Positions 1 through 64,000 of a stretch of 64,000 nt of DNA are shown in pieces. Location of the stretch: positions 213,426-277,425 of the forward strand of contig CAWDPO010000002.1 of assembly GCA_963804165.1 (NCBI GenBank), written 5' to 3'. Numbering within the stretch: position 1 is the stretch's first letter; each line of letters opens with the position of its first letter. Source of the DNA: an uncultured delta proteobacterium. Lineage in GTDB: Bacteria; Desulfobacterota; Binatia; UBA9968. The position numbers and the translations under genes were made by a program. Under the pieces are notes generated by a model. The model ran no database searches and was not told where the DNA came from. It saw only the letters and a program-made list of their open reading frames with translations.

Positions 1-1012
1 AGTGCGCGTCGATGTGCGGATAATCCGTCGACACGACGAGATTATCGTCGCCGAGACGCTTCACCACGTCGGTGACCAGATATTCGTCAGGGTCCACCGA
101 AATAAAGCACTGCTGGAGAAAATAGTCACTCGGCTTGCGTGACAGCGGCACATCGGCCAATGGGCCGTGCAGCTCGGCCCGCTCGTCGAGCCGATAGAGG
201 AGCCAGGGCAGCCAGGCGCAGTTGCCTTCGAGAAACGCGACGCGCAGCTTGGGAAATTTTTCCAAAACGCCGCCGGCGCAAAAGCTCGACACCGCCTGAA
301 TCAGTTCCATGGGATTGCGCAACGCCAGGGCGACGATGTTGGCGTTGGGATGGCCGAAAAATTTGTTCGCCACCTGGTCCTGCTTGGGCCGCGCCGGTGG
401 ATGAAAACACAGGGCGACGCCAAGCTTTTCGATTTCCGTCCACAGCGGATCGAAGTAGCGGTCGTGAATGCGCCTGCCGTTAATCGGTTCCGGGCAGAGC
501 GACAATGCGCGAATGCCGAGTTCGGTCGCGACGCGACGCACCTCATCGACCGCAAGGTCGATGTCGTGCAACGTAATCAGCGCCGATGCCTTGAGTCGCT
601 TCGGATTCTCTTTGCAGAAATCCGCGATCCAGTCGTTCCACGCTTTGCAGAGATCGTTGGCGTACTCCGCCTCGAGGGTTTCGTCGCAGTGGAGCGGCGA
701 GGTGCGAAACAAAACCGCCACGTCCAAGCCTTCCCGGTCCATGGCCTCCACCTGAGAAACTGCGTCGTAATCGCGCGCAACTGCGAAGTCGTAGCGATCC
801 GCCACCTGTTTCTGGCCGTGATCGATGACGTCCGTGATTCCGCGCAGCGTCTCTCTGCCGCCGCCGATGGAGAACTCCACCCGGCCGTGCTTGCCGTTTC
901 GTTGGCCCCGCGGGATCCGCTCGCCCCACTTGGGATTCATGTACTTCTCGTAGAGATCAGCCGCGTCGTAGACGTGCATATCGCTATCGAAAGCACGAAA
1001 ACCATTCTTCAT
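1..1012 (-). CDS. Amidohydrolase family protein (Amidohydro_2/LigW-like), 3' end runs off the window
   Basis: Hand translation from ATG 1012 (AGGAG RBS): MKNGFRAFDSDMHVYD... ending ...KPSDYFLQQCFISVDPDE...DNLVVSTDYPHID. DxHV and STDYPH motifs present. The + strand ORF 167..1072 is its antisense shadow. Confidence 0.88.
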   Translation of the reverse strand, partial: MKNGFRAFDSDMHVYDAADLYEKYMNPKWGERIPRGQRNGKHGRVEFSIGGGRETLRGITDVIDHGQKQVADRYDFAVARDYDAVSQVEAMDREGLDVAVLFRTSPLHCDETLEAEYANDLCKAWNDWIADFCKENPKRLKASALITLHDIDLAVDEVRRVATELGIRALSLCPEPINGRRIHDRYFDPLWTEIEKLGVALCFHPPARPKQDQVANKFFGHPNANIVALALRNPMELIQAVSSFCAGGVLEKFPKLRVAFLEGNCAWLPWLLYRLDERAELHGPLADVPLSRKPSDYFLQQCFISVDPDEYLVTDVVKRLGDDNLVVSTDYPHIDAH

Positions 1013-1080
1013 AGACTCCTCCGGAAAACCTCGCGCGTATCAATTCCTATTTGCCGCGAGCTGTCACCTTAGCGCCGAAT

Positions 1081-1148
1081 TGGAGTAATGGAGTGTTGGA
1101 GTACTGCGCTTTCCGAAGCCCCATCACTCCATTACTCCAGCACTCCAA
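1081..1148. repeat. Inverted octamer tracts (TGGAGTRW x3 / reverse x3) forming an intergenic hairpin
   Basis: tggagtaatggagtgttggagta ... catcactccattactccagcactcca. Confidence 0.8.
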
Positions 1149-1150
1149 TT

Positions 1151-2104
1151 CTATCTCCTTATCCCCAGCTCCTTCTGGACTTCCTTTATGATGTTGAAGT
1201 CGGCAACTTCCGAATTCGCCACCGGCCGTTCGATCTTCATCGCTTCCCGGCCCTGATCGACGACCAGCTTTAAACCGCTTTCCGAGATGCCGCCGTCTTC
1301 GCTGAAGATTTTCCACGTCGAATCGTACGTCGCCGCTGCGCTCTCACGGTCAACCTTGACCCAATCCATCAGGGTTTGAATCGTCCCTTCGCGATTGGAC
1401 CGCACGAAGCGATTGGCCCGTAGCATAGCTTTGACCATGCGTTTCACTTCATCCGGCTTTTCCTTGAGTTTTTTTAGGTTAGTACCGACTCCGGTAAAAG
1501 GCATTTTGAAATGTTCATGGAACCGCGACAGCACGCGATAGCCGCTACGAAGCGCATCGCTGTCCGTCGGCGGCGATAGTACAGCAACATCGACGATGCC
1601 TTCCTTCAACGCCGCATAGCGCCCTCGCTCGGCGCCCAGCTGAACAATTTTTAGTTCTTTTTCCGGATCGACTCCGCCTTGTTTCATCATCATGCGCGCC
1701 GCGACGTCGGAAGTCGCACCATAATTGCTCACTGCAAGCGTTTTGCCTTTCAAATCGCGAATTGTTTTGTACTCCGGCCGGGCAATGAGAAGATGCGTCG
1801 AGCTGTCCATAAAGCTGGCCACCACTTTCATCGGCAGTCCGCGCAAAGCGCCACGCACCACCGAGGCGAACACCATCGTGTAGTCGATGTCACCGGTGCT
1901 GAGCGCCGTAACCGACACGTTGGCGTTCATGCGGATCAACTCAACCTCCAAACCTTCGTCGCGAAACATACCGCGCTTGACCGCCAGACCGCTGGTCAGA
2001 AACGACACGTCGATCGCCGATATCGACATCCGAACCTTGTCGGCAGCCTCGGCCGTGCTCGTCGCAATGACTAACGCTAGACATAAAATCGCTAAATGTT
2101 TCAT
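1151..2104 (-). CDS. ABC transporter substrate-binding protein, NMT1/THI5/SsuA-like
   Basis: Signal peptide MKHLAILCL..AEA, GMFRDEGLEVELI, DLKGKTLAV, VDVAVLSPP. Confidence 0.9.
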   Translation of the reverse strand: MKHLAILCLALVIATSTAEAADKVRMSISAIDVSFLTSGLAVKRGMFRDEGLEVELIRMNANVSVTALSTGDIDYTMVFASVVRGALRGLPMKVVASFMDSSTHLLIARPEYKTIRDLKGKTLAVSNYGATSDVAARMMMKQGGVDPEKELKIVQLGAERGRYAALKEGIVDVAVLSPPTDSDALRSGYRVLSRFHEHFKMPFTGVGTNLKKLKEKPDEVKRMVKAMLRANRFVRSNREGTIQTLMDWVKVDRESAAATYDSTWKIFSEDGGISESGLKLVVDQGREAMKIERPVANSEVADFNIIKEVQKELGIRR

Positions 2105-2164
2105 CAAAACCCCTTTCCTCTCACACCTCACCCACCACCCTTCATGCCTCACGTGCTCGTCCCT

Positions 2165-3754
2165 TCATGCCTTCACCCGGCGCCCTTTCGCCTTATCGCC
2201 GGTGACGAAATGTTCTCCGCGCACCGCCAGCGCCGCTTCTTCCTCATCTTCCGGTGTCCACGCGCCCAGGCTGTAGCCGTGCCACGGTTTTTTCGGCGTC
2301 AGCTCCGGCAGACCTAACTCCTCCCAAATCTCCTTGGCATTTTCCATGAACTCTTTGCGCGGTAGAGACACGGGCGGGTAAGGCCAAGGCCGGGTTGCGT
2401 TGATCAATAGCGCCGAAGTCGACGACACACGGCTGACATGAGTCGGCACGCCCGGCGGATAGGCGGACGGATCGAGGCCTGGGGATTTCCCATGCGCGAT
2501 GGCAACGTCCTTTTCCGGCCGCACGTTATAACAAATCGCCCAGTTGATCATCGCCGGATCCCAAATATCGACGTCGTCATCCACGGCCACGCAGATCTTG
2601 GCGTAGCTGCCGACAAAACCCGCGCTGGCATTGAGCGCGCGCCACGCGTCCGCGTCGGTGGGATTTTTCATCTTGATCACGCAATACGCCTGGCCGCTGC
2701 CGCTCACCTCGTCGTGAATCGCCACGTCGGTCACCGCCGAGTTGCCGCTGTCGACGCGAAGAAACTTGTAGATCACCTTTTCCGTGCCGGTGTGCTTGAT
2801 CTTGCTCGACTCGCTCGGCGGAAACTGGCTCATCAGCGCCGTGTAGATTGCATCGCGCCGGTGCGTGATGCAAGTAACGTCCATAAACGGCGCAACACCG
2901 CGTTGCCCCATGTAGCCCGGGTATTCTCCGAACGGTCCTTCGGGCTCGATCCACTCCGTCGAAATCTTTCCCTCGATGATGATCTCCGCCGTCGCCGGAA
3001 CCAGCAAATCGACCGTCTTGCATTGAATCACGGGGATCGGCTCGCCGGCGAGTCCGCCCGCCAGCCGATACTCGTCGAAATCGTACGGTAACTTGGCTGT
3101 AGCGGCGTAAGCGATCGCCGGCACCACGCCGATGACAATGGCCGCTTCGAGCGGAATGCCTTTGGCCTTGCATTTCTGCCAGTGCGTTCCCATGTGCTGA
3201 CCGAGAAACAGTCCGCCGTTTCGGTTCGGCGCTTTGATCTGACTCCGGTAGTTGCCGATGTTGTAGGTACCGGATTCCGGATCTTTGGTGACCCAGTTGG
3301 CCGACGTGAGATACGGCGCGTTGTCGAAGCCCGGCGTCGATATCGGCACCGGCAACATGTCGAGCCCGTGGCCGTTCAAGAGATCATCGCCCTGCCAAAT
3401 CACTTCTTGTGCCGGACCGGCGCCGACCTTTGCGGGCTCCAGTGGACGCATTTGCGCGTTGGTCCAGCGTTCGTGGATCTGCTCCGCTTCGCATTTTAGA
3501 CCGAGAGCATAAATTTCCGTCGAGGCCGCCAGCGTGCCCACGGTCACGGGCATCGTGTACCTTTTCCCCTTCACGTCGATCACATTCTCAAACAGAAATG
3601 CCTTGCGCTTTTTCTCCTCCAGACCGCGGAACTGCCAACGCACCAGCGGCATCAGCTGCGTGTCTTTGTTGATTTGCTTCTTGATACGAAAGAGTTTATC
3701 CCGCTCTTCGAGCGCCTTTAGGTGCTCGCGCACGTCTTTGTAGTAACTCGTCAT
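2165..3754 (-). CDS. UbiD family (prFMN-dependent) decarboxylase
   Basis: 529 aa; GNYR, DLLVPATAEIIIEG, EGPFGEYPG, VDDDVDIWD motifs. Confidence 0.93.
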   Translation of the reverse strand: MTSYYKDVREHLKALEERDKLFRIKKQINKDTQLMPLVRWQFRGLEEKKRKAFLFENVIDVKGKRYTMPVTVGTLAASTEIYALGLKCEAEQIHERWTNAQMRPLEPAKVGAGPAQEVIWQGDDLLNGHGLDMLPVPISTPGFDNAPYLTSANWVTKDPESGTYNIGNYRSQIKAPNRNGGLFLGQHMGTHWQKCKAKGIPLEAAIVIGVVPAIAYAATAKLPYDFDEYRLAGGLAGEPIPVIQCKTVDLLVPATAEIIIEGKISTEWIEPEGPFGEYPGYMGQRGVAPFMDVTCITHRRDAIYTALMSQFPPSESSKIKHTGTEKVIYKFLRVDSGNSAVTDVAIHDEVSGSGQAYCVIKMKNPTDADAWRALNASAGFVGSYAKICVAVDDDVDIWDPAMINWAICYNVRPEKDVAIAHGKSPGLDPSAYPPGVPTHVSRVSSTSALLINATRPWPYPPVSLPRKEFMENAKEIWEELGLPELTPKKPWHGYSLGAWTPEDEEEAALAVRGEHFVTGDKAKGRRVKA

Positions 3755-3783
3755 GACGATCTCCCTTTGAATTGAACGGGATA

Positions 3784-3989
3784 CTAGTGTCCTGTCTCAG
3801 AAGTTCGCGACATAAATCTCGCGTCATTCCGTCGGAAAATCTCCCCTTCCCCTCTTTGGCAAAGAGGGGTGAGAATCGCACGGAGAAAATTCCCCCTTTG
3901 AAAAAGGGGGACAAAGGGGGATTTGAGTTCAACTTCAGTGGCTGCCATCGTTTGGACTTTTTAAACGAACTTCTGAGACGCCACACTAG
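3784..3989. mobile_element. MITE copy 1 (imperfect 20-bp TIRs, CTAG at both ends, internal CCCCTTTGAAAAAGGGGG hairpins)
   Basis: CTAG-TGTCCTGTCTCAGAAGTTCG ... CGAACTTCTGAGACGCCACA-CTAG; near-identical copy at 10129..10331. Confidence 0.85.
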
Positions 3990-4081
3990 CCCAAAGACTC
4001 AGAAGTGAAAAGAATCACGGGAAGATCAACGAATCGAGATTCGTCTTTTGAGTCCAGTAAACCTTTTGAATATCGGCATAA

Positions 4082-5227
4082 TTAGGGATTGGCTCGTACA
4101 CCACTGTCATTTTCAACCGAAGGGAGATCTTTCCCAGTTCGTTCGTAATGACAAGCATATGAGGTAAAGAACGGTAGGAGCCGCGGCAACCTAACGCGCT
4201 CTGACGTCGACAATTTTCTTCTTGAACTGTTTGAACGTTTTGAACGACTTGAACTCCTCAATCTTCTAAAGATCAACGTATTCGGCGCGAATAGCTCTTC
4301 CAGCGGCATCTTCCTATCCGCAAGTCCCTGCTCATAGAGATAGCCCGCCAGCGTTTCCACCACGTGGCGATTCTTTTCCAGACCATACGGCCACGGATCG
4401 TCGCCGAGGATTTGTTGCTGTTCCTCCACCGGCCCGCGGAACCACGCCAGACTGATCTTATACGGCGACAAATCCTTCAGCCTCGCGTAGGCGTCTTCCT
4501 TGGCGCGCTGGAATGCCTTGAACATGCTGCGCGCGATCCAGGGATGCTCTTCCCACACATCTTGCCGCAGCGCGACCGAGTGCATGATCGGGAAGATGCC
4601 GGTCTTCTTGTAATAATCCGCTTCGACTTTCGGCGCGTCCTGGAACAAACGGCGTATATGTGGCGGCGGATCGAACAGTGACGGAAACAGACTGGGAACC
4701 ATGATCGCGTCCAGCTCGCCGTCAAAAAACATCTGATCGGGCTTTCGATCCGGCGTGATTTGCTTGACCGTGTAGCGTTTTGGTAGCTCCATGGCCATCC
4801 GCGGGTGCGGCGTCCAAAGATGCCACTCGATATCCTCCAGCTTCACGCCGTATTCGTGCTGCAGCATGCCGCGCATCCACACCGTCGCCGTTTGTTGAAA
4901 CTCGCCCAAACCGACGCGCTTCCCCATCAGGTCTTTAGGCTCGCGGATACCGCTCTTGGTGTTGATGAAAATGTAGGAATGGCGAAAAGCCCGCGCGGGA
5001 AAGACCGGAATCGCCGTGAGCGGCTTGCCCATATTCTTTGACGTAATGTACGACGATAGGGAAATCTCCGATGCATCGAAATCGTAGTAGTTCAGCATCC
5101 GCGTCCAGATTTCCAGATGCGGCAGCACGAGCCAGTTGAGCTCGATGCCCTCCGGCTTGATGGAGCCATCGATCAGGGGATGCGTTCGATCATAGTCGCC
5201 GCAGGCGATGGTGAGTTGAAGTGACAT
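4082..5227 (-). CDS. 4,5-dihydroxyphthalate decarboxylase-like (PhtD/OphC-like) protein; true stop probably ~4266 (terminal frameshift)
   Basis: MSLQLTIACGDYDRT..L.DG.IKPEGIEL, FDASEISLSSY, IPVFPARAFRHS, YYKKTGIFPIMH, DPWPYGLEKN. Confidence 0.82.
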   Translation of the reverse strand: MSLQLTIACGDYDRTHPLIDGSIKPEGIELNWLVLPHLEIWTRMLNYYDFDASEISLSSYITSKNMGKPLTAIPVFPARAFRHSYIFINTKSGIREPKDLMGKRVGLGEFQQTATVWMRGMLQHEYGVKLEDIEWHLWTPHPRMAMELPKRYTVKQITPDRKPDQMFFDGELDAIMVPSLFPSLFDPPPHIRRLFQDAPKVEADYYKKTGIFPIMHSVALRQDVWEEHPWIARSMFKAFQRAKEDAYARLKDLSPYKISLAWFRGPVEEQQQILGDDPWPYGLEKNRHVVETLAGYLYEQGLADRKMPLEELFAPNTLIFRRLRSSSRSKRSNSSRRKLSTSERVRLPRLLPFFTSYACHYERTGKDLPSVENDSGVRANP

Positions 5228-5278
5228 TGGTGTCTCCTACTCTCAGCTACTTTCTTGACCTAAGTCCCTCTCCTAATC

Positions 5279-5347
5279 CGTCATTCCCGTGAAAACGGGA
5301 ATCTAGCGCTATTCCGAACCTGGACTCCCGCCTCCGCGGGAGTGACG
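5279..5347. repeat. REP-like doublet (GTCATTCCCG..CGGGAATC / GGACTCCCG..CGGGAGTGAC)
   Basis: Two stem-loops in inverted arrangement, intergenic. Confidence 0.75.
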
Positions 5348-5379
5348 ATCGTTAGAGCGGCACGCGGCCAATGAAATAC

Positions 5380-6783
5380 CTAGGACAGTTGCTCTCCCCA
5401 CTTTCCCAGAATCCTCTCGCGCAGTTCTTTGCTCGAACGCGACACCTGCGGGAAGGTATCCTTCCACTCGTAGGGCCGAGTGGCGTCGATGATAGCTCGC
5501 GAGTTGAAACCCTTTTTGTCTTTATGAATGATCGGATCCAACGGTCCGCTCCAACAGCGGCGCAGGATCTCGATATCGACCGAAGGATCGGAGCGTGTGC
5601 ACACCGCCCACAAAACTTCGTTCAAGTTGGTCGGATCGATATCATCGTCGACCACGATCGTATAACGGCCCAAATAAGCGGCCGCGTGACATTCCGTCGC
5701 GACCAATCCGGCTTGGCGCGCGTGTCCCGGATAGCGCTGTTTAATCGCCACGACCAAAAACAAATACGCCGCGCCCGCCGCCTCGTGATACCACACGCCG
5801 CGCACGTCCGGTACGCCGGCACCATCCAAATCGTCCCACACCAGCGCAGCCTTGAGCGGCGCCCGCCACTTGCGCGTGTAGCCGAGCAGGATCGGATCAT
5901 TGCGATGCATGACATTGTGAATTTTTACAATCGGTTCCGGCCGTGACGAGCTGCCGTAATATCCCGTCCATTCGCCGAATGGCCCTTCGATTTTTTCGGG
6001 CCCCGGCACGCACTCGCCTTCCAAGACGATTTCCGCGGTCGCGGGAATCGGCAGTCCGGTGAATTCGCCGCGAATCACATCCACCGGCTCGCCCTGAATG
6101 CCGCCGATGAAATCGTACTCGCAAACTCCGTAAGGAACCTCGAGCGCGCCAGCGAGAAAGATCAACGGATCGTGCCCGACGGAGATCGCGACCTTGAACG
6201 GCTCCCCACGGGCAAACGCTTTGTCGCGATGGATCCGGCCGTGACGTCCCGGCGCAATATAAAATCCCACGGTATTTTCGTCGTGAATCATGACACGTGC
6301 CGTACCCAGGTTGGTCCAGCCTTCTTCGGGATCGTGCGTAATATTCACACTGCCGGTGCCGATATATCTGCCGCCGTCGAGCTCGAACCAGCGTGGTGTC
6401 GGGAACCCCAGGATGTTCACATCTTTACCGCGCTGAATATTCTCCAGCACCGGCCCGTCGCGCACCACGCGAGGCGGGATATGCTTCAAATCCTTCGATC
6501 GCCGGCGCCACTCGGAGACGAATTCCATGGAGCTGAGGTTTTGCGCCATCCCGAGACTCAAGCCGAGCCGCCTAGTCGAGCCCAGCGAGTTGACCAGAAC
6601 GCGATAACCCTTGGGATAGCCTTTCACGGAGTCGAACAGCACCGCCGGGGAGCTGCCGCGTTCGTTGACGATATCCGCAACCCCGCCGATTTCTAAGTCC
6701 CAATCCGCCCCTTCTATGGTTCTGATCTCGCCCAATGCGTCGGCTTGTTCAAGCCAGCTTCTCATACCGTCTGGTTGTTTCAT
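5380..6783 (-). CDS. UbiD family decarboxylase
   Basis: 467 aa; DGGRYIGT, LPIPATAEIVLEG, EGPFGEWTGYY, VVDDDIDP, IIDATRPYEW. Confidence 0.93.
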   Translation of the reverse strand: MKQPDGMRSWLEQADALGEIRTIEGADWDLEIGGVADIVNERGSSPAVLFDSVKGYPKGYRVLVNSLGSTRRLGLSLGMAQNLSSMEFVSEWRRRSKDLKHIPPRVVRDGPVLENIQRGKDVNILGFPTPRWFELDGGRYIGTGSVNITHDPEEGWTNLGTARVMIHDENTVGFYIAPGRHGRIHRDKAFARGEPFKVAISVGHDPLIFLAGALEVPYGVCEYDFIGGIQGEPVDVIRGEFTGLPIPATAEIVLEGECVPGPEKIEGPFGEWTGYYGSSSRPEPIVKIHNVMHRNDPILLGYTRKWRAPLKAALVWDDLDGAGVPDVRGVWYHEAAGAAYLFLVVAIKQRYPGHARQAGLVATECHAAAYLGRYTIVVDDDIDPTNLNEVLWAVCTRSDPSVDIEILRRCWSGPLDPIIHKDKKGFNSRAIIDATRPYEWKDTFPQVSRSSKELRERILGKWGEQLS

Positions 6784-6801
6784 GCTTTCACCCTGTGAAC
6801 C

Positions 6802-6898
6802 CGTTCAATGTTCCATGTTCAAGGTTCAACGTCGAAATACGAAGCACATTCGGCATTGCCGAAAGAACATTGAACATTGAACCTTGAACTTTGAACGA
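6802..6898. repeat. Inverted GTTCAA-heptamer tracts (hairpin)
   Basis: gttcaatgttccatgttcaaggttcaac ... ttgaacattgaaccttgaactttgaac. Confidence 0.8.
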
Positions 6899-6903
6899 TC
6901 TAT

Positions 6904-7854
6904 TCAGAATCCCTTCTGCACTTCGTGCAGCAGCCGCAAGTCGAGCACCCGGGAAAGCGGCGTTTCTTCCTTGAGCGCCAGGCGCTCGGTTTCGCGCTTC
7001 AGCGCATCGCGAATACCTTTTTCATCCATGCCGCCCTCCTTGGAAAAAGCGGGGAGCATCGACTTGTAAAGCTCATCGGCCAACGCCGTATCCACGCCCC
7101 ACTCCTTGGCGATGAATTGCATCGACTCAGCGGGCCGTTGCTGAATAAACCGCAGGCTCTTGATGGTCGCGGTTAGAATTCGTTTTACCAGATCGGGCCG
7201 TTCGCGAATCATCTTGTCCGAAGTGCCGACTCCGGAAAGCGATTGCTCCACGTAATCACCAAAATACGACAAGGTGCGATAGCCCATTTGTTTTGCCATG
7301 GCGTTAAACGGCGGTGACAAGACTCCAGCGTCGACGGTGCCGGCTTTCATCGCCGTGAGAATATTTGCCGTCGTACCGGTCCCGAGCAACGCTACATCGC
7401 GATCCGGCGTCAGACCATTTTTGCTCAGGAGAAAACGCGCGAGAGTGTCCGTGGAAGAACCGATCGCGGTGATCCCGATAACTTTCTTTTTCAGCTCGGC
7501 CATCGACTTGATCTCGGGTTTCGCCATCAGCCAGAAAGAAGGCTTGATCGTGAGAAATCCGACGACTTTCACCGCCAACCCACGCGCCGCACCGGCCATC
7601 ACCTGGGATTGCGCGCCGGAAAAATCGATGTCGCCGGTGGTCAGCGCGGCGACTTGGATCGTTGACGCGACCAGCACCATCTGCAGATCGATGCCCTCGG
7701 CCTGAAAGATTCCTTTGTCGCGTCCCATCGTGATCGGTAAATAATTCAAGCTTTTCGCGGGATAGGCAAAGCGGACTCGATCGGCGGCGAGACTTTGCGA
7801 CGGATTATTGATCAATGCAAGCAGCAGACTAAAAGCTACAACAAGAATTTTCAC
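6904..7854 (-). CDS. ABC substrate-binding protein, NMT1/THI5-like
   Basis: Signal peptide, GIFQAEGIDLQMV, VDAGVLSPPF. Confidence 0.9.
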   Translation of the reverse strand: MKILVVAFSLLLALINNPSQSLAADRVRFAYPAKSLNYLPITMGRDKGIFQAEGIDLQMVLVASTIQVAALTTGDIDFSGAQSQVMAGAARGLAVKVVGFLTIKPSFWLMAKPEIKSMAELKKKVIGITAIGSSTDTLARFLLSKNGLTPDRDVALLGTGTTANILTAMKAGTVDAGVLSPPFNAMAKQMGYRTLSYFGDYVEQSLSGVGTSDKMIRERPDLVKRILTATIKSLRFIQQRPAESMQFIAKEWGVDTALADELYKSMLPAFSKEGGMDEKGIRDALKRETERLALKEETPLSRVLDLRLLHEVQKGF

Positions 7855-7884
7855 CGTGAAACCTCATTGCCCCTCCCCGCTCCG

Positions 7885-7987
7885 AAACCCCTCTTTAGCA
7901 AAGAGGGGCAAGGGGAGATTTTCTTCCAGCAGGTCGTTCGCCAACGAATAAAATCCCCCTCTGTCCCCCTTTGAAAAAAGGGGGATA
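7885..7987. repeat. CCCCTCTTT..AAAGAGGGG / CCCCCTTTGAAAAAAGGGGG hairpin repeats (same family as the MITE interior)
   Basis: Direct inspection; also at 14254-14482. Confidence 0.75.
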
Positions 7988-8009
7988 TTGGATCTCGAAC
8001 GGCGCGTGG

Positions 8010-9157
8010 TCAGCGCATCCCCAACTCATTCAACGCTTCTCTCAGCATCGCGAAGTCGACGACTTTACCCACTGGCACGGCTTCCTTCACCTGCTGATCT
8101 TTACGCGCTCGCTCGATGTCGGATTCGAGCACCCGTTCCGGAACTATTCCATTCAAGCTCATACCTTTGACGTAGATGTCGTAGGAGGCCTGAGCGATTT
8201 TTGCTTCAAGTTTGAGCCAGTCGGCAATCACGCGCACGCTTTCCGTTTGGTTGTTTTTGATAAAAGTTTGCGCCTTCAAAAGCGCCCGCAACATTTTCTT
8301 GACCTGCGCCGGCTTCTCTCGGAGCGTATCCAGGTGCAATGCCAGGCCGGAGACGCTGGTCTCGAAGACATCGGCCGCGGCCATCAGGCGCACAAAGCCT
8401 TTGCTCTCGGCCTCGAAATTAAAAGGCGGCGGCACGATCGCGGCATCCATTTTACCGGCGAGCAAAGCCTGCAACCTTTGTCCGCTGCCCGAAACCTGGA
8501 ACGCCTGCACGTCTTTTTCCAATTCCATTCCCGCCTGCCGGAGCATGGCGCGCAGCATAAATTCAGTGGAATCCCCGTAGCCGGCAAAGCCGATCACCTT
8601 CCGCCGCAGATCCGTCAGCGTCTTGAGTTCTGGCTTGGCGACGAGAACATGGAGCGGACGACCATTAAAATACGTAACCACTTTGAGCGGCAAGCCTTTG
8701 ACGGCGCTGCGCAGTCCGGCGCCCACCGCCGTGGTATATAGCCGATCTCTTTGGTCGTTACGGCGACAATCCCGACATTGGTGGCGATACGGATAATCTC
8801 GGCATCGATCCCTTCCTCGCGAAAGAATCCCCTTGCGTAGCCAACCTGCGGCGCGATGAAGCTCAACGAAAGGCTCGGCATGCCGATACGCACTTTTTCC
8901 AATGTCTGGGCCGTGCTGAATTCTGCGCGTGCCAAGGTCAGCCCAAAGACTAAAAGGAACGGCAGTGCGAGGCGCTTCCTACGAGCCGGCGTTAGATAGC
9001 TGCTTCCGCCATTCCTGCGTCCTCCGAAATCCAGGTTCTGCGTTTTTGCCGCTGGGGGCCGCGTCCGGATACCAGCGTGCGCGGGCATAACGAGTTTGAT
9101 CTCTGTCATCCTCGCTCCAGGCAGCCTGGTCATGTGAACATGATTCTGATCCCTCAT
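8010..9157 (-). CDS. ABC substrate-binding protein, NMT1/THI5-like (frameshift ~8737; start uncertain)
   Basis: ORFs 8615..9157 (KVRIGMPSLS..GFFREEGIDAEI) and 8010..8726 (GLPLKVV..MDAAIVPPPF) join into one SBP. Confidence 0.8.
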
Positions 9158-10121
9158 CTCCCTTTGATCCCCAGTTCTTTCTGCGCTTCCCGCAGCAGCG
9201 TCGTATCCGCAACCTCACCGACAGTGACTTGCCGTGTCAATTTAGTTTCCTTCACGGCCTGATCGATCACGGCGAGCAGACCCTCGTCTGGAATACTGCC
9301 GTCGAGATTATAGACTTTGAAAGCGGAATCATACGCAGCCGCCGCTAGCGACGGCGACGTCCGGCCCCAATCGACCAGCGTTTGGATAGTCCCCTCACGG
9401 TTTTGACGGATGAAACGATTGGCCTTGATCAACGCCTTGATGGTTCGTCTGACCTCGTCGGGCCGTTCCTTGATTTTTCTCGTGTGTGTGCCGAGTCCGA
9501 CAAAGGGAAAACTGAATAATTCGTAGGCTCTCGCCAGTACGTTAAACCCCAGTTTCCGCGCTTCTTCATCAGCCGGCGGCGACATCACCGCAGCTTCAAC
9601 TACGCCCTCTTTCAAAGCCGATAACCGAGCGGCGGCGGGTCCCAGCGCGACGACTTTGACATCTTTCTCAGCGTCGACGCCGAAGTGCTTTAACATCATC
9701 GTTGCCGCAACCTGGTCGGTGGCGCCGTAGGCTTGAATGCCAAGGGTCTTTCCTTTGAGATCCCTGGCGGATTTGAATTCCGGCCGTGTGATGAGCGCGT
9801 GGTCGAACCGTCGATCAAACTGGCCACGACTCTTACCGGCAAGCCGCGTATCGCGGCGCGCACCACTGAACCGAAGATCATCGTGTAATCCGTGTCGCCG
9901 CTCGCCAGCGCCGTGATCGCCACGTTGGCGTTCATGCGAATCACTTCCGCCTCGATGCCCTCCTCTTTGAAAACACCCCTCCTTACCGCTAATCCCGACG
10001 GCAAAAAGCTCATGTTGAAATTGGTCACCGAAATTCGAATCTTGTCGGCAGCCATCGCCCAATTCGGCGGCGCGCCGACCAGCCCAATGAGAGACAACAC
10101 CGCAAAGAACAAATTTTGCAT
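9154..10121 (-). CDS. ABC substrate-binding protein, NMT1/THI5-like (frameshift ~9800)
   Basis: MQNLFFAV..ADKIRISV..GVFKEEGIEAEVIRMNANV joins HALITRPEFKSARDLKGKTLG; close paralog of 1151..2104. Confidence 0.85.
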
Positions 10122-10128
10122 CAGGGAA

Positions 10129-10331
10129 CTAGCGTCCTGTCTCAGAAGTTCGCGACATAATTCTCGCGTCATTCCGTCGGAAAATCTCCCCTTCCCCTCT
10201 TTGGCAAAGAGGGGTGAGAATCGCACGGAGAAAATTCCCCCTTTGAAAAAGGGGGACAAAGGGGGATTTGAGTTCAACAGTGGCTGCCATCGTTTGGACT
10301 TTTTAAACGAACTTCTGAGACGCCACACTAG
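10129..10331. mobile_element. MITE copy 2
   Basis: Same TIRs and CTAG ends; 3 bp shorter than copy 1. Confidence 0.85.
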
Positions 10332-10336
10332 ACCTT

Positions 10337-10819
10337 TCACTTTGGATATTCTTGAGCAGCTTCGAGAATCGATTGCGCGATCGCACCATAGGCGCCGCAG
10401 CGGCAGATATTACCGCTGAGCCATTCGGCGATCTGTGCGCGGGTGGGATGGGGATTTTCAATTAACAGCGCCTTCGCCGCCATGATTTGCCCCGGCGTAC
10501 AGTAGCCACACTGCGCGCCGATGTTGCGGATGAACGCTTCTTGGAGTGGATCCAACGTATCGTTCTGCGCTACGCCTTCGATGGTAAGAATCGATTTTTC
10601 GTGCGCCTCGAAAGCTAAATAGTTACACGAGCTCACCGGCCGGTTATCGACCAATACCGTGCAAGCACCGCAAACTTCGGATTCACAAGAGCGCTTCGTG
10701 CCCGTCAGCCGCAGGCGGTTACGAAGAAATTCCAGCAATGTTTCCTCGATGGCAACCGAGCCGGACCAAGGTTTGCCGTTGACTGTGAGCGATAGATTGA
10801 ATGTGGTTTGAGGTATCAT
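10337..10819 (-). CDS. (2Fe-2S)-binding small subunit, xanthine dehydrogenase/CoxS family
   Basis: LTGTKRSCESEVCGACTV, QCGYCTPG, GNICRCG. Confidence 0.93.
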   Translation of the reverse strand: MIPQTTFNLSLTVNGKPWSGSVAIEETLLEFLRNRLRLTGTKRSCESEVCGACTVLVDNRPVSSCNYLAFEAHEKSILTIEGVAQNDTLDPLQEAFIRNIGAQCGYCTPGQIMAAKALLIENPHPTRAQIAEWLSGNICRCGAYGAIAQSILEAAQEYPK

Positions 10820-10913
10820 GCGGAATAATTAGCTTCCTCACTTCGGTAGAAATGGCGTCGCGTTGTCATCCTGAACAGAGTGAAGGATCTGCTTTCTCTG
10901 AAACCTACCATCA

Positions 10914-11776
10914 CTAAACATTTCCATTTTCCATGACCTGCTCCAGCGCATCCCCAAGCATGATCCCCGTCATGTACAACTTGTACTCCGCACTACCCAA
11001 AAGATCATCCACCGGCCGGAGAAGCGCGCGCAGAGATTTTTTTCTTCCGTCACAATCCGCCTGGCGTCGCTTAGCGTTGCTCCTTTAATCTTTGTCTCAA
11101 GTTCCTTCAATCGCTCGGCTTTAGGTCCCACGCAACCGACCGCCAACCTGACCTCGTCGATCGCCCCGCTGGTCGTTCGTGCGCCCACCGCTACGCCCAG
11201 CGTCGGGCGCTGATAGCGATGAAGCCGCAGGTAAGTGCTCGTCATTCCGATGGGCAGCGGTGGAATCGCCACTTCTAGCAAAACATCACCCGCTTCGAGC
11301 GCCGTCGCATACATGTCCACGAAAAAGTCCTCCAGCGCGATCCGCCGCTCGCCTTTATCATTGCCAATCGTTACCGAAGCGTTGTGAATAAGCAGCACTG
11401 TGCCGGGATCGGAATGAGGATCGTTGAATGCCAAATTGCCACCGACGGTTCCTTGACTTCTTACACGCACGTTGGCGACCTGCGATTCAGCGTAAGCCAA
11501 CGCCGGCGCATGTTCGCGCACAAGCGCGCTGTTTTCGAGTGCATGGTGCGTCACGCAGGCGCCGACATGCAGCGTACCGTCTTCCATTGCGACGCGATGC
11601 AAGCGCTCGATCTTCTTCACGTCGACCAACACTTCCGCAGCCAATAAGCCGTTGCGCAGCAGCAACAGCAACTCCGCGCCACCCGCGTAGATCTTGGCCT
11701 TCTCGCCGTGCAGCGCCAGCGCCGCAGATGCTTCTTCGACGGTAGTCGGCTGAACTAACTGTAACGATCCTAGCAT
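10914..11776 (-). CDS. FAD-binding medium subunit, CoxM/XdhA family (C-terminal frameshift in A-run ~11040)
   Basis: IYAGGAELL, VRVRSQGTVGGNL..DP.SD; shifted frame gives ..PVDDLLGSAEYKLYMTG..stop at 10914. Confidence 0.88.
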
Positions 11777-11801
11777 CACAACCTGGAAAACGACCATCCG
11801 C

Positions 11802-11855
11802 GTAGGGGCAACCCCCCGTGGTTGCCCGGGATTGGGCAGGCACAGGGGCCTGCCG
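11802..11855. repeat. GTAG-type REP doublet
   Basis: GTAGGGGCAACCCCCCGTGGTTGCCC..GGGCAGGCACAGGGGCCTGCC. Confidence 0.7.
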
Positions 11856-11873
11856 CCAGGCCATTGACTACAG

Positions 11874-14182
11874 TCATTCGAATTTTCCCATCGCCCGGAG
11901 AATCTTTTCCGGTGTGATCGGCAAAGACCTGATCCGCACGCCGAGCGCGTCATAGACCGCATTGCCGATGGCAGGACCTACGGTCACGATCGATGTTTGC
12001 GCCATGCCTTTCGAACCGAACGGACCCGGACCGTCACCTTTCTCCAGCATCGACGAGTAAAAATCGGCCGGAATATCTTTCATCACCGGCAAGCGATACT
12101 GAAACGGGTCGCCGTTCTGGAATTGGCCGTCTTGATAAATAGTCTCCTCGAACAGCGCGTGGCCGAAACCCATCACCGCGCCGCCGTCCACCTGGGATTT
12201 GGCCGAGGGATGATGAATCGCTTTGCCGGCGTCGGCGATGACCGCGTAGCCGAGAATACGCAACTCGCCCGTGTCGCAGTTTACTTCCAGATCGATCGCC
12301 GCGCCGCTGGGCGCCCAGTGATCCATCCCCGCAAAGGCGGAGTCTTTCACCATCGGCGGCACACTGTGATAGCCGACCGCCTTCAAAACCACGCCGCCGC
12401 CGATCAGTCGAATAATTTCATTGATCGAAAAACTCGTTTCGCCCCAGCAAAGCCGTCCTTGAATCAATTGCCATTGCTCAGGCTTGCCGCCCTTCGCTTG
12501 CGCCGCCAACGCGAATAGTTCCTGCTTCAATTGGTTGCAGGCATTGTGCACCGCGTTTCCCATCTGCATCGTGGTGCGCTGGGCGCTCACGCCGGCAAAA
12601 GGTAAGCTCACCGCCGTGTCCGGCGTGCATACGCGAATTTGCTCTTGCGGGACGTCGAGGGTCTGCGCCGCCACGACGCTGAAAAGATTATGCGTCCCTT
12701 GGCCGATCTCCGGCGCGTTATGCTGGATCGTGACACTGCCACGGGCATCCATCGTCACCAGAGCGTAGGCCCGCCCGCCACCCTGGGAGCCGTGGCGCAG
12801 GCTGAGCGCCATGCCGCGGCCGCGCGCCCAGCGCGACACTCCGTCGCCGATCTTCGGCGTTGTCGGATTGGCTTTGCCATCCCAACCGATCCCGGCGATC
12901 GCCTCGGCCATCAGGTCGAGATAGTCCGTATCCATGCGCGGTGTGCCTTTACAGACGAAATCGCCGCGTAACAGCACGTTCTTTTTGCGGAACTCGTAGG
13001 GATCGATACCCATCTGGCGCGCGACGCTGTCCATGGTGCATTCGATTCCCCAAGTCGTTTGGATCTTTCCCGTGGCGCGGGTGTGGCCGGCGGGGACTTT
13101 ATTGGTGTAAACGCAACGCCCCTTGATGCGCAGGTGCGGAATGCGATAGCAGCCCCATGCGGAAATCACGGAATTATGCGCCGCGGTGGCGCCGCCGGTG
13201 GTGTATGCGCCGGTGTCGACGATGAGATCGACGTCGAGCGCCGTGATCGTTCCATCCGCTTTGACGCCGACCTTGGCTTTGAATACCTCGGCGTGGCGCG
13301 AGTTCTGCCGGAAGCTATATTCCGCCGAAGGCATCAACCGCACCGGGCGGCCGATTCTGCGTGAAAGTAACAGCGCCGCAAAGTGCGCCGTCGTCGGGAT
13401 CTTCGAGCCGAAGCCGCCGCCGACGTAGGGCACGCGCAGACGCACTTTCTCCGGCTTCGAGACCGAGAAAGTGCGCGAACTCGGCGGCGTCGCGCATCGG
13501 CGAGCTGGTCGGCAGCCAAACGTTCACTTCGCCATTCACGTAATGCACGAGACAGCCGCCGATCGGTTCCATCGGATGATGAAACATCGACGGCGATGAG
13601 TAGGTTTCGTCGAAAATCACGCTCCGCCTGGCGAAAGCCTTCGTCGATATCGCCCCAACTCAAACTGTCTTCCAGCAAAAGATTGGTGCCGCGCTCCTCG
13701 TGCAATATCGGCGCGCCGGACGCCAGCGCTTCGACCGCATCGAAGACCGGCGTCAGCGGTTCATATTCGACGTGAATCTTTTCCAGTGCGCGCTCCGCGC
13801 TCCGCAGGTCTTCGGCGACCAGGACAGCGACGAGATCGCCGTCGAAACGAACTTTGTCGATGGCGACAAAATCCTGGTCGTCGGTGATCTTTAAATGCTC
13901 GTGCGGCGCAAGCTTCAATCTCGGATTGACGCCGTCGAGATGGTCCCGGTCCACGATGCCCAAGACGCCGGGCATTTTTAGAGCTTCGCTAGAATCGATG
14001 CGCAGAATTCGCGCGTGGGAGTACGGGCTCAGCAAGGTCGCCCCGTACGCGGTGTTCGGCAGGTCCGGTAAGTCTTCGACGTATTGCGCCTGGCCGGTGA
14101 CTTTGTCTTTCAAGTCGATCCGCGGTGAGGCATGCCAAGAATTTTGGATTTTAGATTTCCGATTTTCGATTCTGGATTCCAT
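11874..14182 (-). CDS. Molybdopterin-binding large subunit, xanthine dehydrogenase family (two frameshifts)
   Basis: KVTGQAQYVEDL, SPYSHARIL, HHPMEP, PYVGGGFGSK, EIGQG, split over ORFs 13334..14182, 13315..13620, 11874..13445. Confidence 0.88.
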
Positions 14183-14253
14183 CGGTCACCCTTGCCGCCG
14201 TCCAACTTCCCCCTGGGATAGATGGGGTATTTGCTCACAGTTCAGAATGGGAG

Positions 14254-14482
14254 AAATCTCCCCTAGCCCCTCTTTTTCAAAGAGGGGTAAATTCGGCAGA
14301 AGAATATTTTCCTTGTTCTCGGGAGCAGCGGATACACTTTATTACCTCTCGTTAACTGTCATGTGGTCAGTCACTCGGATTGATCAGACTTCCCCCTTAA
14401 AAAAGGGGGATCGAGGGGGGATTTGATCGACTTCCGAAAGAAAGAAAATCTCCCCTGGCCCCTCTTTCTTAAAGAGGGGAAA
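14254..14482. repeat. Cluster of three CCCCTCTTT..AAAGAGGGG-type hairpin repeats
   Basis: Direct inspection. Confidence 0.7.
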
Positions 14483-14495
14483 CTTTCAAGATCCT

Positions 14496-16785
14496 TTATC
14501 TCTTATTAAGCACCTCCCAAACAACTCTGGGAGTCAGCGGCACAATCTGCAATCTTTTACCGATGGCCGCGAACACCGCGTTGCCCACCGCCGGCGCGAC
14601 CGGAAGAATCCCGCCCTCGCCCATGCCCTTGGCGCCGTAGGGTCCGGGACCGCCTTGTCCCTCCATGATGAAAGTTTTGAACGTCGGTGGAATGTCGTTA
14701 AACGTCGGCAGCCGATAATCGACGAGACTGCCGTTGACGAGCTGACCGTCCTGGTAAACGAGATCTTCGAACAACGCTTGACCGAGTCCGAAAACTGCGG
14801 CGCCTTCATCCTGCGCATGGCATTGCAGCGGATTGATCATTTTTCCGGCGTCGGTCAGCGACACGTAGCGCAATACTTTCACCTCGCCGGTTTCCACGTC
14901 GACTTCCACTTCCGCGGCGCCGAAGCCGATTTCCCAGAACGGCGAGGGGTAGCCGAGCGGGACGTTCTCGTCCTTGCCGATCTTGAAATAGCCGCGCCCC
15001 CAGATCTCCCCTTCCGTGTCGCGGAAGTGCCGCTGCATCACTTCGCGAAAGCTGAGCTTTTGCGCGCCATACGCGGCCAGGCCGTTCTCCAGGCGAATTT
15101 CTTCCGCCGGCGCTTTCAACACCGCGCTCGCCGCTTCGAGAAACTGCCGGCGCGCATCGCGTGCCGCTTTTTGCACGGCTTGCCCCATGATCGACGTCGC
15201 GCTGCTCGCATTGGTGCCTTTATCGAATGGCGTGTAGTGCGTATCCAACGCCGCCACCCGCACTCTTTCCGTCGGCACCGACAACTCCTCGGCAACAACC
15301 TGCAAAAAGGCCGTGCGCATGCCCTGGCCGACTTCGACCGAACCGGTGGACAAGAGCACGCTGCCGTCGTTGAAGATCGTCACCGACGCGTTCGCCGGTT
15401 TGTTGGTGCCGCCGCCGTCTTTCATCGCCGTCGCGATGCCGATGCCTATTTTTTTCGAGCCGGCGCGCTGTTCGCCGTTCGGCCGCGCATCCCAGCCGAT
15501 CGCCTGCGCCACGCTCTTTAGACCCGCTTTGAGATCGCAGTCGATGGGCGTGTCGCCGTGGGAAAAGCTCTCGCCCTTGTCGAGCAGGTTCTTCATTCTG
15601 ATTTCGAACGGATCGATGCCGAGCCGCTCGGCGATCATGTCGATGTGCGTCTCGTAAGCGAACGCGACCTGCGGTCCGCCGAAACCGCGAAACGCTCCAC
15701 CCGGAACCGTATTCGTGTAGACAGAGTAGGCGTTGGTGAGAAGATGCGGGATGCGGTACGGACCATGCGCGCGATATCCGGCTTTTTCCGTCACCGAAGG
15801 GCCGGAGTTGGCGTAGGCGCCGCCGTTTAAATAGACCTCGCACCGGCGCGCGACAAACGTGCCGTCTTTCTTCACGCCGGTTTTGAGCATGATCTTGGCG
15901 CGCGGCTGGCAAATCGTCTTGAACGTTTCGTCGGCGCCGAACGCGAGCTTTACCGGCCGGCCGATCATGCGCGATAGGCACGCCGCGATTCCTTCGGTCT
16001 TGATGCCGCTCTTGGCGCCGTAACCGCCGCCAACATAGGGAACGATCACGCGCACCGCGCTGAACGGCAAAGCGAAGACGCGCGCCAGCTCCTGGCGCAC
16101 CGGAAACGGGCTTTGCGTCGCGCTCCATACAATAAGCACGTCGCCTTCGAACTGCGCCACGCACACGTGCGGCTCCATCGGGTAGTGCTGCGCGCTGGGA
16201 AAACAAAAACTGTCTTCAAAGATCTGATCGGAATCGCGAAAGCCATCTTCGATATCGCCGCGCTCGTGACGAAAATGGAAACAAATATTACTGTGATCGT
16301 GAACGATGTGCGTGCCGCCCCGGCCGTAACCGGGATCTTTGCGTCCTTCGAGTGTCTCATGCACGAGCGGCGCATTTTCTGCGAGCGCCTCTTCGACCGT
16401 GTAGACGGCGGGCAGCTCTTCGTAATCGACGTCGATCAATTCCACCGCCGCGGCGGCGCTGCCGGGATCTACAGCCGCAACTGCGGCCACCATATCGCCG
16501 ACGTAGCGAACTTTTTCGCCGGCAAGAATCTGCTGGTCTCGGACGTAGGCGCCAAAGGAGTTGCTGGCGAAGATTTAAATTGTCGCGGGTGAGAACTCCG
16601 AGCACTCCCGGCACCGCCCTCGCCTTGGCGCAATCGATCCGGCGAATCCGCGCATGCGGTACTGTGCTGCGCAGCACTTTCGCGTAAGCCATGCCCGGCA
16701 GTCGAAGATCTCCGGCATAGACGGCTCGGCCCGCGACCTTCTCCGCGCCGTCGATGCGCTCGAGACTCACCCCTACCGCGGACAT
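14496..16785 (-). CDS. Molybdopterin-binding large subunit, xanthine dehydrogenase family (frameshift ~16570)
   Basis: MSAVGVSLERIDGAEKVAG..., HYPMEP, YVGGGYGAK, AFRGFG, EVGQG, GAKGMGE. Confidence 0.9.
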
Positions 16786-16915
16786 CGCTTTGCCTCTTTC
16801 CTCGCCGCGCGGCGAACGCGCGCGCATTCCATGCAAAACGCCAACATTGACATTTCGCGAAGCCTTCGGCTAAGAATCGTAGAGAAACTCATCATGGGCA
16901 GAAAGGAACCGACCC

Positions 16916-17653
16916 GTGACCGAACATAGCAAACTGACAGCGCCAGAAGCAAAGCAAAAGGCTGAAGCGATTCGAAAAATCATCCTCGATACCTATCACC
17001 GTGAAGTGCAACCATCACCGTTCTTCAATGATCTACGTGCGGGCAACTTATCCCAAGCCCGGCTGCAGGGATGGATCAAGAACTGGTACTCCTTCGCCCT
17101 CGAAGTGAATACCGGCATGGCCACCGTCTATCATCAGTTTGTCGGCTTCTTCAAAAGACATCCGGAGTTGGAAGATCGCATCGCGCAAAAGATCGGCGAG
17201 GAATTCACCACGCCGGCGATCGGCGGCCACGCGCGCATGCTGCCGATTCTCGGCAAAGCGTTGGGCGTACGGGCCGACGAGATGATCGAATGCGAGCTGA
17301 TTCCCGAAGCGCGCGGCCTCGTCGACTTCTTCGTGCGCTCGTGGATCGACATCCCGCTCGCCGAGTGTTTCGCCGTGCATATGGAAGAAGAGATCTTCGG
17401 CTTCATCTCGCGGGATTTCCGGCAAAGCCTGCCCAAGTACGGCGTCAGCAACGACGATATGAAATATTTCCGCATACACGAAGAAGCCGACCTCGACGAA
17501 GATCACGGCGGCACGAACCAGGCGATCCTGGAAGTCGCGCTGCAAGAAGGCTACGGCAACGAGCGCGCCGGCTGGCCGCTCGAATACTGCGGCAAGATCG
17601 CCGTGCAGATGATCGGCAACTTTTACGACGGAGTCTATCGCCGTTTCGCGTAA
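16916..17653 (+). CDS. Heme-oxygenase-like diiron redox enzyme (TenA/PqqC/CADD-like)
   Basis: PFF..L.AG.LS, GEE..GGH, YFRIHEEADLDEDH ligand pattern. Confidence 0.78.
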   Translation: MTEHSKLTAPEAKQKAEAIRKIILDTYHREVQPSPFFNDLRAGNLSQARLQGWIKNWYSFALEVNTGMATVYHQFVGFFKRHPELEDRIAQKIGEEFTTPAIGGHARMLPILGKALGVRADEMIECELIPEARGLVDFFVRSWIDIPLAECFAVHMEEEIFGFISRDFRQSLPKYGVSNDDMKYFRIHEEADLDEDHGGTNQAILEVALQEGYGNERAGWPLEYCGKIAVQMIGNFYDGVYRRFA

Positions 17654-17664
17654 GCGAAACGGCG

Positions 17665-17762
17665 GTTCAAACCGTTCAACCGCTTCGCTCCGTTCAAATC
17701 GTTCAAAACGTCCGAGTCCCCGAACGGCTTGAACGGCTTGAACGATTTGAACGGTTTGAACC
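17665..17762. repeat. Inverted GTTCAA 9-mer tracts
   Basis: gttcaaaccgttcaaccg ... ttgaacggcttgaacgatttgaacggtttgaac. Confidence 0.8.
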
Positions 17763-17780
17763 AGTTAGTCAGGAGGTTAG

Positions 17781-18821
17781 ATGGATCACCCCAAAGAAAT
17801 CCAAGAGCTAAACGATCTTCTTCGCCCGCGTTGGGTTTCCGGTCTGTGGAATCTCGACCACGCCGAGCGCCCGTCCGATCCGAAGACGCGCGTGAAACCG
17901 CATCTTTGGAAGTGGCACGACGTTTACGACAGCTTGCTGCAAGCGCGCGACAAAATCTCCGTGGCCCGCGGCAGCGTCGAGCGGCGCGTGATCCGCCTCG
18001 TGAATCCCGGCTTGGCCGAAACTGAGATGACCAGCCAGACGATCCTGCTTTCTTTTCAATTGATCCAACCCGGCGAGGTCGCGCCCGCCCATCGCCATAC
18101 CATGAGCGCGTTCCGCTTCATTCTCCAAGGTCACGGCGCTTACACCAACGTCGACGGACAAAAGATGGTGATGGAAGACGGCGATTTGATTTTGACGCCG
18201 GGCGGCTGCTGGCACGAGCACGCCCACGAAGGCGACGAGAATATGGTCTGGATCGACGGTCTCGACGTCCCGTTCGTTCAAGCGCTGCAACAAATCTCTT
18301 TCGATCCGTGGCGCGGCCGCTTGCCGGTGACCGAGAGCATCGATCCCGCGACGTTCTACGGCATGACCCGCCCTGTGGGAAGCGCTTTGCCGGAAGCTCC
18401 GCCTTTATTGCACTACCACTGGCGCGATACCTATTCATCGCTGCAACGGTTAGCCAAAACATCCGGCACCCCGTTCGACGGCGCCGCGCTGGAATTTGTC
18501 AACCCGGCCACCAATGGCGCCACCTTGCCGACGATGTCATGCCGGGTGCAGATGCTGCGTCCCAACGAAAAAACAAAATCCCACCGCCACACCAGCACGA
18601 GCATCTATCACGCCTTCCGCGGCGGCGGCACGACGGTAATCAACGGTGAGACATTTCAATGGCAAAAAGGCGATACCTTCATCGTGCCGTTGTGGGCGTG
18701 GCACGAACACGCCAACGCGTCATCGACCGAAGAAGCGATTCTGTTCTCGATGCACGACGAGCCCATCTTGCGGGCGTTCGGATTGTACAAGGAGGAAGCG
18801 CAGGCCGGCGTAAGCCCATAG
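17781..18821 (+). CDS. Bicupin dioxygenase, gentisate 1,2-dioxygenase-like
   Basis: ERRVIRLVNPG, PGEVAPAHRHT, DLILTP..WHEH, DGLDVP, second cupin HRHTS..WAWHEH. Confidence 0.88.
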   Translation: MDHPKEIQELNDLLRPRWVSGLWNLDHAERPSDPKTRVKPHLWKWHDVYDSLLQARDKISVARGSVERRVIRLVNPGLAETEMTSQTILLSFQLIQPGEVAPAHRHTMSAFRFILQGHGAYTNVDGQKMVMEDGDLILTPGGCWHEHAHEGDENMVWIDGLDVPFVQALQQISFDPWRGRLPVTESIDPATFYGMTRPVGSALPEAPPLLHYHWRDTYSSLQRLAKTSGTPFDGAALEFVNPATNGATLPTMSCRVQMLRPNEKTKSHRHTSTSIYHAFRGGGTTVINGETFQWQKGDTFIVPLWAWHEHANASSTEEAILFSMHDEPILRAFGLYKEEAQAGVSP

Positions 18822-18857
18822 CTCAATATTGAACCCGCGCCTCTGGAACCTATCCAT

Positions 18858-19463
18858 TCATGAGCTGGATCCGCGCCATTCCAACGCCGTCTCCAACCGA
18901 TCGTTGCCCCAGAACAATTCCCCGTCCACGACGAAGTTCGGCGCGCCGAAGATTCCGAGCTCGGCCGCGCGCTCAGTGTTGGCGCGCAGGCGTGCTTTCG
19001 CCTCCGCGCCGCGCGCCGCCGCAAGTACCGCTGCCGGATCATCGACCAATCCAGCTAGACAGTTGGACAGGACGGTCGGTTCGGCAATGTCCAAATCTTC
19101 GGTGAAATTTGCCCTGTAAACTCTCCGCGCAAACTCCGATACCCACGTCTTCTGTTCAGATAAGCAAGCGATCCGCGCTGCCAGCAAGCTGTTCCGGGGA
19201 AAGCGCGATGGCTTACGAAACGGCAGGCTCGAGGCGGCGCAAAGCCTTTCCAGGTCGCGCCACATGTAGCGCCCTTTGACCGGGTAGATGTTGAACGGCG
19301 AGTCTTGCCAACCTTGCTTCTTAAAAATTGCGCCAAGAAAAAAACAACGCCATCGCACGATAGATCCGTGACTTTTAGCGAGCTCTTCGATTCGCATCGC
19401 CGCCGGGTATGAGTACGTGCTGGCGAACTCAAACCAGAACTCGATTATTTTCGCTGTGCTCAT
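18858..19463 (-). CDS. 2-hydroxychromene-2-carboxylate isomerase / DsbA-like (GST kappa)
   Basis: IEFWFEFASTYSY, KGRYMWRDLER, GIFGAPNFVVDGELFWGNDRL. Confidence 0.9.
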   Translation of the reverse strand: MSTAKIIEFWFEFASTYSYPAAMRIEELAKSHGSIVRWRCFFLGAIFKKQGWQDSPFNIYPVKGRYMWRDLERLCAASSLPFRKPSRFPRNSLLAARIACLSEQKTWVSEFARRVYRANFTEDLDIAEPTVLSNCLAGLVDDPAAVLAAARGAEAKARLRANTERAAELGIFGAPNFVVDGELFWGNDRLETALEWRGSSS

Positions 19464-19693
19464 GATCAGGCCGAAAATTAGATTTTCAGCCGCGGCCGGC
19501 GCTAGAACTTCTTGACGGTTGCGGCAACCCAAGCTTGCGCGAAGATCCCGCCGCTTCGGCTCCACTCACGAACTGATTCGGCCGAGGTCGAATCATTCGT
19601 TCCAATTGGCGATTGCAGCATCGCGTAGCTCCGCGCGGACATGAAGCCCATCGCGTTCCGGCTGTGACCCGGGGTGCAAAATCTTTGTCGTCT

Positions 19694-20686
19694 TTACTTC
19701 AGCAGCACCAAACCGAGCGCCAAAAGCGCGGCAAACAATGCCGCGCCGGCCAGCGCGAGCGCCGCAAATATCGCGGTCCGCCACACAAGAACAGGCACGG
19801 GATTAACCACCGCTGCGGGACTGTCCGCGAACAGCGACTGTTGCATGATCGCCTTTGCCGCCATGACGTCTCGCGCCGCGTCCTCGAAATGTTGCTGCGA
19901 TATACGCTTGCCTAGGTCCGCGCCAGGTTCGGCGGCGGCCGCGGCCGCCGCTTTGATGACCGCGTTCTTGATATCGCCGCCGCTCACCACGTAGCGCTCG
20001 GAAAGCACCTTGAAGTCGACGTCGGGCGCCAAAGGCGTCTTTCTCGGGTGAATCTGCAACTGCCAGATCCGTTCCCGCTCCTCGACTCCCGGCATCTCAA
20101 AAAGCACATGGGTTCGGATGCGGCGCTCGAAGGCGCGGTCAAAATTGGCCGCTAGATTGGTTGCAAAAATCACGATCCCGTTGAACGCCTCCAGCTCGCG
20201 CAGGAGCACGTTGATCGTCAGATTGCTCTCACGGTCATGCGCCGTAGCCACGCCCGCCGAGCGGCGCATCGCGATGGCGTCCGCTTCATCGAAAAAAAGC
20301 ACCGCGTTCTGCTCGGCTGCCGCGCGAAATGCAGCCGCCACGTTCTTCGGAGTCTCGCCCAACCACATCGACTCCGCCTGGGCATAGTCGACAACGAGCA
20401 GCTTCAAGCCGAGCTCATGCGCGATCGCCTCGGCGCAGATCGTCTTCCCGGTCCCGGGAGGTCCGGCAAAGTTAAACGCCAGACCGCGCCCTGCCGTGTG
20501 CCGCTCGCCAAGGCCCCAGCGCTGGAAGATCAGCGTGTGATTGCGCACCTGGGCGAGCGCCTGATCGAGGGTACGCCGCGTCTGCGGCGGCAGCACGACG
20601 TCCGCCAACGTGCGCTGCGGCGTGACCGTTTCGACCACACGCCGCGAACCGAGACCGGTCAAGAATGAAATCAACGGGCTAGCCAT
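19694..20686 (-). CDS. AAA+ ATPase with C-terminal membrane helix
   Basis: GPPGTGKT, LFFDEAD, IFATN, AFERRI; hydrophobic C-terminus. Confidence 0.88.
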   Translation of the reverse strand: MASPLISFLTGLGSRRVVETVTPQRTLADVVLPPQTRRTLDQALAQVRNHTLIFQRWGLGERHTAGRGLAFNFAGPPGTGKTICAEAIAHELGLKLLVVDYAQAESMWLGETPKNVAAAFRAAAEQNAVLFFDEADAIAMRRSAGVATAHDRESNLTINVLLRELEAFNGIVIFATNLAANFDRAFERRIRTHVLFEMPGVEERERIWQLQIHPRKTPLAPDVDFKVLSERYVVSGGDIKNAVIKAAAAAAAEPGADLGKRISQQHFEDAARDVMAAKAIMQQSLFADSPAAVVNPVPVLVWRTAIFAALALAGAALFAALLALGLVLLK

Positions 20687-20855
20687 TCAATTATTTTATC
20701 ATTTCACGCGGCGATCTCACACCCGCAGGCTAACGATGCGTTGGCGGTCTTCTCCCGTCACGTGGCCCGATGTAGGCCGGGACAACTTGTGGGCAAAAAA
20801 AGCGCAGCGTGAGCAGGGAATATTGAAAGAGAAAACTGTCCGAGACCCGTTCTGC

Positions 20856-21821
20856 TTATTTTCCCAACTCACGATTTATTTCTTCGACGATGCTGAAGTC
20901 AAAGACACGGTCCAAGGGGACCTCGCCGGTAAACTTCACCTGCCGTTTGCGCTCGTTGACCAGCGTTTCCATGCCGACGCGGCTCAAAGTCCCGTCTTTG
21001 GAAACCCCTTTGATAAAGACATTGTACGTGTGCTCCGCGGTTTCCTGATCCAGGCGCAGCCAGGCCGAGAGCAGTCCGATCATTTCATTACGGTTGCGCG
21101 GGTCGTTGGAATAGCGAATGCCGCGCACGGTTGCCATCAAGAATTTTTTTAGGTCGGTGCGCTGGCGCTCGATCATGGACGTGGCGGTCGCCAAGCCGAC
21201 AAACGGCAAATCAAGTTCGTCGGCAACGTCGAGAAGAGTCTTAAGGCCGGCGCGCCGCGCCAGCACGACGCCTTGCGGGCCGAGCATCGCTGCGTCGATC
21301 TGACCTAGTTTGAGATGCTGCAATCTTACATCCTCATCGCCGATCGCCAGCACTTTGGCGTCTTTTTCCGGGTCGACATGGTATTTTCTCAGAATCAACG
21401 TCGTCAGGACGTGGGTGCTGGCGCCGGGAGCGTCGACTCCGACGATTTTGCCGCGTAGATCCGACACCGATTTGATCTGCGGCTTCACAACCAACGAATC
21501 CATCAGGCGGGTCGAAAAGTAGGCTACGATCTTGAATGGAAAGCCGCGCAAAATAGCGCCGGCGGCAGTCCCCGTAGCGGTGGTGTATTGGATTTCACCG
21601 TTCGTCAGAGCCGCCGAAACGATGGATGGACGCATCATGATAAACTCGGGTTGAAGCGAGTCTTGCGTATAGAAACCTTTTTTCGCAGCGACGATAAGCG
21701 GAAAATAGCTCGCGGATGGACTCGGAACACCGACCCGCACCGGAGCGCCGTTAGACACGCCGATTCCGCCGCTCAATAAAGTCGTAACGGCAGCAATAAT
21801 TACGATGATGACTCTGATCAT
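20856..21821 (-). CDS. ABC substrate-binding protein, NMT1/THI5-like
   Basis: MIRVIIVII signal, DLRGKIVGV, GQIDAAMLGP. Confidence 0.87.
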   Translation of the reverse strand: MIRVIIVIIAAVTTLLSGGIGVSNGAPVRVGVPSPSASYFPLIVAAKKGFYTQDSLQPEFIMMRPSIVSAALTNGEIQYTTATGTAAGAILRGFPFKIVAYFSTRLMDSLVVKPQIKSVSDLRGKIVGVDAPGASTHVLTTLILRKYHVDPEKDAKVLAIGDEDVRLQHLKLGQIDAAMLGPQGVVLARRAGLKTLLDVADELDLPFVGLATATSMIERQRTDLKKFLMATVRGIRYSNDPRNRNEMIGLLSAWLRLDQETAEHTYNVFIKGVSKDGTLSRVGMETLVNERKRQVKFTGEVPLDRVFDFSIVEEINRELGK

Positions 21822-21933
21822 AAGATCTCCGAGAATCTTCACACTGACGCAGAAAATTGGCATCACAGCGTCTTCGCTCCGCGACTCACAATTTGAACCC
21901 TTTGAACGCCTTGAACGTTTTGAACAGCCTTTT

Positions 21934-22539
21934 TCAGATATGCGTGTAGCGTGGTCGCAGGATCTGCACACCCTCGCTGTTTTCGATATACCGGGCAAAA
22001 CGGTACTTGCCCTCCTTGCCATCGAGTGTGAGGGTCGGCAGCTTGTCCACGCTGCCTTTCTCCACTTTGGCAACAATGAAATAATGTCCCGGATTGTTGA
22101 CTGCTCGGCGCGCGGTGGATTCGAATTCGGCCACTGTGGTGACGACACTCGCGTTCACGATCCCGGCGCCGCGGGCGATGGCGGCAAGATCCGCCTTGCC
22201 GGCGGTCGCTGACTTTAAGCCGCCTCCGCCTTCGTAAGACTCGTTATCGAGCACGATATGGATAATGTTATTCAAGTTCTGATTCGCTAGATCGGCCAGG
22301 CTCGCGAGATTCAGCAACAAGTTGCCGTCGCCGTCGAGCATCACCACCTGGCGATGCGGCAGCGAAACGGCAACGCCAAGTCCGACCGCCGCGCACAGGC
22401 CCAAGTTGACTTGTAAGAGATTCGCATCACTGGGGCGCAGCGCGTTCCACTCGCGGCAAATCGGTCCGACATTGGTGACCACGATCGTTTTCGGGTCAAG
22501 CAACGGCGCCAAAGATTTCAAACATTCATAGCGTTTCAT
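21934..22539 (-). CDS. ThDP-binding decarboxylase beta subunit (sulfopyruvate decarboxylase ComE-like)
   Basis: LDGDGNLLLN..IVLDNESY ThDP motif; ATGA-coupled to the alpha subunit. Confidence 0.85.
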   Translation of the reverse strand: MKRYECLKSLAPLLDPKTIVVTNVGPICREWNALRPSDANLLQVNLGLCAAVGLGVAVSLPHRQVVMLDGDGNLLLNLASLADLANQNLNNIIHIVLDNESYEGGGGLKSATAGKADLAAIARGAGIVNASVVTTVAEFESTARRAVNNPGHYFIVAKVEKGSVDKLPTLTLDGKEGKYRFARYIENSEGVQILRPRYTHI

Positions 22540-23036
22540 TTTATGGTTTCTCCAGTAAGCAGCACGGCAACCGGACGTTGCCAACTTATCGTCGATCCTT
22601 GGGCATCCACGATCGCCTTGGAAATATCTTCATTCTTGGAAATCACGCTGTATGGCGCATTGAGAACTTTTAGCAGCGGCTCAGTCGTGTCTTTATACGG
22701 TCCCATCAACCAAAACGCATCGCCGATGTCGCCGCGATAAGGAATCAACAGAAGCAGCGGCAAGCTCCACGCCATACAAAGGCTCGTAAGCGGCCACGCG
22801 GCCACCAGCAAGCCTGACGTCGGAACCAATAACGCCGGCCTTTTTCCGCTCAACCACGCGCCGGCGCAGACGCCGACGCCGATCGCCTCATTACTGACGG
22901 GCACGTAGGTAAAATGTCGGTCGTTCGCGACCCGCTCCTGCAAGTCCGAAAAATCCGAGTCGGGCATGAGAGAAACAAAATCCACCCCCGACCTCTTCAA
23001 TCCGTCAACGACTGCATCGACCGCCGCGACATCCAT
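22536..23036 (-). CDS. ThDP decarboxylase alpha subunit (ComD-like)
   Basis: SLMPDS, VSNEAIGVGVCAGAWLSGKRP, YRGDIG. Confidence 0.85.
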   Translation of the reverse strand: MDVAAVDAVVDGLKRSGVDFVSLMPDSDFSDLQERVANDRHFTYVPVSNEAIGVGVCAGAWLSGKRPALLVPTSGLLVAAWPLTSLCMAWSLPLLLLIPYRGDIGDAFWLMGPYKDTTEPLLKVLNAPYSVISKNEDISKAIVDAQGSTISWQRPVAVLLTGETIK

Positions 23037-23132
23037 GATTGCTTCCTCTTCGCTTTTTTAATTCGCTGCCATCGCTAACAACCTAATAGTCAATCCCCGC
23101 ACTCCAGTCAATTTTATTACGGCTTCCATGCT

Positions 23133-23425
23133 TTGGCGCGCCGCGGAGAATCGGCAGCAGCCCGGCGCCGCTGGCGGTGGAAAATTTGACATTCCCGCCG
23201 AGCAGCGCTTGCGACCCGAGCGCCTAAGGCAAGACGACAAGTTGCACGTCGAGTCCTTCTTGCCGGTAATAGCCGCGGTCGCGGGCGACGGCAAAAGGAG
23301 TCACGGCCGGCATGATCGCCGGGATCTGCAGCGGCACTTTGACCGGCTCCTGCGCCGCGCTGTGCGAACGCATGAGAAGCAACGCCGCGACGATTATAGT
23401 TCTGAGCCAAATGGCGATTTTACAT
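23133..23425 (-). pseudogene. Truncated NMT1-type SBP remnant
   Basis: Hand translation: ..AQEPVKVPLQIPA..FAVARDRGYYRQEGLDVQLVVLP*ALGSQALLGGNVKFSTASGAGLLPILRGAP; in-frame stop, then breaks off. Confidence 0.7.
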
Positions 23426-23520
23426 CCTTTGTGTTATTCGAACAAAAGTTCCGCACTGACGAATCGCAACCTAGCTTTCGCGTTGGTGCGAGTCAAGAAA
23501 CGCTTGCTCGGAGGATGATG

Positions 23521-24465
23521 ATGAAGTTTGGTGTTTTTCTTCCTGTGTCCGGCCGCGCGGCCGGTCGCAAAACTCTCATGCAGGCGGCGCAGCAAGCCGA
23601 ATCCCTGGGCTACGATTCCGTCTGGGCCGCCGATCGTCTCGTCATGCCGTGGAAGATCGACACCGCGTATCCCTACAGCAAGGAGGCAACGTTTATCGTT
23701 CCGCCCGACCGGCCGTTTTTCGACACGCTCACCTGTTTGGCATTTTTGGCGGGATGCACCGAGAAAATTCAATTGGGCATGAGCGTCATGGTGCTGCCCT
23801 ATCGCCATCCGCTCCACTGGGCGAAAATCGCGACCACCATCGATCAATTGTCCACGGGCCGGCTGATCATGGGCGTGGGCGTCGGCTGGATGGAAGAAGA
23901 GTTCGCCGCGATGAACGCGCCGTTTAAAGAGCGTGGTAGCGTCTCCGACGAGCAGCTCACGTTACTCAAGCAGCTCTGGACCGAAGAGCACATCACGTTT
24001 CACGGCAAGTATTACAACGTCGAAGACATCGCTTTTAATCCGAAGCCCTATCAAAAACCGCGCATCCCGGTCTGGGTCGGCGGCGAAGGCAAACCGGCGC
24101 AACGCCGCGCCGGTCAATACGGCGACGCGTGGTTCCCCTACTTCGTGAAAGTCACACCGAAAGAATTGTCCGCCCGCTACGATAACGTGCGCGCCGAGGC
24201 CAAGAAGGCCGGACGCAACCCCGACGAAGTCGAGCTCGCCTGCTGCCTGCCCGTCGAGCTGACTCCCACCGATGGCCCACCGATCGAAGATTATTTAAAA
24301 GGCAGCATCGACCAAGTCGCCGAAAGACTGCAGCAGTTCATCGACGTCGGCGTCATCCACATCGGCCTCCAGTTCATGATGCCCCACTACCCCGAGCGCC
24401 AAGAACAAATCGAGCGCTTCGCCCGAGAAGCATTGACGAGTTTAAAAGCCTACTCGAAGCCGTGA
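23521..24465 (+). CDS. LLM-class flavin/F420-dependent oxidoreductase
   Basis: MKFGVFLP, AESLGYDSVW, VLPYRHP, DQLSTGRLIMGVGVGW, PVWVGG; GGAGG RBS. Confidence 0.9.
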   Translation: MKFGVFLPVSGRAAGRKTLMQAAQQAESLGYDSVWAADRLVMPWKIDTAYPYSKEATFIVPPDRPFFDTLTCLAFLAGCTEKIQLGMSVMVLPYRHPLHWAKIATTIDQLSTGRLIMGVGVGWMEEEFAAMNAPFKERGSVSDEQLTLLKQLWTEEHITFHGKYYNVEDIAFNPKPYQKPRIPVWVGGEGKPAQRRAGQYGDAWFPYFVKVTPKELSARYDNVRAEAKKAGRNPDEVELACCLPVELTPTDGPPIEDYLKGSIDQVAERLQQFIDVGVIHIGLQFMMPHYPERQEQIERFAREALTSLKAYSKP

Positions 24466-24496
24466 TCGTGTCCCGTTCCCTCCGAGGGGTATAACT

Positions 24497-24700
24497 CGTT
24501 CGAGACGTTCAAAACGTTCAAGTAGTTCAAGCCGTTCCAGAAGTTCCAATCGTTCTGGCCGGTAACCCTGGAACGCTTCGAACCATTGGAACGACTGGAA
24601 CAAGTCCCAAGATTGGAACCATTGGAACATCTGGATCTGCCCTTGAACTTTTGAACCTTGAACATTGAACCGGCGCAGCCGTAGCGTAGCCATTGAACCG
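24497..24700. repeat. Inverted GTTCAA/TTGGAAC simple-repeat tracts
   Basis: Direct inspection. Confidence 0.75.
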
Positions 24701-24780
24701 GCGTAGCCCGAGTTCGGATCGCTTGAAGTGAACCGCGCTCGCGGATAAAAACATAACTGAAACTAGGAAGGACAAACTCT

Positions 24781-25785
24781 ATGGCCAATCTACCCAGAGT
24801 TGCTTTAATCTTGACCGGCGGCACCATCGATTCGGTCGGCAAAGACCGCCTCGATCTCGCCTGGTACATCGAAGCCGGCAAGCGCTTGAACGACGGTGAG
24901 CTACTCCAGCAGTTGCCGGAATTAAAAAGCATCGCCGAAGTGCAGGAAGTTCCGTTTCGCCGTCTGCCCAGCCACGCGCTGGTCGACAAGGACTGGCTCG
25001 ATCTCGTGCGCACGATTCATAAACTTTTCGACGAAGACAAAGCCGACGGCATCGTCATCACCCACGGCACCAACACGATCGAAGAGACCGCTTATTTTTT
25101 GAATCTGACCTTGAAGACCGACAAGCCGGTTGTCGTGGTGGGATCCATGCGCCCGTCGTCGGCGATCAGCGCCGACGGTTACTTGAATCTAGTGAACGCC
25201 ATCAAAGTCGCCGCCGATCCGCAATCGAAGGGCCGAGGCTGTCTGCTGGTCATGAACGACACGATTTTCAACGGCCGCGACGTGACGAAAAATGCCACTT
25301 ATCGCGTCGAAGCGTTTCAATCGCGCGACCTGGGACCGCTCGGCTTCGCCGACGGCGACGGCAAGATCGTTTACTACCATCAGCCCGTGCGCAAGCACAC
25401 GGTGAATACGGAATTCGACGTGAGTAATCTGCAATCGCTGCCCCGCGTCGACATGGTGCTCTCCTACGTCGGCGCCGACGGCACGATGATCGAAGCCGCG
25501 GCCAACGCGGGAGCGAAAGGCATCGTCAGCGCCGGCACCGGCGCCGGCCGTCCGACGCCCGCCGAAGATGCGGCGTTCGACAAATACTTCAAGGAAAAAG
25601 GCATGCTCATGTGCCTGTGCAGTCGCGTCGCCTCGGGCCGCGTTGTGCGTAGCCCCGGTTTGCAAAAACGCGGCTTCGTCGCCGGCGACAATCTGCAGCC
25701 ATGGAAAGCGCGTCTGCTGCTCGCGTTAGCGCTGACGAAGACAACGAATCCGGATGAGATCCAGCGGATGTTCGATACTTACTAG
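24781..25785 (+). CDS. ansA: Asparaginase/glutaminase family protein
   Basis: TGGTI, HGTNTIEETAY, GSMRP, LQPWKARLLL. Confidence 0.88.
   Translation: MANLPRVALILTGGTIDSVGKDRLDLAWYIEAGKRLNDGELLQQLPELKSIAEVQEVPFRRLPSHALVDKDWLDLVRTIHKLFDEDKADGIVITHGTNTIEETAYFLNLTLKTDKPVVVVGSMRPSSAISADGYLNLVNAIKVAADPQSKGRGCLLVMNDTIFNGRDVTKNATYRVEAFQSRDLGPLGFADGDGKIVYYHQPVRKHTVNTEFDVSNLQSLPRVDMVLSYVGADGTMIEAAANAGAKGIVSAGTGAGRPTPAEDAAFDKYFKEKGMLMCLCSRVASGRVVRSPGLQKRGFVAGDNLQPWKARLLLALALTKTTNPDEIQRMFDTY
25654..25785 (+). repeat. 132-bp direct repeat, copy A (asparaginase 3' end)
   Basis: Matches 29255..29386 except for 2 synonymous changes. Confidence 0.95.
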
Positions 25786-25910
25786 AATCGAACAAGTTCC
25801 AGTTAATCTTGCAACTTTACCCATAGTTTTGCAGGATGGCAGTATTATGCTTCCAAATTTTCTAGGCAACATTATGCTTTCCAGGATTTAGCGGCGATCT
25901 TACTCGAGAC

Positions 25911-27029
25911 GTGACCTTGAAAAATCTTTTAACAGCGCTTTTGATTAGTCTTTTCTTGACCTGCACCCTCAATGCAGCCGAGCCGAATCCTTCATCGCAC
26001 GCCGAATGGGGAAACACTCTCAAAAAAGCCCACGAAGAAGGTCAGCTCACGGTTTACGGCAGCACCAAGTATGACCTGCTGTTTGCGGAATTCCAAAAGC
26101 AGTATCCGCAGATCAAAGTAACTACAAGCACGACACGGGGAAGCGACGTGATCAGCCGTCTGATGTCCGAGCGACGGGCCGGAAGATATCTCGTGGATCT
26201 GCATCTGGGCAGCGCCAACGCGAGCTATCTTTTGTACAAAGCAAAGATCGTCGATCGGCTTAAACCTGCATTGATGCTTGCGGAAGTCACCGACGAATCC
26301 AAATGGTGGGGCGCAAAGCATCGCTACTTGGACGGCGAGCGCGAATACATTTTCTCCTTCGATGGCGAAGCGCAGATGCTGTTTGCTTATAATACCAATC
26401 TGGTCAATCCCAGTGATTTTAAATCTTTGTGGGATCTGCTTGATTCCAAATGGAAGGGAAAGATTGTCGGATTAGACCCCACCAACCAAATTGGTATCGG
26501 CGTAGGATTGCGCTTCATATATTACAATCCCGACCTCGGAGCTCCGTTTTTGAGGAAACTTTTGGGAGAAATGGAACTTGTCGCCAGCCGTGATACACGC
26601 CAAATCGGAGATTGGCTGGCCGTCGGCAACTACGCCCTTTCAGTCTTCACGGACCCCACTCGAACAGGATTGGACGCAGCAAAGAAACAGGGGCTGCCGG
26701 TGGATTGGTTTGGCCCCAAGGCTTTTCGCGAGGGAGTGCCCTTGAGCTCCAGCACCGGCAACGTCGCATTAATGGATAAAGCACCGCATCCCGCTGCGGC
26801 GCGAATTGCAATCAACTGGCTACTGTCCCGGAACGGTCAGTCGGCATATCAAAAACTTTTTAAAGAGCCCGATTCCTTGCGAATAGATGTTCCCAAAGAA
26901 GCGGTTCCACCGGAGAGCCGCAGGACGGCTGATGCAAAGTACGTAGAGATCGATAGAGCCGATAGAATGGACATGGAGCCTATCTTTAAGATTGTCGATG
27001 AAGTATGGAAAAAGGGTAAAAGGGATTAG
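25911..27029 (+). CDS. Extracellular solute-binding protein (Fe3+/thiamine SBP_bac_6-like)
   Basis: Signal peptide, A.EEG.LTVY, YNTNLV, DLLDSKWKGKI, APHPAAARIAINWLLS..GQ. Confidence 0.87.
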   Translation: MTLKNLLTALLISLFLTCTLNAAEPNPSSHAEWGNTLKKAHEEGQLTVYGSTKYDLLFAEFQKQYPQIKVTTSTTRGSDVISRLMSERRAGRYLVDLHLGSANASYLLYKAKIVDRLKPALMLAEVTDESKWWGAKHRYLDGEREYIFSFDGEAQMLFAYNTNLVNPSDFKSLWDLLDSKWKGKIVGLDPTNQIGIGVGLRFIYYNPDLGAPFLRKLLGEMELVASRDTRQIGDWLAVGNYALSVFTDPTRTGLDAAKKQGLPVDWFGPKAFREGVPLSSSTGNVALMDKAPHPAAARIAINWLLSRNGQSAYQKLFKEPDSLRIDVPKEAVPPESRRTADAKYVEIDRADRMDMEPIFKIVDEVWKKGKRD

Positions 27030-27094
27030 CGTGGAAGGGTCTGCCGAGCAAGATTCGCGATCGAGCTTTTAGGGTGGTGAAAGGAGAAGTCAAG

Positions 27095-28252
27095 ATGCTC
27101 ACGGTTGCGCAAAAGAAAGAGGGTGACGTGCCGGAACTAGCGATGGAAGATGTTTCGTTCATCGACTGCGATACTCATTTTCTGCCGCTGCAGGCTTTGG
27201 AAAAGCTCGGACGCCTGCATCCCGACTTCTTCCGCTTTAGCGCTGAAGAAGATTGGGTGCGGTTCACCTATCAGGGAAGAATTATCGCCGAGAGCCGAGC
27301 GGGGGGCGAAATATCGGGCGCCGCCAAACACGGCCATCTCTACCTTGAAAAGAAAGCCCAGGATATGGACCGCGAAGATCCGCGCAGCGTGCAGATTCTC
27401 GGCTTCGCTCAGAGCATCTGCGGTACCCTCTATCCTCCCGGCATAGGCGCCGACGTTTGTCGTTCCCTCAACGAGGGAGTTGCGGAGCTGTTGGACGGGT
27501 CGAATATACGAGCCCGCTTTATTCCCGTGGCGGCCATTTATCTTCCCTGGGTTGAAGCGTCCGTGCGAGAAATAAAACGCACCCAGAAGCAAGGTTTCAA
27601 AGGCGTATTTCTCGGACCTATCCGCGAACCCTACGCAGATCTTAGCCTTGGCTCCCAAGGGATTTGGAATATTTATGAAGCGCTCAATGATCTCGACATG
27701 CCCATCGTCTATCACACCAGCAACCGCCAGTGGAAAGATTGGAGCAGCTACGACTACAAAACGATCAACATCCCTGAATTAGTCGGCGCGAACCATAAAG
27801 CGCTCCAAAGGGTGGGTGATCTCGGCCTGCTCTACGGCTTACCCTTCACCTATGCTTGCGACATAGCCGAGTTGATTTTTTCCGGGACGCTCGATCAGTT
27901 TCCCAATCTTCGTTTCTGTCTGCTCGAAGGACGCGTCGCGTCTTACCTTCCGGCGCTCATGGACTCGTTAGATCAGGTGCGCCTGAAACGTCTCAGCTAT
28001 AGGATCAAGCGCCGTCCGAGTGAATATTTGTCGCATTTTTATCCCGCGGTTACAGCGAATGAAAAGTGGCTTCACCACACCATCGAGGCTTGGCCCGATC
28101 ACAATATGGTATTGGGAAGCGACTACCCGCACGCGGACGCGAGCGGAACGTGGCCTAATTCAGTAAAAATGATTCGAGAGAATACAAAAATCTCCGACGC
28201 GGATAAGGAGCGGATCCTGGTAGGAAATGCTCGACGATTCTTTAGATTTTAA
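27095..28252 (+). CDS. Amidohydrolase family protein
   Basis: IDCDTHF, PIVYH, FPNLRFCLLEG, GSDYPHAD. Confidence 0.87.
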   Translation: MLTVAQKKEGDVPELAMEDVSFIDCDTHFLPLQALEKLGRLHPDFFRFSAEEDWVRFTYQGRIIAESRAGGEISGAAKHGHLYLEKKAQDMDREDPRSVQILGFAQSICGTLYPPGIGADVCRSLNEGVAELLDGSNIRARFIPVAAIYLPWVEASVREIKRTQKQGFKGVFLGPIREPYADLSLGSQGIWNIYEALNDLDMPIVYHTSNRQWKDWSSYDYKTINIPELVGANHKALQRVGDLGLLYGLPFTYACDIAELIFSGTLDQFPNLRFCLLEGRVASYLPALMDSLDQVRLKRLSYRIKRRPSEYLSHFYPAVTANEKWLHHTIEAWPDHNMVLGSDYPHADASGTWPNSVKMIRENTKISDADKERILVGNARRFFRF

Positions 28253-28275
28253 TGTTACGGGATTTTCGCCCTCTA

Positions 28276-28334
28276 GGGAAGAACTACGGAGGGAAGAACT
28301 ACGGTCGGAAGGGAAGAACTACGGTCGGACCAAG
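28276..28334 (+). repeat. Three progressively longer GGGAAGAACTACGG units running into the left IR of the RAYT element
   Basis: gggaagaactacgga gggaagaactacggtcggaa gggaagaactacggtcggaccaag. Confidence 0.85.
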
Positions 28335-29241
28335 CTATGTCCTTGCTTCATCAACGGTTTCATCCCAAAAGAAAGTGTTTTGATCCCTTAGAGCCTCATT
28401 TTCCGCGGCAAATTGAGTCCGTAAGCTTCGGCCGGTTCGCGCAGCGCGTAGCTTGCATCGCCTTCTACCACATCGCGATGTGCGGCTTTGAAGCCAAGCT
28501 CGTTTTTGACACTTTCAACAAAAGATCGACTTCCAACCGCGATCGCTTCCGACCAGCGATCATCGCGGCTCGCTAATCCGTTTTCCAGTCCTTGCTCCAC
28601 CCACTGGCGATGCGCTCTTTGAAAATCTCCAAGCCGAAAAGCCGCTTAACTCCCTCAAGCCCTCCCATCGAACATTGGAACCATTCGGCGGATTTTGAAT
28701 CTCGAAAAACCACTATCCTTCCATTCTCAGGATGATTCACCACGCCCGCGCGCACCATGTTTAGGTCTATGTAAACCAAACAACGTTGCAGGTGCTCGTC
28801 AGCGTCGACAGCTGTGGCGTGATAACGATCTTCCCAGAACGCTCCCCGCTTCCCTTTCCGCTGGTTGTACTCCAGCGCAGTGCTGCCGGCGATGAGTTGC
28901 ATACTCTCCGCGATAACGTTTGCGCCTGTGTCTTTAACCATTAGGTGAACGTGGTTGGACGTGACTACATAATTGAGAACAGACAGGCCGTAACGCTTCT
29001 TCGCCTCGAACAGCCAATGTAAATAGCGCCGTCGATCGCGCGCGAACTTGAGGAGAAATTTTCTTTGATGGCAGCGGTGCGTGATATGCCAGACGTAACC
29101 AGGCAGAAAGTGACGGCTTGCTCGTGGCATCTTCGTTCTTAGAGCCAGCGTTCTTGGTTCAAAAAGTGGCCTCTAAGCTCTAAATAGATGCCTTTTATTC
29201 TATCTTAGCTTGTTAAATCAAGATCTTGTCTTGGTCCGACC
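28323..29241 (-). mobile_element. REP-associated tyrosine transposase (RAYT, Y1 HUH) element with 12-bp terminal inverted repeats; CDS ~28388..29130, frameshifted
   Basis: WHITHRCH, YVVTSNHVHL (HUH), FWEDRY, YIDLNMVRAG; GGTCGGACCAAG at 28323 and its reverse complement at 29230-29241. Confidence 0.88.
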
Positions 29242-29254
29242 TAGAAACCTTCGG

Positions 29255-29386
29255 CCCGGTTTGCAAAAACGCGGCTTCGTCGCCGGCGACAATCTGCAGC
29301 CATGGAAAGCGCGTCTGCTGCTCGCGTTAGCGCTGACGAAGACAACGAATCCGGATGAAATCCAGAGGATGTTCGATACTTACTAG
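29255..29386 (+). pseudogene. Duplicated asparaginase 3' end (direct repeat copy B)
   Basis: PGLQKRGFVAGDNLQPWKARLLL..MFDTY* repeated. Confidence 0.92.
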
Positions 29387-29391
29387 TTAAC

Positions 29392-29556
29392 GTCCTGTAT
29401 CCGAAGTTCTTCATTGAATGTCTTCCTCTTTTCCGTCATACCGGCGAAAGCCGGTATCCAGAGGCATTTGAAATTCCTGGATTCCGGGTCGCGCCAGCTA
29501 TCGCCAGCTTGCCCGGAATGACGATCAACTTGTGTAACGAACTTCAATTACAGGAC
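29392..29556. mobile_element. MITE-like element with TIRs related to 3784/10129 but carrying a GTCATACCGG-type REP doublet
   Basis: GTCCTGTATCCGAAGTTC ... GAACTTCAATTACAGGAC. Confidence 0.7.
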
Positions 29557-29638
29557 AGTCGTGAACGGTAACTGGAATCGCGTTTGTAACTTTACCCATA
29601 GTTTTGCCAGAATGGCGGTATTGGTGCTTCAAATTTTT

Positions 29639-29737
29639 CTACTCGCTCTCGTGTAAGAACGTCTTCTGTCTATGCTTCCCGCGCACGATCACGTGATACA
29701 GAACGCCGGAAGCCAACGGCCTGGTTCGCCTCGCCAT
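29639..29737 (-). pseudogene. N-terminal fragment of a second RAYT type
   Basis: MARRTRPLASGVLYHVIVRGKHRQKTFL; TGCAAGACCTGCCCC REP-like motif nearby at ~29831. Confidence 0.65.
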
Positions 29738-30099
29738 GCATTTCCTATAACAGCGAGTGATCAGAAATTATTCAAGATTGGCTAGATCAGAAAGTCTGGC
29801 GACAGGCTTGCCTTTCAAAACATGTTGCATTGCAAGACCTGCCCCAAGTTTTGACCCGATATTCTTCTGACTGGAACCACTGGAACGCTTGGAACTGAGC
29901 AAAGCGATGGAACAATTAGATAGAACCGCCGATGCGACCGCGTGCAATCAAACCGATGTGAACCAATGGCGTTTCATCGTCGTCCCGACGAACGAGCTTT
30001 TCTCCCTCTCTTGCCTTCGCCCGACGGATGTTGTTGAATTCCAATCGAGAAAAGGAGATCACGGTCGGAGCCAAGCCTGGTTCCGCTGTGAGATTGGCT

Positions 30100-30573
30100 A
30101 TGAAAGCTGTCAGAATCATTGCTCTGATCGCACTGATCGCTATCCCTAGCTCGTCTTACGCCTGGTCGCGAGGCGGAGCGGTCGTCGTGAGACCCGGTTT
30201 TTCCAGAGGGGTCGTTGTTGCCAGACCTGGTTTCGCCAATGGCGTCGTTTTCGGCAGACCCGTATTTCCCGGACGCTTTGTCGCGGGCCGAGTCGTCGTC
30301 AATCCGGTTTTATATCCCCGGCCCTATTATTTTTCTTCACCCTACATTTATTACTATCCGTCGAGCTCAGTTTATTCTTACTCTTATACTGTACCACCCT
30401 CGACCCCGTCCGCGCCGACTCCACGTGACGCCTACGATCGCGGCTACGCCGAGGGGTACTCGCAGGGTTACGAAGAGGCTCTGAAAGCGCGCGACAACGA
30501 ACGCTACGAGGAAGGGAAAAAACAGGGCTACGAACAAGGCTATGAGGCCGGCAAAGAAGCTCCGAACCCCTGA
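30100..30573 (+). CDS. Hypothetical secreted Gly/Pro/Tyr-rich protein
   Basis: Signal peptide MKAVRIIALIALIA..SYA, VVVRPGF repeats, GYxxGY repeats. Confidence 0.65.
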   Translation: MKAVRIIALIALIAIPSSSYAWSRGGAVVVRPGFSRGVVVARPGFANGVVFGRPVFPGRFVAGRVVVNPVLYPRPYYFSSPYIYYYPSSSVYSYSYTVPPSTPSAPTPRDAYDRGYAEGYSQGYEEALKARDNERYEEGKKQGYEQGYEAGKEAPNP

Positions 30574-30940
30574 TCCACTGTCGTCCCGCGAATTAGAAAT
30601 AACTCGCAGTTCATAGCGCTAGTTATAGTTGTCGGCCATGAGCTGAGGACATTAAAAAGGGGAGCAGCTACTTGCGAGTCCGAATCTCATCGCGATTTGC
30701 GCTTGCCAATCCTTCCTTCCGAACGGTCTCTGTCGATTGACGTCACGGATTACACGGCGGATGTGGCATTGAATGACCGGGAGCGCTGGGGTCAGGCATG
30801 AGTTGTGATTCGCTGAAGAACCCCTCATTTTGATTTGTGATCGACGTTAAGAATGGTGCTACGACGAGGGTAATGTTGCCGAGCGAGAAATTTTGACCTG
30901 CTACGGCGCCACAAGCAAGAGAAGTGGCTCGCTCTTAACC

Positions 30941-32551
30941 TTAGGCAGGGCTCAGAGCCGATGTTCTGATGTGGAAGGCGAGCAGATTTAGATATCGTTT
31001 CACATTGCAAGCGGCTCCAATCAAATAATGCGATAGCCCGACTCGGCTCAGCCCCCGATATTTCGTCCGTCTCAGCCCGTGCCCGCGCACCAACTCGCTG
31101 TGGGTCCCTCTATCCCGTTTCGCGGATGCATGCTCTTTGAGAACCCGCTCTGTTTCATTTCTCTGCGCCGCTGCTCGACCAGATCATGGCGCAGTCCGCG
31201 ACCAAAGTTCTCCGTCCACTCTTGGAACGTGTACACTGATTTTGTACAGGACAACTATCACATTGATTACCCCACTCGATGCGATAGTACTCGGTTCCAT
31301 GTAGCTATCTTTGATGCGGCTGCACTGCGTGCTGAGTTTGCCCTGGGGACAAACCGCCTGGCGTTTGTCGATATCAACATGGAACGCATCGCTATTGTAC
31401 GCTCCCTTGTGCGGGTCGGGACGCGTCGGGCCTAATAACTCGATGCCGTTTTGTTCAGCTTGCGTTAAGGTGTTCTCGGTGACGTAACCGGCATCGGTAT
31501 ACATCGCCTGGGGTGTGATCTCATGGTGCTGCTGTTCTCTTTTGAGCGTCTCGGTTAAACCCGCCATCTCGTCCTGGGCCGCCTCGGTGGTCAGTATCTC
31601 GGTAATAAAATGCTCGGCGGGCTCGCCTTTTTTCTTGATGGGTTGTTGTGGATCGACGCTCTCCGCCACATGCACCTTGTAGCAACTGCACTGCTTGGTC
31701 CTCTTATCGGCATAATGCGCATCGGGATCATGCGGATTATGTACCGCGCGGGGCGGCCGCTTGGTGGCGGGCTCAAGCTTTCCCTCGACCACCTCAAAGT
31801 GCTCCTCAAAGACCCGGCGCAAAAGTTTCACCGCCTCCCGTTCCCTGAGCTTAGAATCATTTCTGTCTAGCCACTCCAAAAGCTCTCTCATGTGTTGCCC
31901 ACACTGCCGATAGCGCCTATCGTGCTCGGTCTTGCTTAATCGCCAATCGAGTTTGCTCTGCACGTACAACTCCCATAGTCTGTCCCAAAACTCGGGCCGC
32001 TTTTTTCTTCCCAACTTCATGTTCCAAATCCTCCACCGCCAAGCGCAGCGTCTCCATCGCGCACTCCAAGTAGCTCATCGCTTTCACGTATCCCACGATA
32101 TGGGTGCTATCGAGCCGCTGCTTGCCTTTTTCTTCACCAATCCCAACTCCACGAGGAGCTTTAAGATCCAGTCAAAAATCATCCGCTCGGCTTTTTTCTT
32201 TTCCAGCGGGGCGCGAAAATAAACCAACACGTGGAATGAAACGGTCGTAGTCCAGTTCCAAATACAGGGCGTACTTCCAACGCAAGTGATACACCACCTG
32301 CTCGGTGGCCGAGCGGTCGGCCGCTTTCTCCATGAACTGCAGCAGCGTCACCGCGCATAACAGCACGGATCGATAGCCGGTCGCCCGTTATCCTCGCAGT
32401 AAAGCGCATGAAGCTTAGCTGAAAGCTCTAAAAGCTTGGGCTAGATCTTTTCTCTAAACAGCCGGTAGCGGTTGGCCGGACCGAAAAGATTTCCAGCAAG
32501 ATAGTCGGTATGATAAAAGCTTCTCTGGGCATCGGCGGCTCTTACGCTCAT
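30941..32551 (-). pseudogene. IS1182/IS5-like DDE transposase, disrupted
   Basis: MSVRAADAQRSF..LFREKI*, TLLQFME, NPHDPDAHY, YKVHVAE, YTDAGY, CPQGK, RNGIEG, RTKYRGL; stops and frameshifts. Confidence 0.8.
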
Positions 32552-32614
32552 GGAAAAATCATGAAGGCGACATCTTCGCTTGTCAACGTCTATTTAATTA
32601 ACTAGAGTCGCCAA

Positions 32615-32797
32615 ATGAACTATCCCACTAAAGTCCAGGCTATCCGCCGCAAAAAGGCCGTCTCTCAGTGTTATGTTAACTTGCCGCTGCCTCTAGCTGC
32701 GGCTATTGATATCGAACCAGGGGAGATGGTGCAGTGGAAAGTCGACACCCGTTACAAACTCTTCCTCATCCGCGAACGACCTAAGAAAAGAAAATAA
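32615..32797 (+). CDS. Small AbrB/MazE-like DNA-binding protein, divergent from the transposase
   Basis: TKVQ..YVNLPLPLAAAIDIEPGEMVQW swapped-hairpin pattern. Confidence 0.6.
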   Translation: MNYPTKVQAIRRKKAVSQCYVNLPLPLAAAIDIEPGEMVQWKVDTRYKLFLIRERPKKRK

Positions 32798-33127
32798 CCA
32801 TGGGGGTTTTTAGCAGAATGAGTTGTTGACTTAATCCTAAGCAAACGCTGCAGCTCCGACTCTGATCGCTTGTCCCGTGCCGCCGCGAGTCCCAGCTGGC
32901 TTTCTAATTGTATCGATTAAATGGCGAACCCTATCGATGGAATCATTAACGGCTGGTGTAAGGATAGCCAGTTGCATCAGAAATTTAGCAATCGACGCGA
33001 TGGGAAATGTCATGACTCTCCTTCCGCCAGCTACCTGACCGTTGTATGCACTCGGTCCGGCTTTGAACGTTTTGAACGGAGCGAACCGATGGAACGTCCG
33101 GAATGGGTCGCAGGGCCCACCGGCGGA

Positions 33128-33874
33128 TTAGCGTGGGAGCGCTAACTGTAGCAGCACTCCGAATTCCGCCACAGCGTCACTGTAGGACTGGGGAGATTCC
33201 TCATCCGCATCTTTGGTGTATTGCCAGTTGAAACTAAGCGCCTCGGTTGCTTTCCATCCGAACCATTCGAAATTCTGTTTCTGAGTCTTCAGAACTTGTT
33301 CGTCGTTCCAGTTGTGACCGAACAGGACGATGCCGGCTTCGAGCTTCTTTAACTGGGGTATCGGCTTTTCTCCAAGTGAGGTAACTCTGTTCTCGATCCA
33401 GCTAAGGCGTTCGAAGAGGCGCTGATACACGCTGTTCGTTTGTCCCCATCGCACGGAGACGAAAAAGACCACCGCTTGCGATTTGAATAATTCGCGGCTG
33501 ATCTTATAGAGTTGGTCATCGTGGTTATTGATAGAGGCCCAGCACCGGTGCTGGCCCGTCGGGTTCTTCCCCTTGTCGCGCAGCTTCGCTTCGAGCACGC
33601 CGCAATTGTTGCCACGCTGTGCGCTAATATTTCCCTCGCAGGCATGTATTTTGAGATTCGCAACATCGAGCACGGTTACATGCTTTCCTTTTTGCTTCAA
33701 ATGCTTTTCGATTCGAAGCGCGAGTTGTGTAGTCTTTGGGATATCCCAGGGATGCTCCTGGTACCGAGTGCTCGTCGTGAGCAGCAAGATGTTATTCTTC
33801 GCCTCGAGATATTTGACGAGCCGTCGGCATTTTGTCGCTATCAGGCCAATGTTTTCCTTTTTCGAGCCGGTCAT
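33128..33874 (-). CDS. Flavodoxin-fold / NADPH-dependent FMN reductase-like (iron-sulfur flavoprotein-like) protein
   Basis: LLLTTSTR, PKTTQLA, KIHACEGN..CG..RCWAS, AVVFFVSVRWG, LFERL. Confidence 0.65.
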   Translation of the reverse strand: MTGSKKENIGLIATKCRRLVKYLEAKNNILLLTTSTRYQEHPWDIPKTTQLALRIEKHLKQKGKHVTVLDVANLKIHACEGNISAQRGNNCGVLEAKLRDKGKNPTGQHRCWASINNHDDQLYKISRELFKSQAVVFFVSVRWGQTNSVYQRLFERLSWIENRVTSLGEKPIPQLKKLEAGIVLFGHNWNDEQVLKTQKQNFEWFGWKATEALSFNWQYTKDADEESPQSYSDAVAEFGVLLQLALPR

Positions 33875-33948
33875 GAGATCCACGCGTTTCTGAAACCTGG
33901 ACTATTTCTGTGGGATGAGCCAACTATCATCAAAAAGACCTCCCCTGG

Positions 33949-34088
33949 CAGGGTGCTGAAAAACTCCGTCGGAGTCCTTCGACGGTGTGCTCAGGACGAA
34001 CGGAGGGGATTTGAAATCGTTGATGATTTTCCGTTCTGCTGAGCCCGACGAAGCATGAGGGTCTCGAAGCATTCCCTAATTTTTTTTA
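33949..34088. repeat. REP/MITE-like element (CAGGGTGCTGAAAAA end; CCTTCGAC..GCTCAGGACGAACGG hairpins)
   Basis: Direct inspection; right end degenerate. Confidence 0.55.
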
Positions 34089-34310
34089 GTAAAGGATAAC
34101 TCCGAACTCTACCTGTCCCTTCCGCATCTCGTAGTCTCTACGACTTATTCTCTGACCCCGATAATCTTCCTCCACCTGGTTCATCTGGTAATGGGAGTTA
34201 GAGCGGTAGCCTAACACGGGTGTCTTGTTCCCTGACGCCGTTCCAAGGAATTGGCAACCCCATTGACCAAAAGCGATCATGAGCGCTAGGAGCACGGTAA
34301 ATTTTCGCAT
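34086..34310 (-). CDS. Small hypothetical (lipo)protein
   Basis: GGAGG RBS, hydrophobic N-terminus ending WGC. Confidence 0.55.
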   Translation of the reverse strand: MRKFTVLLALMIAFGQWGCQFLGTASGNKTPVLGYRSNSHYQMNQVEEDYRGQRISRRDYEMRKGQVEFGVILY

Positions 34311-34634
34311 GTCAACCTCCTTGGGTTGGACAGATTAGGAGGTTTAAGCAGGCTTACTTAAAAAATTTCGAGTAACCTCAGAAGTGAAACCCCACGTCTA
34401 GAATTGCTCAAACTCTACACTGACCGGAGAGGGATTACTGTCTAATAGGGGACCCTTTCTTGAAAGGAATGAGCGAAAGAGGCGGGTTAACGAACCGGCT
34501 TCCCGCCGGCTCGCAAACAATCAGCTAACACGCCAGGACCGACTGGATTTCACTTAGTTGTCGGGGCACCTCGGTCGCCGTCCCATGGGACGAGAATCAT
34601 CAAATGGATCGTTTTGTCCTTTAAGTCGCGCCGA

Positions 34635-35540
34635 TCACAGCGGTCGAGTAATCAGCACCGGATCGCCGCAATGGCGCACCACCGATTCCGCGACACTCCC
34701 CAACACCCAGCGCTTAACGCCGGATCGCCCGTGCGAGGACATCGCGATCAAATTGTCCGGCGTTTTTTGTCCTAACAAAATAATTTCATCGGCGGCAAGA
34801 CCTTCCTTGGTGACGCACGTGATCTTCGCGACCCCAAGGTTTTTGAGATCGGCTGCCTTCTTGTCTAGATATTGCGCCGCTTCGTCGCGCACGCCGGCGA
34901 GCAGCTCCTCGTAATTCCCGGCGTAAAAACCCTCATCGCCGCCGTAAACGTTGTACGGAATGTGATAGGTGCGGAACAACTCGACCTCCAGATCGAGCTT
35001 TTTCGCCATGCCGGCGGCCATGGGCAGCACGCCCTCGGCAAGCTCGGACCCGTCCAGCGGCACAATAATCGACTTGAGCATGGCTTCGCCTTCTGACTTC
35101 GCCTCCTCGGTAGCGCGGATCAACAACAGTGGATTCACCATTCCGCGCAGGACCTTTTCGGCAACGCTGCCCAACAAGAAGCGATTCAATCCCGACCGGC
35201 CGTGCGTCGCCATCGTGATCAGCATCGCTTTATCGGTTGCCGCTTTTTCAATGATCATGTCTTCGGCTTTGCCCTTTTCCACCGAGCATCGAACATCGGT
35301 GCCGGCAAACGTTGTTGCCACGCTTCCTAGATAGCTCGTGAGGCGGCGGATAGCATCGTCGATGATGGTGTCGAGAAAGCGCACCTTTTCGCTCGCCATG
35401 TGCGAGGCGACCTCGGCGATATCGACCACAGCCAACAACTCGACGGGAACCTTAAACTTGCCCGCCAGGTAACGAGCATAGGGCAGGACCTTTTCCGCCG
35501 TCTTCGATCCATCCAACGGTACGAGTATTTTGCTGTACAT
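34635..35540 (-). CDS. Universal stress protein (tandem Usp domains)
   Basis: Two ILVPLDGS..MxxHGRSG..LGSVAE repeats. Confidence 0.93.
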   Translation of the reverse strand: MYSKILVPLDGSKTAEKVLPYARYLAGKFKVPVELLAVVDIAEVASHMASEKVRFLDTIIDDAIRRLTSYLGSVATTFAGTDVRCSVEKGKAEDMIIEKAATDKAMLITMATHGRSGLNRFLLGSVAEKVLRGMVNPLLLIRATEEAKSEGEAMLKSIIVPLDGSELAEGVLPMAAGMAKKLDLEVELFRTYHIPYNVYGGDEGFYAGNYEELLAGVRDEAAQYLDKKAADLKNLGVAKITCVTKEGLAADEIILLGQKTPDNLIAMSSHGRSGVKRWVLGSVAESVVRHCGDPVLITRPL

Positions 35541-35620
35541 GCTTTCCTCCTCGCCGCCTGTTAAAAAAGTCCAGAGGGACTGTCGTCTTCCGTCCTCTGA
35601 AGGTAAAACTAACCCGTGAT

Positions 35621-35642
35621 GGATTGCGGTCTAATATTGGAC
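35621..35642. promoter_or_regulatory. Conserved quasi-palindromic motif GGATT-N3-GTCTAATATTGGAC upstream of usp (also 34440, 39651, 40825, 44899)
   Basis: Five occurrences, all oriented toward minus-strand transcription. Confidence 0.5.
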
Positions 35643-35699
35643 AAACTCAAAACTATAATTCTGCGTCGCGACTAATCTGAAAGGTCACCACCCTGGTCG

Positions 35700-36398
35700 C
35701 TCAACCGGGGCCTCATTTTCAGCGACAAATTTGAGTCCGTAAGCTTCCTCCGGTTCGCGCAGCGCATAACTGCCATTTGCCTCAATAACATCTCGATGTG
35801 AGGCTTTGACACCGAGCTGATTCTTGACGTTCTCAACAAATGCCATACTGCCCACCGCGATCGCTTCAGACCAGCGATCGTCGCGTACCGCGAAGCCGCT
35901 CTCCGGCCCTTGCTCAATCCACTGTCGATGTGCTCTTTGAAAATCTCCACGATCCGCAAACCCGCTCAACTCGCTACCCCTCTGCCATCTAACCTTGAAC
36001 CATTGAACCTTGAACTTTTGAACCACGATCCTCGTGTGCGGCCGGCGATGAGCTGCATGCTCTCGGCGATAACGTTCGGACCTGTGTCTTTGACCAGTAA
36101 GTGGATGTGATTGGATGTGACCATGTAGTTCAGCACGGACAAACCGAAGCGCTTCCTCGCCTCGAAAACCCAATGCAGGTAACGGCGACGATCACGTGCG
36201 AACTTGAGTAGAAATTTTCTTTGATGGCAGCGGTGCGTGATGTGCCAGACGTAACCAGGCAGGAAGTGACGGCTTGCTCGTGGCATCTTCGTTCCTTAGA
36301 GCCATCGTTCTTAGTTCAAAAAGCGGCCTCTAAGCTCTGAAAAGATGTCTTTTATGCGATCTTAGCCTGTCAAATCAAGATCTTGCCTTGGTCCGACC
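35700..36398 (-). pseudogene. Second copy of the RAYT element; internal segment replaced by a GTTCAA repeat tract, one IR retained
   Basis: MPRASRHFLPGYVWHITHRCH.. near-identical to the copy starting at 29130; CTTGGTCCGACC at 36387-36398; TTGAAC tract at 35991-36025. Confidence 0.85.
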
Positions 36399-36486
36399 CG
36401 GAGTATTTGTTTCTATCCTCCCACCTCCAATCAGTTGGAATGCATGCGCATCTACCCAAGTTTCTGCAGCGCAACCCGCAATGTCA

Positions 36487-37500
36487 TTACGGAGCATCCA
36501 CTCCGTCGAGGAGGTGTCGTGTCCTGAGGTACTTGGCAAAGTATGTAGCAGCCTCACGGCTTGGGTGCCAGAAAAGATTGTCGCCAGTCTCGGTCACGAC
36601 GACGCCATCTGCCAGCGCCTCGTTCAAAGGCTTCAGCAGGTCGAAATAGTGGAGCCGCAAGGATTCGAGTATGCCGAGAATCAGGCGCCGGTACTCTTGG
36701 TATTCAGGCTTCCAGTCGCTGAACGGCCGCAGAATCGGCAACACCAAGACCGTGAGCCGCGCCCTATCGACGGCGACCAAGCGCTCCAAGTCTGTCAGGC
36801 TCGCGCGGACCTCTGCAATGATCTCAGAGCGCGCGGTCTTCTTTGGGGTTACAAGTCCGAGCCAGTAACGATAGGTGTAACTGTGCTGGAAGAGCCACGG
36901 GTTCAGGCGACGAACCGGCCGGTTGGGTGCGAAGACGACCAAGGTCCCGTCGGCCTCCCGAAACGCTACTGGCGTCGTCTCGAAATCGTTGAGGTGAAAC
37001 GTCAAGATGACGTGATCAGGATTAATAGCTCGATTGAATCGCTTGTAATACTCGACTTCTTGCACCGTATTGAAGGACTCGACTCCCGCATTCCAGTACT
37101 CATACTTCTGCGAGCCATACACGGCTCTGAGGGCCTCGACAATCTGACCACGATGGGTGACGGAGTCTCCGATGAACAGGAGCCGATTCACACCCGGGGG
37201 CTTCGCTGCAGCATAGTCGTTTGCGAGCGTGCCAAAGCGCGTGTAGGGGCCATCGCCGAGCACAGGTCGGAAGCCGAAGCTGGGATCTACTACGAAGGAG
37301 AGCCCCTTGGATGCGCTCTGTCGGAACTGGGGGAGTTCGTAGGCTCCGCCGAAAGTTCGATATGGTGCCTTGATCCTGTGGAATACCTCGATACCGAGAA
37401 TCAAGAGAGCGCTGGTCAGGCCAGCGACCAGGAGGTTCACGAGTAGTAAGCGTACCGTTGGTAATGCCTTCCACCTCAAAGGGTTGAGCAAAGGCCACAT
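36487..37500 (-). CDS. SGNH/GDSL hydrolase family membrane-anchored protein
   Basis: FIGDSVT, NAGV, LNDF, WHPS. Confidence 0.85.
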   Translation of the reverse strand: MWPLLNPLRWKALPTVRLLLVNLLVAGLTSALLILGIEVFHRIKAPYRTFGGAYELPQFRQSASKGLSFVVDPSFGFRPVLGDGPYTRFGTLANDYAAAKPPGVNRLLFIGDSVTHRGQIVEALRAVYGSQKYEYWNAGVESFNTVQEVEYYKRFNRAINPDHVILTFHLNDFETTPVAFREADGTLVVFAPNRPVRRLNPWLFQHSYTYRYWLGLVTPKKTARSEIIAEVRASLTDLERLVAVDRARLTVLVLPILRPFSDWKPEYQEYRRLILGILESLRLHYFDLLKPLNEALADGVVVTETGDNLFWHPSREAATYFAKYLRTRHLLDGVDAP

Positions 37501-37533
37501 GCTGGTCCGCCTTCTCCTTTCGTATGCCTAAGC

Positions 37534-39196
37534 CTACTTCGGCCTGAGGGTCAGACTTTCTATTCTTGACAATCTGCCGCTAATTGCGCCGCCTGCTTCC
37601 TCAAAGGTTCGTTCTCGCTCATACGAACGGCCAAGCGCGACACCAAAGAACTCACTGATGCCTTCTGCACCAGCCTCCGTGGCGATCATGATCTGTCCCT
37701 GCTCACGGAAGTAATCGACTAGGGCGGAGCGCATGTCGGCGGTGCGCGAGCCCGTGACACGGTCCGTGCCCTGGTGACATTCCAGCCAATCGGCGTAGAT
37801 CGCCTTGGAACCGTCATCGGTATTGGAGCCGTTGAACAGGACGATGCCATCCTTCCACGGGCTGTCCGCCAATACTCGCAATAGATAACTCTGAGTGCGG
37901 CGGGATTCGGTGAAGATGATCGCCTTCTGCTCGGCGCCGAGTTCCACGGCTTTCTTCATGGCGATAGCGAGCGCCTTCAGCAAGGCTTTGCCCTTGCCGT
38001 TGTGGTCGATGGACGTGGCTAGACGGGCGAAGTTGTCGAGATCAGCGATCTCAGCCTCAATGGCGGCGCGGTCAGCTTCCGAAAGCGGTGAGGCGGGTTC
38101 GTCGTCGTCCCATTCTTCCGCGGTCTCGTCCAAGGCCTCGTAGTCTTGGTCGAGCTCTTCTTCCAACGGTTCTTTTGGCTCCTGCTTCTGCGAGCTTGGC
38201 CTTGAGCCGGTTCGAAATGGACGTGAGCGCTCCCGCTATGGCGAAACTCGAAGATGCCAGCAGCTTGCGCAAAACTAACGTCATCAGCGAGCGCTGGCTG
38301 GAGGGAAGCGCCTGGAGGTTCGGACGGCGCAAATATTCCGACACCAGTTCGTAGAGCTGGTCTTCGCTTTCCTCCGGCGTAAATTTTTCAAGAATTGGTA
38401 GACGCTTAGTATAAGGAATGTAGCCGGTAACCTGCCGACGCAATGTGCGATGGCAAATCGGCTTCAGACGCGCCTTGAGAGTTCGGAAGACTTGATCCTG
38501 AGACAGGTTGGCAAACTGCTCACGAAAACTTTTCAGATCGCCGAAAGCGTGCTCGTCGATGATGCTCGCGAGCCCGAAGAGTTCCAGCAGCGAATTTTGC
38601 AGCGGCGTAGCCGTGAGGAGAAGCTTGTGCCGGTCCTGCAATGCACCCTTGAGCGTGTTCGCAATTACATTGGAAGGCTTGTAAACGTTGCGCAGTCGAT
38701 GCGCTTCGTCGATCACAACGAGATCCCACGGCGTATTCGCGACGTCCGACGCCTTGCTGCGCGCAAAGTGGTAGGAGCAGATGACGATGGCGTCTTTCAC
38801 CTCGAACGGTTTGAAGAGCCCTTGTTTGATCGCGTCGTTATAGGACTTGGTCTCCAAGATCCGGCAAGGCAGAAAAAACTTTTCCGTTAGTTCCTGATGC
38901 CACTGCTTACGCAGATTGGACGGCACGATGACGAGAATGCGCCGCTTCCGCTCCGCCCATCGTTGCGAAAGGACCAGACCCGCCTCGATAGTCTTTCCCA
39001 GTCCGACTTCGTCAGCCAGCAGCGCGCCCTTCGAAAGCGGCGAGTTAAAAGCAAAGAGCGCCGCATCAACCTGGTGCGGATTGAGATCAACCTGCGCGCT
39101 GGCAACCGCGCCGGCGAGCTTCTCGATGCTGTCCGACGAGCAGCGCTTGGTCAGCTCATAAGCGTAGTATTTGGCGTGATAGGGAGTTAGATCCAT
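37534..39196 (-). pseudogene. SNF2/RapA-like helicase (defence-associated type), frameshifted and C-terminally truncated
   Basis: LNPHQ, LLADEVGLGKTIEAG, VIDEAH, LLTATPLQN, IIFTESRRTQ; homology ends at IMIATEAGAEGI (~37657). Confidence 0.85.
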
Positions 39197-39323
39197 TCGA
39201 CGTTATAATTCTCATCTGCCAGCGAGTTATGCCTCGCTTCATCGTCACCTAAATTCGAGTCGGTTTGGAGAAAACTCACCGGCGCGGTGGTGCGGCGCTC
39301 TGGGTTGATGTCGGGTCTAAATC

Positions 39324-39374
39324 GGCCAAAATTTCTCGTAGTCTATTAGATTTGACGGGTTTCTGACAAGGGCG
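39324..39374 (-). promoter_or_regulatory. 51-bp direct repeat copy A; sigma70-like TTGTCA-N18-TAGACT on the minus strand
   Basis: 45/51 identical to 51117..51167. Confidence 0.6.
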
Positions 39375-39841
39375 AATTATAAAAGGATAAGGGCAAAAGG
39401 ATTATCAACACCGCGGCCGGTTCCGAGCGTTCCAGGGTTCCAATGGTTCCAAACGTTCGAGGAATTAAAACCAAAGAGAGGAAACTTTCTTGTTTCGGAA
39501 ATTCTCAAAACGTCAAAATATAAATTCGCCCGAGCTTGGCGATGATCCCACTCAGGATGTTTGCCTCCTCGTCTCGTCGCGTAAAACCCCACTGACAAAA
39601 ACTTTTCGCGCTAATATCTAAAAGGTTAAGCAGGCTCGAAACGGATTGCAGTCTAATATTGGACAATTTTGAAAAGAATCTGGGGCGGGGGACTCGTGTT
39701 CGTGTTTCGTGGTGGGGAGAAGTGCCGTGTTCGTGGTCGTGGGGGGAACTTCCACGTTTCGAGAATTCTCGAAAGGTCGAAATGAGCAGTTTACATCGTT
39801 AAATAGAGCGACGACGCAATTCGGGGCCGGGCTGTGATGTC

Positions 39842-40165
39842 CTAGAGTTCTACGCGTAACAACTGGCCGGGGCGGCTCTTCGGAATAGCGGCGAGCAGAT
39901 TTGGCACGAGCGGACGGAGATCCTCAAGGGCATTACTTGGAGCGAAGAGAAGGATTATGCCGAGTTGCGATTGCGATAGGTTTTGCTGAAATTGTAGGTT
40001 GCGATCAGCGGTCACCAGAACATCAAAGCCCGCGTCAGCCGCGACCCGAAGGAGCTCGCCATTCTTAAGTCCGGCCCACCCGCGCTGCTGAACGGTGCTG
40101 ACATCGTGCCCGACGATGTCCCTGGCAAGGTGACGCGGCAGTTGTTCATCGAGCAGGACGCGCAT
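39842..40165 (-). CDS. DUF5615 PIN-like toxin (VapC45-type)
   Basis: MRVLLDEQLP, GWAGLKNGELL, LVTADRNL. Confidence 0.87.
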   Translation of the reverse strand: MRVLLDEQLPRHLARDIVGHDVSTVQQRGWAGLKNGELLRVAADAGFDVLVTADRNLQFQQNLSQSQLGIILLFAPSNALEDLRPLVPNLLAAIPKSRPGQLLRVEL

Positions 40166-40373
40166 CAGCGGTCAAAGCCTCGTGAGCGTTCTCAAGAACC
40201 GCGATGGCCTGTTCGCGAGAAACCGATGGAAATGCGTCGAGAAACTCATCGATATCATGTCCACGCTCGAGATAGTCAAAGAGGTTTCGCAGCGGGACGC
40301 GCGTGCCCACGAAGACGGGGGTTCCACCTAATATCTCCGGGTCGCGATGTACGACCGAAGGTTGGTTCGTCAT
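40146..40373 (-). CDS. DUF433 antitoxin
   Basis: DPEILGGTPVFVGTRVP..FLDAFP. Confidence 0.9.
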   Translation of the reverse strand: MTNQPSVVHRDPEILGGTPVFVGTRVPLRNLFDYLERGHDIDEFLDAFPSVSREQAIAVLENAHEALTADARPAR

Positions 40374-40589
40374 AAAAGCCTCCTGTCGAGACTATGCATC
40401 CTCGACTTTCCGCTTAACAATATATCCTAAGCCGAGCGACCGTCCAAATACAGTGAACCTCTCCGGACAGTCGCCGTGGCCGTAGCCTGGCAAAGGATAA
40501 ACGGCAAAGAGACGAAGGATAAAAGCCGTGATTGTGACCGGGGCGCATTCGTGTTCGTGATTCGTGATCGTGGATCGGGCTCCTTCAGG

Positions 40590-40851
40590 CTCCTTCAGGA
40601 GAACTACCGTAATCGTGCTCATCGTTAACCGATCAAAGCTGGTTCAAAGGTTCAAGGTTCAAAAGTTCAAGGTCAGATTCGGAAAGGGGGAACTTGCACG
40701 TTTTGACAATTCTCAAAACGTCAAAATACAAATTAACCCGATACAGGCGATGATCCCACCAAGGATGTTTGCCTTCGAGTCTCGCCGCTATCTAAAAGGT
40801 TAAGCAGGGTCGAAACGGATTGCAGTCTAATATTGGACAATTTTGAAAAGA
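40590..40851. repeat. Long non-coding repeat unit (GTTCAA tract + palindrome + promoter-like segment); full copy 44629..44925, partials 39481..39688 and 43445..43550
   Basis: Direct alignment by eye. Confidence 0.9.
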
Positions 40852-41052
40852 ATCTGGGGCGGCGCGGGGTTGGGGAAGGATAAGGGCAAAAGGATAAAGG
40901 ATAAAGGCCCGTGATCGTGGCAGTTCGAAAGGATGAGAAAAGGCGTCCTCGTGATTCCCCAACCTAAGGGGAAACTTCCACGTTTCGAGAATTCTCGAAA
41001 CGTCGAAATGAATTCGAATATCTCTGCAGCCGAGTTGAATTAGCGAGGACAA

Positions 41053-41265
41053 TCAGCTCTGCTTGCTGGAATAGTGCTCGCCGGCCTTTTTGTATATCTG
41101 TTCCAGACGCATCCCTTTGAAGAGTTTGCTTTGAATCTGGAGGTAATCGCCATTACCCTTGGAAAAGTGACGGAGAAAGCGGGCCGCTCCGCTATAGCCC
41201 AAGGCGTCGACCAATGCCCGAATACCGTTATCTACAAGATCTCGTTCGCTCCTAACCTTTGCCAT
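41053..41265 (-). CDS. Small protein, putative antitoxin partner of the PIN gene
   Basis: G..ALVDALG..GAARFL..GNGDY; overlaps the PIN gene end. Confidence 0.7.
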   Translation of the reverse strand: MAKVRSERDLVDNGIRALVDALGYSGAARFLRHFSKGNGDYLQIQSKLFKGMRLEQIYKKAGEHYSSKQS

Positions 41266-41719
41266 AACGACTGCCCTCGTTTCGTATGAATTCCACCGGA
41301 TTAACGACTTTCACTTGAAGCACCGACTGACGACCACCTCTCGACGCGCGTTGGATCAATGTATCGTCGCAGGTAATGAAGAAGTCGCATCCACCGTGTT
41401 GGGCGCACGCCACGTGAAGCGCATCCCTTGGTTTGAACTTTCGCAGCTTCATGAGCCGTCGAGCCAAAGTTAGAATTTGTGGCGATGGGGCAATTGTATC
41501 CGTACACATACGCGATAACAACTCGACCCATTCTTTGCGATCCGGGTGGGGATTCAGACCGTTCTCGTAATCCAACATGAAAGACCAGGTCAATTCCAAC
41601 CGCCCGGCTTCTGCCAATGCGTAGACGCCCTCTATCGCGGTGCATTCGAGCCTGATTCGGAGTTGATTTTGCTCATCGAAGCAGCGGTTATACACGTTTG
41701 TATCGCAATAGAGTTTCAA
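41252..41719 (-). CDS. PIN-domain protein
   Basis: LYCDTNVYNR.FD.Q.Q.RI, DALHVACA, FFITCDD, VVNPVEF. Confidence 0.88.
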   Translation of the reverse strand: MKLYCDTNVYNRCFDEQNQLRIRLECTAIEGVYALAEAGRLELTWSFMLDYENGLNPHPDRKEWVELLSRMCTDTIAPSPQILTLARRLMKLRKFKPRDALHVACAQHGGCDFFITCDDTLIQRASRGGRQSVLQVKVVNPVEFIRNEGSRYGKG

Positions 41720-41948
41720 AATGACGGCGTCCTAGTTGCAAACGTTTGCGAATTCTAGGCGATTTGGTGATCGGCAATCAAGGACGAAATGTGCCGATCG
41801 TTGGAGAGGGTATCGGTATGGGCTTGTTCGGCCAAACTCCGTGTTCGTCGCAGTTCGAAAGGATGAGAAAAGGCATCCTCGTGATTCCGGTCCAACCTAG
41901 GGCGGAACTTCCACGTTTCGAGAATTCTCGAAACGTCGAAATGAGGAT

Positions 41949-42248
41949 CTAAGCAAGCTGGCCCGACGCATGGATGATTTTCTCAAGAGCTTTTAATAGC
42001 GCGCGCGTTTCGCCGAAGTGCTTGAGCCAATAGCGAACTTCTTTCCCCGCCGTATCATACCGGACGATGTCAGCCGCGCGTAGCTTGGCGAGATGACCGC
42101 TGACCGTCTGCACCGAGCGACCGGCAAGCTTGGCAAGATTACTAGGAGTCATCGGCCCGCCGTCATCGAGAAGAACGACGAGCTGGTAGATCACCGGATT
42201 ACCGAGTAGCCGACAGATCCGCGATTCACGATATTTGGTTTCATCCAT
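41949..42248 (-). CDS. ArsR-family winged-helix regulator
   Basis: RLLGNP..Y, TVSGHLAKLRAADIV. Confidence 0.82.
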   Translation of the reverse strand: MDETKYRESRICRLLGNPVIYQLVVLLDDGGPMTPSNLAKLAGRSVQTVSGHLAKLRAADIVRYDTAGKEVRYWLKHFGETRALLKALEKIIHASGQLA

Positions 42249-42360
42249 CGCCGCGGTGTACGGCGAAATCATTATCGCTGTCAAGCTTGCTTCGACGTTT
42301 CGAGAATTCCCGAAACGTCGAAATGAGGAGGGACGTATTGACGGCGCGGTTTGAAAAAGA

Positions 42361-43188
42361 CTAACTGTTCGCGACTAATTTGTCGGCATTTTGCTGGAGA
42401 AGGTGGAGATGGTGGACGATCGCACGCCTTAGCTCCGGCGACGTAATCGATGGCGGTCTCGCGCTGTTGTACCGAGCGATAAATTCAGCGAGCTCTGATG
42501 AGCGCAGGACAGGAACGGTAGGGTTTCTGATCGAGAACCGGCCGTTGCCATTGACGAAAACAAGCAACGCAGTGACGAATGGGAGGCGGTTTCCTTGATC
42601 CGCAAAAACAGCCGTCAAGTTCTCTCTCACGGCGATGGCATTGCGCTTGGCCTGCTTGCTCAGGCTACGAATCTTCTTGCCGTTGACGAACCAATCGTCG
42701 CCGAAACATTTGACGAAGGTCGAATAGTTTTTGGTCTCGATCACAAACAGGCCGTTAGGGCCCATCACCAAGTGATCGACGTTGCCTTTGCCGTCCGGCA
42801 ACATGAGATCGTTTAACACGACGTAATGGTTGGACAGGGATCTAAGGGCATCGGATATCGCGATTTCACCGCGCTTACCGACGGACCAATTAGACCACCG
42901 CGTGAAATTGGCCTTGAACAGCGCGATCGCAAGCACGGTCGTGATCAATCCGACAAGCGGAAGTTGGACATAGCGCGTTGCGAAGATCGCAACGACAACG
43001 ATGGCGAAACACAAAAGCGCCTTTTTAAGATATTTGTGAATCTGTTGATCCGTGAACTTCCCGCCATTTCTGAGCATCAGCATGGCGAGCAGACAACGCA
43101 ACCACAATGCCACGCGGTGCATGGCCATTTTGCGGAACTTGCGGCGTTCTTTGGAAACCCGTTCACACTCGTTCGACAATACTGCCAA
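42361..43188 (-). CDS. NERD nuclease-domain protein with N-terminal TM helices (start uncertain)
   Basis: GKRGE, NVDHLVMGPNGLFVIETKNY, QAKRNA. Confidence 0.82.
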   Translation of the reverse strand: MAVLSNECERVSKERRKFRKMAMHRVALWLRCLLAMLMLRNGGKFTDQQIHKYLKKALLCFAIVVVAIFATRYVQLPLVGLITTVLAIALFKANFTRWSNWSVGKRGEIAISDALRSLSNHYVVLNDLMLPDGKGNVDHLVMGPNGLFVIETKNYSTFVKCFGDDWFVNGKKIRSLSKQAKRNAIAVRENLTAVFADQGNRLPFVTALLVFVNGNGRFSIRNPTVPVLRSSELAEFIARYNSARPPSITSPELRRAIVHHLHLLQQNADKLVANS

Positions 43189-43673
43189 CGTTGTCGGACA
43201 CCGGCGTGACCATGATCGTGATCGTAGATCGTGTTCGTGAGTCGGGAAACTGCGGCCGGCCCGTTCAAGCCATTCAAAGAGCCTGTCCTGAGTCCATCGA
43301 AGGGTTCAACCGCTACGCTCCATTCATCATGGGGGATCGTTCCGTTCAAATGGTTCAAGCCATTCAATGGTTCGGCCGGCTCACCATGACCGGCTCGATC
43401 GTCCGCTCCTCCTGAGATTTATCGAAGGATCGCTCCGTTCAAGTCGTTAACCGATCAAAGCTGGTTCAAAGGTTCAAGGTTCAAAAATTCAAGGTCAGAT
43501 TCGGAAAGGGGGAACTTCCACGTTTTGACAATTCTCAAAACGTCAAAATGTGAAGCCAGCCAGCAGACACTAGGCTACAGCGAGGAACCGCCGATTCAAA
43601 TGTTCAACCCTCAGGGCCGAACGAACATCCATGTTTCGCGGGAATTCTTCTCGAATCATCGGCAAGTTAGAGC

Positions 43674-44036
43674 CTATCTTCGTTTGTTTTTCTTGCGCTG
43701 GGCGCCGTACGACGCGGCGGATTCGGCGACATGCATCCCACTCTTTCTTTCTGCCGGCTCGAACACAACGCGTACCCGGGCGCGCAGGACGCTGGCGACC
43801 CGGCGAAGCGTACTCAACGAGTGACCTTCATAACCGGGGGATTCAAGACGGCTAATCTGCTGTTGCGAAGTTTTGAGCAACTTGGCGAGGTCCTTTTGGG
43901 ATAGCCCGGCCTTTTCGCGCAGTGCCGCAATCTGCAGCGCAACATCCCACGCCTCGCCAGCGCTCTTAAAGCGGGCGGCAAACTCCGGATCCTGGAGTTG
44001 CTTATCGAGATAGCGGTCGAAGTTGGTTCTTGTCAT
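43674..44036 (-). CDS. XRE/HTH antitoxin (HigA-like)
   Basis: LREKAGLSQKDLA..SQQQISRLE. Confidence 0.88.
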   Translation of the reverse strand: MTRTNFDRYLDKQLQDPEFAARFKSAGEAWDVALQIAALREKAGLSQKDLAKLLKTSQQQISRLESPGYEGHSLSTLRRVASVLRARVRVVFEPAERKSGMHVAESAASYGAQRKKNKRR

Positions 44037-44386
44037 GGCTCTGCTCTTTTTCTCCAGTCACGCATCCGTTCCCGTGCAGTATCGAGGTCACGAGCGGGGA
44101 TCGACTGCCCTTTGTTACGAATCCCGTGGAGCGCCACGATCCGACGGTTCTTCATAAAAAACCAGATAACGCGGGTGTTGAGCTTGCCGACATGACGCAG
44201 CTCAAAAAGACCATCTCCAAGCGTTTTGGACAGCGGCTCACGGTGATACTGGCGATTACGAAGTTTGGCCAAGCCCGCAACCACGGCAGCGAAGTCATCT
44301 GGATTAGTGGCTTTCAACTCGTCCAGGAACTCCCGCACCGGGCAGCTACCCGCCACCGTCTCATAGAACTCTACTATGAAATCCAT
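44033..44386 (-). CDS. RelE/ParE (HigB/Gp49-like) toxin
   Basis: VEFYET..G.CPVREFL, LFELR, RVIWF, IVALHG. Confidence 0.88.
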   Translation of the reverse strand: MDFIVEFYETVAGSCPVREFLDELKATNPDDFAAVVAGLAKLRNRQYHREPLSKTLGDGLFELRHVGKLNTRVIWFFMKNRRIVALHGIRNKGQSIPARDLDTARERMRDWRKRAEP

Positions 44387-45023
44387 TGGTTGGCAACATC
44401 AATATTGATGTATCACGCAGAACCACCCATTTATCATTTTGTACGCGTCTTGGCTCGTGCTCGTGACTCTACAAAGGATAAAGGCAAAGAGCAAAAGTAT
44501 CCAAAGGCAAAAGGCGGAAGGATAATCAAACAGGGCGTGAGCCGCGAGGCAACCTAAATAGCAATAGGCAACAGTCGGGAGCAGACAGAACCGAAAAGCC
44601 GTGGTTGTGCTCGTATTCGTGGATCGTGCTCCTTCAGGAGAACTACCGTGATCGTGCTCATCGTTAACCGATCAAAGCTGGTTCAAAGGTTCAAGGTTCA
44701 AAAGTTCAAGGTCAGATTCGGAAAGGGGAAACTTGCACGTTTTGACAATTCTCAAAACGTCAAAATACAAATTCGCCCGAGCTTGGCGATGATCCCACTT
44801 AGGATGTTTGCCTCTCGAGTCTCGCCGCGTAAAACCCCACTGAGAGAAACTTTTGGCGCTAATATATAAAAGGTTAAGCAGGCTCGAAACGGATTACAGT
44901 CTAATATTGGACAATTTTGAAAAGATTGGCCGGCTCGCGCAGGTGTTCGGGAAAAGCCGTGCTCGTGATCGTGGGGGGAAACTGTCGTGGACAGGGTAAC
45001 CGATATCTAGCGTGCTCTTGAAC

Positions 45024-45452
45024 CTACCGAGTAGGAAGTATCACAAAACGACCGATTCGTGAGGGGCGGTAGACTTGAAAGTCGCGACGGTCGAGGGTAA
45101 AAATCCGCCGCAACCGCTCGCGCTCTGCGACGCGCACTAGCGCGGCGTCAGCGAGGTCCATCGGCAGATCGCGATACTTGCGCATCAATTCCTTCATTCG
45201 CGGAACGTCATCGATGTTTAACAGCAGGATTTCCACCGCTCCCATTTCTATCATTGCCCACAGCGCCTCCTGGGCTTGCCAATAGGCTCTCAACATATAC
45301 ATGGCCTCGGTTATAACCGGCCACACGCTTACCATCGAATCGTTCAGCGAGCTGAGAGTCTCCTGGCAGGCAACGTGATCCGGATCACTGCGATCCAGCA
45401 AGGCCACCAGCGGCCCCGTATCAACGAGAACGGCGGGCATTGGCCTTTTCAC
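45024..45452 (-). CDS. vapC: VapC PIN toxin
   Basis: VLVDTGPLVA, VITEA, MDLADAALV, IFTLDRRDF. Confidence 0.9.
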   Translation of the reverse strand: MKRPMPAVLVDTGPLVALLDRSDPDHVACQETLSSLNDSMVSVWPVITEAMYMLRAYWQAQEALWAMIEMGAVEILLLNIDDVPRMKELMRKYRDLPMDLADAALVRVAERERLRRIFTLDRRDFQVYRPSRIGRFVILPTR

Positions 45453-45693
45453 GTAAAAGCTTAGAGAACTTTTCGCCGGTGTTTCGCGATAGGTTTGCGC
45501 CGCCGCTGTCGACGCAACCGATCAGATGGGCGACCAGATCATAGGGACGCTTCTTTCCCGCGTCTTTCTCTTCCTGCTTGGCAAGCACGCCGATCGCGTC
45601 CCGTATGACTTCAGACTTGCTCTGCCGTCGCCTTCGCGCTAACCGGCCAATCAGCGATTCCGTTTTTGCATCCAATCGAACACTTAAGGTCAT
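45421..45693 (-). CDS. RHH/CopG antitoxin
   Basis: LSVRLD..SKSEVIRDAI..LIGCVDSG..LS. Confidence 0.85.
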   Translation of the reverse strand: MTLSVRLDAKTESLIGRLARRRRQSKSEVIRDAIGVLAKQEEKDAGKKRPYDLVAHLIGCVDSGGANLSRNTGEKFSKLLREKANARRSR

Positions 45694-45859
45694 GCAAGCG
45701 ATCCTTCCTGTAATACGTCAGTGTACTACAAATAGATTCGACGAATCAACTAGGAAAGAGTTCAGGGAAAGGAGAAAGGCAAAAGGATACCATTGGTACG
45801 GCGGCCCCGTTCAAATCGTTCAAGCCGTTCAATCCCCGGGATCAAGTCCGGGGTCAAAA

Positions 45860-46006
45860 CTAGGAAAGGGAACTTGCACGTCTGACTGATGTGCCGAAAC
45901 GCAGCAGCTGTCCTCCCATGATCTGCGCCTCCGTTCTCTTCGGCAATTCTGCGAAAAGGCGGGTCACCGAAAGTGCGTAGGCCTTCGTCCGGATTTTGAG
46001 ATTCAT
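45860..46006 (-). pseudogene. Four-helix-bundle protein (23S rRNA IVP-like/TIGR02436), truncated
   Basis: Hand translation MNLKIRTKAYALSVTRLFAELPKRTEAQIMGGQLLRFGTSV, then runs into the palindrome half-site; flanked by inverted AAAGGAT heptamer tracts. Confidence 0.8.
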
Positions 46007-46339
46007 TCATCTCGCTCCGAGCTGTCCCTGATCTCTTCTCCTTTCTCCTTTAGATGGTTCGCCATCGCCGTCGGGCCTTAGCCTTTATCCTTCAGCCTTT
46101 ATCCTTTCAAGTTCGCCCTGGTTGTGCTCGTGGACGTGATTCGTGCCCTGTCCGCATAAACCCGTGGCGGCGTTCAAATCACGAAAATTAGCACCGAGGG
46201 GAACTTGCACGTTTTGACAATTCTCAAAACGTCAAAATGAGTATCAGTCCACCTTCGACGAGGCGTCTACGACCCTTTATGACTCACTCTGTCATCGCTC
46301 GGGATTTAGAAAAGATTGTTTACATCGTCGGGGCCAGTC

Positions 46340-48493
46340 TCAGGTAGTTCTCAGTTCTTCGATTCGAATCGGCAATTTTCGGATGCGCTTGCCGGTGCCG
46401 GTAAAGATAGCGTTGCATACCGCCGGCGCGAGCGGCGGCACACCGGGCTCTCCCACGCCGCCGGCCGGAGCGTTGCTGGGAACGATGTGAACGTCGATGG
46501 CTGGCATCTCGTTGATTCGCAGCATCGGATAGTCGTGGAAGTTGCTTTGCTGCACTCGCCCCTTGTCGATCGTAATGGCGCCGTAGAGCGCTGCCGTCAG
46601 ACCCCAGACGATGCTCCCTTCCACCTGAGCTTTGACCGTGTCGGGATTGACGACGGTGCCGCAGTCGATGGCGCAGACCACGCGATGAACCCGCACTTTG
46701 CCGTCTTTTTCGATCGAGATTTCGGCGACCTCGGCGGCGTAGCTGCCGTAGGAAAAAGCGACGGCAATCCCTCGGAGGCGTCCTTGCGGCAGCGGCTTTC
46801 CCCAATCGCCTTTCTCCGCGGCCAGCTCCAACACACCTTTGTGGCGCGCGGCCTTGGTGAGCAAGTCGCGCCGGAACTCGAAAGGGTCCTTTCCGGCGGC
46901 GGCCGCCAACTCGTCGATGAAAGACTCAGTGATGAAAGCGTTTTGGGACGCCCCGACCGAGCGCCAGAATCCGACAGGAATGCCGAGGTCTTTGTAAGTG
47001 TATTCAACTTGTAGATTGGGAATCGCATAAGGAAGATTGGCCGCGCCTTCGGTCATCAAAGAGTCGATGCCGTCTTTCAGCGGCCGGCCGTGTTGTACGC
47101 CGATGGAGGGAGCGACGATTCGGTGCAGCCAGGCTACGGGCGTTCCGCGCTCATCGAGGGCGGCGCGAAAAACGTTGTAGGTTGCAGGCCGATAGTGACC
47201 GTGCCTCGTATCATCTTCTCTCGACCAAATGACCTTGACGGGAGCGTTGACCGCCTTCGACGTTTCGACGGCATCAGCAACAAAATCCTGTTCGCCGCGC
47301 CGTCCGAAGCCGCCTCCCAACAGCATGGTGTTGACCTTGACCGCCTCCCGCGGAAATCCGGAGATGCGCATGGCGGTTCTCTGCGTGCCGGTCTGGTTTT
47401 GTGTTCCTACCCATACTTCACAGTTATTCTTCCTGACGTGGGCGGTGCAGTTCATCGGCTCCATCGTTGCGTGCGCGAGAAAAGGCACCTCGTAAATCGC
47501 ATCCATGGTTTTGGCAGCGCCGGCGAGCGTGGTTACCGCATCGCCTTCCTTGCGCGCCGCCGGTCCGGATTGCTTTGCGGCATCCGCATAAATGCGGCTG
47601 ATCTCAGCGCTGCTCAGTTGGGCGTTCGGTCCTTCGTCCCAGGTGATCTTGAGCGCCTCTCGGCCTTTCTTGGCGGCCCAATAACTGCTGGCCACCACCG
47701 CAACTCCGGAGCCGATTTGCACGACGTGGCGCACGCCTTTGACCGATTTGGCCTTGGTGGCGTCGAAGCTCGCCACCTTTCCGCCGAACACGGGGCAGCG
47801 CTGCACGGTCGCGATCAACATCCCCGGAACTTTTACGTCAATACCGTAAACGCCCCGGCCAGTGACTTTGTCCGGCGTATCCAGACGCGCAACCGCCTTG
47901 CCGATAAGACGAAATTGGTCGGGCGATTTGAGCTTGGGTTCTTTCGGCACCGGCAGCTGCGCGGCTTTGTCCGCAAGCTCACCGTAAGTGAGCTTTCTGC
48001 CGGATGGGCGATGGATGACCGTGTTTTGCTCCGCGAAGCATTCATCCGGGGAGACGCCCCATTCTTTTGCCGCTGCAGCAACCAACATCTCTCTGGCTGC
48101 CGCGCCCGCCCGGCGCCAAAGGGTTAGCATGTTGCGAATGCTCCGGCTGCCGTTGGTGGATTGCTCCCCGCCCCGTGCGGGGTCGCCGTAGTCCGGATGG
48201 GCCGGAGCCTGCTCGATGCGAACGTTCGACCACTGGGCTTCCAATTCATCAGCAATGATCATGGGAATCGACGTCATGACCCCCTGTCCCATCTCCGACT
48301 GGCCGACGATGATGGTCACGGTGCCGTCTCTGGCAATGCGGATCCAGGAATTGAGGGTGGCTTGCTCTGATGAGAGTGTTGCGGCTGCGGCCCACCGCCT
48401 GGAGGCCGGAACATGAAACCCAAGCAACAATCCGCCCGCAGCGATGCCTGCTTTGAGAAAACCACGCCGGCTCAGATTGACGATCGCGCTCAT
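46340..48493 (-). CDS. iorB: Isoquinoline 1-oxidoreductase beta-like Mo subunit (Tat signal)
   Basis: [44 protein letters not shown]. Confidence 0.9.
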
Positions 48494-48960
48494 TTCGCAC
48501 CTCCCTGGGCCAGGGTGCCCGCGACGCGGTGAATCGCACGGCGAATCCGCTGATACGTTCCACAGCGGCAGATGTTACCCGACAGCGCCGCGTCGATATC
48601 CGCGTCGCTGGGCTTGGGCTTTGCCGCCAGCAGGGCCGCGGCCGACATGATCTGGCCGGATTGGCAGTAGCCGCACTGGGGAACCTCCTCGGCGATCCAG
48701 GCTTTCTGAATCGGGTGGCTGCCGTCCGCTGAAAGCCCTTCGATCGTAGTGATCTTCTTTTCCTTGACGGATGCGATCGGCGTGATGCAAGAACGAATCG
48801 GTTGACCATCGACATGGATGGTGCAAGCGCCGCACTGCGCGATGCCGCAACCGAACTTGGTGCCAGTTAAGCCGAGGTTTTCACGGAGCACCCAGAGCAG
48901 AGGAGTGTCGGAATCGACGTCTACTTGGTACTTCTTGCCGTTCACGATGATTGGGATCAT
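48490..48960 (-). CDS. iorA: Isoquinoline 1-oxidoreductase alpha-like (2Fe-2S) subunit
   Basis: [41 protein letters not shown]. Confidence 0.92.
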
Positions 48961-49580
48961 GTATCCCTCCTCATTTTATTAAGTGAACGCGATGGGGAGC
49001 GTAGCTGAACTCTTCATATCACAGGTCTAACTTGAGGTCGATACGGTGGCCGCATCAGTTGAGCAGCGGAACTCGCCGATGTGTTGAAGCCGTGTTCGGA
49101 GAAGGGACGTGATCGTGGATCGTGCTCGAGAGAACCGTCGTGGGCGAGTTTCAAAGGATAAGGGCGAAAGGACTCTGAAAAGGATGAAGGCAAAGGGATA
49201 AAGGATAAGGGCCGTGAGCGTGTATCGACACCAGTTGCGTGTTCGTGATTTACGCGCTCCCGAAGACCGAGACCGTTCAAATGGTTCGACCGTTCGAGAA
49301 GCCTCACGGCAGGCTGCCTCGACGGCCTTCAGTTCCGAGCCCGTCGAGGAATCACCACGATGGGCTCGATCGTCCGCTCGTTCCTTCGATAAGACTCAGC
49401 ACGGGCTCTGAGCTGGTGAAAGGATGCGCTCCGTTCCCCGCGTTGCGGCGGTTCAAGCGTTCAAAGTTCAAAGACAGACTCGGGTGGGGAACTTCCATGT
49501 TTCGGGAATTCTCGAAACGTCGAAATGTTGAGCCAGGCAACAGCCGTGACAGCTCATACCGGCCGATTTGCTATGCCGTC

Positions 49581-49787
49581 CTAGGCCCGGCTTTCCGCTT
49601 GCAGCTTCAGAGCGTCATCTATCTGGATGTGACCGTCACGTATGGCTTGGCAAGCTCGCAACGCATGGAGCTCGGCCATCATCTGGTCGTTTGGAAATTC
49701 TTTTCCGATAAGCTCAACGAGTTTCCGTAACTTTTGGTCAGGTATCTTTGCGTCGCGAGCAACCGGCTGATAGTCAAAATACCTCAT
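49581..49787 (-). CDS. Small hypothetical protein
   Basis: AGGAG RBS, 68 aa, no recognised motif. Confidence 0.6.
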   Translation of the reverse strand: MRYFDYQPVARDAKIPDQKLRKLVELIGKEFPNDQMMAELHALRACQAIRDGHIQIDDALKLQAESRA

Positions 49788-49857
49788 GGCACTTCTCTCC
49801 TTTAAATTTCCGGTGGAGCGATGATTTCGATGGTCGGGAGTCTGTGAGAGCGTTCGC

Positions 49858-50202
49858 TCAGGGCTTTGATTCCAGCGCGCGCAACATGACTTGGACCTTA
49901 CCCTTTAAATCCGGCAAATCGCGTTGAACCGCATCCCAAACAATATCGATGTCGATCACGAAATAGTCGTGAACAAGAATATGGCGCATGCCTATGATCT
50001 CAGTCCATGGAATGTCCGGCCGTTGATCGCGTAATTTTTGGGGAAGCGCGTAGGCCGCTTCACCGATAATCTGAAGATGACGCACGAACCAATTCTGGAT
50101 AAGTTCATCGCTCTCAAACGCCGGTCTGCCACGCGCGGCATAGCGTTCGATACTCGCTATGGCCTCCAGAATATCGCGGAGGCGTTCCTTGGGGTCCCTC
50201 AT
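49858..50202 (-). CDS. HepT-like ribonuclease (DUF86, HEPN)
   Basis: [21 protein letters not shown] (Rx4H). Confidence 0.9.
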
Positions 50203-50486
50203 AAAAACTCGGCCTCTTTTAGGACACGATCGCGAATCCGCGGCTTAAGGCCTTGCTCGGTCACGACGTCCACCTCTAGCCCGAGCAAATCACGCAAATC
50301 CATCAGCAAGCCCCCCATGTCGAACAGTGTGCGGCCCGGCTCCATATCAACGAGAAAGTCTACGTCGCTGTCCAGTCTAGCTTCGCCACGGGCCACTGAC
50401 CCAAAAATCCGAATGTTGCGCGCCCCGTGCTTAGCAGCGATTTTAAGGATGTCGTTCTTCTTTGCTATGACTCCAGCCGTATCCAT
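50199..50486 (-). CDS. MntA-like minimal nucleotidyltransferase antitoxin
   Basis: IFGSVARGE...SDVDFLV..VDVV. Confidence 0.9.
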
Positions 50487-50550
50487 AGCCTTGCCCTTTT
50501 CCATATATTCTATTTTATCCCCTCGGCCCGTTAGATCGCCACTCTAAGAA

Positions 50551-50931
50551 TTACGCGCCCTTATGTTGCCTTCTGTTCTTGATTTGTGTGTTCTCTTTAA
50601 AGACACGCACCGCGTCGCGCTCGACGGCTTTACGGAAGCTCGAACCGCTTCGCCTCCGGCTTTCCCACTCGTCTTGGGTGTAAGCGAGAATAGAAGGTAG
50701 CACTTCGGTCTTTGCAGCCAATAAGTAACCGATGCGCCGCAGCTCTCTCTTAAGGGCTTTTGCGTCGTTCTTGACGATAAGGATAATATCCACATCGCTT
50801 TCGGCGTGCGCTTGTCCGCGTGCTTTCGAGCCGTAGATGAGCATTTCTTGAACCGTGCCTGGATGCTTCTTGTTCAGAGCTTCCCGGTACACATCAAGCC
50901 ACGCCTGCTCTTCCGACCTAAGTTGAAGCAT
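50551..50931 (-). CDS. Nucleotidyltransferase domain protein (second MNT)
   Basis: IYGSKARG...SDVDI. Confidence 0.85.
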   Translation of the reverse strand: MLQLRSEEQAWLDVYREALNKKHPGTVQEMLIYGSKARGQAHAESDVDIILIVKNDAKALKRELRRIGYLLAAKTEVLPSILAYTQDEWESRRRSGSSFRKAVERDAVRVFKENTQIKNRRQHKGA

Positions 50932-51116
50932 CGATTATCTCGCCTCCGATCGCGCGCCGCTTCCGTTCGTCGTCTGTGACAGTTTCGTTTGATCGCCGTT
51001 CGTTGGAATCAACTCGTCTGTCCTTTCGGCGGTGATCCCTTGGGAAGGTTAACTTTTTAACGGTGATTTCCGGCGTAGCCCCGCGCGGAGATCTGGCTAT
51101 AGCGCCATTCCTGGTT

Positions 51117-51167
51117 GGCCAAAATTTTTTGTAGTCTATTAGATTTGGCGGGTTTCGGGCAAGAGCG
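51117..51167 (-). promoter_or_regulatory. 51-bp direct repeat copy B; promoter-like TTGCCC-N18-TAGACT at the head of the cassette array
   Basis: 45/51 identical to 39324..39374. Confidence 0.55.
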
Positions 51168-51459
51168 TTCTTAAACTATAAATTAGAAAGGATAAAGGAT
51201 CATCATCCCTCGATCGCCAAGGTCACTCACGATTGTTCTACTGCGCTGACAAATTTCCTGGCCAGTTGACGGACAGTTTTGAAAAAACTCTTGCCCTAAC
51301 GACATTGGAATAGACCACTCGATTAGCAATCGAGTGATCTCGCTGCTACGTGGAAGGACAGAACGTCGCCATCGAGTACCGCGATAGGCGCTCGAACCGC
51401 CCGGTAGCGAGTGTACATCACCGCAGCGAGGTTCGGCCTGACTCAGGTAGTGCAGAACT

Positions 51460-51690
51460 TCACTTCTGCGGTTTCTTTGCGTTCTTCGTCAGCCAATCTT
51501 CAATCATTTTTTCCTTAAATCGCCATTGGTTACCAACTTTAAATGCTGGAAGCCGCTTTTGAGCCAGCAACCGATAGACCGTGAATTTGTTCACGTTGAG
51601 GTATTTGGCGACTTCGTGAAGCGTCAACAAACGTTCAGAAGAATGACTATTTTTTTCCTTTACCACCCAGACCTCGACAGTGAGTGGCAA
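51460..51690 (-). CDS. Excisionase-like HTH_17 DNA-binding protein
   Basis: LLTLHEVAKYLNV...TVYRL....LPAFKVGNQWRF. Confidence 0.85.
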   Translation of the reverse strand: MPLTVEVWVVKEKNSHSSERLLTLHEVAKYLNVNKFTVYRLLAQKRLPAFKVGNQWRFKEKMIEDWLTKNAKKPQK

Positions 51691-52178
51691 GCGAAAGCAA
51701 TTTAGATGCCTAATGAGAAGAATTACAAAAAATGTGGTAAATCAGACGAAACGGCTAGAAACCAGGATGCAGACTAGTCAGATTTGGCAATCGTGACAAT
51801 GACATGAGAATTGTGACGCGCTCTGCTGGGCGTCTAGAATCGTTTAAGTGTAGTCTTCGTCGAAAATTCCCATGTGATCGATTTATCCTGAGCGAGCAAA
51901 CGTCGTTCTTGATGCCCATCTCGATGATTGTCTTCACTTCGGCTGGAGAGTTTTTTGCGCAAAATATCGGGCAGTCTGTGAGAAGCTCGAAGTCTTAACG
52001 CGGCCAGGCTTATCCAATGTTACAGGTGTAGAGTTTACGCCGAGAGATACGACGGCTTGCCGGTACGAGATTGCCAAAGACGGAAGAGTTATACGCGGGC
52101 ACCGAAACAGCACGCGCCGCAGAGATTTACACTCGCCGGTGAGCATCGTGTCTGACCCTTTAGAGCTCGCGCGAGCAG

Positions 52179-52266
52179 TCACTTAATCACCCTGTCCGCA
52201 CGCGCCAGCACGTTCGGCGGAATGGTTAAGCCGATTTGCTTTGCGGTTTTAAGATTGATGATCAAA
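52179..52266 (-). pseudogene. C-terminal fragment of an ABC_sub_bind family protein (shorter copy at 55320..55360)
   Basis: IINLKTAKQIGLTIPPNVLARADRVIK*. Confidence 0.75.
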
Positions 52267-52632
52267 GACACCGACAACTTTTTGTTCTCGATAAGCGATT
52301 GCGGTCATCCTCGTCGTCGGTTCTGCAATCGGGTGCTGGTGAGGTGGTTACAGCTGCAATTGAGTCGAATCTCCTTCAGTCGAATACTAGAGAAACTTTG
52401 TTTGTGTCCGCCTTTTGTCCGTGTACCAGAAATAACAAGCCCCAAGAACTACCCAATAAGAGCGGCGCTCGGGGCTTGGTTTTGTTCACCTTTGACGGCC
52501 AGTTCAGAATCTAGTCACGATCGATTTTTGAATGGCATTCAAGAGCTCAAAACCGCTGTCCGCGTAAGTAGGTCGAACAGACCAGTTGATTACTAGTCAG
52601 CGAGGCCATTTCGAATCGAATGTTCTTCAGTC

Positions 52633-54576
52633 TTATTGGCGCGCAAATAGGAGCAGCGAATTCGCGGGAATCGTGATGCGTGCGATTGCCGGCATGTTGT
52701 CTCGTTCTTCCCATTGAGCTTCAATGGCGCCGCCGTTGCCCGTGGGTTGATAATCGTCGTACGCATCGCTATTGAATACTTCCCCCCAGCGGCCGCCTAT
52801 AGGCCACGGTAGCTCATAGTTTTGAAACGTCTGGTCGTTCAGGCTTGTAACGACGACGACGTCCTGCCCACTTCCCTGAATCCACCGATGATAGGCGAGC
52901 ACGCGCGTCGGATTCCAGCAGTGTAGGACGTTGAGCCCGTCACCGCGTAGCGCTGGGTAATTCATGCGCGTACGGATGAGTTCTTCCATAAATCTGTGAA
53001 AATTCACCATTGCACGATCCGTTCCGGAATCGAGGCCATGCCACCATATGAGGCTACCGGGAGAGTTGTCTGGGTTGTCGCTCCAGCGTTTGTCCTCCAA
53101 AAACTCTTGTCCCATGAAGAGCATAGGGATACCCGGCGCGGTTAGCAGAAGAGCCGAGGCGACACGACTGCGGCTTACTGCCCACCAGCTGCGCGTTTGA
53201 TTCGGCGCCGCGAGTTGTGGTATGCGGTCCTCTTCTTTCTCGTGAACGAGATCGTGGTTTTCGATATGTTGCAGCGTTCGCCAGGCTTTTGGAAATCCTT
53301 CCGGCCAGAGAAATTTCGCAATTCTGTCGATATCGACCGGAGCGTTCATGCCGTAGGATGCTTGGCGTAGTGCGTCACGGATCGCACGCCGCAGCCCGTC
53401 GTGATAACAAACGTCAAAACCGGCATGACCCCGTTCGGTGCCGACCACCCATGGGTCAGGTCCCCCCCAAGGCCAATGTTCGGCGATCTGAACGGCTCTA
53501 GGCTTGACATGTCGTACGCTGCTCGTGACGTGCTGACACCATTCCCAACCTTTCGCAGGGTTCATTTCGATTATTTTAGTCGTTTCATCATAGCGAAGAC
53601 CATCGATGTGATACTCTTGGAGGAAAAATAGGGCGTTATCAATCAAGTATTGTCGGCAGGGCTCCTTCCAATCGATATCCCAGCAAGGCCCGTTGTGATC
53701 TTTATCCGACCAGAGATAACTCTCATGATCATGGTGCATGTTCCACTGCTCAAAGTTCCAAATGCTTTCGATCCCGTGTGGGCCAGGGATATCTTTATTG
53801 ACGTGGTTGTAAACGACGTCAAGCAGAACAGCTATGCCTCGCTTATGGCAGAGCTCCACAACTACTTTCAATTGGTGCGACATCACGCCAAGAAATGCCG
53901 GATCGACAGCGGGCAGTCCGGCGCGCCCGCGGAGCTCATTGACGAGAGGAACGTAGTTTGCCGACTCAATTTCGTCGATACAATAGTCCTGTTCAGGAGA
54001 AAAGATGTCCGCTCCTTCATAACCTAGACTTCTTTGGCTGGAAAACTCGACGATCGGTAGGAACAGCAATGCATTGACGCCTAGGGCGGCAAGATAATCA
54101 AGCCTACCGAGAACATCTAAGAACTTCGCAACCCGAGACTCGCGGCTAAGACCATCAAACGTACCGATGTGCAATTGATAGATAACCAAGTCGTGGAAAT
54201 ACGGCGGTTCATAACCAACGTCGTGCCAAATGAAAGTGTCCGGACGATGGACGATGCATTCAGAGTAAGGGTGTGGGGGATCCTTCGTAAGCTCGCGCGC
54301 CCACGGATCTCGCTTCCATTCCGGGCTAGGAAGCTGACCTTGAACGTAATACTTATAACGTTCACCCTCCCTGATGCCATCGATATATCCAACCCAATAC
54401 TCGCCATGCTCGTGCAGCCGCGTCGTATTATCGACTCCCCAACCGTTGAAGGTTCCTCGCACCCAAACGTTTTGTGCTCGTGGCGCGCGCACGCGAAACG
54501 TAACTCCGGCTCCGTCAAGTGTAACGTTTGCTCCCATCGGGAGCTGATCAGGATTGAGTGGAAACTGAACTGGCAT
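52633..54576 (-). CDS. GH13 alpha-amylase family / 1,4-alpha-glucan branching enzyme-like
   Basis: CBM48 N-terminus, IYQLHIGTF, LDVVYNH, HIDGLRYD, IAEH, ENHD, GIPMLFMGQE. Confidence 0.9.
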   Translation of the reverse strand: MPVQFPLNPDQLPMGANVTLDGAGVTFRVRAPRAQNVWVRGTFNGWGVDNTTRLHEHGEYWVGYIDGIREGERYKYYVQGQLPSPEWKRDPWARELTKDPPHPYSECIVHRPDTFIWHDVGYEPPYFHDLVIYQLHIGTFDGLSRESRVAKFLDVLGRLDYLAALGVNALLFLPIVEFSSQRSLGYEGADIFSPEQDYCIDEIESANYVPLVNELRGRAGLPAVDPAFLGVMSHQLKVVVELCHKRGIAVLLDVVYNHVNKDIPGPHGIESIWNFEQWNMHHDHESYLWSDKDHNGPCWDIDWKEPCRQYLIDNALFFLQEYHIDGLRYDETTKIIEMNPAKGWEWCQHVTSSVRHVKPRAVQIAEHWPWGGPDPWVVGTERGHAGFDVCYHDGLRRAIRDALRQASYGMNAPVDIDRIAKFLWPEGFPKAWRTLQHIENHDLVHEKEEDRIPQLAAPNQTRSWWAVSRSRVASALLLTAPGIPMLFMGQEFLEDKRWSDNPDNSPGSLIWWHGLDSGTDRAMVNFHRFMEELIRTRMNYPALRGDGLNVLHCWNPTRVLAYHRWIQGSGQDVVVVTSLNDQTFQNYELPWPIGGRWGEVFNSDAYDDYQPTGNGGAIEAQWEERDNMPAIARITIPANSLLLFARQ

Positions 54577-54577
54577 G

Positions 54578-54823
54578 TTATGCTCCTTCGATAGTGGCTT
54601 CTAACTTCGTATACCTGATTTCGGTTAACTGAGCGTTCTTTTCACCTTGGCCTCGGCCAACAAAGATAAATCCAGTAATCGCCCTGCCCAATGATTGGCT
54701 GGGCGGCAAACTCCCCTTATAATTTTCTGGTGGCGTCAACTGATTCATCGTAGGCGTGCAACTATCGATAATCATCGTCAGTGCGGTGAGGACCGAGATA
54801 GCCAGCAAACGTACGAACCTCAT
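54578..54823 (-). CDS. Small hypothetical lipoprotein-like ORF, possibly a fragment
   Basis: Hydrophobic N-terminus + SC. Confidence 0.35.
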   Translation of the reverse strand: MRFVRLLAISVLTALTMIIDSCTPTMNQLTPPENYKGSLPPSQSLGRAITGFIFVGRGQGEKNAQLTEIRYTKLEATIEGA

Positions 54824-54960
54824 GGATCACATCTCGTTTTCGCGACGGAGGAAAGAGTACAAACGAAGTAGTTTCATCGCTTCCGTGTCCAAGACACGGT
54901 CATTTCGGCCACTTGCAAGGATGTGGCAGATCGTGTCGTTTTGGACCGCATTGCTTTTAC

Positions 54961-55275
54961 TCAGTCGCTACCGTATCGTCGGCGTCGTTCCCGCTGGTAA
55001 TTAACTCTCTGTTTTAGAACTTCTTCTTTGCCTAGGGGGTCGTAATTGCAAGGCCCATAGAAGTCTACGATATCGCCCTCGCTCGATTCTTTAAGCACTG
55101 GCCGATCTGAAAAGAGCGTATTTTCCGAAATTGCCGGGAATTTCAAGTGGCAGTATGTGCCGGTTGCGTCAGGCACTTTGGAAATAAATTTTTCGGCCGC
55201 CACTGCGAAAGAAGTAATCGACAGTAGCATTTCGATGAACACCAGCACAGAGCAATGAGTTTTGAGGTGAGCCAT
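54961..55275 (-). CDS. Hypothetical secreted protein with a Cys pair
   Basis: GGAGG RBS, signal peptide, YCHLKFPAI..DFYGPC.YDPLG. Confidence 0.7.
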   Translation of the reverse strand: MAHLKTHCSVLVFIEMLLSITSFAVAAEKFISKVPDATGTYCHLKFPAISENTLFSDRPVLKESSEGDIVDFYGPCNYDPLGKEEVLKQRVNYQRERRRRYGSD

Positions 55276-56049
55276 AGGTCTTCCTCCGTGGAGTTTTTCT
55301 GTTTATCTTTCACGAGCACTTAGCGAATCACTCTGTCTGCCCGCGCCAGCACGTTCGGCGTAAAAGGACATATTTTTTCATTTTTTCCTCCGTGAGTCCC
55401 CGCGAAACCTCGTCCCTGAATCACAGTTTCTCGCTTCGAACCTTTCCCAGAGTTTTCTAGATGGAACGTTTATGAATTTTCTCAGCAACCGGCATGCCGG
55501 GTGAATAATCGGCTGGAAAAAGCTCTTTTTCTTTCTCCCTAGCCTTTTTGTAACGGACTACCGTATCCTCCAGTTGACAATAGTGTATTCTCCGGTTGCG
55601 TTGATGAAGTTGCGTAATTACCTAGCCATTAGGTAGGAGGATTAGATGAGCAGCTCCGACAAGACTCCCGTAGCTATCCAAGAACTTCTCGCCTCCAGCC
55701 TCGCCCAAACCGATGCGCTGGCGAAACTGCTCATCGAGCCACTGACGGCCCATCGCGGCATCGTAGATCACAGGCATCCGGTCGTGGATTGGTTTCATGA
55801 GCCCATTCGGTCGCGTTGTGATGATAGTGAAGCTGTAAAGCTGGCTTCCCGTGTCCCGGTCGAGTCAACAGTCCCACAGTCCAGGAAAGGCAAAAGGCTG
55901 ACGGGGTTTTTAGCTGAATCCGCATCGCGGTTTTGAGGCTCGCTAGAACCTAAAGCGAAAATGGCGGGCGTCTGTGATATCCGACTTAAAGCCTTATTGA
56001 TCGTGCTCGTTAAAAATCTGTTGACACGTTTACGCGAGCACGATACGGT

Positions 56050-58035
56050 TTGGTCTTTTCTGGCTTAACTTTCCTCAACAGATGCACCGGTGCGGCGGAG
56101 GTTCAGTTGGTATCGAGGCTCCGTAATCTTTTCACCCTATCCAAGGGTCGTGCCGATATTCAAAAACCGCCCTGGTTTTCCAAACGGATTCGAACGAAGA
56201 TCTCCGATTCGATCTCTACTCGCGCAAATTCTGCTGAAGCAATCCCGAACGTCGAACCGGTCGAGTTAACGATCGCGGCGCAGCACACACGCGATGAGAG
56301 TTCACGCCGGTATGAAGCTGGAGAAGTTATTATTCGAGAAAACGACGTTGGCGAAACGGCCTATGTCATCGCACAAGGGAAGGTTGAAGTAAGCAAGCAA
56401 CTAGACGGGCAAGAGGTCCACCTGGCTTACCTTGGAGCCGGAGAAACCTTTGGCGAAATGAGCATGATTGACGAGAAGCCGCGGAGCGCAACCGTGACCG
56501 CCGTTACGGAGACTTTAGTGAGTGAGATCCGGCGGGACGACTTTTTCAACAGCTTTCAGACAGAGCCCAAAGTGGCGCTCGAACTGTTGAAAGTTCCTTT
56601 TGACCGTTTGCGTGAGGCGGATGCCAGGATCTTGGTTGGGCATCTGAAGAGATCTCTTTTGAAAGCAAGAGTCGCAGCCGAAGTGGAACATGAGCAGCGT
56701 CTCCTAGCTGAGATTAAGCAAAGGAACGCCGAGCATGCAAAGGACAACGTCACCAACATTCTCGACGAACTCAAGCGATTCAATGAAGAACTAGAGAGAC
56801 GGGTGGCCCAGAGGACAGAGCAGTTGCAGCAAGCCAATGCAGCGCTTATCCGTGACATGGAGCAACGCAAAAAGCTCGAAAAGCAGCTTGTCCAGGCACA
56901 GAAGATGGAAAGCGTCGGCACATTGGCAGCCGGCATTGCCCATGATTTTAATAATCTTCTCAACATTTTTCAGGGATATGCTTTCATCTTGCGCGGTCAT
57001 TGTGAGCAGAATGAGGAGATGAAGGAAAGCCTTGTTGCCATCAACGACACCGTCCAACGCGGGTCTGCCCTCGTCCATCAACTATTGACGCTAGGCGGTA
57101 GAAGCCGGAGCATCGAATTGAAACCAGTCGATATCAATATTCTGGTGGAAAGACTAATCGTACTCATCAGACAAACGTTCCCCAAGACCATTGAGTTGGA
57201 TTACATACTCGAGACGGATATACCGCCGATAGCGGGGGACAAAAATCAAATCGAACAGGCACTGCTGAACCTTTGTGTTAACGCTCGTGATGCAATGGCA
57301 AATCGGGGAACACTGACGTTTAAAACTCGATCCGTTTCCGGCGCAACGTTGCAATATTTGGGCGAAAATTTAGAGGGGCAGTACGTGTGTATTGAGGTGA
57401 CAGATACCGGCGTGGGAATGGATGAGAGGGTTCGGACGAGAATCTTCGAGCCGTTCTTCACGACCAAAGATACGGGCCAGGGAACAGGCTTGGGACTTTC
57501 TGTCGTGTACGGCATCGTCAAGGACCACGACGGCTTTATCGATGTGGAGAGTAAGCCCATGGCCGGCACGTCTTTTCGATTGTACTTTCCGGCTCGATCT
57601 TCAGACGCCGCTCTCAAAGAACCGATTGCCAAAATCGATGCGCAATCAACGATGGTATCCAACAGCACTGCAACAGTTCTTGTCGTAGAAGATGAAGAGA
57701 GGATGCTCCATGCGTTGGGGAAAATACTCGCAAAACAAGGATACAAAGTCTTGAAGGCTTCCGACGGGGAGATGGCACTAGACACCTATGAGCGGCACAA
57801 AGAAACCATCGATGTCGTCCTGCTCGATATGGGTCTGCCGAAAATGTCGGGTCGAGATGTGTTACTTAGAATGAAAAATAGAAACCCAGATGTCAAAGTG
57901 GTTATCGCCAGCGGCCATTTTGAGGACGAGCTGAACTCAGACATTGATCAGGCCGGAGTTAAGCATTTGCTACGCAAACCCTACATGCCGGATGAAGTCA
58001 TCAAGATACTCCAAAGCCTAACCAAACGTAATTAG
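56050..58035 (+). CDS. Hybrid sensor histidine kinase/response regulator with N-terminal cNMP-binding domain (start uncertain)
   Basis: FGEMSMIDEKPRSATV; IAHDFNNLL, NLCVNARDAM, DTGVGM, FTTK..GTGLGL; receiver VEDE..LLDMGLP. Confidence 0.87.
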   Translation: MVFSGLTFLNRCTGAAEVQLVSRLRNLFTLSKGRADIQKPPWFSKRIRTKISDSISTRANSAEAIPNVEPVELTIAAQHTRDESSRRYEAGEVIIRENDVGETAYVIAQGKVEVSKQLDGQEVHLAYLGAGETFGEMSMIDEKPRSATVTAVTETLVSEIRRDDFFNSFQTEPKVALELLKVPFDRLREADARILVGHLKRSLLKARVAAEVEHEQRLLAEIKQRNAEHAKDNVTNILDELKRFNEELERRVAQRTEQLQQANAALIRDMEQRKKLEKQLVQAQKMESVGTLAAGIAHDFNNLLNIFQGYAFILRGHCEQNEEMKESLVAINDTVQRGSALVHQLLTLGGRSRSIELKPVDINILVERLIVLIRQTFPKTIELDYILETDIPPIAGDKNQIEQALLNLCVNARDAMANRGTLTFKTRSVSGATLQYLGENLEGQYVCIEVTDTGVGMDERVRTRIFEPFFTTKDTGQGTGLGLSVVYGIVKDHDGFIDVESKPMAGTSFRLYFPARSSDAALKEPIAKIDAQSTMVSNSTATVLVVEDEERMLHALGKILAKQGYKVLKASDGEMALDTYERHKETIDVVLLDMGLPKMSGRDVLLRMKNRNPDVKVVIASGHFEDELNSDIDQAGVKHLLRKPYMPDEVIKILQSLTKRN

Positions 58036-58310
58036 TTCATAAAAGGGCTCCTGAAAAAAGGCCTTGGGTCAAATACAGCGGATGGCCGACAACCGTTCCG
58101 ATGCTGGTGGTACCCAGGACCTTACGCGGGCCGGTTATCAAAGATCTAAATCCTATATTTCAGACTTTGACCGTGAGATAAATCAGGGCTCATCGGCGCA
58201 CTCGAATGAGAACATCCATCAGGGATAAAAACGCTACACATTAGGCGTACGTGAGAGTATTTGTTTGTGTGTTCTCCCTTAACGTTGGGACTCTTTTGAG
58301 GAGGAAACAT

Positions 58311-59811
58311 ATGAGTCGTACGCCATCTTTTCGGAACATCGCGCGTGCAATCAGGATCGCCCGCTATTGCGAAGAGAACAAAATCTCGGCGAGCGAAGGT
58401 CTGCAGCGCGCAGACGCCCTAGAGGCTGCATGGAGTATCAGCAGGCGTGAGTTTCTCGCAAACATGGGCAAGCTAGCCGCGGTTACCGGGATAGGCCCGG
58501 TCGCCTGGCCGCTACGGCACGCGTTGGCCGCTCCGTCGCGAGATCCGGACGTGAGAATTGCGATTGTGGGGGCCGGTCTGGCGGGGCTTGCCTGTGGTGA
58601 CGAGCTCAAAGAGAATGGCATTCATGCGACGCTGTACGATGCTAGCAATCGAGTCGGCGGCCGGTGTTTCTCGCTCGCCGGCTTCTTCCCCGGCCAGGTT
58701 GCCGAGCGCGGAGGCGAGTTCATTGACAACCTGCACAAGACCCTGCTCGGCTATGCCAAGCGCTTCAATCTAGCGCTTGAGGACGTTGAGAAAGCGCCGG
58801 GTGACGTTTTGTACTTTTTCAACGGACAACACTTTCCGGAGTCGGTAGTCGTCGACGAATTTCGGGATTTGGTCGCCGCCATGCGCGACGATTTGCGAAC
58901 GGTGGGCCAGCCAACGGCGGATAGCCACACAGACGCCGATGCGATACTCGACTTTACGAGCCTGCGTGAGTACCTTGAGACGCGTGGCGCAGGAAGCATT
59001 GCGAGCAAGGCCATCGAACAAGCCTACATCGCGGAATATGGGCTCGAGATCGACCAGCAGAGTTGTTTGAGCTTTCTGCTCTTCATCCATGCAGATCGGA
59101 GGTCCAAGTTTCGGCCTTTCGGTGTTTTCAGCGACGAGCGTTATCATGTCATTGGCGGCAACGAGCAGATCGTCGAGGGTCTCCGTAAGCGACTAGAGGG
59201 ACAAATCCAACTTGGGATGAGGCTCGTCAGCGCTAGCAAGAATGGCGTGGGCGAGATCGATCTCACCTTTGAGAACGGCTTTGGGACAGTCAGCAAGACC
59301 TTCGATGCCGTGACTTTTGCCATCCCATTCTCGATACTTCGCGAGGTGACGCTGGATGCGAGTCTCGGCCTCCCTGACTGGAAAAAATTCGCCATCAACA
59401 AACTCCGCTACGGCACCAATGCCAAGATGATGGTTGGCTTCGACGGCCGTCCATGGCTAGCCCAAGGAAGTAACGGCGGGTCTTACTCCGACCTTGCACA
59501 TCACCAAGCGACGTGGGAGACCAACCCCGCGAAGGCCACGGATGTGCACGCAGTGCTGACGGATTACTCGGGCGGCAAGCGCGGCGCCAACCTTAATCTT
59601 CAACCGGTTCAGGTTGAGGCGGAATCCTTCCTCGGGGACCTCAATCTTGTTTACCCGGGGGCATTGGCAGCGGCCTCGGGATCCGAGAAGAATCGTCGCG
59701 TTCACCTCGAACACTGGCCCTCGAATCCGTTCGTGAAGGGAAGCTACACGTGTAACCAGCCCGGATATTTCACAACTATCGCGGACAACGAGGCGAAACC
59801 GGTCGGCAACC
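58311..59811 (+). pseudogene. Flavin monoamine oxidase family protein, C-terminus lost at the junction
   Basis: SRREFL, IVGAGLAGL, RVGGRC, ERGGEFID, W..NP..KGSY; stops at KPVGN before the expected FAGEH/GxMEGA. Confidence 0.85.
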
Positions 59812-59814
59812 CGC

Positions 59815-60583
59815 GGGGTTGGTCGACCCGAACCGGTTCTTCACCGCCCGGAGCACCCGGTAGGCGTGATGCCGCTCGCCCTCGAAGTAGAGCACGTGTC
59901 CACGAGGTGCTCGAGGACGCGCGGCCGCGATCGCCCTCCTTCGTCACGTGGCCGACCAGGAACGTGCGCCACGCCCCGCGACTTGGCCAGCGTCATCAGC
60001 CGCGCGCCGCACTCGCGCACCTGGCTGACGCTCCCCGGCGCCGACTCGAGATCGGGCAGGAACATGGTCTGGATCGAGTCGACCACGATCGCCCGCGCGC
60101 GAGCGCGACCACGTGGGCCTCGATGGCCCGCAGGTCGGTCTCGGCCAGGAAATAGAGCGCGGGCGCGCCACGCCAGCCGGTCCGCGCGCATCTTAATCTG
60201 CCCCGCCGACTCCTCGCCCGAGACGTAGAGCACCGGCCCCATGCGCTCGGCCAGGGCCTGGCTCGCCTCGAGGAGGAGCGTGGACTTGCCGACGCCGGGA
60301 TCGCCGCCGACCAGCACCAGCGAGCCCCTGACGACGCCGCCCCCGAGCACGCGATCGAGTTCGGCGACCCGGTCGACGCGCGCTCGCCCTCCTCGACCTG
60401 GATCTCGCCGACGGCAGCGGGCGCTGGCTCTCGGGAGCGCGGGCCGGTCGGAGCGCGAGGCGCGGACGCGCTCCTCGACGAGAGCCACGTAATTGCCCTG
60501 GCGCGCGCAGTCCGGGCACGTCCCCGGCTTGGGCGACGGAAGCCGCAGGTCTGGCAGCGATAGACCCCGCGCTCGCGCGGCAC
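59815..60583 (-). pseudogene. radA: DNA repair protein RadA/Sms, N-terminal part, frameshifted and truncated
   Basis: [54 protein letters not shown]. Confidence 0.88.
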
Positions 60584-60585
60584 GG

Positions 60586-61903
60586 TCAGCGACTCCCGGG
60601 CGCGCGGCGCTCGTCGACGCGGCCCCGCGCGCGAGCCGTCGCCGCCGCTCTCGGCCGCCGCGCCGCCCGCCGATGCTCGACCGATCAGCGCGCGCAGCAG
60701 GAAACTCCGCTGCGCGCCATCGAGGAAGGCGGCGAGGTTCTCGTAGACCGTCGGGTCCTCCAGGAGGCCGCCGAGCGTGCCCTCGCCCGCGCGCAGGCGC
60801 TCGGTGATGACGCGGAGGTTGGCCATCGCCGCCGCGAAGTCGGCACCGGTCTGCCGCCCTCGGCCCGGTGCCCGCGCCGATCCGTCGCTCAGAAGGCGCC
60901 GAGGAGCCCGCGCCCCGCACCACGCGCTCGGACACGTCGCGGAAGTTCCTGGCGACGACCTGCAGGTCGCCGCGCACCTCCTTGTACTCGGGTCGTAGAG
61001 AAGCGCCGACAGGAGCCCCTCCTCGCCGCGTCGCCTTCTCGCGACCCGCGGCCGAGCGCCTCCATCGCCGCGATCGAGCGAGCGCGCGCCCCGGGCGCTC
61101 TCCGGCGCAGCAGGACACCGACGGCGCTCTGGCCGTCGCGCGTGCGGGCGAGGCGTCTCCTGCGCCGACGCGAGCAGCCCGTTGAGGCGACGGAGCGTCT
61201 CCGGCTCGTCGTAGACGAGCGCGTGGAGCAGGCCCTTGCCCGTCTCGACCTCCTCGGCGATGCGCCGGACCGAGCGCGCCGCCGCCGAGACGTCGCTAGC
61301 GCGCCGCCCTTGCCCATGGCGTCGAGCTGCTCGGCCAGGCGGCGGGCCGACTTCAGCGCGGCGCCGAGGTCGTCGAACGCCCCGCCGCGCTCGAGCCGGT
61401 CGACCGCGCCCTGGAGCGAGCCCGCGAGCCGGTCGCACCGAGGCCAGCGCCGCCGCACCCTCGCTGAAGACGCGGCGGATCTCGAACGGCTCGTCGCTCG
61501 CGATCGCGTCACCCGGCTTGAGCGGGGGCTGGCCCGGCGAGCCCTGGGTGATCTCGACGAGCCGGTCACCGAGCAGGCCCTGGGTGACGATGCGGGCGCG
61601 CGAGTCCTTGCGGATGCGCTCCGAGAAGCGCCGCGCCACCGTGAGGGTCACCCTCACCTTGCCCCCGACCTCGGGCGCGAGCACGACGTCGGTGACCCGG
61701 CCGATCTGCACGCCGGCCAGCCGCACCGTCGCCCCCTCGATCAGCCCGCCGACCTCGGGGAACTCCGCGAAGATGTCGTACTTGCGCTCGAAGTACCGGG
61801 CCTGGGATCCGAGCAGGTAGATGAGGCCCAGCGCGGCGCCGAGCGCGATCATGACGAACACGCCGATCCGAATCTGGAGCGCGAGGGTGCCGGCGTCGGC
61901 CAC
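60586..61903 (-). CDS. mlaD: MlaD/MCE family protein (multiple frameshifts)
   Basis: [55 protein letters not shown]. Confidence 0.82.
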
Positions 61904-61908
61904 GGCGG

Positions 61909-62669
61909 TCAGCCCTCCCTGAGCTCGCCGGCGAGGAACTTCCGCACCGCCTCGGTTGGTCGAGGCGTGCACTCGGCGGGCGTGCCGGTCTCGGCGAACC
62001 GGCCTTCGTGGAGGATGGCCATGCGGTCGGCGACCATGTCGGCGAACTCGATGTCGTGGGTCACCACGATCGCGGTGTCGCACACGCCCGTGGCGGAGCT
62101 GGGCGATCAGCTCCGCCACCAGCCGCGCGTTCGTCGGATCCAGGCCCGCGGTCGGCTCGTCGAAGAACACGACCTCGGGCTCCATCACCAGCGCCCGCGC
62201 GATGCCCACGCGCCTGCGCATGCCCCCCGACAGCTCGGCGGGCAGGAGGTCGTCGGTGCCCGGGCAGGCCGACAAGGCCGAGGAAGCCGGTGCACGCGGT
62301 CGGTGATCTCGCCCAGCGACGCCTCGTGTGCTCGCGCAACGGGAACGCCACGTTCTCGAACACCGACATCGAGTCGAACAGGGCCGCGCCCTGGAACACG
62401 AAGCCGGCCCGCCGGCGCAGCGGCAGCATCTGCTCCTCGCGCAGCGAGTCGATCCGCGTGCCGAACAGCGACACCTGCCCGGCGTCCGGGTACACGAGCC
62501 CGTCGATGATCCGCAGCAGCACCGTCTTGCCGGTGCCGCTGCCGCCCATGATCGCCAGCGTGGTGCCCTTCTCGAGGTCGACGCTCACGCCGCGGAGCAC
62601 GTGCTTGTCCTCGAAGGACTTGCGCACGTCGCGCACCTGGACGACGAGGCGCGGGGGACACCGCGTCAC
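61909..62669 (-). CDS. mlaF: MlaF-type ABC ATP-binding protein (frameshifted)
   Basis: [38 protein letters not shown]. Confidence 0.85.
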
Positions 62670-63463
62670 CAGAACAGGAAGAAGAACAGCTTGGTCAGGA
62701 AGAAGTCCGAGACGATCACCGCCATCGCCACCTGTACCACGGTGTCCGTGGTCGAGCGCCGAGGCCCTCGGTGCCGCCCGAGGTCTCCAGGCCGTTGTAG
62801 CAACCGATCAGGGTCACGAGCCGCCGAACACCACGCTCTTGGCGATCCCGGTCGCGAAGTCGCGGATCACCACCCAGTAGGCGATCGTGTTCCAGTACAG
62901 GTAGGCGTCGACGTCGCGCTCGAACACCACCACCAGCATCCCCCGATCAGCCCGACCACGTCGGCCAGATGGTCACGAGCGGGAACACGAGGAGCGCGGC
63001 CAGGATCCGCGGCACGACGAGCTTCTTCAGGTAGTTGACGCCGAGCGCCCGCAGCGCGTCGATCTGCTCGGTGACCTGCATCGAGCCCAGCTCGGCGGTG
63101 ATGCCGGAGGCGACCTTGCCGCCGACAGGATCGCGGTCAGCACCGGCCCCAGCTCGCGCAGGATCGACAGCGCCACCACCGGCCCCACGTAGCCCTCGGC
63201 CCCGAAGCGGGCCATGTTCACCGCGGTCTGGAGCGCGAGCACCATGCCGGTGAAGAGCGCGGCCACGAGCGCGACCGCGGTCGATCGGACCCCGATGATG
63301 TCGATCTGCCGGGCCACGAGCTCGAGGTACGAGGGCGGCAGCGCGAGGTTCCGCGCGACCTGGACGTGAGCAGCGCGAGGCCGCCGTACCACGCGACGGC
63401 GTCGCGGGCGGCCCCGCGCAGCGCGGGCGCGAGCGTCCGCGGCTCCACCGCGAGGCTCTGCAC
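62666..63463 (-). CDS. mlaE: MlaE-type ABC permease (frameshifted)
   Basis: [44 protein letters not shown]. Confidence 0.85.
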
Positions 63464-63969
63464 GAGCGCCGGAACGCCGGCGCCCCGCGGGGAACGCCGG
63501 CGGCGGCGCCACGTAGAGGAAGTCGTAGACGCAGCGCGCGTCGCTGAGCGACCACCACCTCGACCATGACGCCCATGCCGTCGCGCTCGCCCGGGCACGG
63601 GCGGAGTCCTTCCGCGCCCCGACCCGCACCGGCTCGGCGCGCCTCGAGGCGACCGGCGGTGGGCGAGGCCGAAGGAGAGGGAGCGGACCAGGAGCGCGGA
63701 GGGAGCGGCGTCGCGGCGCGGGCCGCAGGTGGCGGCGACCATCATGCCCGCCGGCGGGGCTCGCCCGGCTCAGGGCGAGGTCGGCCGCGCCGCGGCTCCC
63801 GGTCGACCCGCCACCCCGTCGGCGGGAACGTGACCCGGTAGCCCTTGGCCGAGTGGAACACGCCGCGCTCGATCGAGCCCGTGGCGCAGCCGGCCAGCAT
63901 CGCGAGCCCGCCGAGCAGCGCCGCCGATCCGAGCCGCGCGCGGAGCGCGCGGAGCTCAGCCCGCGGCAT
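63460..63969 (-). CDS. Hypothetical lipoprotein (frameshifted)
   Basis: LAGC lipobox, [10 protein letters not shown]. Confidence 0.5.
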
Positions 63970-64000
63970 CGCGGCGACCGGGGACGCCGTGGCGCCGGGC

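What the first reader, a model, noticed from the sequence alone, without database searches (positions are those of the whole stretch)
39481..51167. Integron-like cassette array of TA and other genes delimited by a non-attC ~42-bp palindrome
Seen: ten full copies (about 39481, 39741, 40686, 40968, 41904, 42291, 43508, 44725, 46198, 49486) and one half copy (45868) of GGGGAACTT-CCACGTTTCGAGAATTCTCGAAACGTCG-AAATG, all in the same orientation. Just past the AAAT(G/A) end the sequence switches into a new unit. Every gene in the array is on the minus strand and points toward a site. Stop codons lie ~5-125 bp from the site for DUF433/DUF5615, PIN+partner, ArsR, NERD, HigBA-like, iorAB and HepT/MNT; VapC/RHH lies just beyond a non-coding unit. 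Known: integron arrays are TA-rich and co-oriented, but attC needs RYYYAAC...GTTRRRY ends, which are absent; 'spacers' of ~0.2-3.2 kb exclude CRISPR. Inference: a gene-cassette capture/shuffling system with its own recombination or HUH-cleavage site, with the recombinase acting in trans (none in the array).
Basis: partly seen in the sequence, partly recalled or inferred. Interest (0 to 1): 0.9.

Follow-up and report, generated by a model that had tools for sequence, protein, structure and literature searches.

The report
Non-integron gene-cassette array in Binatia
A soil bacterium of the uncultured class Binatia carries a row of small accessory gene units, mostly toxin-antitoxin pairs, each bounded by the same 37-base hairpin-forming site; the site is not an integron site, yet the units are reshuffled at it between genomes, which suggests an undescribed gene-cassette system.

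Summary
Ten co-oriented copies of a polar palindromic site, plus two truncated ones, lie between 39476 and 49531, and none lie elsewhere in the window. All annotated genes in the array are on the minus strand, with stop codons facing the AAATGA end of a site.

- **Distribution.** The conserved core is 37 nt. It occurs in 77 of 90 genomes of one family (record titles: Candidatus Binatia / 'delta proteobacterium' MAGs). It occurs in 0 of 337 genomes sampled from 19 other families of the class.
- **Arrangement.** Neighbouring sites are co-oriented (106 pairs against 5) with a median spacing of about 1 kb.
- **Not a known element.** It is not attC: the R boxes are absent and the site is too short. 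Attc-like sites I found with a crude screen for the attC pattern sit beside intI genes in relatives. It is also not a terminator, not a CRISPR, not in Rfam, and not the flanking repeat of the local IS200-like gene.
- **Shuffling.** The same cassettes occur in other orders in other genomes. Two near-identical ArsR cassettes in one array match exactly from site edge to site edge. Site 1 of the window is a chimera whose switch point lies at the palindrome centre.
- **Open point.** No recombinase was identified, and IntI involvement is not excluded.

Best reading (about 0.5): this is a family-specific, integron-like cassette system with its own hairpin recombination site. The main rival is a REP-like structural hairpin that is recombined passively.

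The parts
39476..39521 (+). site 1, a chimeric copy with a type-A-like left arm and a type-B right arm
   Evidence: nhmmer 41.5 bits. The chimera is shown by alignment A3.
39522..39740 (-). non-coding unit, copy 1. It is sRNA-like, with a terminator-like hairpin plus T-run on the minus strand at 39542-39526.
   Evidence: Three copies in the window plus copies in G032 and G045. Terminator-like hit.
39741..39789 (+). site 2
   Evidence: nhmmer 57.5 bits
39842..40373 (-). DUF5615 (PIN-like) and DUF433 gene pair
   Evidence: Pfam PF18480 at 2.1e-09 and PF04255 at 9.1e-17. Homologous block together with site 2 in G032 and G044.
40685..40729 (+). site 3 (type B)
   Evidence: nhmmer 47.0 bits
40730..40966 (-). 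non-coding unit, copy 2
40967..41013 (+). site 4
   Evidence: nhmmer 59.3 bits
41053..41719 (-). PIN-domain toxin (41252-41719) and a small partner ORF (41053-41265)
   Evidence: Pfam PF01850 at 9.2e-08. 90% identical block in G032 and 87% in G034.
41900..41947 (+). site 5
   Evidence: nhmmer 58.3 bits
41949..42284 (-). ArsR-type winged-helix regulator, a minimal cassette flanked directly by sites 5 and 6
   Evidence: Pfam HTH_20/HTH_5. The unit with both sites recurs in at least 7 genomes and three times in the G020 array.
42289..42330 (+). site 6 (fully paired variant, CGAC...GTCG)
   Evidence: nhmmer 48.2 bits
42361..43188 (-). NERD nuclease-related protein
   Evidence: Pfam PF08378 at 2e-19
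43507..43554 (+). site 7 (type B)
   Evidence: nhmmer 53.0 bits
43674..44386 (-). HigBA-like pair: Gp49 toxin 44033-44386 and HTH antitoxin 43674-44036
   Evidence: Pfam PF05973 at 2.4e-14 and HTH_3 at 6.2e-09. Homologues at 71-88% in at least 15 genomes.
44724..44768 (+). site 8 (type B)
   Evidence: nhmmer 45.1 bits
44769..44982 (-). non-coding unit, copy 3. It ends in a truncated site (GGGGGGAAACT, then unrelated sequence).
45024..45693 (-). VapC-like PIN toxin (45024-45452) and RHH antitoxin (45421-45693)
   Evidence: Pfam PF01850 at 2e-11 and PF01402 at 7e-06
45861..45877 (+). truncated or decayed site (left arm only)
   Evidence: sequence
46196..46243 (+). site 9 (type B)
   Evidence: nhmmer 49.9 bits
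46340..48960 (-). molybdopterin-binding subunit (46340-48493) and 2Fe-2S subunit (48490-48960) of an aldehyde-oxidase/IorAB-type oxidoreductase
   Evidence: Pfam MoCoBD_1/2 and Fer2_2. Orthologues at 74-85% in 5 other genomes have no sites nearby.
49486..49531 (+). site 10
   Evidence: nhmmer 58.2 bits
49858..50931 (-). HepT (49858-50202), MNT (50199-50504) and a second MNT-type nucleotidyltransferase (50551-50931)
   Evidence: Pfam PF01934 at 1.7e-27, PF01909 at 3.9e-13 and 1.6e-08
39324..39374 (-). 51-nt promoter-like element, copy A, upstream of the SNF2 gene
   Evidence: Direct repeat D14, 88%. Promoter-like TTGTCA-18-TAGACT on the minus strand. Also found inside arrays of G045, G032 and G044.
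51117..51205 (-). 51-nt promoter-like element, copy B, plus a truncated low-complexity linker. This is the upstream end of the array and has no terminal site.
   Evidence: The G045 homologue runs on to a site.

Best explanation
The region 39.3-51.2 kb is an array of about a dozen mobile gene cassettes. Most are toxin-antitoxin pairs. The others are an ArsR-type regulator, a NERD protein, a 2.7-kb oxidoreductase operon and a repeated sRNA-like unit. All are transcribed from the minus strand.

The cassettes are separated by a 37-nt polar hairpin-forming site, CTT-CCACGTTTCGRGAATTCYCGAAACGTSG-AAATGA. This site is peculiar to one family of the class Binatia.

I propose that the site is the recombination site of an integron-like but non-integron cassette system:
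- Recombination between two directly repeated sites excises or duplicates a cassette.
- Recombination with a site elsewhere inserts it.
- Arrays in different genomes therefore hold overlapping cassette sets in different orders.

**Shown**
- The site, its polarity and its family-restricted conservation.
- Paired changes that keep the two arms complementary.
- Co-orientation of sites at roughly 1-kb spacing.
- Cassette reshuffling between genomes.
- Duplicates whose identity ends at site edges.
- One chimeric site with its switch at the palindrome centre.

**Inferred**
- That a dedicated enzyme, encoded elsewhere, does this, and not general recombination.
- That the site acts as a folded single strand. 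The conserved C x C mismatch makes the two strands' hairpins unequal, as extrahelical bases do in attC.
- Where the strands are exchanged.
For: 1. **Reality and polarity.** There are 10 co-oriented copies against 0 expected. Alignment of 150 sites shows conservation from CTT to AAATGA and none beyond.
2. **Family trait.** The pattern occurs in 77 of 90 family genomes and 22 of 23 genera, and the reversed-pattern control gives 0. It occurs in 0 of 337 genomes of 19 other families of the class. There is no match in plasmids or phages.
3. **Array geometry.** This genome has 31 sites, 22 of them on two contigs: 10 in this array on C2 and 12 on C34 in two oppositely oriented groups. Across 57 loci, adjacent sites 5 kb apart or less are co-oriented in 106 pairs against 5, with median spacing 1052 nt.
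4. **Symmetry is maintained.**
   - Pair 30-41 is C-G in 116 sites, T-A in 30 and other in 4.
   - 88 cells have changes on both sides, against 37.9 in shuffles.
   - 0 of 500 shuffles reach the observed covariation score.
   - Sliding the partner columns lowers pairing from 89% to 30-53%.
5. **Modularity.**
   - Single cassettes of the window recur at 70-100% identity in other genomes in other orders. Examples are G045, G034 and G032.
   - The ArsR unit recurs from the left edge of one site to the right edge of the next in at least 7 genomes.
   - In the G020 array, two copies are near-identical over about 430 nt, exactly from ATACTT... to ...GAAATGA, with unrelated flanks.
6. **Chimeric site.** The left flank and left arm of site 1 match a copy on contig C34. 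Its right arm and the following unit match sites 3 and 8. The switch lies within about 10 nt of the palindrome centre.
7. **Capture-like pattern.** The oxidoreductase operon has sites on both sides here. Its orthologues in 5 other genomes have none within the fetched flanks.
8. **Cassette content.** It is typical of cassette arrays: ParE/Phd, HigBA, MqsA, DUF4258, 23S_rRNA_IVP, ORF6N, APH, a chromate transporter and many ORFs without a family.
9. **Soil-metagenome contigs.** Contigs from 4 runs of 3 studies hold single cassettes and end or diverge at sites. One 1266-nt contig leaves the window sequence exactly after position 41944, the AAAT end of site 5.
Against: - No recombinase was found in or beside any array examined. 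The 20 most recurrent protein clusters around sites that I scanned (of the 25 listed) contain none.
- Many homology blocks between genomes end at the stop and start of genes rather than at the site. Examples are HigBA and the oxidoreductase operon. At 74-88% identity this may only reflect faster decay of non-coding DNA.
- A 40-nt repeat could support RecA-dependent exchange, so site-edge boundaries do not prove a site-specific enzyme.
- Arm hybrids between the two site types are rare (4 of 150). Routine crossing-over at the centre between the two types would make them common.
- Two truncated sites in the window break at different positions.
- The upstream end of the array is a truncated linker, not a site.
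- The enrichment of open frames that end at the AAATGA side is modest: 45 of 111 against 28 of 111 for frames of at least 100 codons, using crude open frames.
- The assemblies are treated as MAGs. The titles of similar public records say MAG, and this genome is 81% complete with 5% contamination. Repeats can cause mis-joins, and one genome per species gives no strain-level comparison.
Confidence: 0.5

Rival explanations
1. The site is a REP-like structural hairpin. It is a family-specific extragenic palindrome at the 3' end of accessory genes. It would be selected for an RNA- or DNA-level role, such as mRNA 3'-end protection or processing, insulation between units, or binding of a nucleoid or topoisomerase-type protein. 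The reshuffling would be a passive by-product of homologous recombination between dispersed copies.
For: - The site lies after stop codons, including at isolated sites spaced 8-28 kb apart on contig C12.
- It forms a stable hairpin, -10.5 to -12.2 kcal/mol as DNA.
- Paired changes keep the arms complementary.
- No recombinase travels with it.
- Homology between genomes often stops at gene ends.
- The family carries many IS200-like Y1 genes: 79 of 90 genomes and 17 matches here.
Against: - Copy number is low and strongly clustered: 31 per 7.5 Mb, 22 of them on two contigs.
- Neighbouring sites are almost always co-oriented, 106 pairs against 5. By my recollection, REP clusters alternate in orientation.
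- The Y1 gene in the window is flanked by different inverted repeats. Of the 6 Y1 loci of this genome listed, 5 are on contigs without sites.
- None of the 13 terminator-like hits of the array coincides with a site, and the 3' side of the hairpin is A-rich on both strands.
- Orthologues of the oxidoreductase operon elsewhere lack the site. The site therefore goes with array membership and not with the gene.
- Sequence, and not only structure, is conserved across 22 genera.
Confidence: 0.25
2. The site is a minimal, non-canonical attC used by the family's own integron integrases. The array would then be a cluster of attC sites lacking an integrase (CALIN).
For: - Integron integrases above the curated cut-off occur in 33 of 90 family genomes.
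- In my hand tally of the 55 genomes at least 90% complete:
  - 5 or more sites with IntI: 19
  - 5 or more sites without IntI: 13
  - fewer than 5 sites with IntI: 6
  - fewer than 5 sites without IntI: 17
  This is a positive association.
- The cassette architecture matches: co-oriented ORFs with the site at the 3' end, rich in toxin-antitoxin pairs.
- According to passages of PMC4889954, CALINs are common and half of them lie in genomes without IntI.
- The conserved mismatch makes the two strands' hairpins unequal, as attC's extrahelical bases do.
Against: - The R boxes (RYYYAAC ... GTTRRRY) are absent, and the site has 37 nt. By recollection, attC sites are at least about 57 nt long.
- Attc-like hairpins of 57-136 nt that pass my crude screen (GCCTAAC...GTTAGGC type) exist within 20 kb of intI in 6 of 8 relatives. 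Those 16 flanks (the 1.7-kb stub L028 was left out of this screen) held no palindrome site by my weaker regex detector.
- In the 7-contig genome G020, the main array and both intI genes lie on different contigs.
- 13 site-rich, near-complete genomes have no IntI above the cut-off, for example G073 with 40 sites at 98% completeness. G040 and G050 have IntI but 0-1 sites.
- This genome has no IntI: the best match is 105 bits against a cut-off of 265. However, it is only 81% complete.
Confidence: 0.12
3. The site is an operator for a dimeric DNA-binding regulator, for example the ArsR-type protein encoded inside the arrays, which co-regulates the units. Two site types would then mean two regulator specificities.
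For: - The palindrome is near-perfect, with sequence conserved across genera.
- The ArsR gene is flanked directly by two sites, and one of them lies just upstream of its start.
- Two discrete site types (A and B) occur with few hybrids.
Against: - ArsR homologues were found in only 44 of 90 genomes. They are missing from site-rich genomes such as G014 (25 sites), G041 (15) and G071 (15).
- Isolated sites follow stop codons. By my crude ORF calls, they are often followed by a convergent ORF, which is not an operator position.
- Several symmetric variants coexist within one genome.
- The conserved asymmetric AAATGA tail and the C x C mismatch are not expected of a symmetric operator.
Confidence: 0.08
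4. The apparent reshuffling is an assembly artefact. Contigs from metagenomes may be mis-joined at a 40-nt repeat.
For: - The assemblies are treated as MAGs. Public record titles of similar sequences say MAG, and this genome is 81% complete with 5% contamination.
- Short-read contigs from soil runs break at the sites.
Against: - The site is shorter than usual assembly words.
- The same architecture appears in assemblies with contigs of 1-3.5 Mb, namely G020, G043 and G044.
- Co-orientation, family restriction and paired changes cannot arise from mis-assembly.
Confidence: 0.03

Closest known systems
Chromosomal integron cassette arrays and CALIN (attC-delimited cassettes)
   Same: - Co-oriented small ORFs, rich in toxin-antitoxin pairs and unknown proteins.
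- One imperfect palindromic site after each unit, with roughly 1-kb spacing.
- Site type conserved within a taxon.
- Cassette order differs between genomes.
- Arrays occur without an adjacent integrase.
   Different: - No R''/R' boxes.
- 37 nt with a nearly perfect 14-bp stem and a 4-nt loop, instead of a bipartite attC of at least about 57 nt with an unpaired central spacer and a variable terminal structure (attC features recalled).
- Not adjacent to intI in any genome examined.
- The family's intI genes have their own attC-like sites nearby (by my crude screen).
- Several cassettes carry long low-complexity linkers and their own promoter-like elements.
REP/BIME elements with RAYT (Y1 HUH) transposases
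   Same: - A short, taxon-specific extragenic palindrome downstream of genes.
- The host family is rich in IS200-like Y1 genes.
   Different: - Tens of copies per genome, not hundreds.
- Concentrated in accessory-gene arrays.
- Direct orientation, not alternating.
- Not found flanking the Y1 genes examined.
- No conserved 5' tetranucleotide of the REP kind (REP features recalled).
Xer-dependent dif modules (pdif/Re27 sites) of Acinetobacter plasmids
   Same: - Short recombination sites bound discrete modules.
- The modules often carry toxin-antitoxin or resistance genes and appear in different contexts.
- The recombinase is encoded elsewhere.
   Different: - By recollection, those sites are 28-nt 11-6-11 sites with distinct XerC and XerD arms, and they alternate in orientation around modules.
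- Here the arms are nearly identical, sites are directly repeated, and the arrays are chromosomal in an unrelated phylum.

Membership tests
Integron attC site / integron or CALIN | Terminal R'' (RYYYAAC) and R' (GTTRRRY) boxes that pair with each other | tested here: not met
   - My screen for this pattern plus a hairpin found 0 candidates in the array and 0 in window 1-39 kb.
- The same screen found 1-3 candidates in 7 of 16 intI flanks of relatives.
- The consensus ends of 150 sites are ...ACTTCC and GAAATGA....
- The screen is crude and needs exact consensus boxes.
Integron attC site / integron or CALIN | Bipartite structure (R-L boxes, unpaired central spacer, extrahelical bases, variable terminal structure); length about 57-141 nt (recalled) | tested here: not met
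   - The conserved core is 37 nt, forming one continuous 14-bp stem with a 4-nt loop.
- A partial analogue exists: a conserved C x C mismatch in 122 of 150 sites.
Integron attC site / integron or CALIN | Integron integrase (IntI with its specific extra domain) adjacent to or in the same genome as the array | tested here: not met
   - TIGR02249 in this genome scores at best 104.9 bits against a cut-off of 265. Matches lack model positions 182-240, and none lies on contig C2. The genome is 81% complete.
- In G020 the intI genes are on contigs other than the one with the main array.
Integron attC site / integron or CALIN | Recognition by IntegronFinder's attC covariance model | not testable with these tools
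   The model is not available here. Rfam 15 gives no match at gathering score or at E <= 1.
Integron attC site / integron or CALIN | Co-oriented cassettes, each an ORF or ORFs followed by one site | tested here: met
   All Pfam-supported genes are on the minus strand and face a site. Co-oriented neighbouring sites number 106 pairs against 5.
REP/BIME with RAYT | High copy number, dispersed through extragenic space of the whole genome | tested here: not met
   31 copies in 7.5 Mb on 6 of 46 contigs, 22 of them on two contigs.
REP/BIME with RAYT | Cognate Y1 (RAYT) gene flanked by the repeat | tested here: not met
   - The Y1_Tnp gene at 28573-29130 is flanked by other inverted repeats.
- The Y1 gene on C34 is 5-6.5 kb from the nearest sites.
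- The other 5 listed Y1 loci are on contigs without sites.
Intrinsic (Rho-independent) terminator | G+C-rich hairpin followed by a T-run on the transcribed strand | tested here: not met
   None of the 13 terminator-like hits in 39000-51600 coincides with a site. The hairpin is followed by AAATGA on the + strand and by AAGT... on the minus strand.
CRISPR array | Short repeats separated by short unique non-coding spacers of similar length | tested here: not met
   Spacing is 264-3288 nt, and most intervals hold protein-coding genes.
Xer/dif-type site (dif modules) | Two different 11-nt arms around a 6-nt centre; alternating orientation around modules (recalled) | tested here: inconclusive
   The palindrome can be read as 11-6-11 around GAATTC, but its arms are near-identical and the sites are directly repeated.
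Operator of the array-borne ArsR-type regulator | Regulator present wherever the sites are | tested here: not met
   Homologues occur in 44 of 90 genomes against sites in 77 of 90. They are absent from G014, G041 and G071, which have 15-25 sites. The test used one protein query at E <= 1e-8.

The most novel reading that the evidence does not exclude
One family of Binatia has a second gene-cassette system that is independent of integrons. A 37-nt hairpin site, whose conserved mismatch makes its two strands unequal, is recombined by an undescribed trans-acting enzyme. This builds, duplicates and reshuffles arrays of toxin-antitoxin and other accessory cassettes, side by side with ordinary integrons in the same lineage.
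Probability: 0.35. Interest if true: 0.9.

Novelty: new variant of a known kind. Interest (0 to 1): 0.72.

Why it matters
Integrons are the only well-understood system in which single genes are captured and reordered as cassettes. Both their origin and the origin of cassettes remain open questions.

A second cassette system would give an independent case for comparison. It has a much simpler site, it occurs in an uncultured soil lineage, and it coexists with ordinary integrons. It would offer:
- a compact, well-defined site (37 nt) with which to look for a new recombinase;
- a marker for mining accessory gene pools (toxin-antitoxin and defence-type genes) of Binatia from soil metagenomes.

If the site proves to be only a structural hairpin, it is still a family-diagnostic element. 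It would show how short repeats organise accessory-gene islands.

Tried and rejected
**Working assumption corrected**
- I first assumed a planctomycete from composition and repeats (recall only). Record titles of matching public contigs name Binatia or 'delta proteobacterium' MAGs instead.

**Searches that found nothing**
- Rfam: no match at gathering score for the window and none at E <= 1 for the array.
- tRNA/tmRNA: none in the window.
- Plasmid and phage collections: no match to a 53-nt query around site 5.
- Literature:
  - Four literal motif strings gave 0 papers.
  - 'attC, Planctomycetes, integron' gave listings only, and I read passages of PMC8352920 and PMC4889954.
  - 'Pirellulaceae, toxin-antitoxin, repeat, palindromic' gave nothing relevant in the 12 listed.
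  - 'Binat*, integron, gene cassette, attC' gave no paper holding Binat* among the 10 listed.
  - Supplements were not opened. The supplementary tables of PMC8352920 with taxon-specific attC models may bear on the attC question.

**Synteny**
- DNA searches of both flanks in the genus found no syntenic locus. They found only short repeats, an SNF2 block in G043, G041 and G027, and a 97% identical GDSL gene in G050.
- A tblastx search of the flanks against six array loci of relatives found nothing.
- Strain-level comparison at one locus was therefore impossible.

**Candidate partners**
- The ArsR-type regulator is not obligatory.
- The Y1/HUH transposase shows no association with the sites.
- Multi-copy tyrosine recombinases of this genome lie on contigs without sites.
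- The left flank of the G020 array holds an rve/Mu-transposase-C gene, but nothing similar recurs near sites elsewhere.

**Reads**
- No run holds more than 24% of the sampled words, and all are short contigs.
- The 'joints' have sides of 22-48 nt in generic linker repeats, at 92% likeness. I do not count them as evidence of excision. Uncovered bins mean nothing.

**Other**
- My note 3 said IntI and sites were uncorrelated. A fuller hand tally shows a positive association, corrected in note 4 and above.
- No structure prediction, complex prediction or large protein-database search was run. They did not bear on a DNA site.

Full report
**1. The observation**

The repeat is in the sequence as described.
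- The 22-nt core with up to three mismatches occurs 9 times, against 0 in 100 shuffles.
- The repeat finder aligns 10 copies of 40 nt.
- An nhmmer profile built from this genome's copies finds exactly ten hits in the 64-kb window.

There are two truncated copies, not one.
- One is a left arm at about 45861-45877.
- The other is a stub, GGGGGGAAACT, at about 44970-44982, which ends the third copy of a non-coding unit.

- DUF5615/DUF433
- PIN, with a partner ORF that has no Pfam match
- an ArsR-type HTH protein
- NERD
- Gp49/HTH (HigBA-like)
- PIN/RHH
- a molybdopterin plus 2Fe-2S oxidoreductase pair
- HepT/MNT
- a second MNT

The flanks hold a split SNF2 gene and a GDSL-type gene on the left. 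On the right they hold an excisionase-type HTH_17 ORF and an amylase-family gene. No recombinase lies in the array or its immediate flanks.

**2. Anatomy of the site**

I aligned 150 copies from the window and from other genomes.
- Conservation runs from CTT to AAATGA: CTT-CCACGTTTCGRGAATTCYCGAAACGTSG-AAATGA.
- Nothing is conserved to the right.
- To the left, only genus-specific sequence is conserved: GGGGAA in this genus, and other sequences in G020.

The (GTTCAAnnn)n tracts to the left of many sites in this genome are a genome-wide feature. There are 173 occurrences on 33 contigs, and only 12 lie within 400 nt of a site. I do not count them as part of the site.

The inner 32 nt form a palindrome. 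As single-stranded DNA it folds into a 14-bp stem with a 4-nt loop. The energy is -10.5 kcal/mol on the + strand and -12.2 kcal/mol on the minus strand.

Pair counts on the 150 sites:
- 89.2% of cells are paired, falling to 30-53% when partners are slid.
- One pair is C-G in 116 sites, T-A in 30 and anything else in only 4.
- 88 cells have changes on both sides, against 37.9 in shuffles.
- 0 of 500 shuffles reach the observed covariation score.
- One position is a conserved C x C mismatch in 122 of 150 sites.

Together with the AAATGA tail, that mismatch gives the site a polarity and makes the hairpins of the two strands different.

Two discrete types coexist within arrays: type A (TTTCGrG...CyCGAAA) and type B (TTTTGAn...nTCAAAA). 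In some genomes they stand as B-A dyads 51-63 nt apart.

One caveat applies. The A-to-B change is a pair of CpG transitions, so mutation bias contributes. Even so, the near absence of half-changed sites argues for selection on symmetry.

**3. Distribution**

This genome is 7.5 Mb in 46 contigs, 81% complete. It holds 31 sites:
- 10 in this array on C2
- 12 on contig C34, in two oppositely oriented groups
- 5 on C12
- 2 on C9
- 1 each on C26 and C42

A degenerate 24-nt pattern with up to 2 mismatches occurs in 77 of 90 genomes of the family (22 of 23 genera), at 1-40 copies per genome. The reversed-pattern control gives 0 everywhere.

In a sample of 401 genomes of the class, the pattern occurs in 47 of 63 family genomes plus this one. 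It occurs in 0 of 337 genomes of 19 other families, including 31 of the same order.

An exact 32-nt pattern finds 51 stretches in the public species-representative genomes. Their titles read as follows:

| Record title | Stretches |
|---|---|
| Candidatus Binatia | 18 |
| uncultured delta proteobacterium | 19 |
| Deltaproteobacteria bacterium | 7 |
| Syntrophobacter(aceae) | 5 |
| beta proteobacterium | 1 |
| Candidatus Udaeobacter | 1 |

Plasmid and phage collections hold nothing similar.

I collected 195 distinct sites. In 57 loci, adjacent sites 5 kb apart or less are co-oriented in 106 pairs and opposed in 5. Median spacing is 1052 nt, with quartiles 384 and 1559.

Open frames of at least 100 codons that end within 200 nt of the AAATGA side and point at the site occur at 45 of 111 sites. 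The figure is 28 of 111 on the other side. These are crude open frames, and the enrichment is modest.

**4. What it is not**

*attC.*
- My screen asks for R''/R' boxes plus a hairpin. It finds 0 candidates in the array and 0 in the first 39 kb of the window.
- The same screen finds GCCTAAC...GTTAGGC-type hairpins of 57-136 nt within 20 kb of intI. It finds them in 7 of 16 flanks from 8 relatives.
- Those flanks held no palindrome site by a simple detector allowing up to 6 substitutions to one variant. That detector is weaker than the later profile.
- Integron integrases above the curated cut-off occur in 33 of 90 family genomes.
- This genome has none. Its best match is 104.9 bits against a cut-off of 265, without the IntI-specific segment, and nothing lies on contig C2.
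- In the 7-contig genome G020, a 22-kb array of about 20 sites lies on one contig and both intI genes lie on others.

IntI is still not excluded. I tallied by hand the 55 genomes that are at least 90% complete:

| | IntI above cut-off | No IntI above cut-off |
|---|---|---|
| 5 or more sites | 19 | 13 |
| Fewer than 5 sites | 6 | 17 |

*Terminator.* None of the 13 terminator-like hits coincides with a site. The 3' side of the hairpin is A-rich on both strands.

*Rfam family.* There is no match.

*REP of a RAYT.*
- The IS200-like gene at 28573-29130 has different flanking inverted repeats.
- The one on C34 lies 5-6.5 kb from the nearest sites.
- Five other listed copies lie on contigs without sites.

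*Operator of the array's ArsR protein.* Homologues occur in 44 of 90 genomes. They are absent from site-rich genomes such as G014, G041 and G071.

**5. Evidence that the units move at the sites**

*(a) Different orders.* A DNA search of the array against the family finds its units singly, in other orders.
- In G045, one contig reads site - HigBA (88%) - site - DUF5615-like - site - ... - MNT (89%) - site.
- Another G045 contig reads PIN piece (100%) - promoter-like element - site - non-coding unit - ... - site - ArsR (94%) - site - NERD.
- In G034, PIN (87%) is followed directly by HigBA (79%).

*(b) The ArsR unit.* It recurs from the left edge of its downstream site to the right edge of its upstream site in G049, G044, G043, G011, G017, G018 and G074. 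It recurs three times in the G020 array.
- Two of the G020 copies are near-identical over about 430 nt.
- Their identity begins at ATACTTCCACG... and ends at ...GTCGAAATGA.
- The sequence is unrelated on both sides.

*(c) A chimeric site.* Site 1 of the window is a chimera.
- Its left flank and left arm match a copy on contig C34.
- Its right arm and the following non-coding unit match sites 3 and 8.
- The switch lies within about 10 nt of the palindrome centre.

*(d) The oxidoreductase operon.* It has sites on both sides here. Its orthologues (74-85% identical) in G044, G008, G014, G023 and G018 have none within the fetched flanks.

*(e) Soil-metagenome contigs.* Contigs of four runs from three studies carry single units at 92-99% identity and end or diverge at sites. 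One 1266-nt contig leaves the window sequence right after 41944, the AAAT end of site 5. This is weak evidence, because short contigs break at any repeat.

Several points count against a simple picture.
- Many homology blocks stop at gene ends.
- A/B arm hybrids are rare.
- The two truncated sites break at different places.
- The upstream end of the array is a truncated low-complexity linker, whereas the G045 homologue runs on to a site.

**6. Content and surroundings**

The most recurrent protein clusters around sites in about 65 loci are as follows:
- ParE/Phd
- HigA and HigB types
- ORF6N
- DUF4258
- 23S_rRNA_IVP
- MqsA-type
- DUF5615
- solute-binding proteins
- several families without a Pfam match

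No recombinase, transposase or HUH protein recurs.

Elsewhere in this genome, sites follow an APH-type kinase, a chromate transporter, a peptidoglycan-binding protein and DUF445.

The repeated 200-nt non-coding unit has a terminator-like hairpin plus T-run on the minus strand, just before the next site. It may be an sRNA gene.

**7. Mechanism and verdict**

The best-supported reading is a cassette array whose boundaries are a family-specific hairpin site at which units are excised, duplicated and inserted.
- The architecture works like an integron array.
- The site fails the tested attC criteria and is not linked to intI, so I do not file it as an integron.
- That a dedicated enzyme acts on the site, and that the site acts as a folded single strand, are inferences.
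- The main rival is a REP-like hairpin recombined passively by host functions.
- A non-canonical attC served by the family's IntI, and an operator, are less likely.

**8. Caveats**
- The assemblies are treated as MAGs, with one genome per species.
- My ORF calls outside the window are crude.
- The attC screen is strict and home-made.
- The tallies include four unpublished genomes: G019, G022, G041 and G060.
- I found no paper describing the motif in the searches listed. Supplements were not seen.

Noticed in passing
window 49273-49437 (also G000 C12:30912-31074, 31816-31980, 35601-35752; C34:114724-114863, 134525-134663, 141773-141910; C1, C11): A structured repeat of about 165 nt with nested hairpins.
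- It has about 11 full or partial copies in this genome.
- Its 80-86-nt core is 91-99% identical in genomes of other genera.
- In one copy, the loop of the 9-bp-stem hairpin is inverted.
- It is not in Rfam.
- It may be a MITE-like element or an ncRNA.
   Followed up: partly
window 52179-52266: An 87-nt element repeated many times across the genus, often at roughly 1-kb spacing within a contig. By my own reading of the minus strand, it encodes a conserved C-terminal peptide tail ending in a stop codon. What it belongs to was not examined.
   Followed up: no
window 36434-37541: The GDSL-type gene is 97% identical to two loci in G050. One of them lies between two integron-integrase genes of that genome. 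This suggests recent horizontal transfer, possibly as an ordinary integron cassette.
   Followed up: no
window 28573-29130 with 28323-28354 / 29210-29241; also 36310-36395: An IS200-like Y1 transposase gene is flanked by its own inverted repeats. A copy of its right-flank repeat (...GGCCTCTAAG...CAAGATCTTGCCTTGGTCCGACC) lies downstream of the GDSL gene. This could be a separate REP/RAYT-like pair.
   Followed up: partly
whole genome G000; e.g. window 40649-40682, 43471-43504, 44688-44721: Tracts with a 9-nt period, (GTTCAAnnn)n, occur 173 times on 33 contigs. They also occur beside an intI gene in G043 in both orientations. Other low-complexity linker repeats, (AAGGATA)n and (CGTGATC)n, fill the space upstream of cassette genes. 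Their function is unknown.
   Followed up: partly
window 60001-64000: G+C jumps to 73-75%, from about 50-58% before it, at the end of the contig. Open frames there match MlaD, an ABC ATPase and MlaE. It could be foreign DNA, a mis-binned piece or a mis-join.
   Followed up: no
window 37534-39196: The SNF2-family gene next to the array is split into two overlapping ORFs: the SNF2 N-terminal domain (38072-39196) and a weak helicase-C part (37534-38166). It is probably broken.
   Followed up: no
L038:12339-12494, 16340-16495; L097:1973-2116; L065:3963-4106 and others: In other genomes, a type-B site is often followed 51-63 nt later by a type-A site with no gene between. These may be empty junctions or a composite double site.
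   Followed up: partly
L038:1206-3591 (G020, left of its main array): An rve-integrase/Mu-transposase-C gene lies a few kb left of the first site of the G020 array. Further genes follow towards the array, among them a DUF4007 gene, a weakly AAA/DUF6079-like gene and an HTH gene. It was not seen near arrays elsewhere.
   Followed up: no
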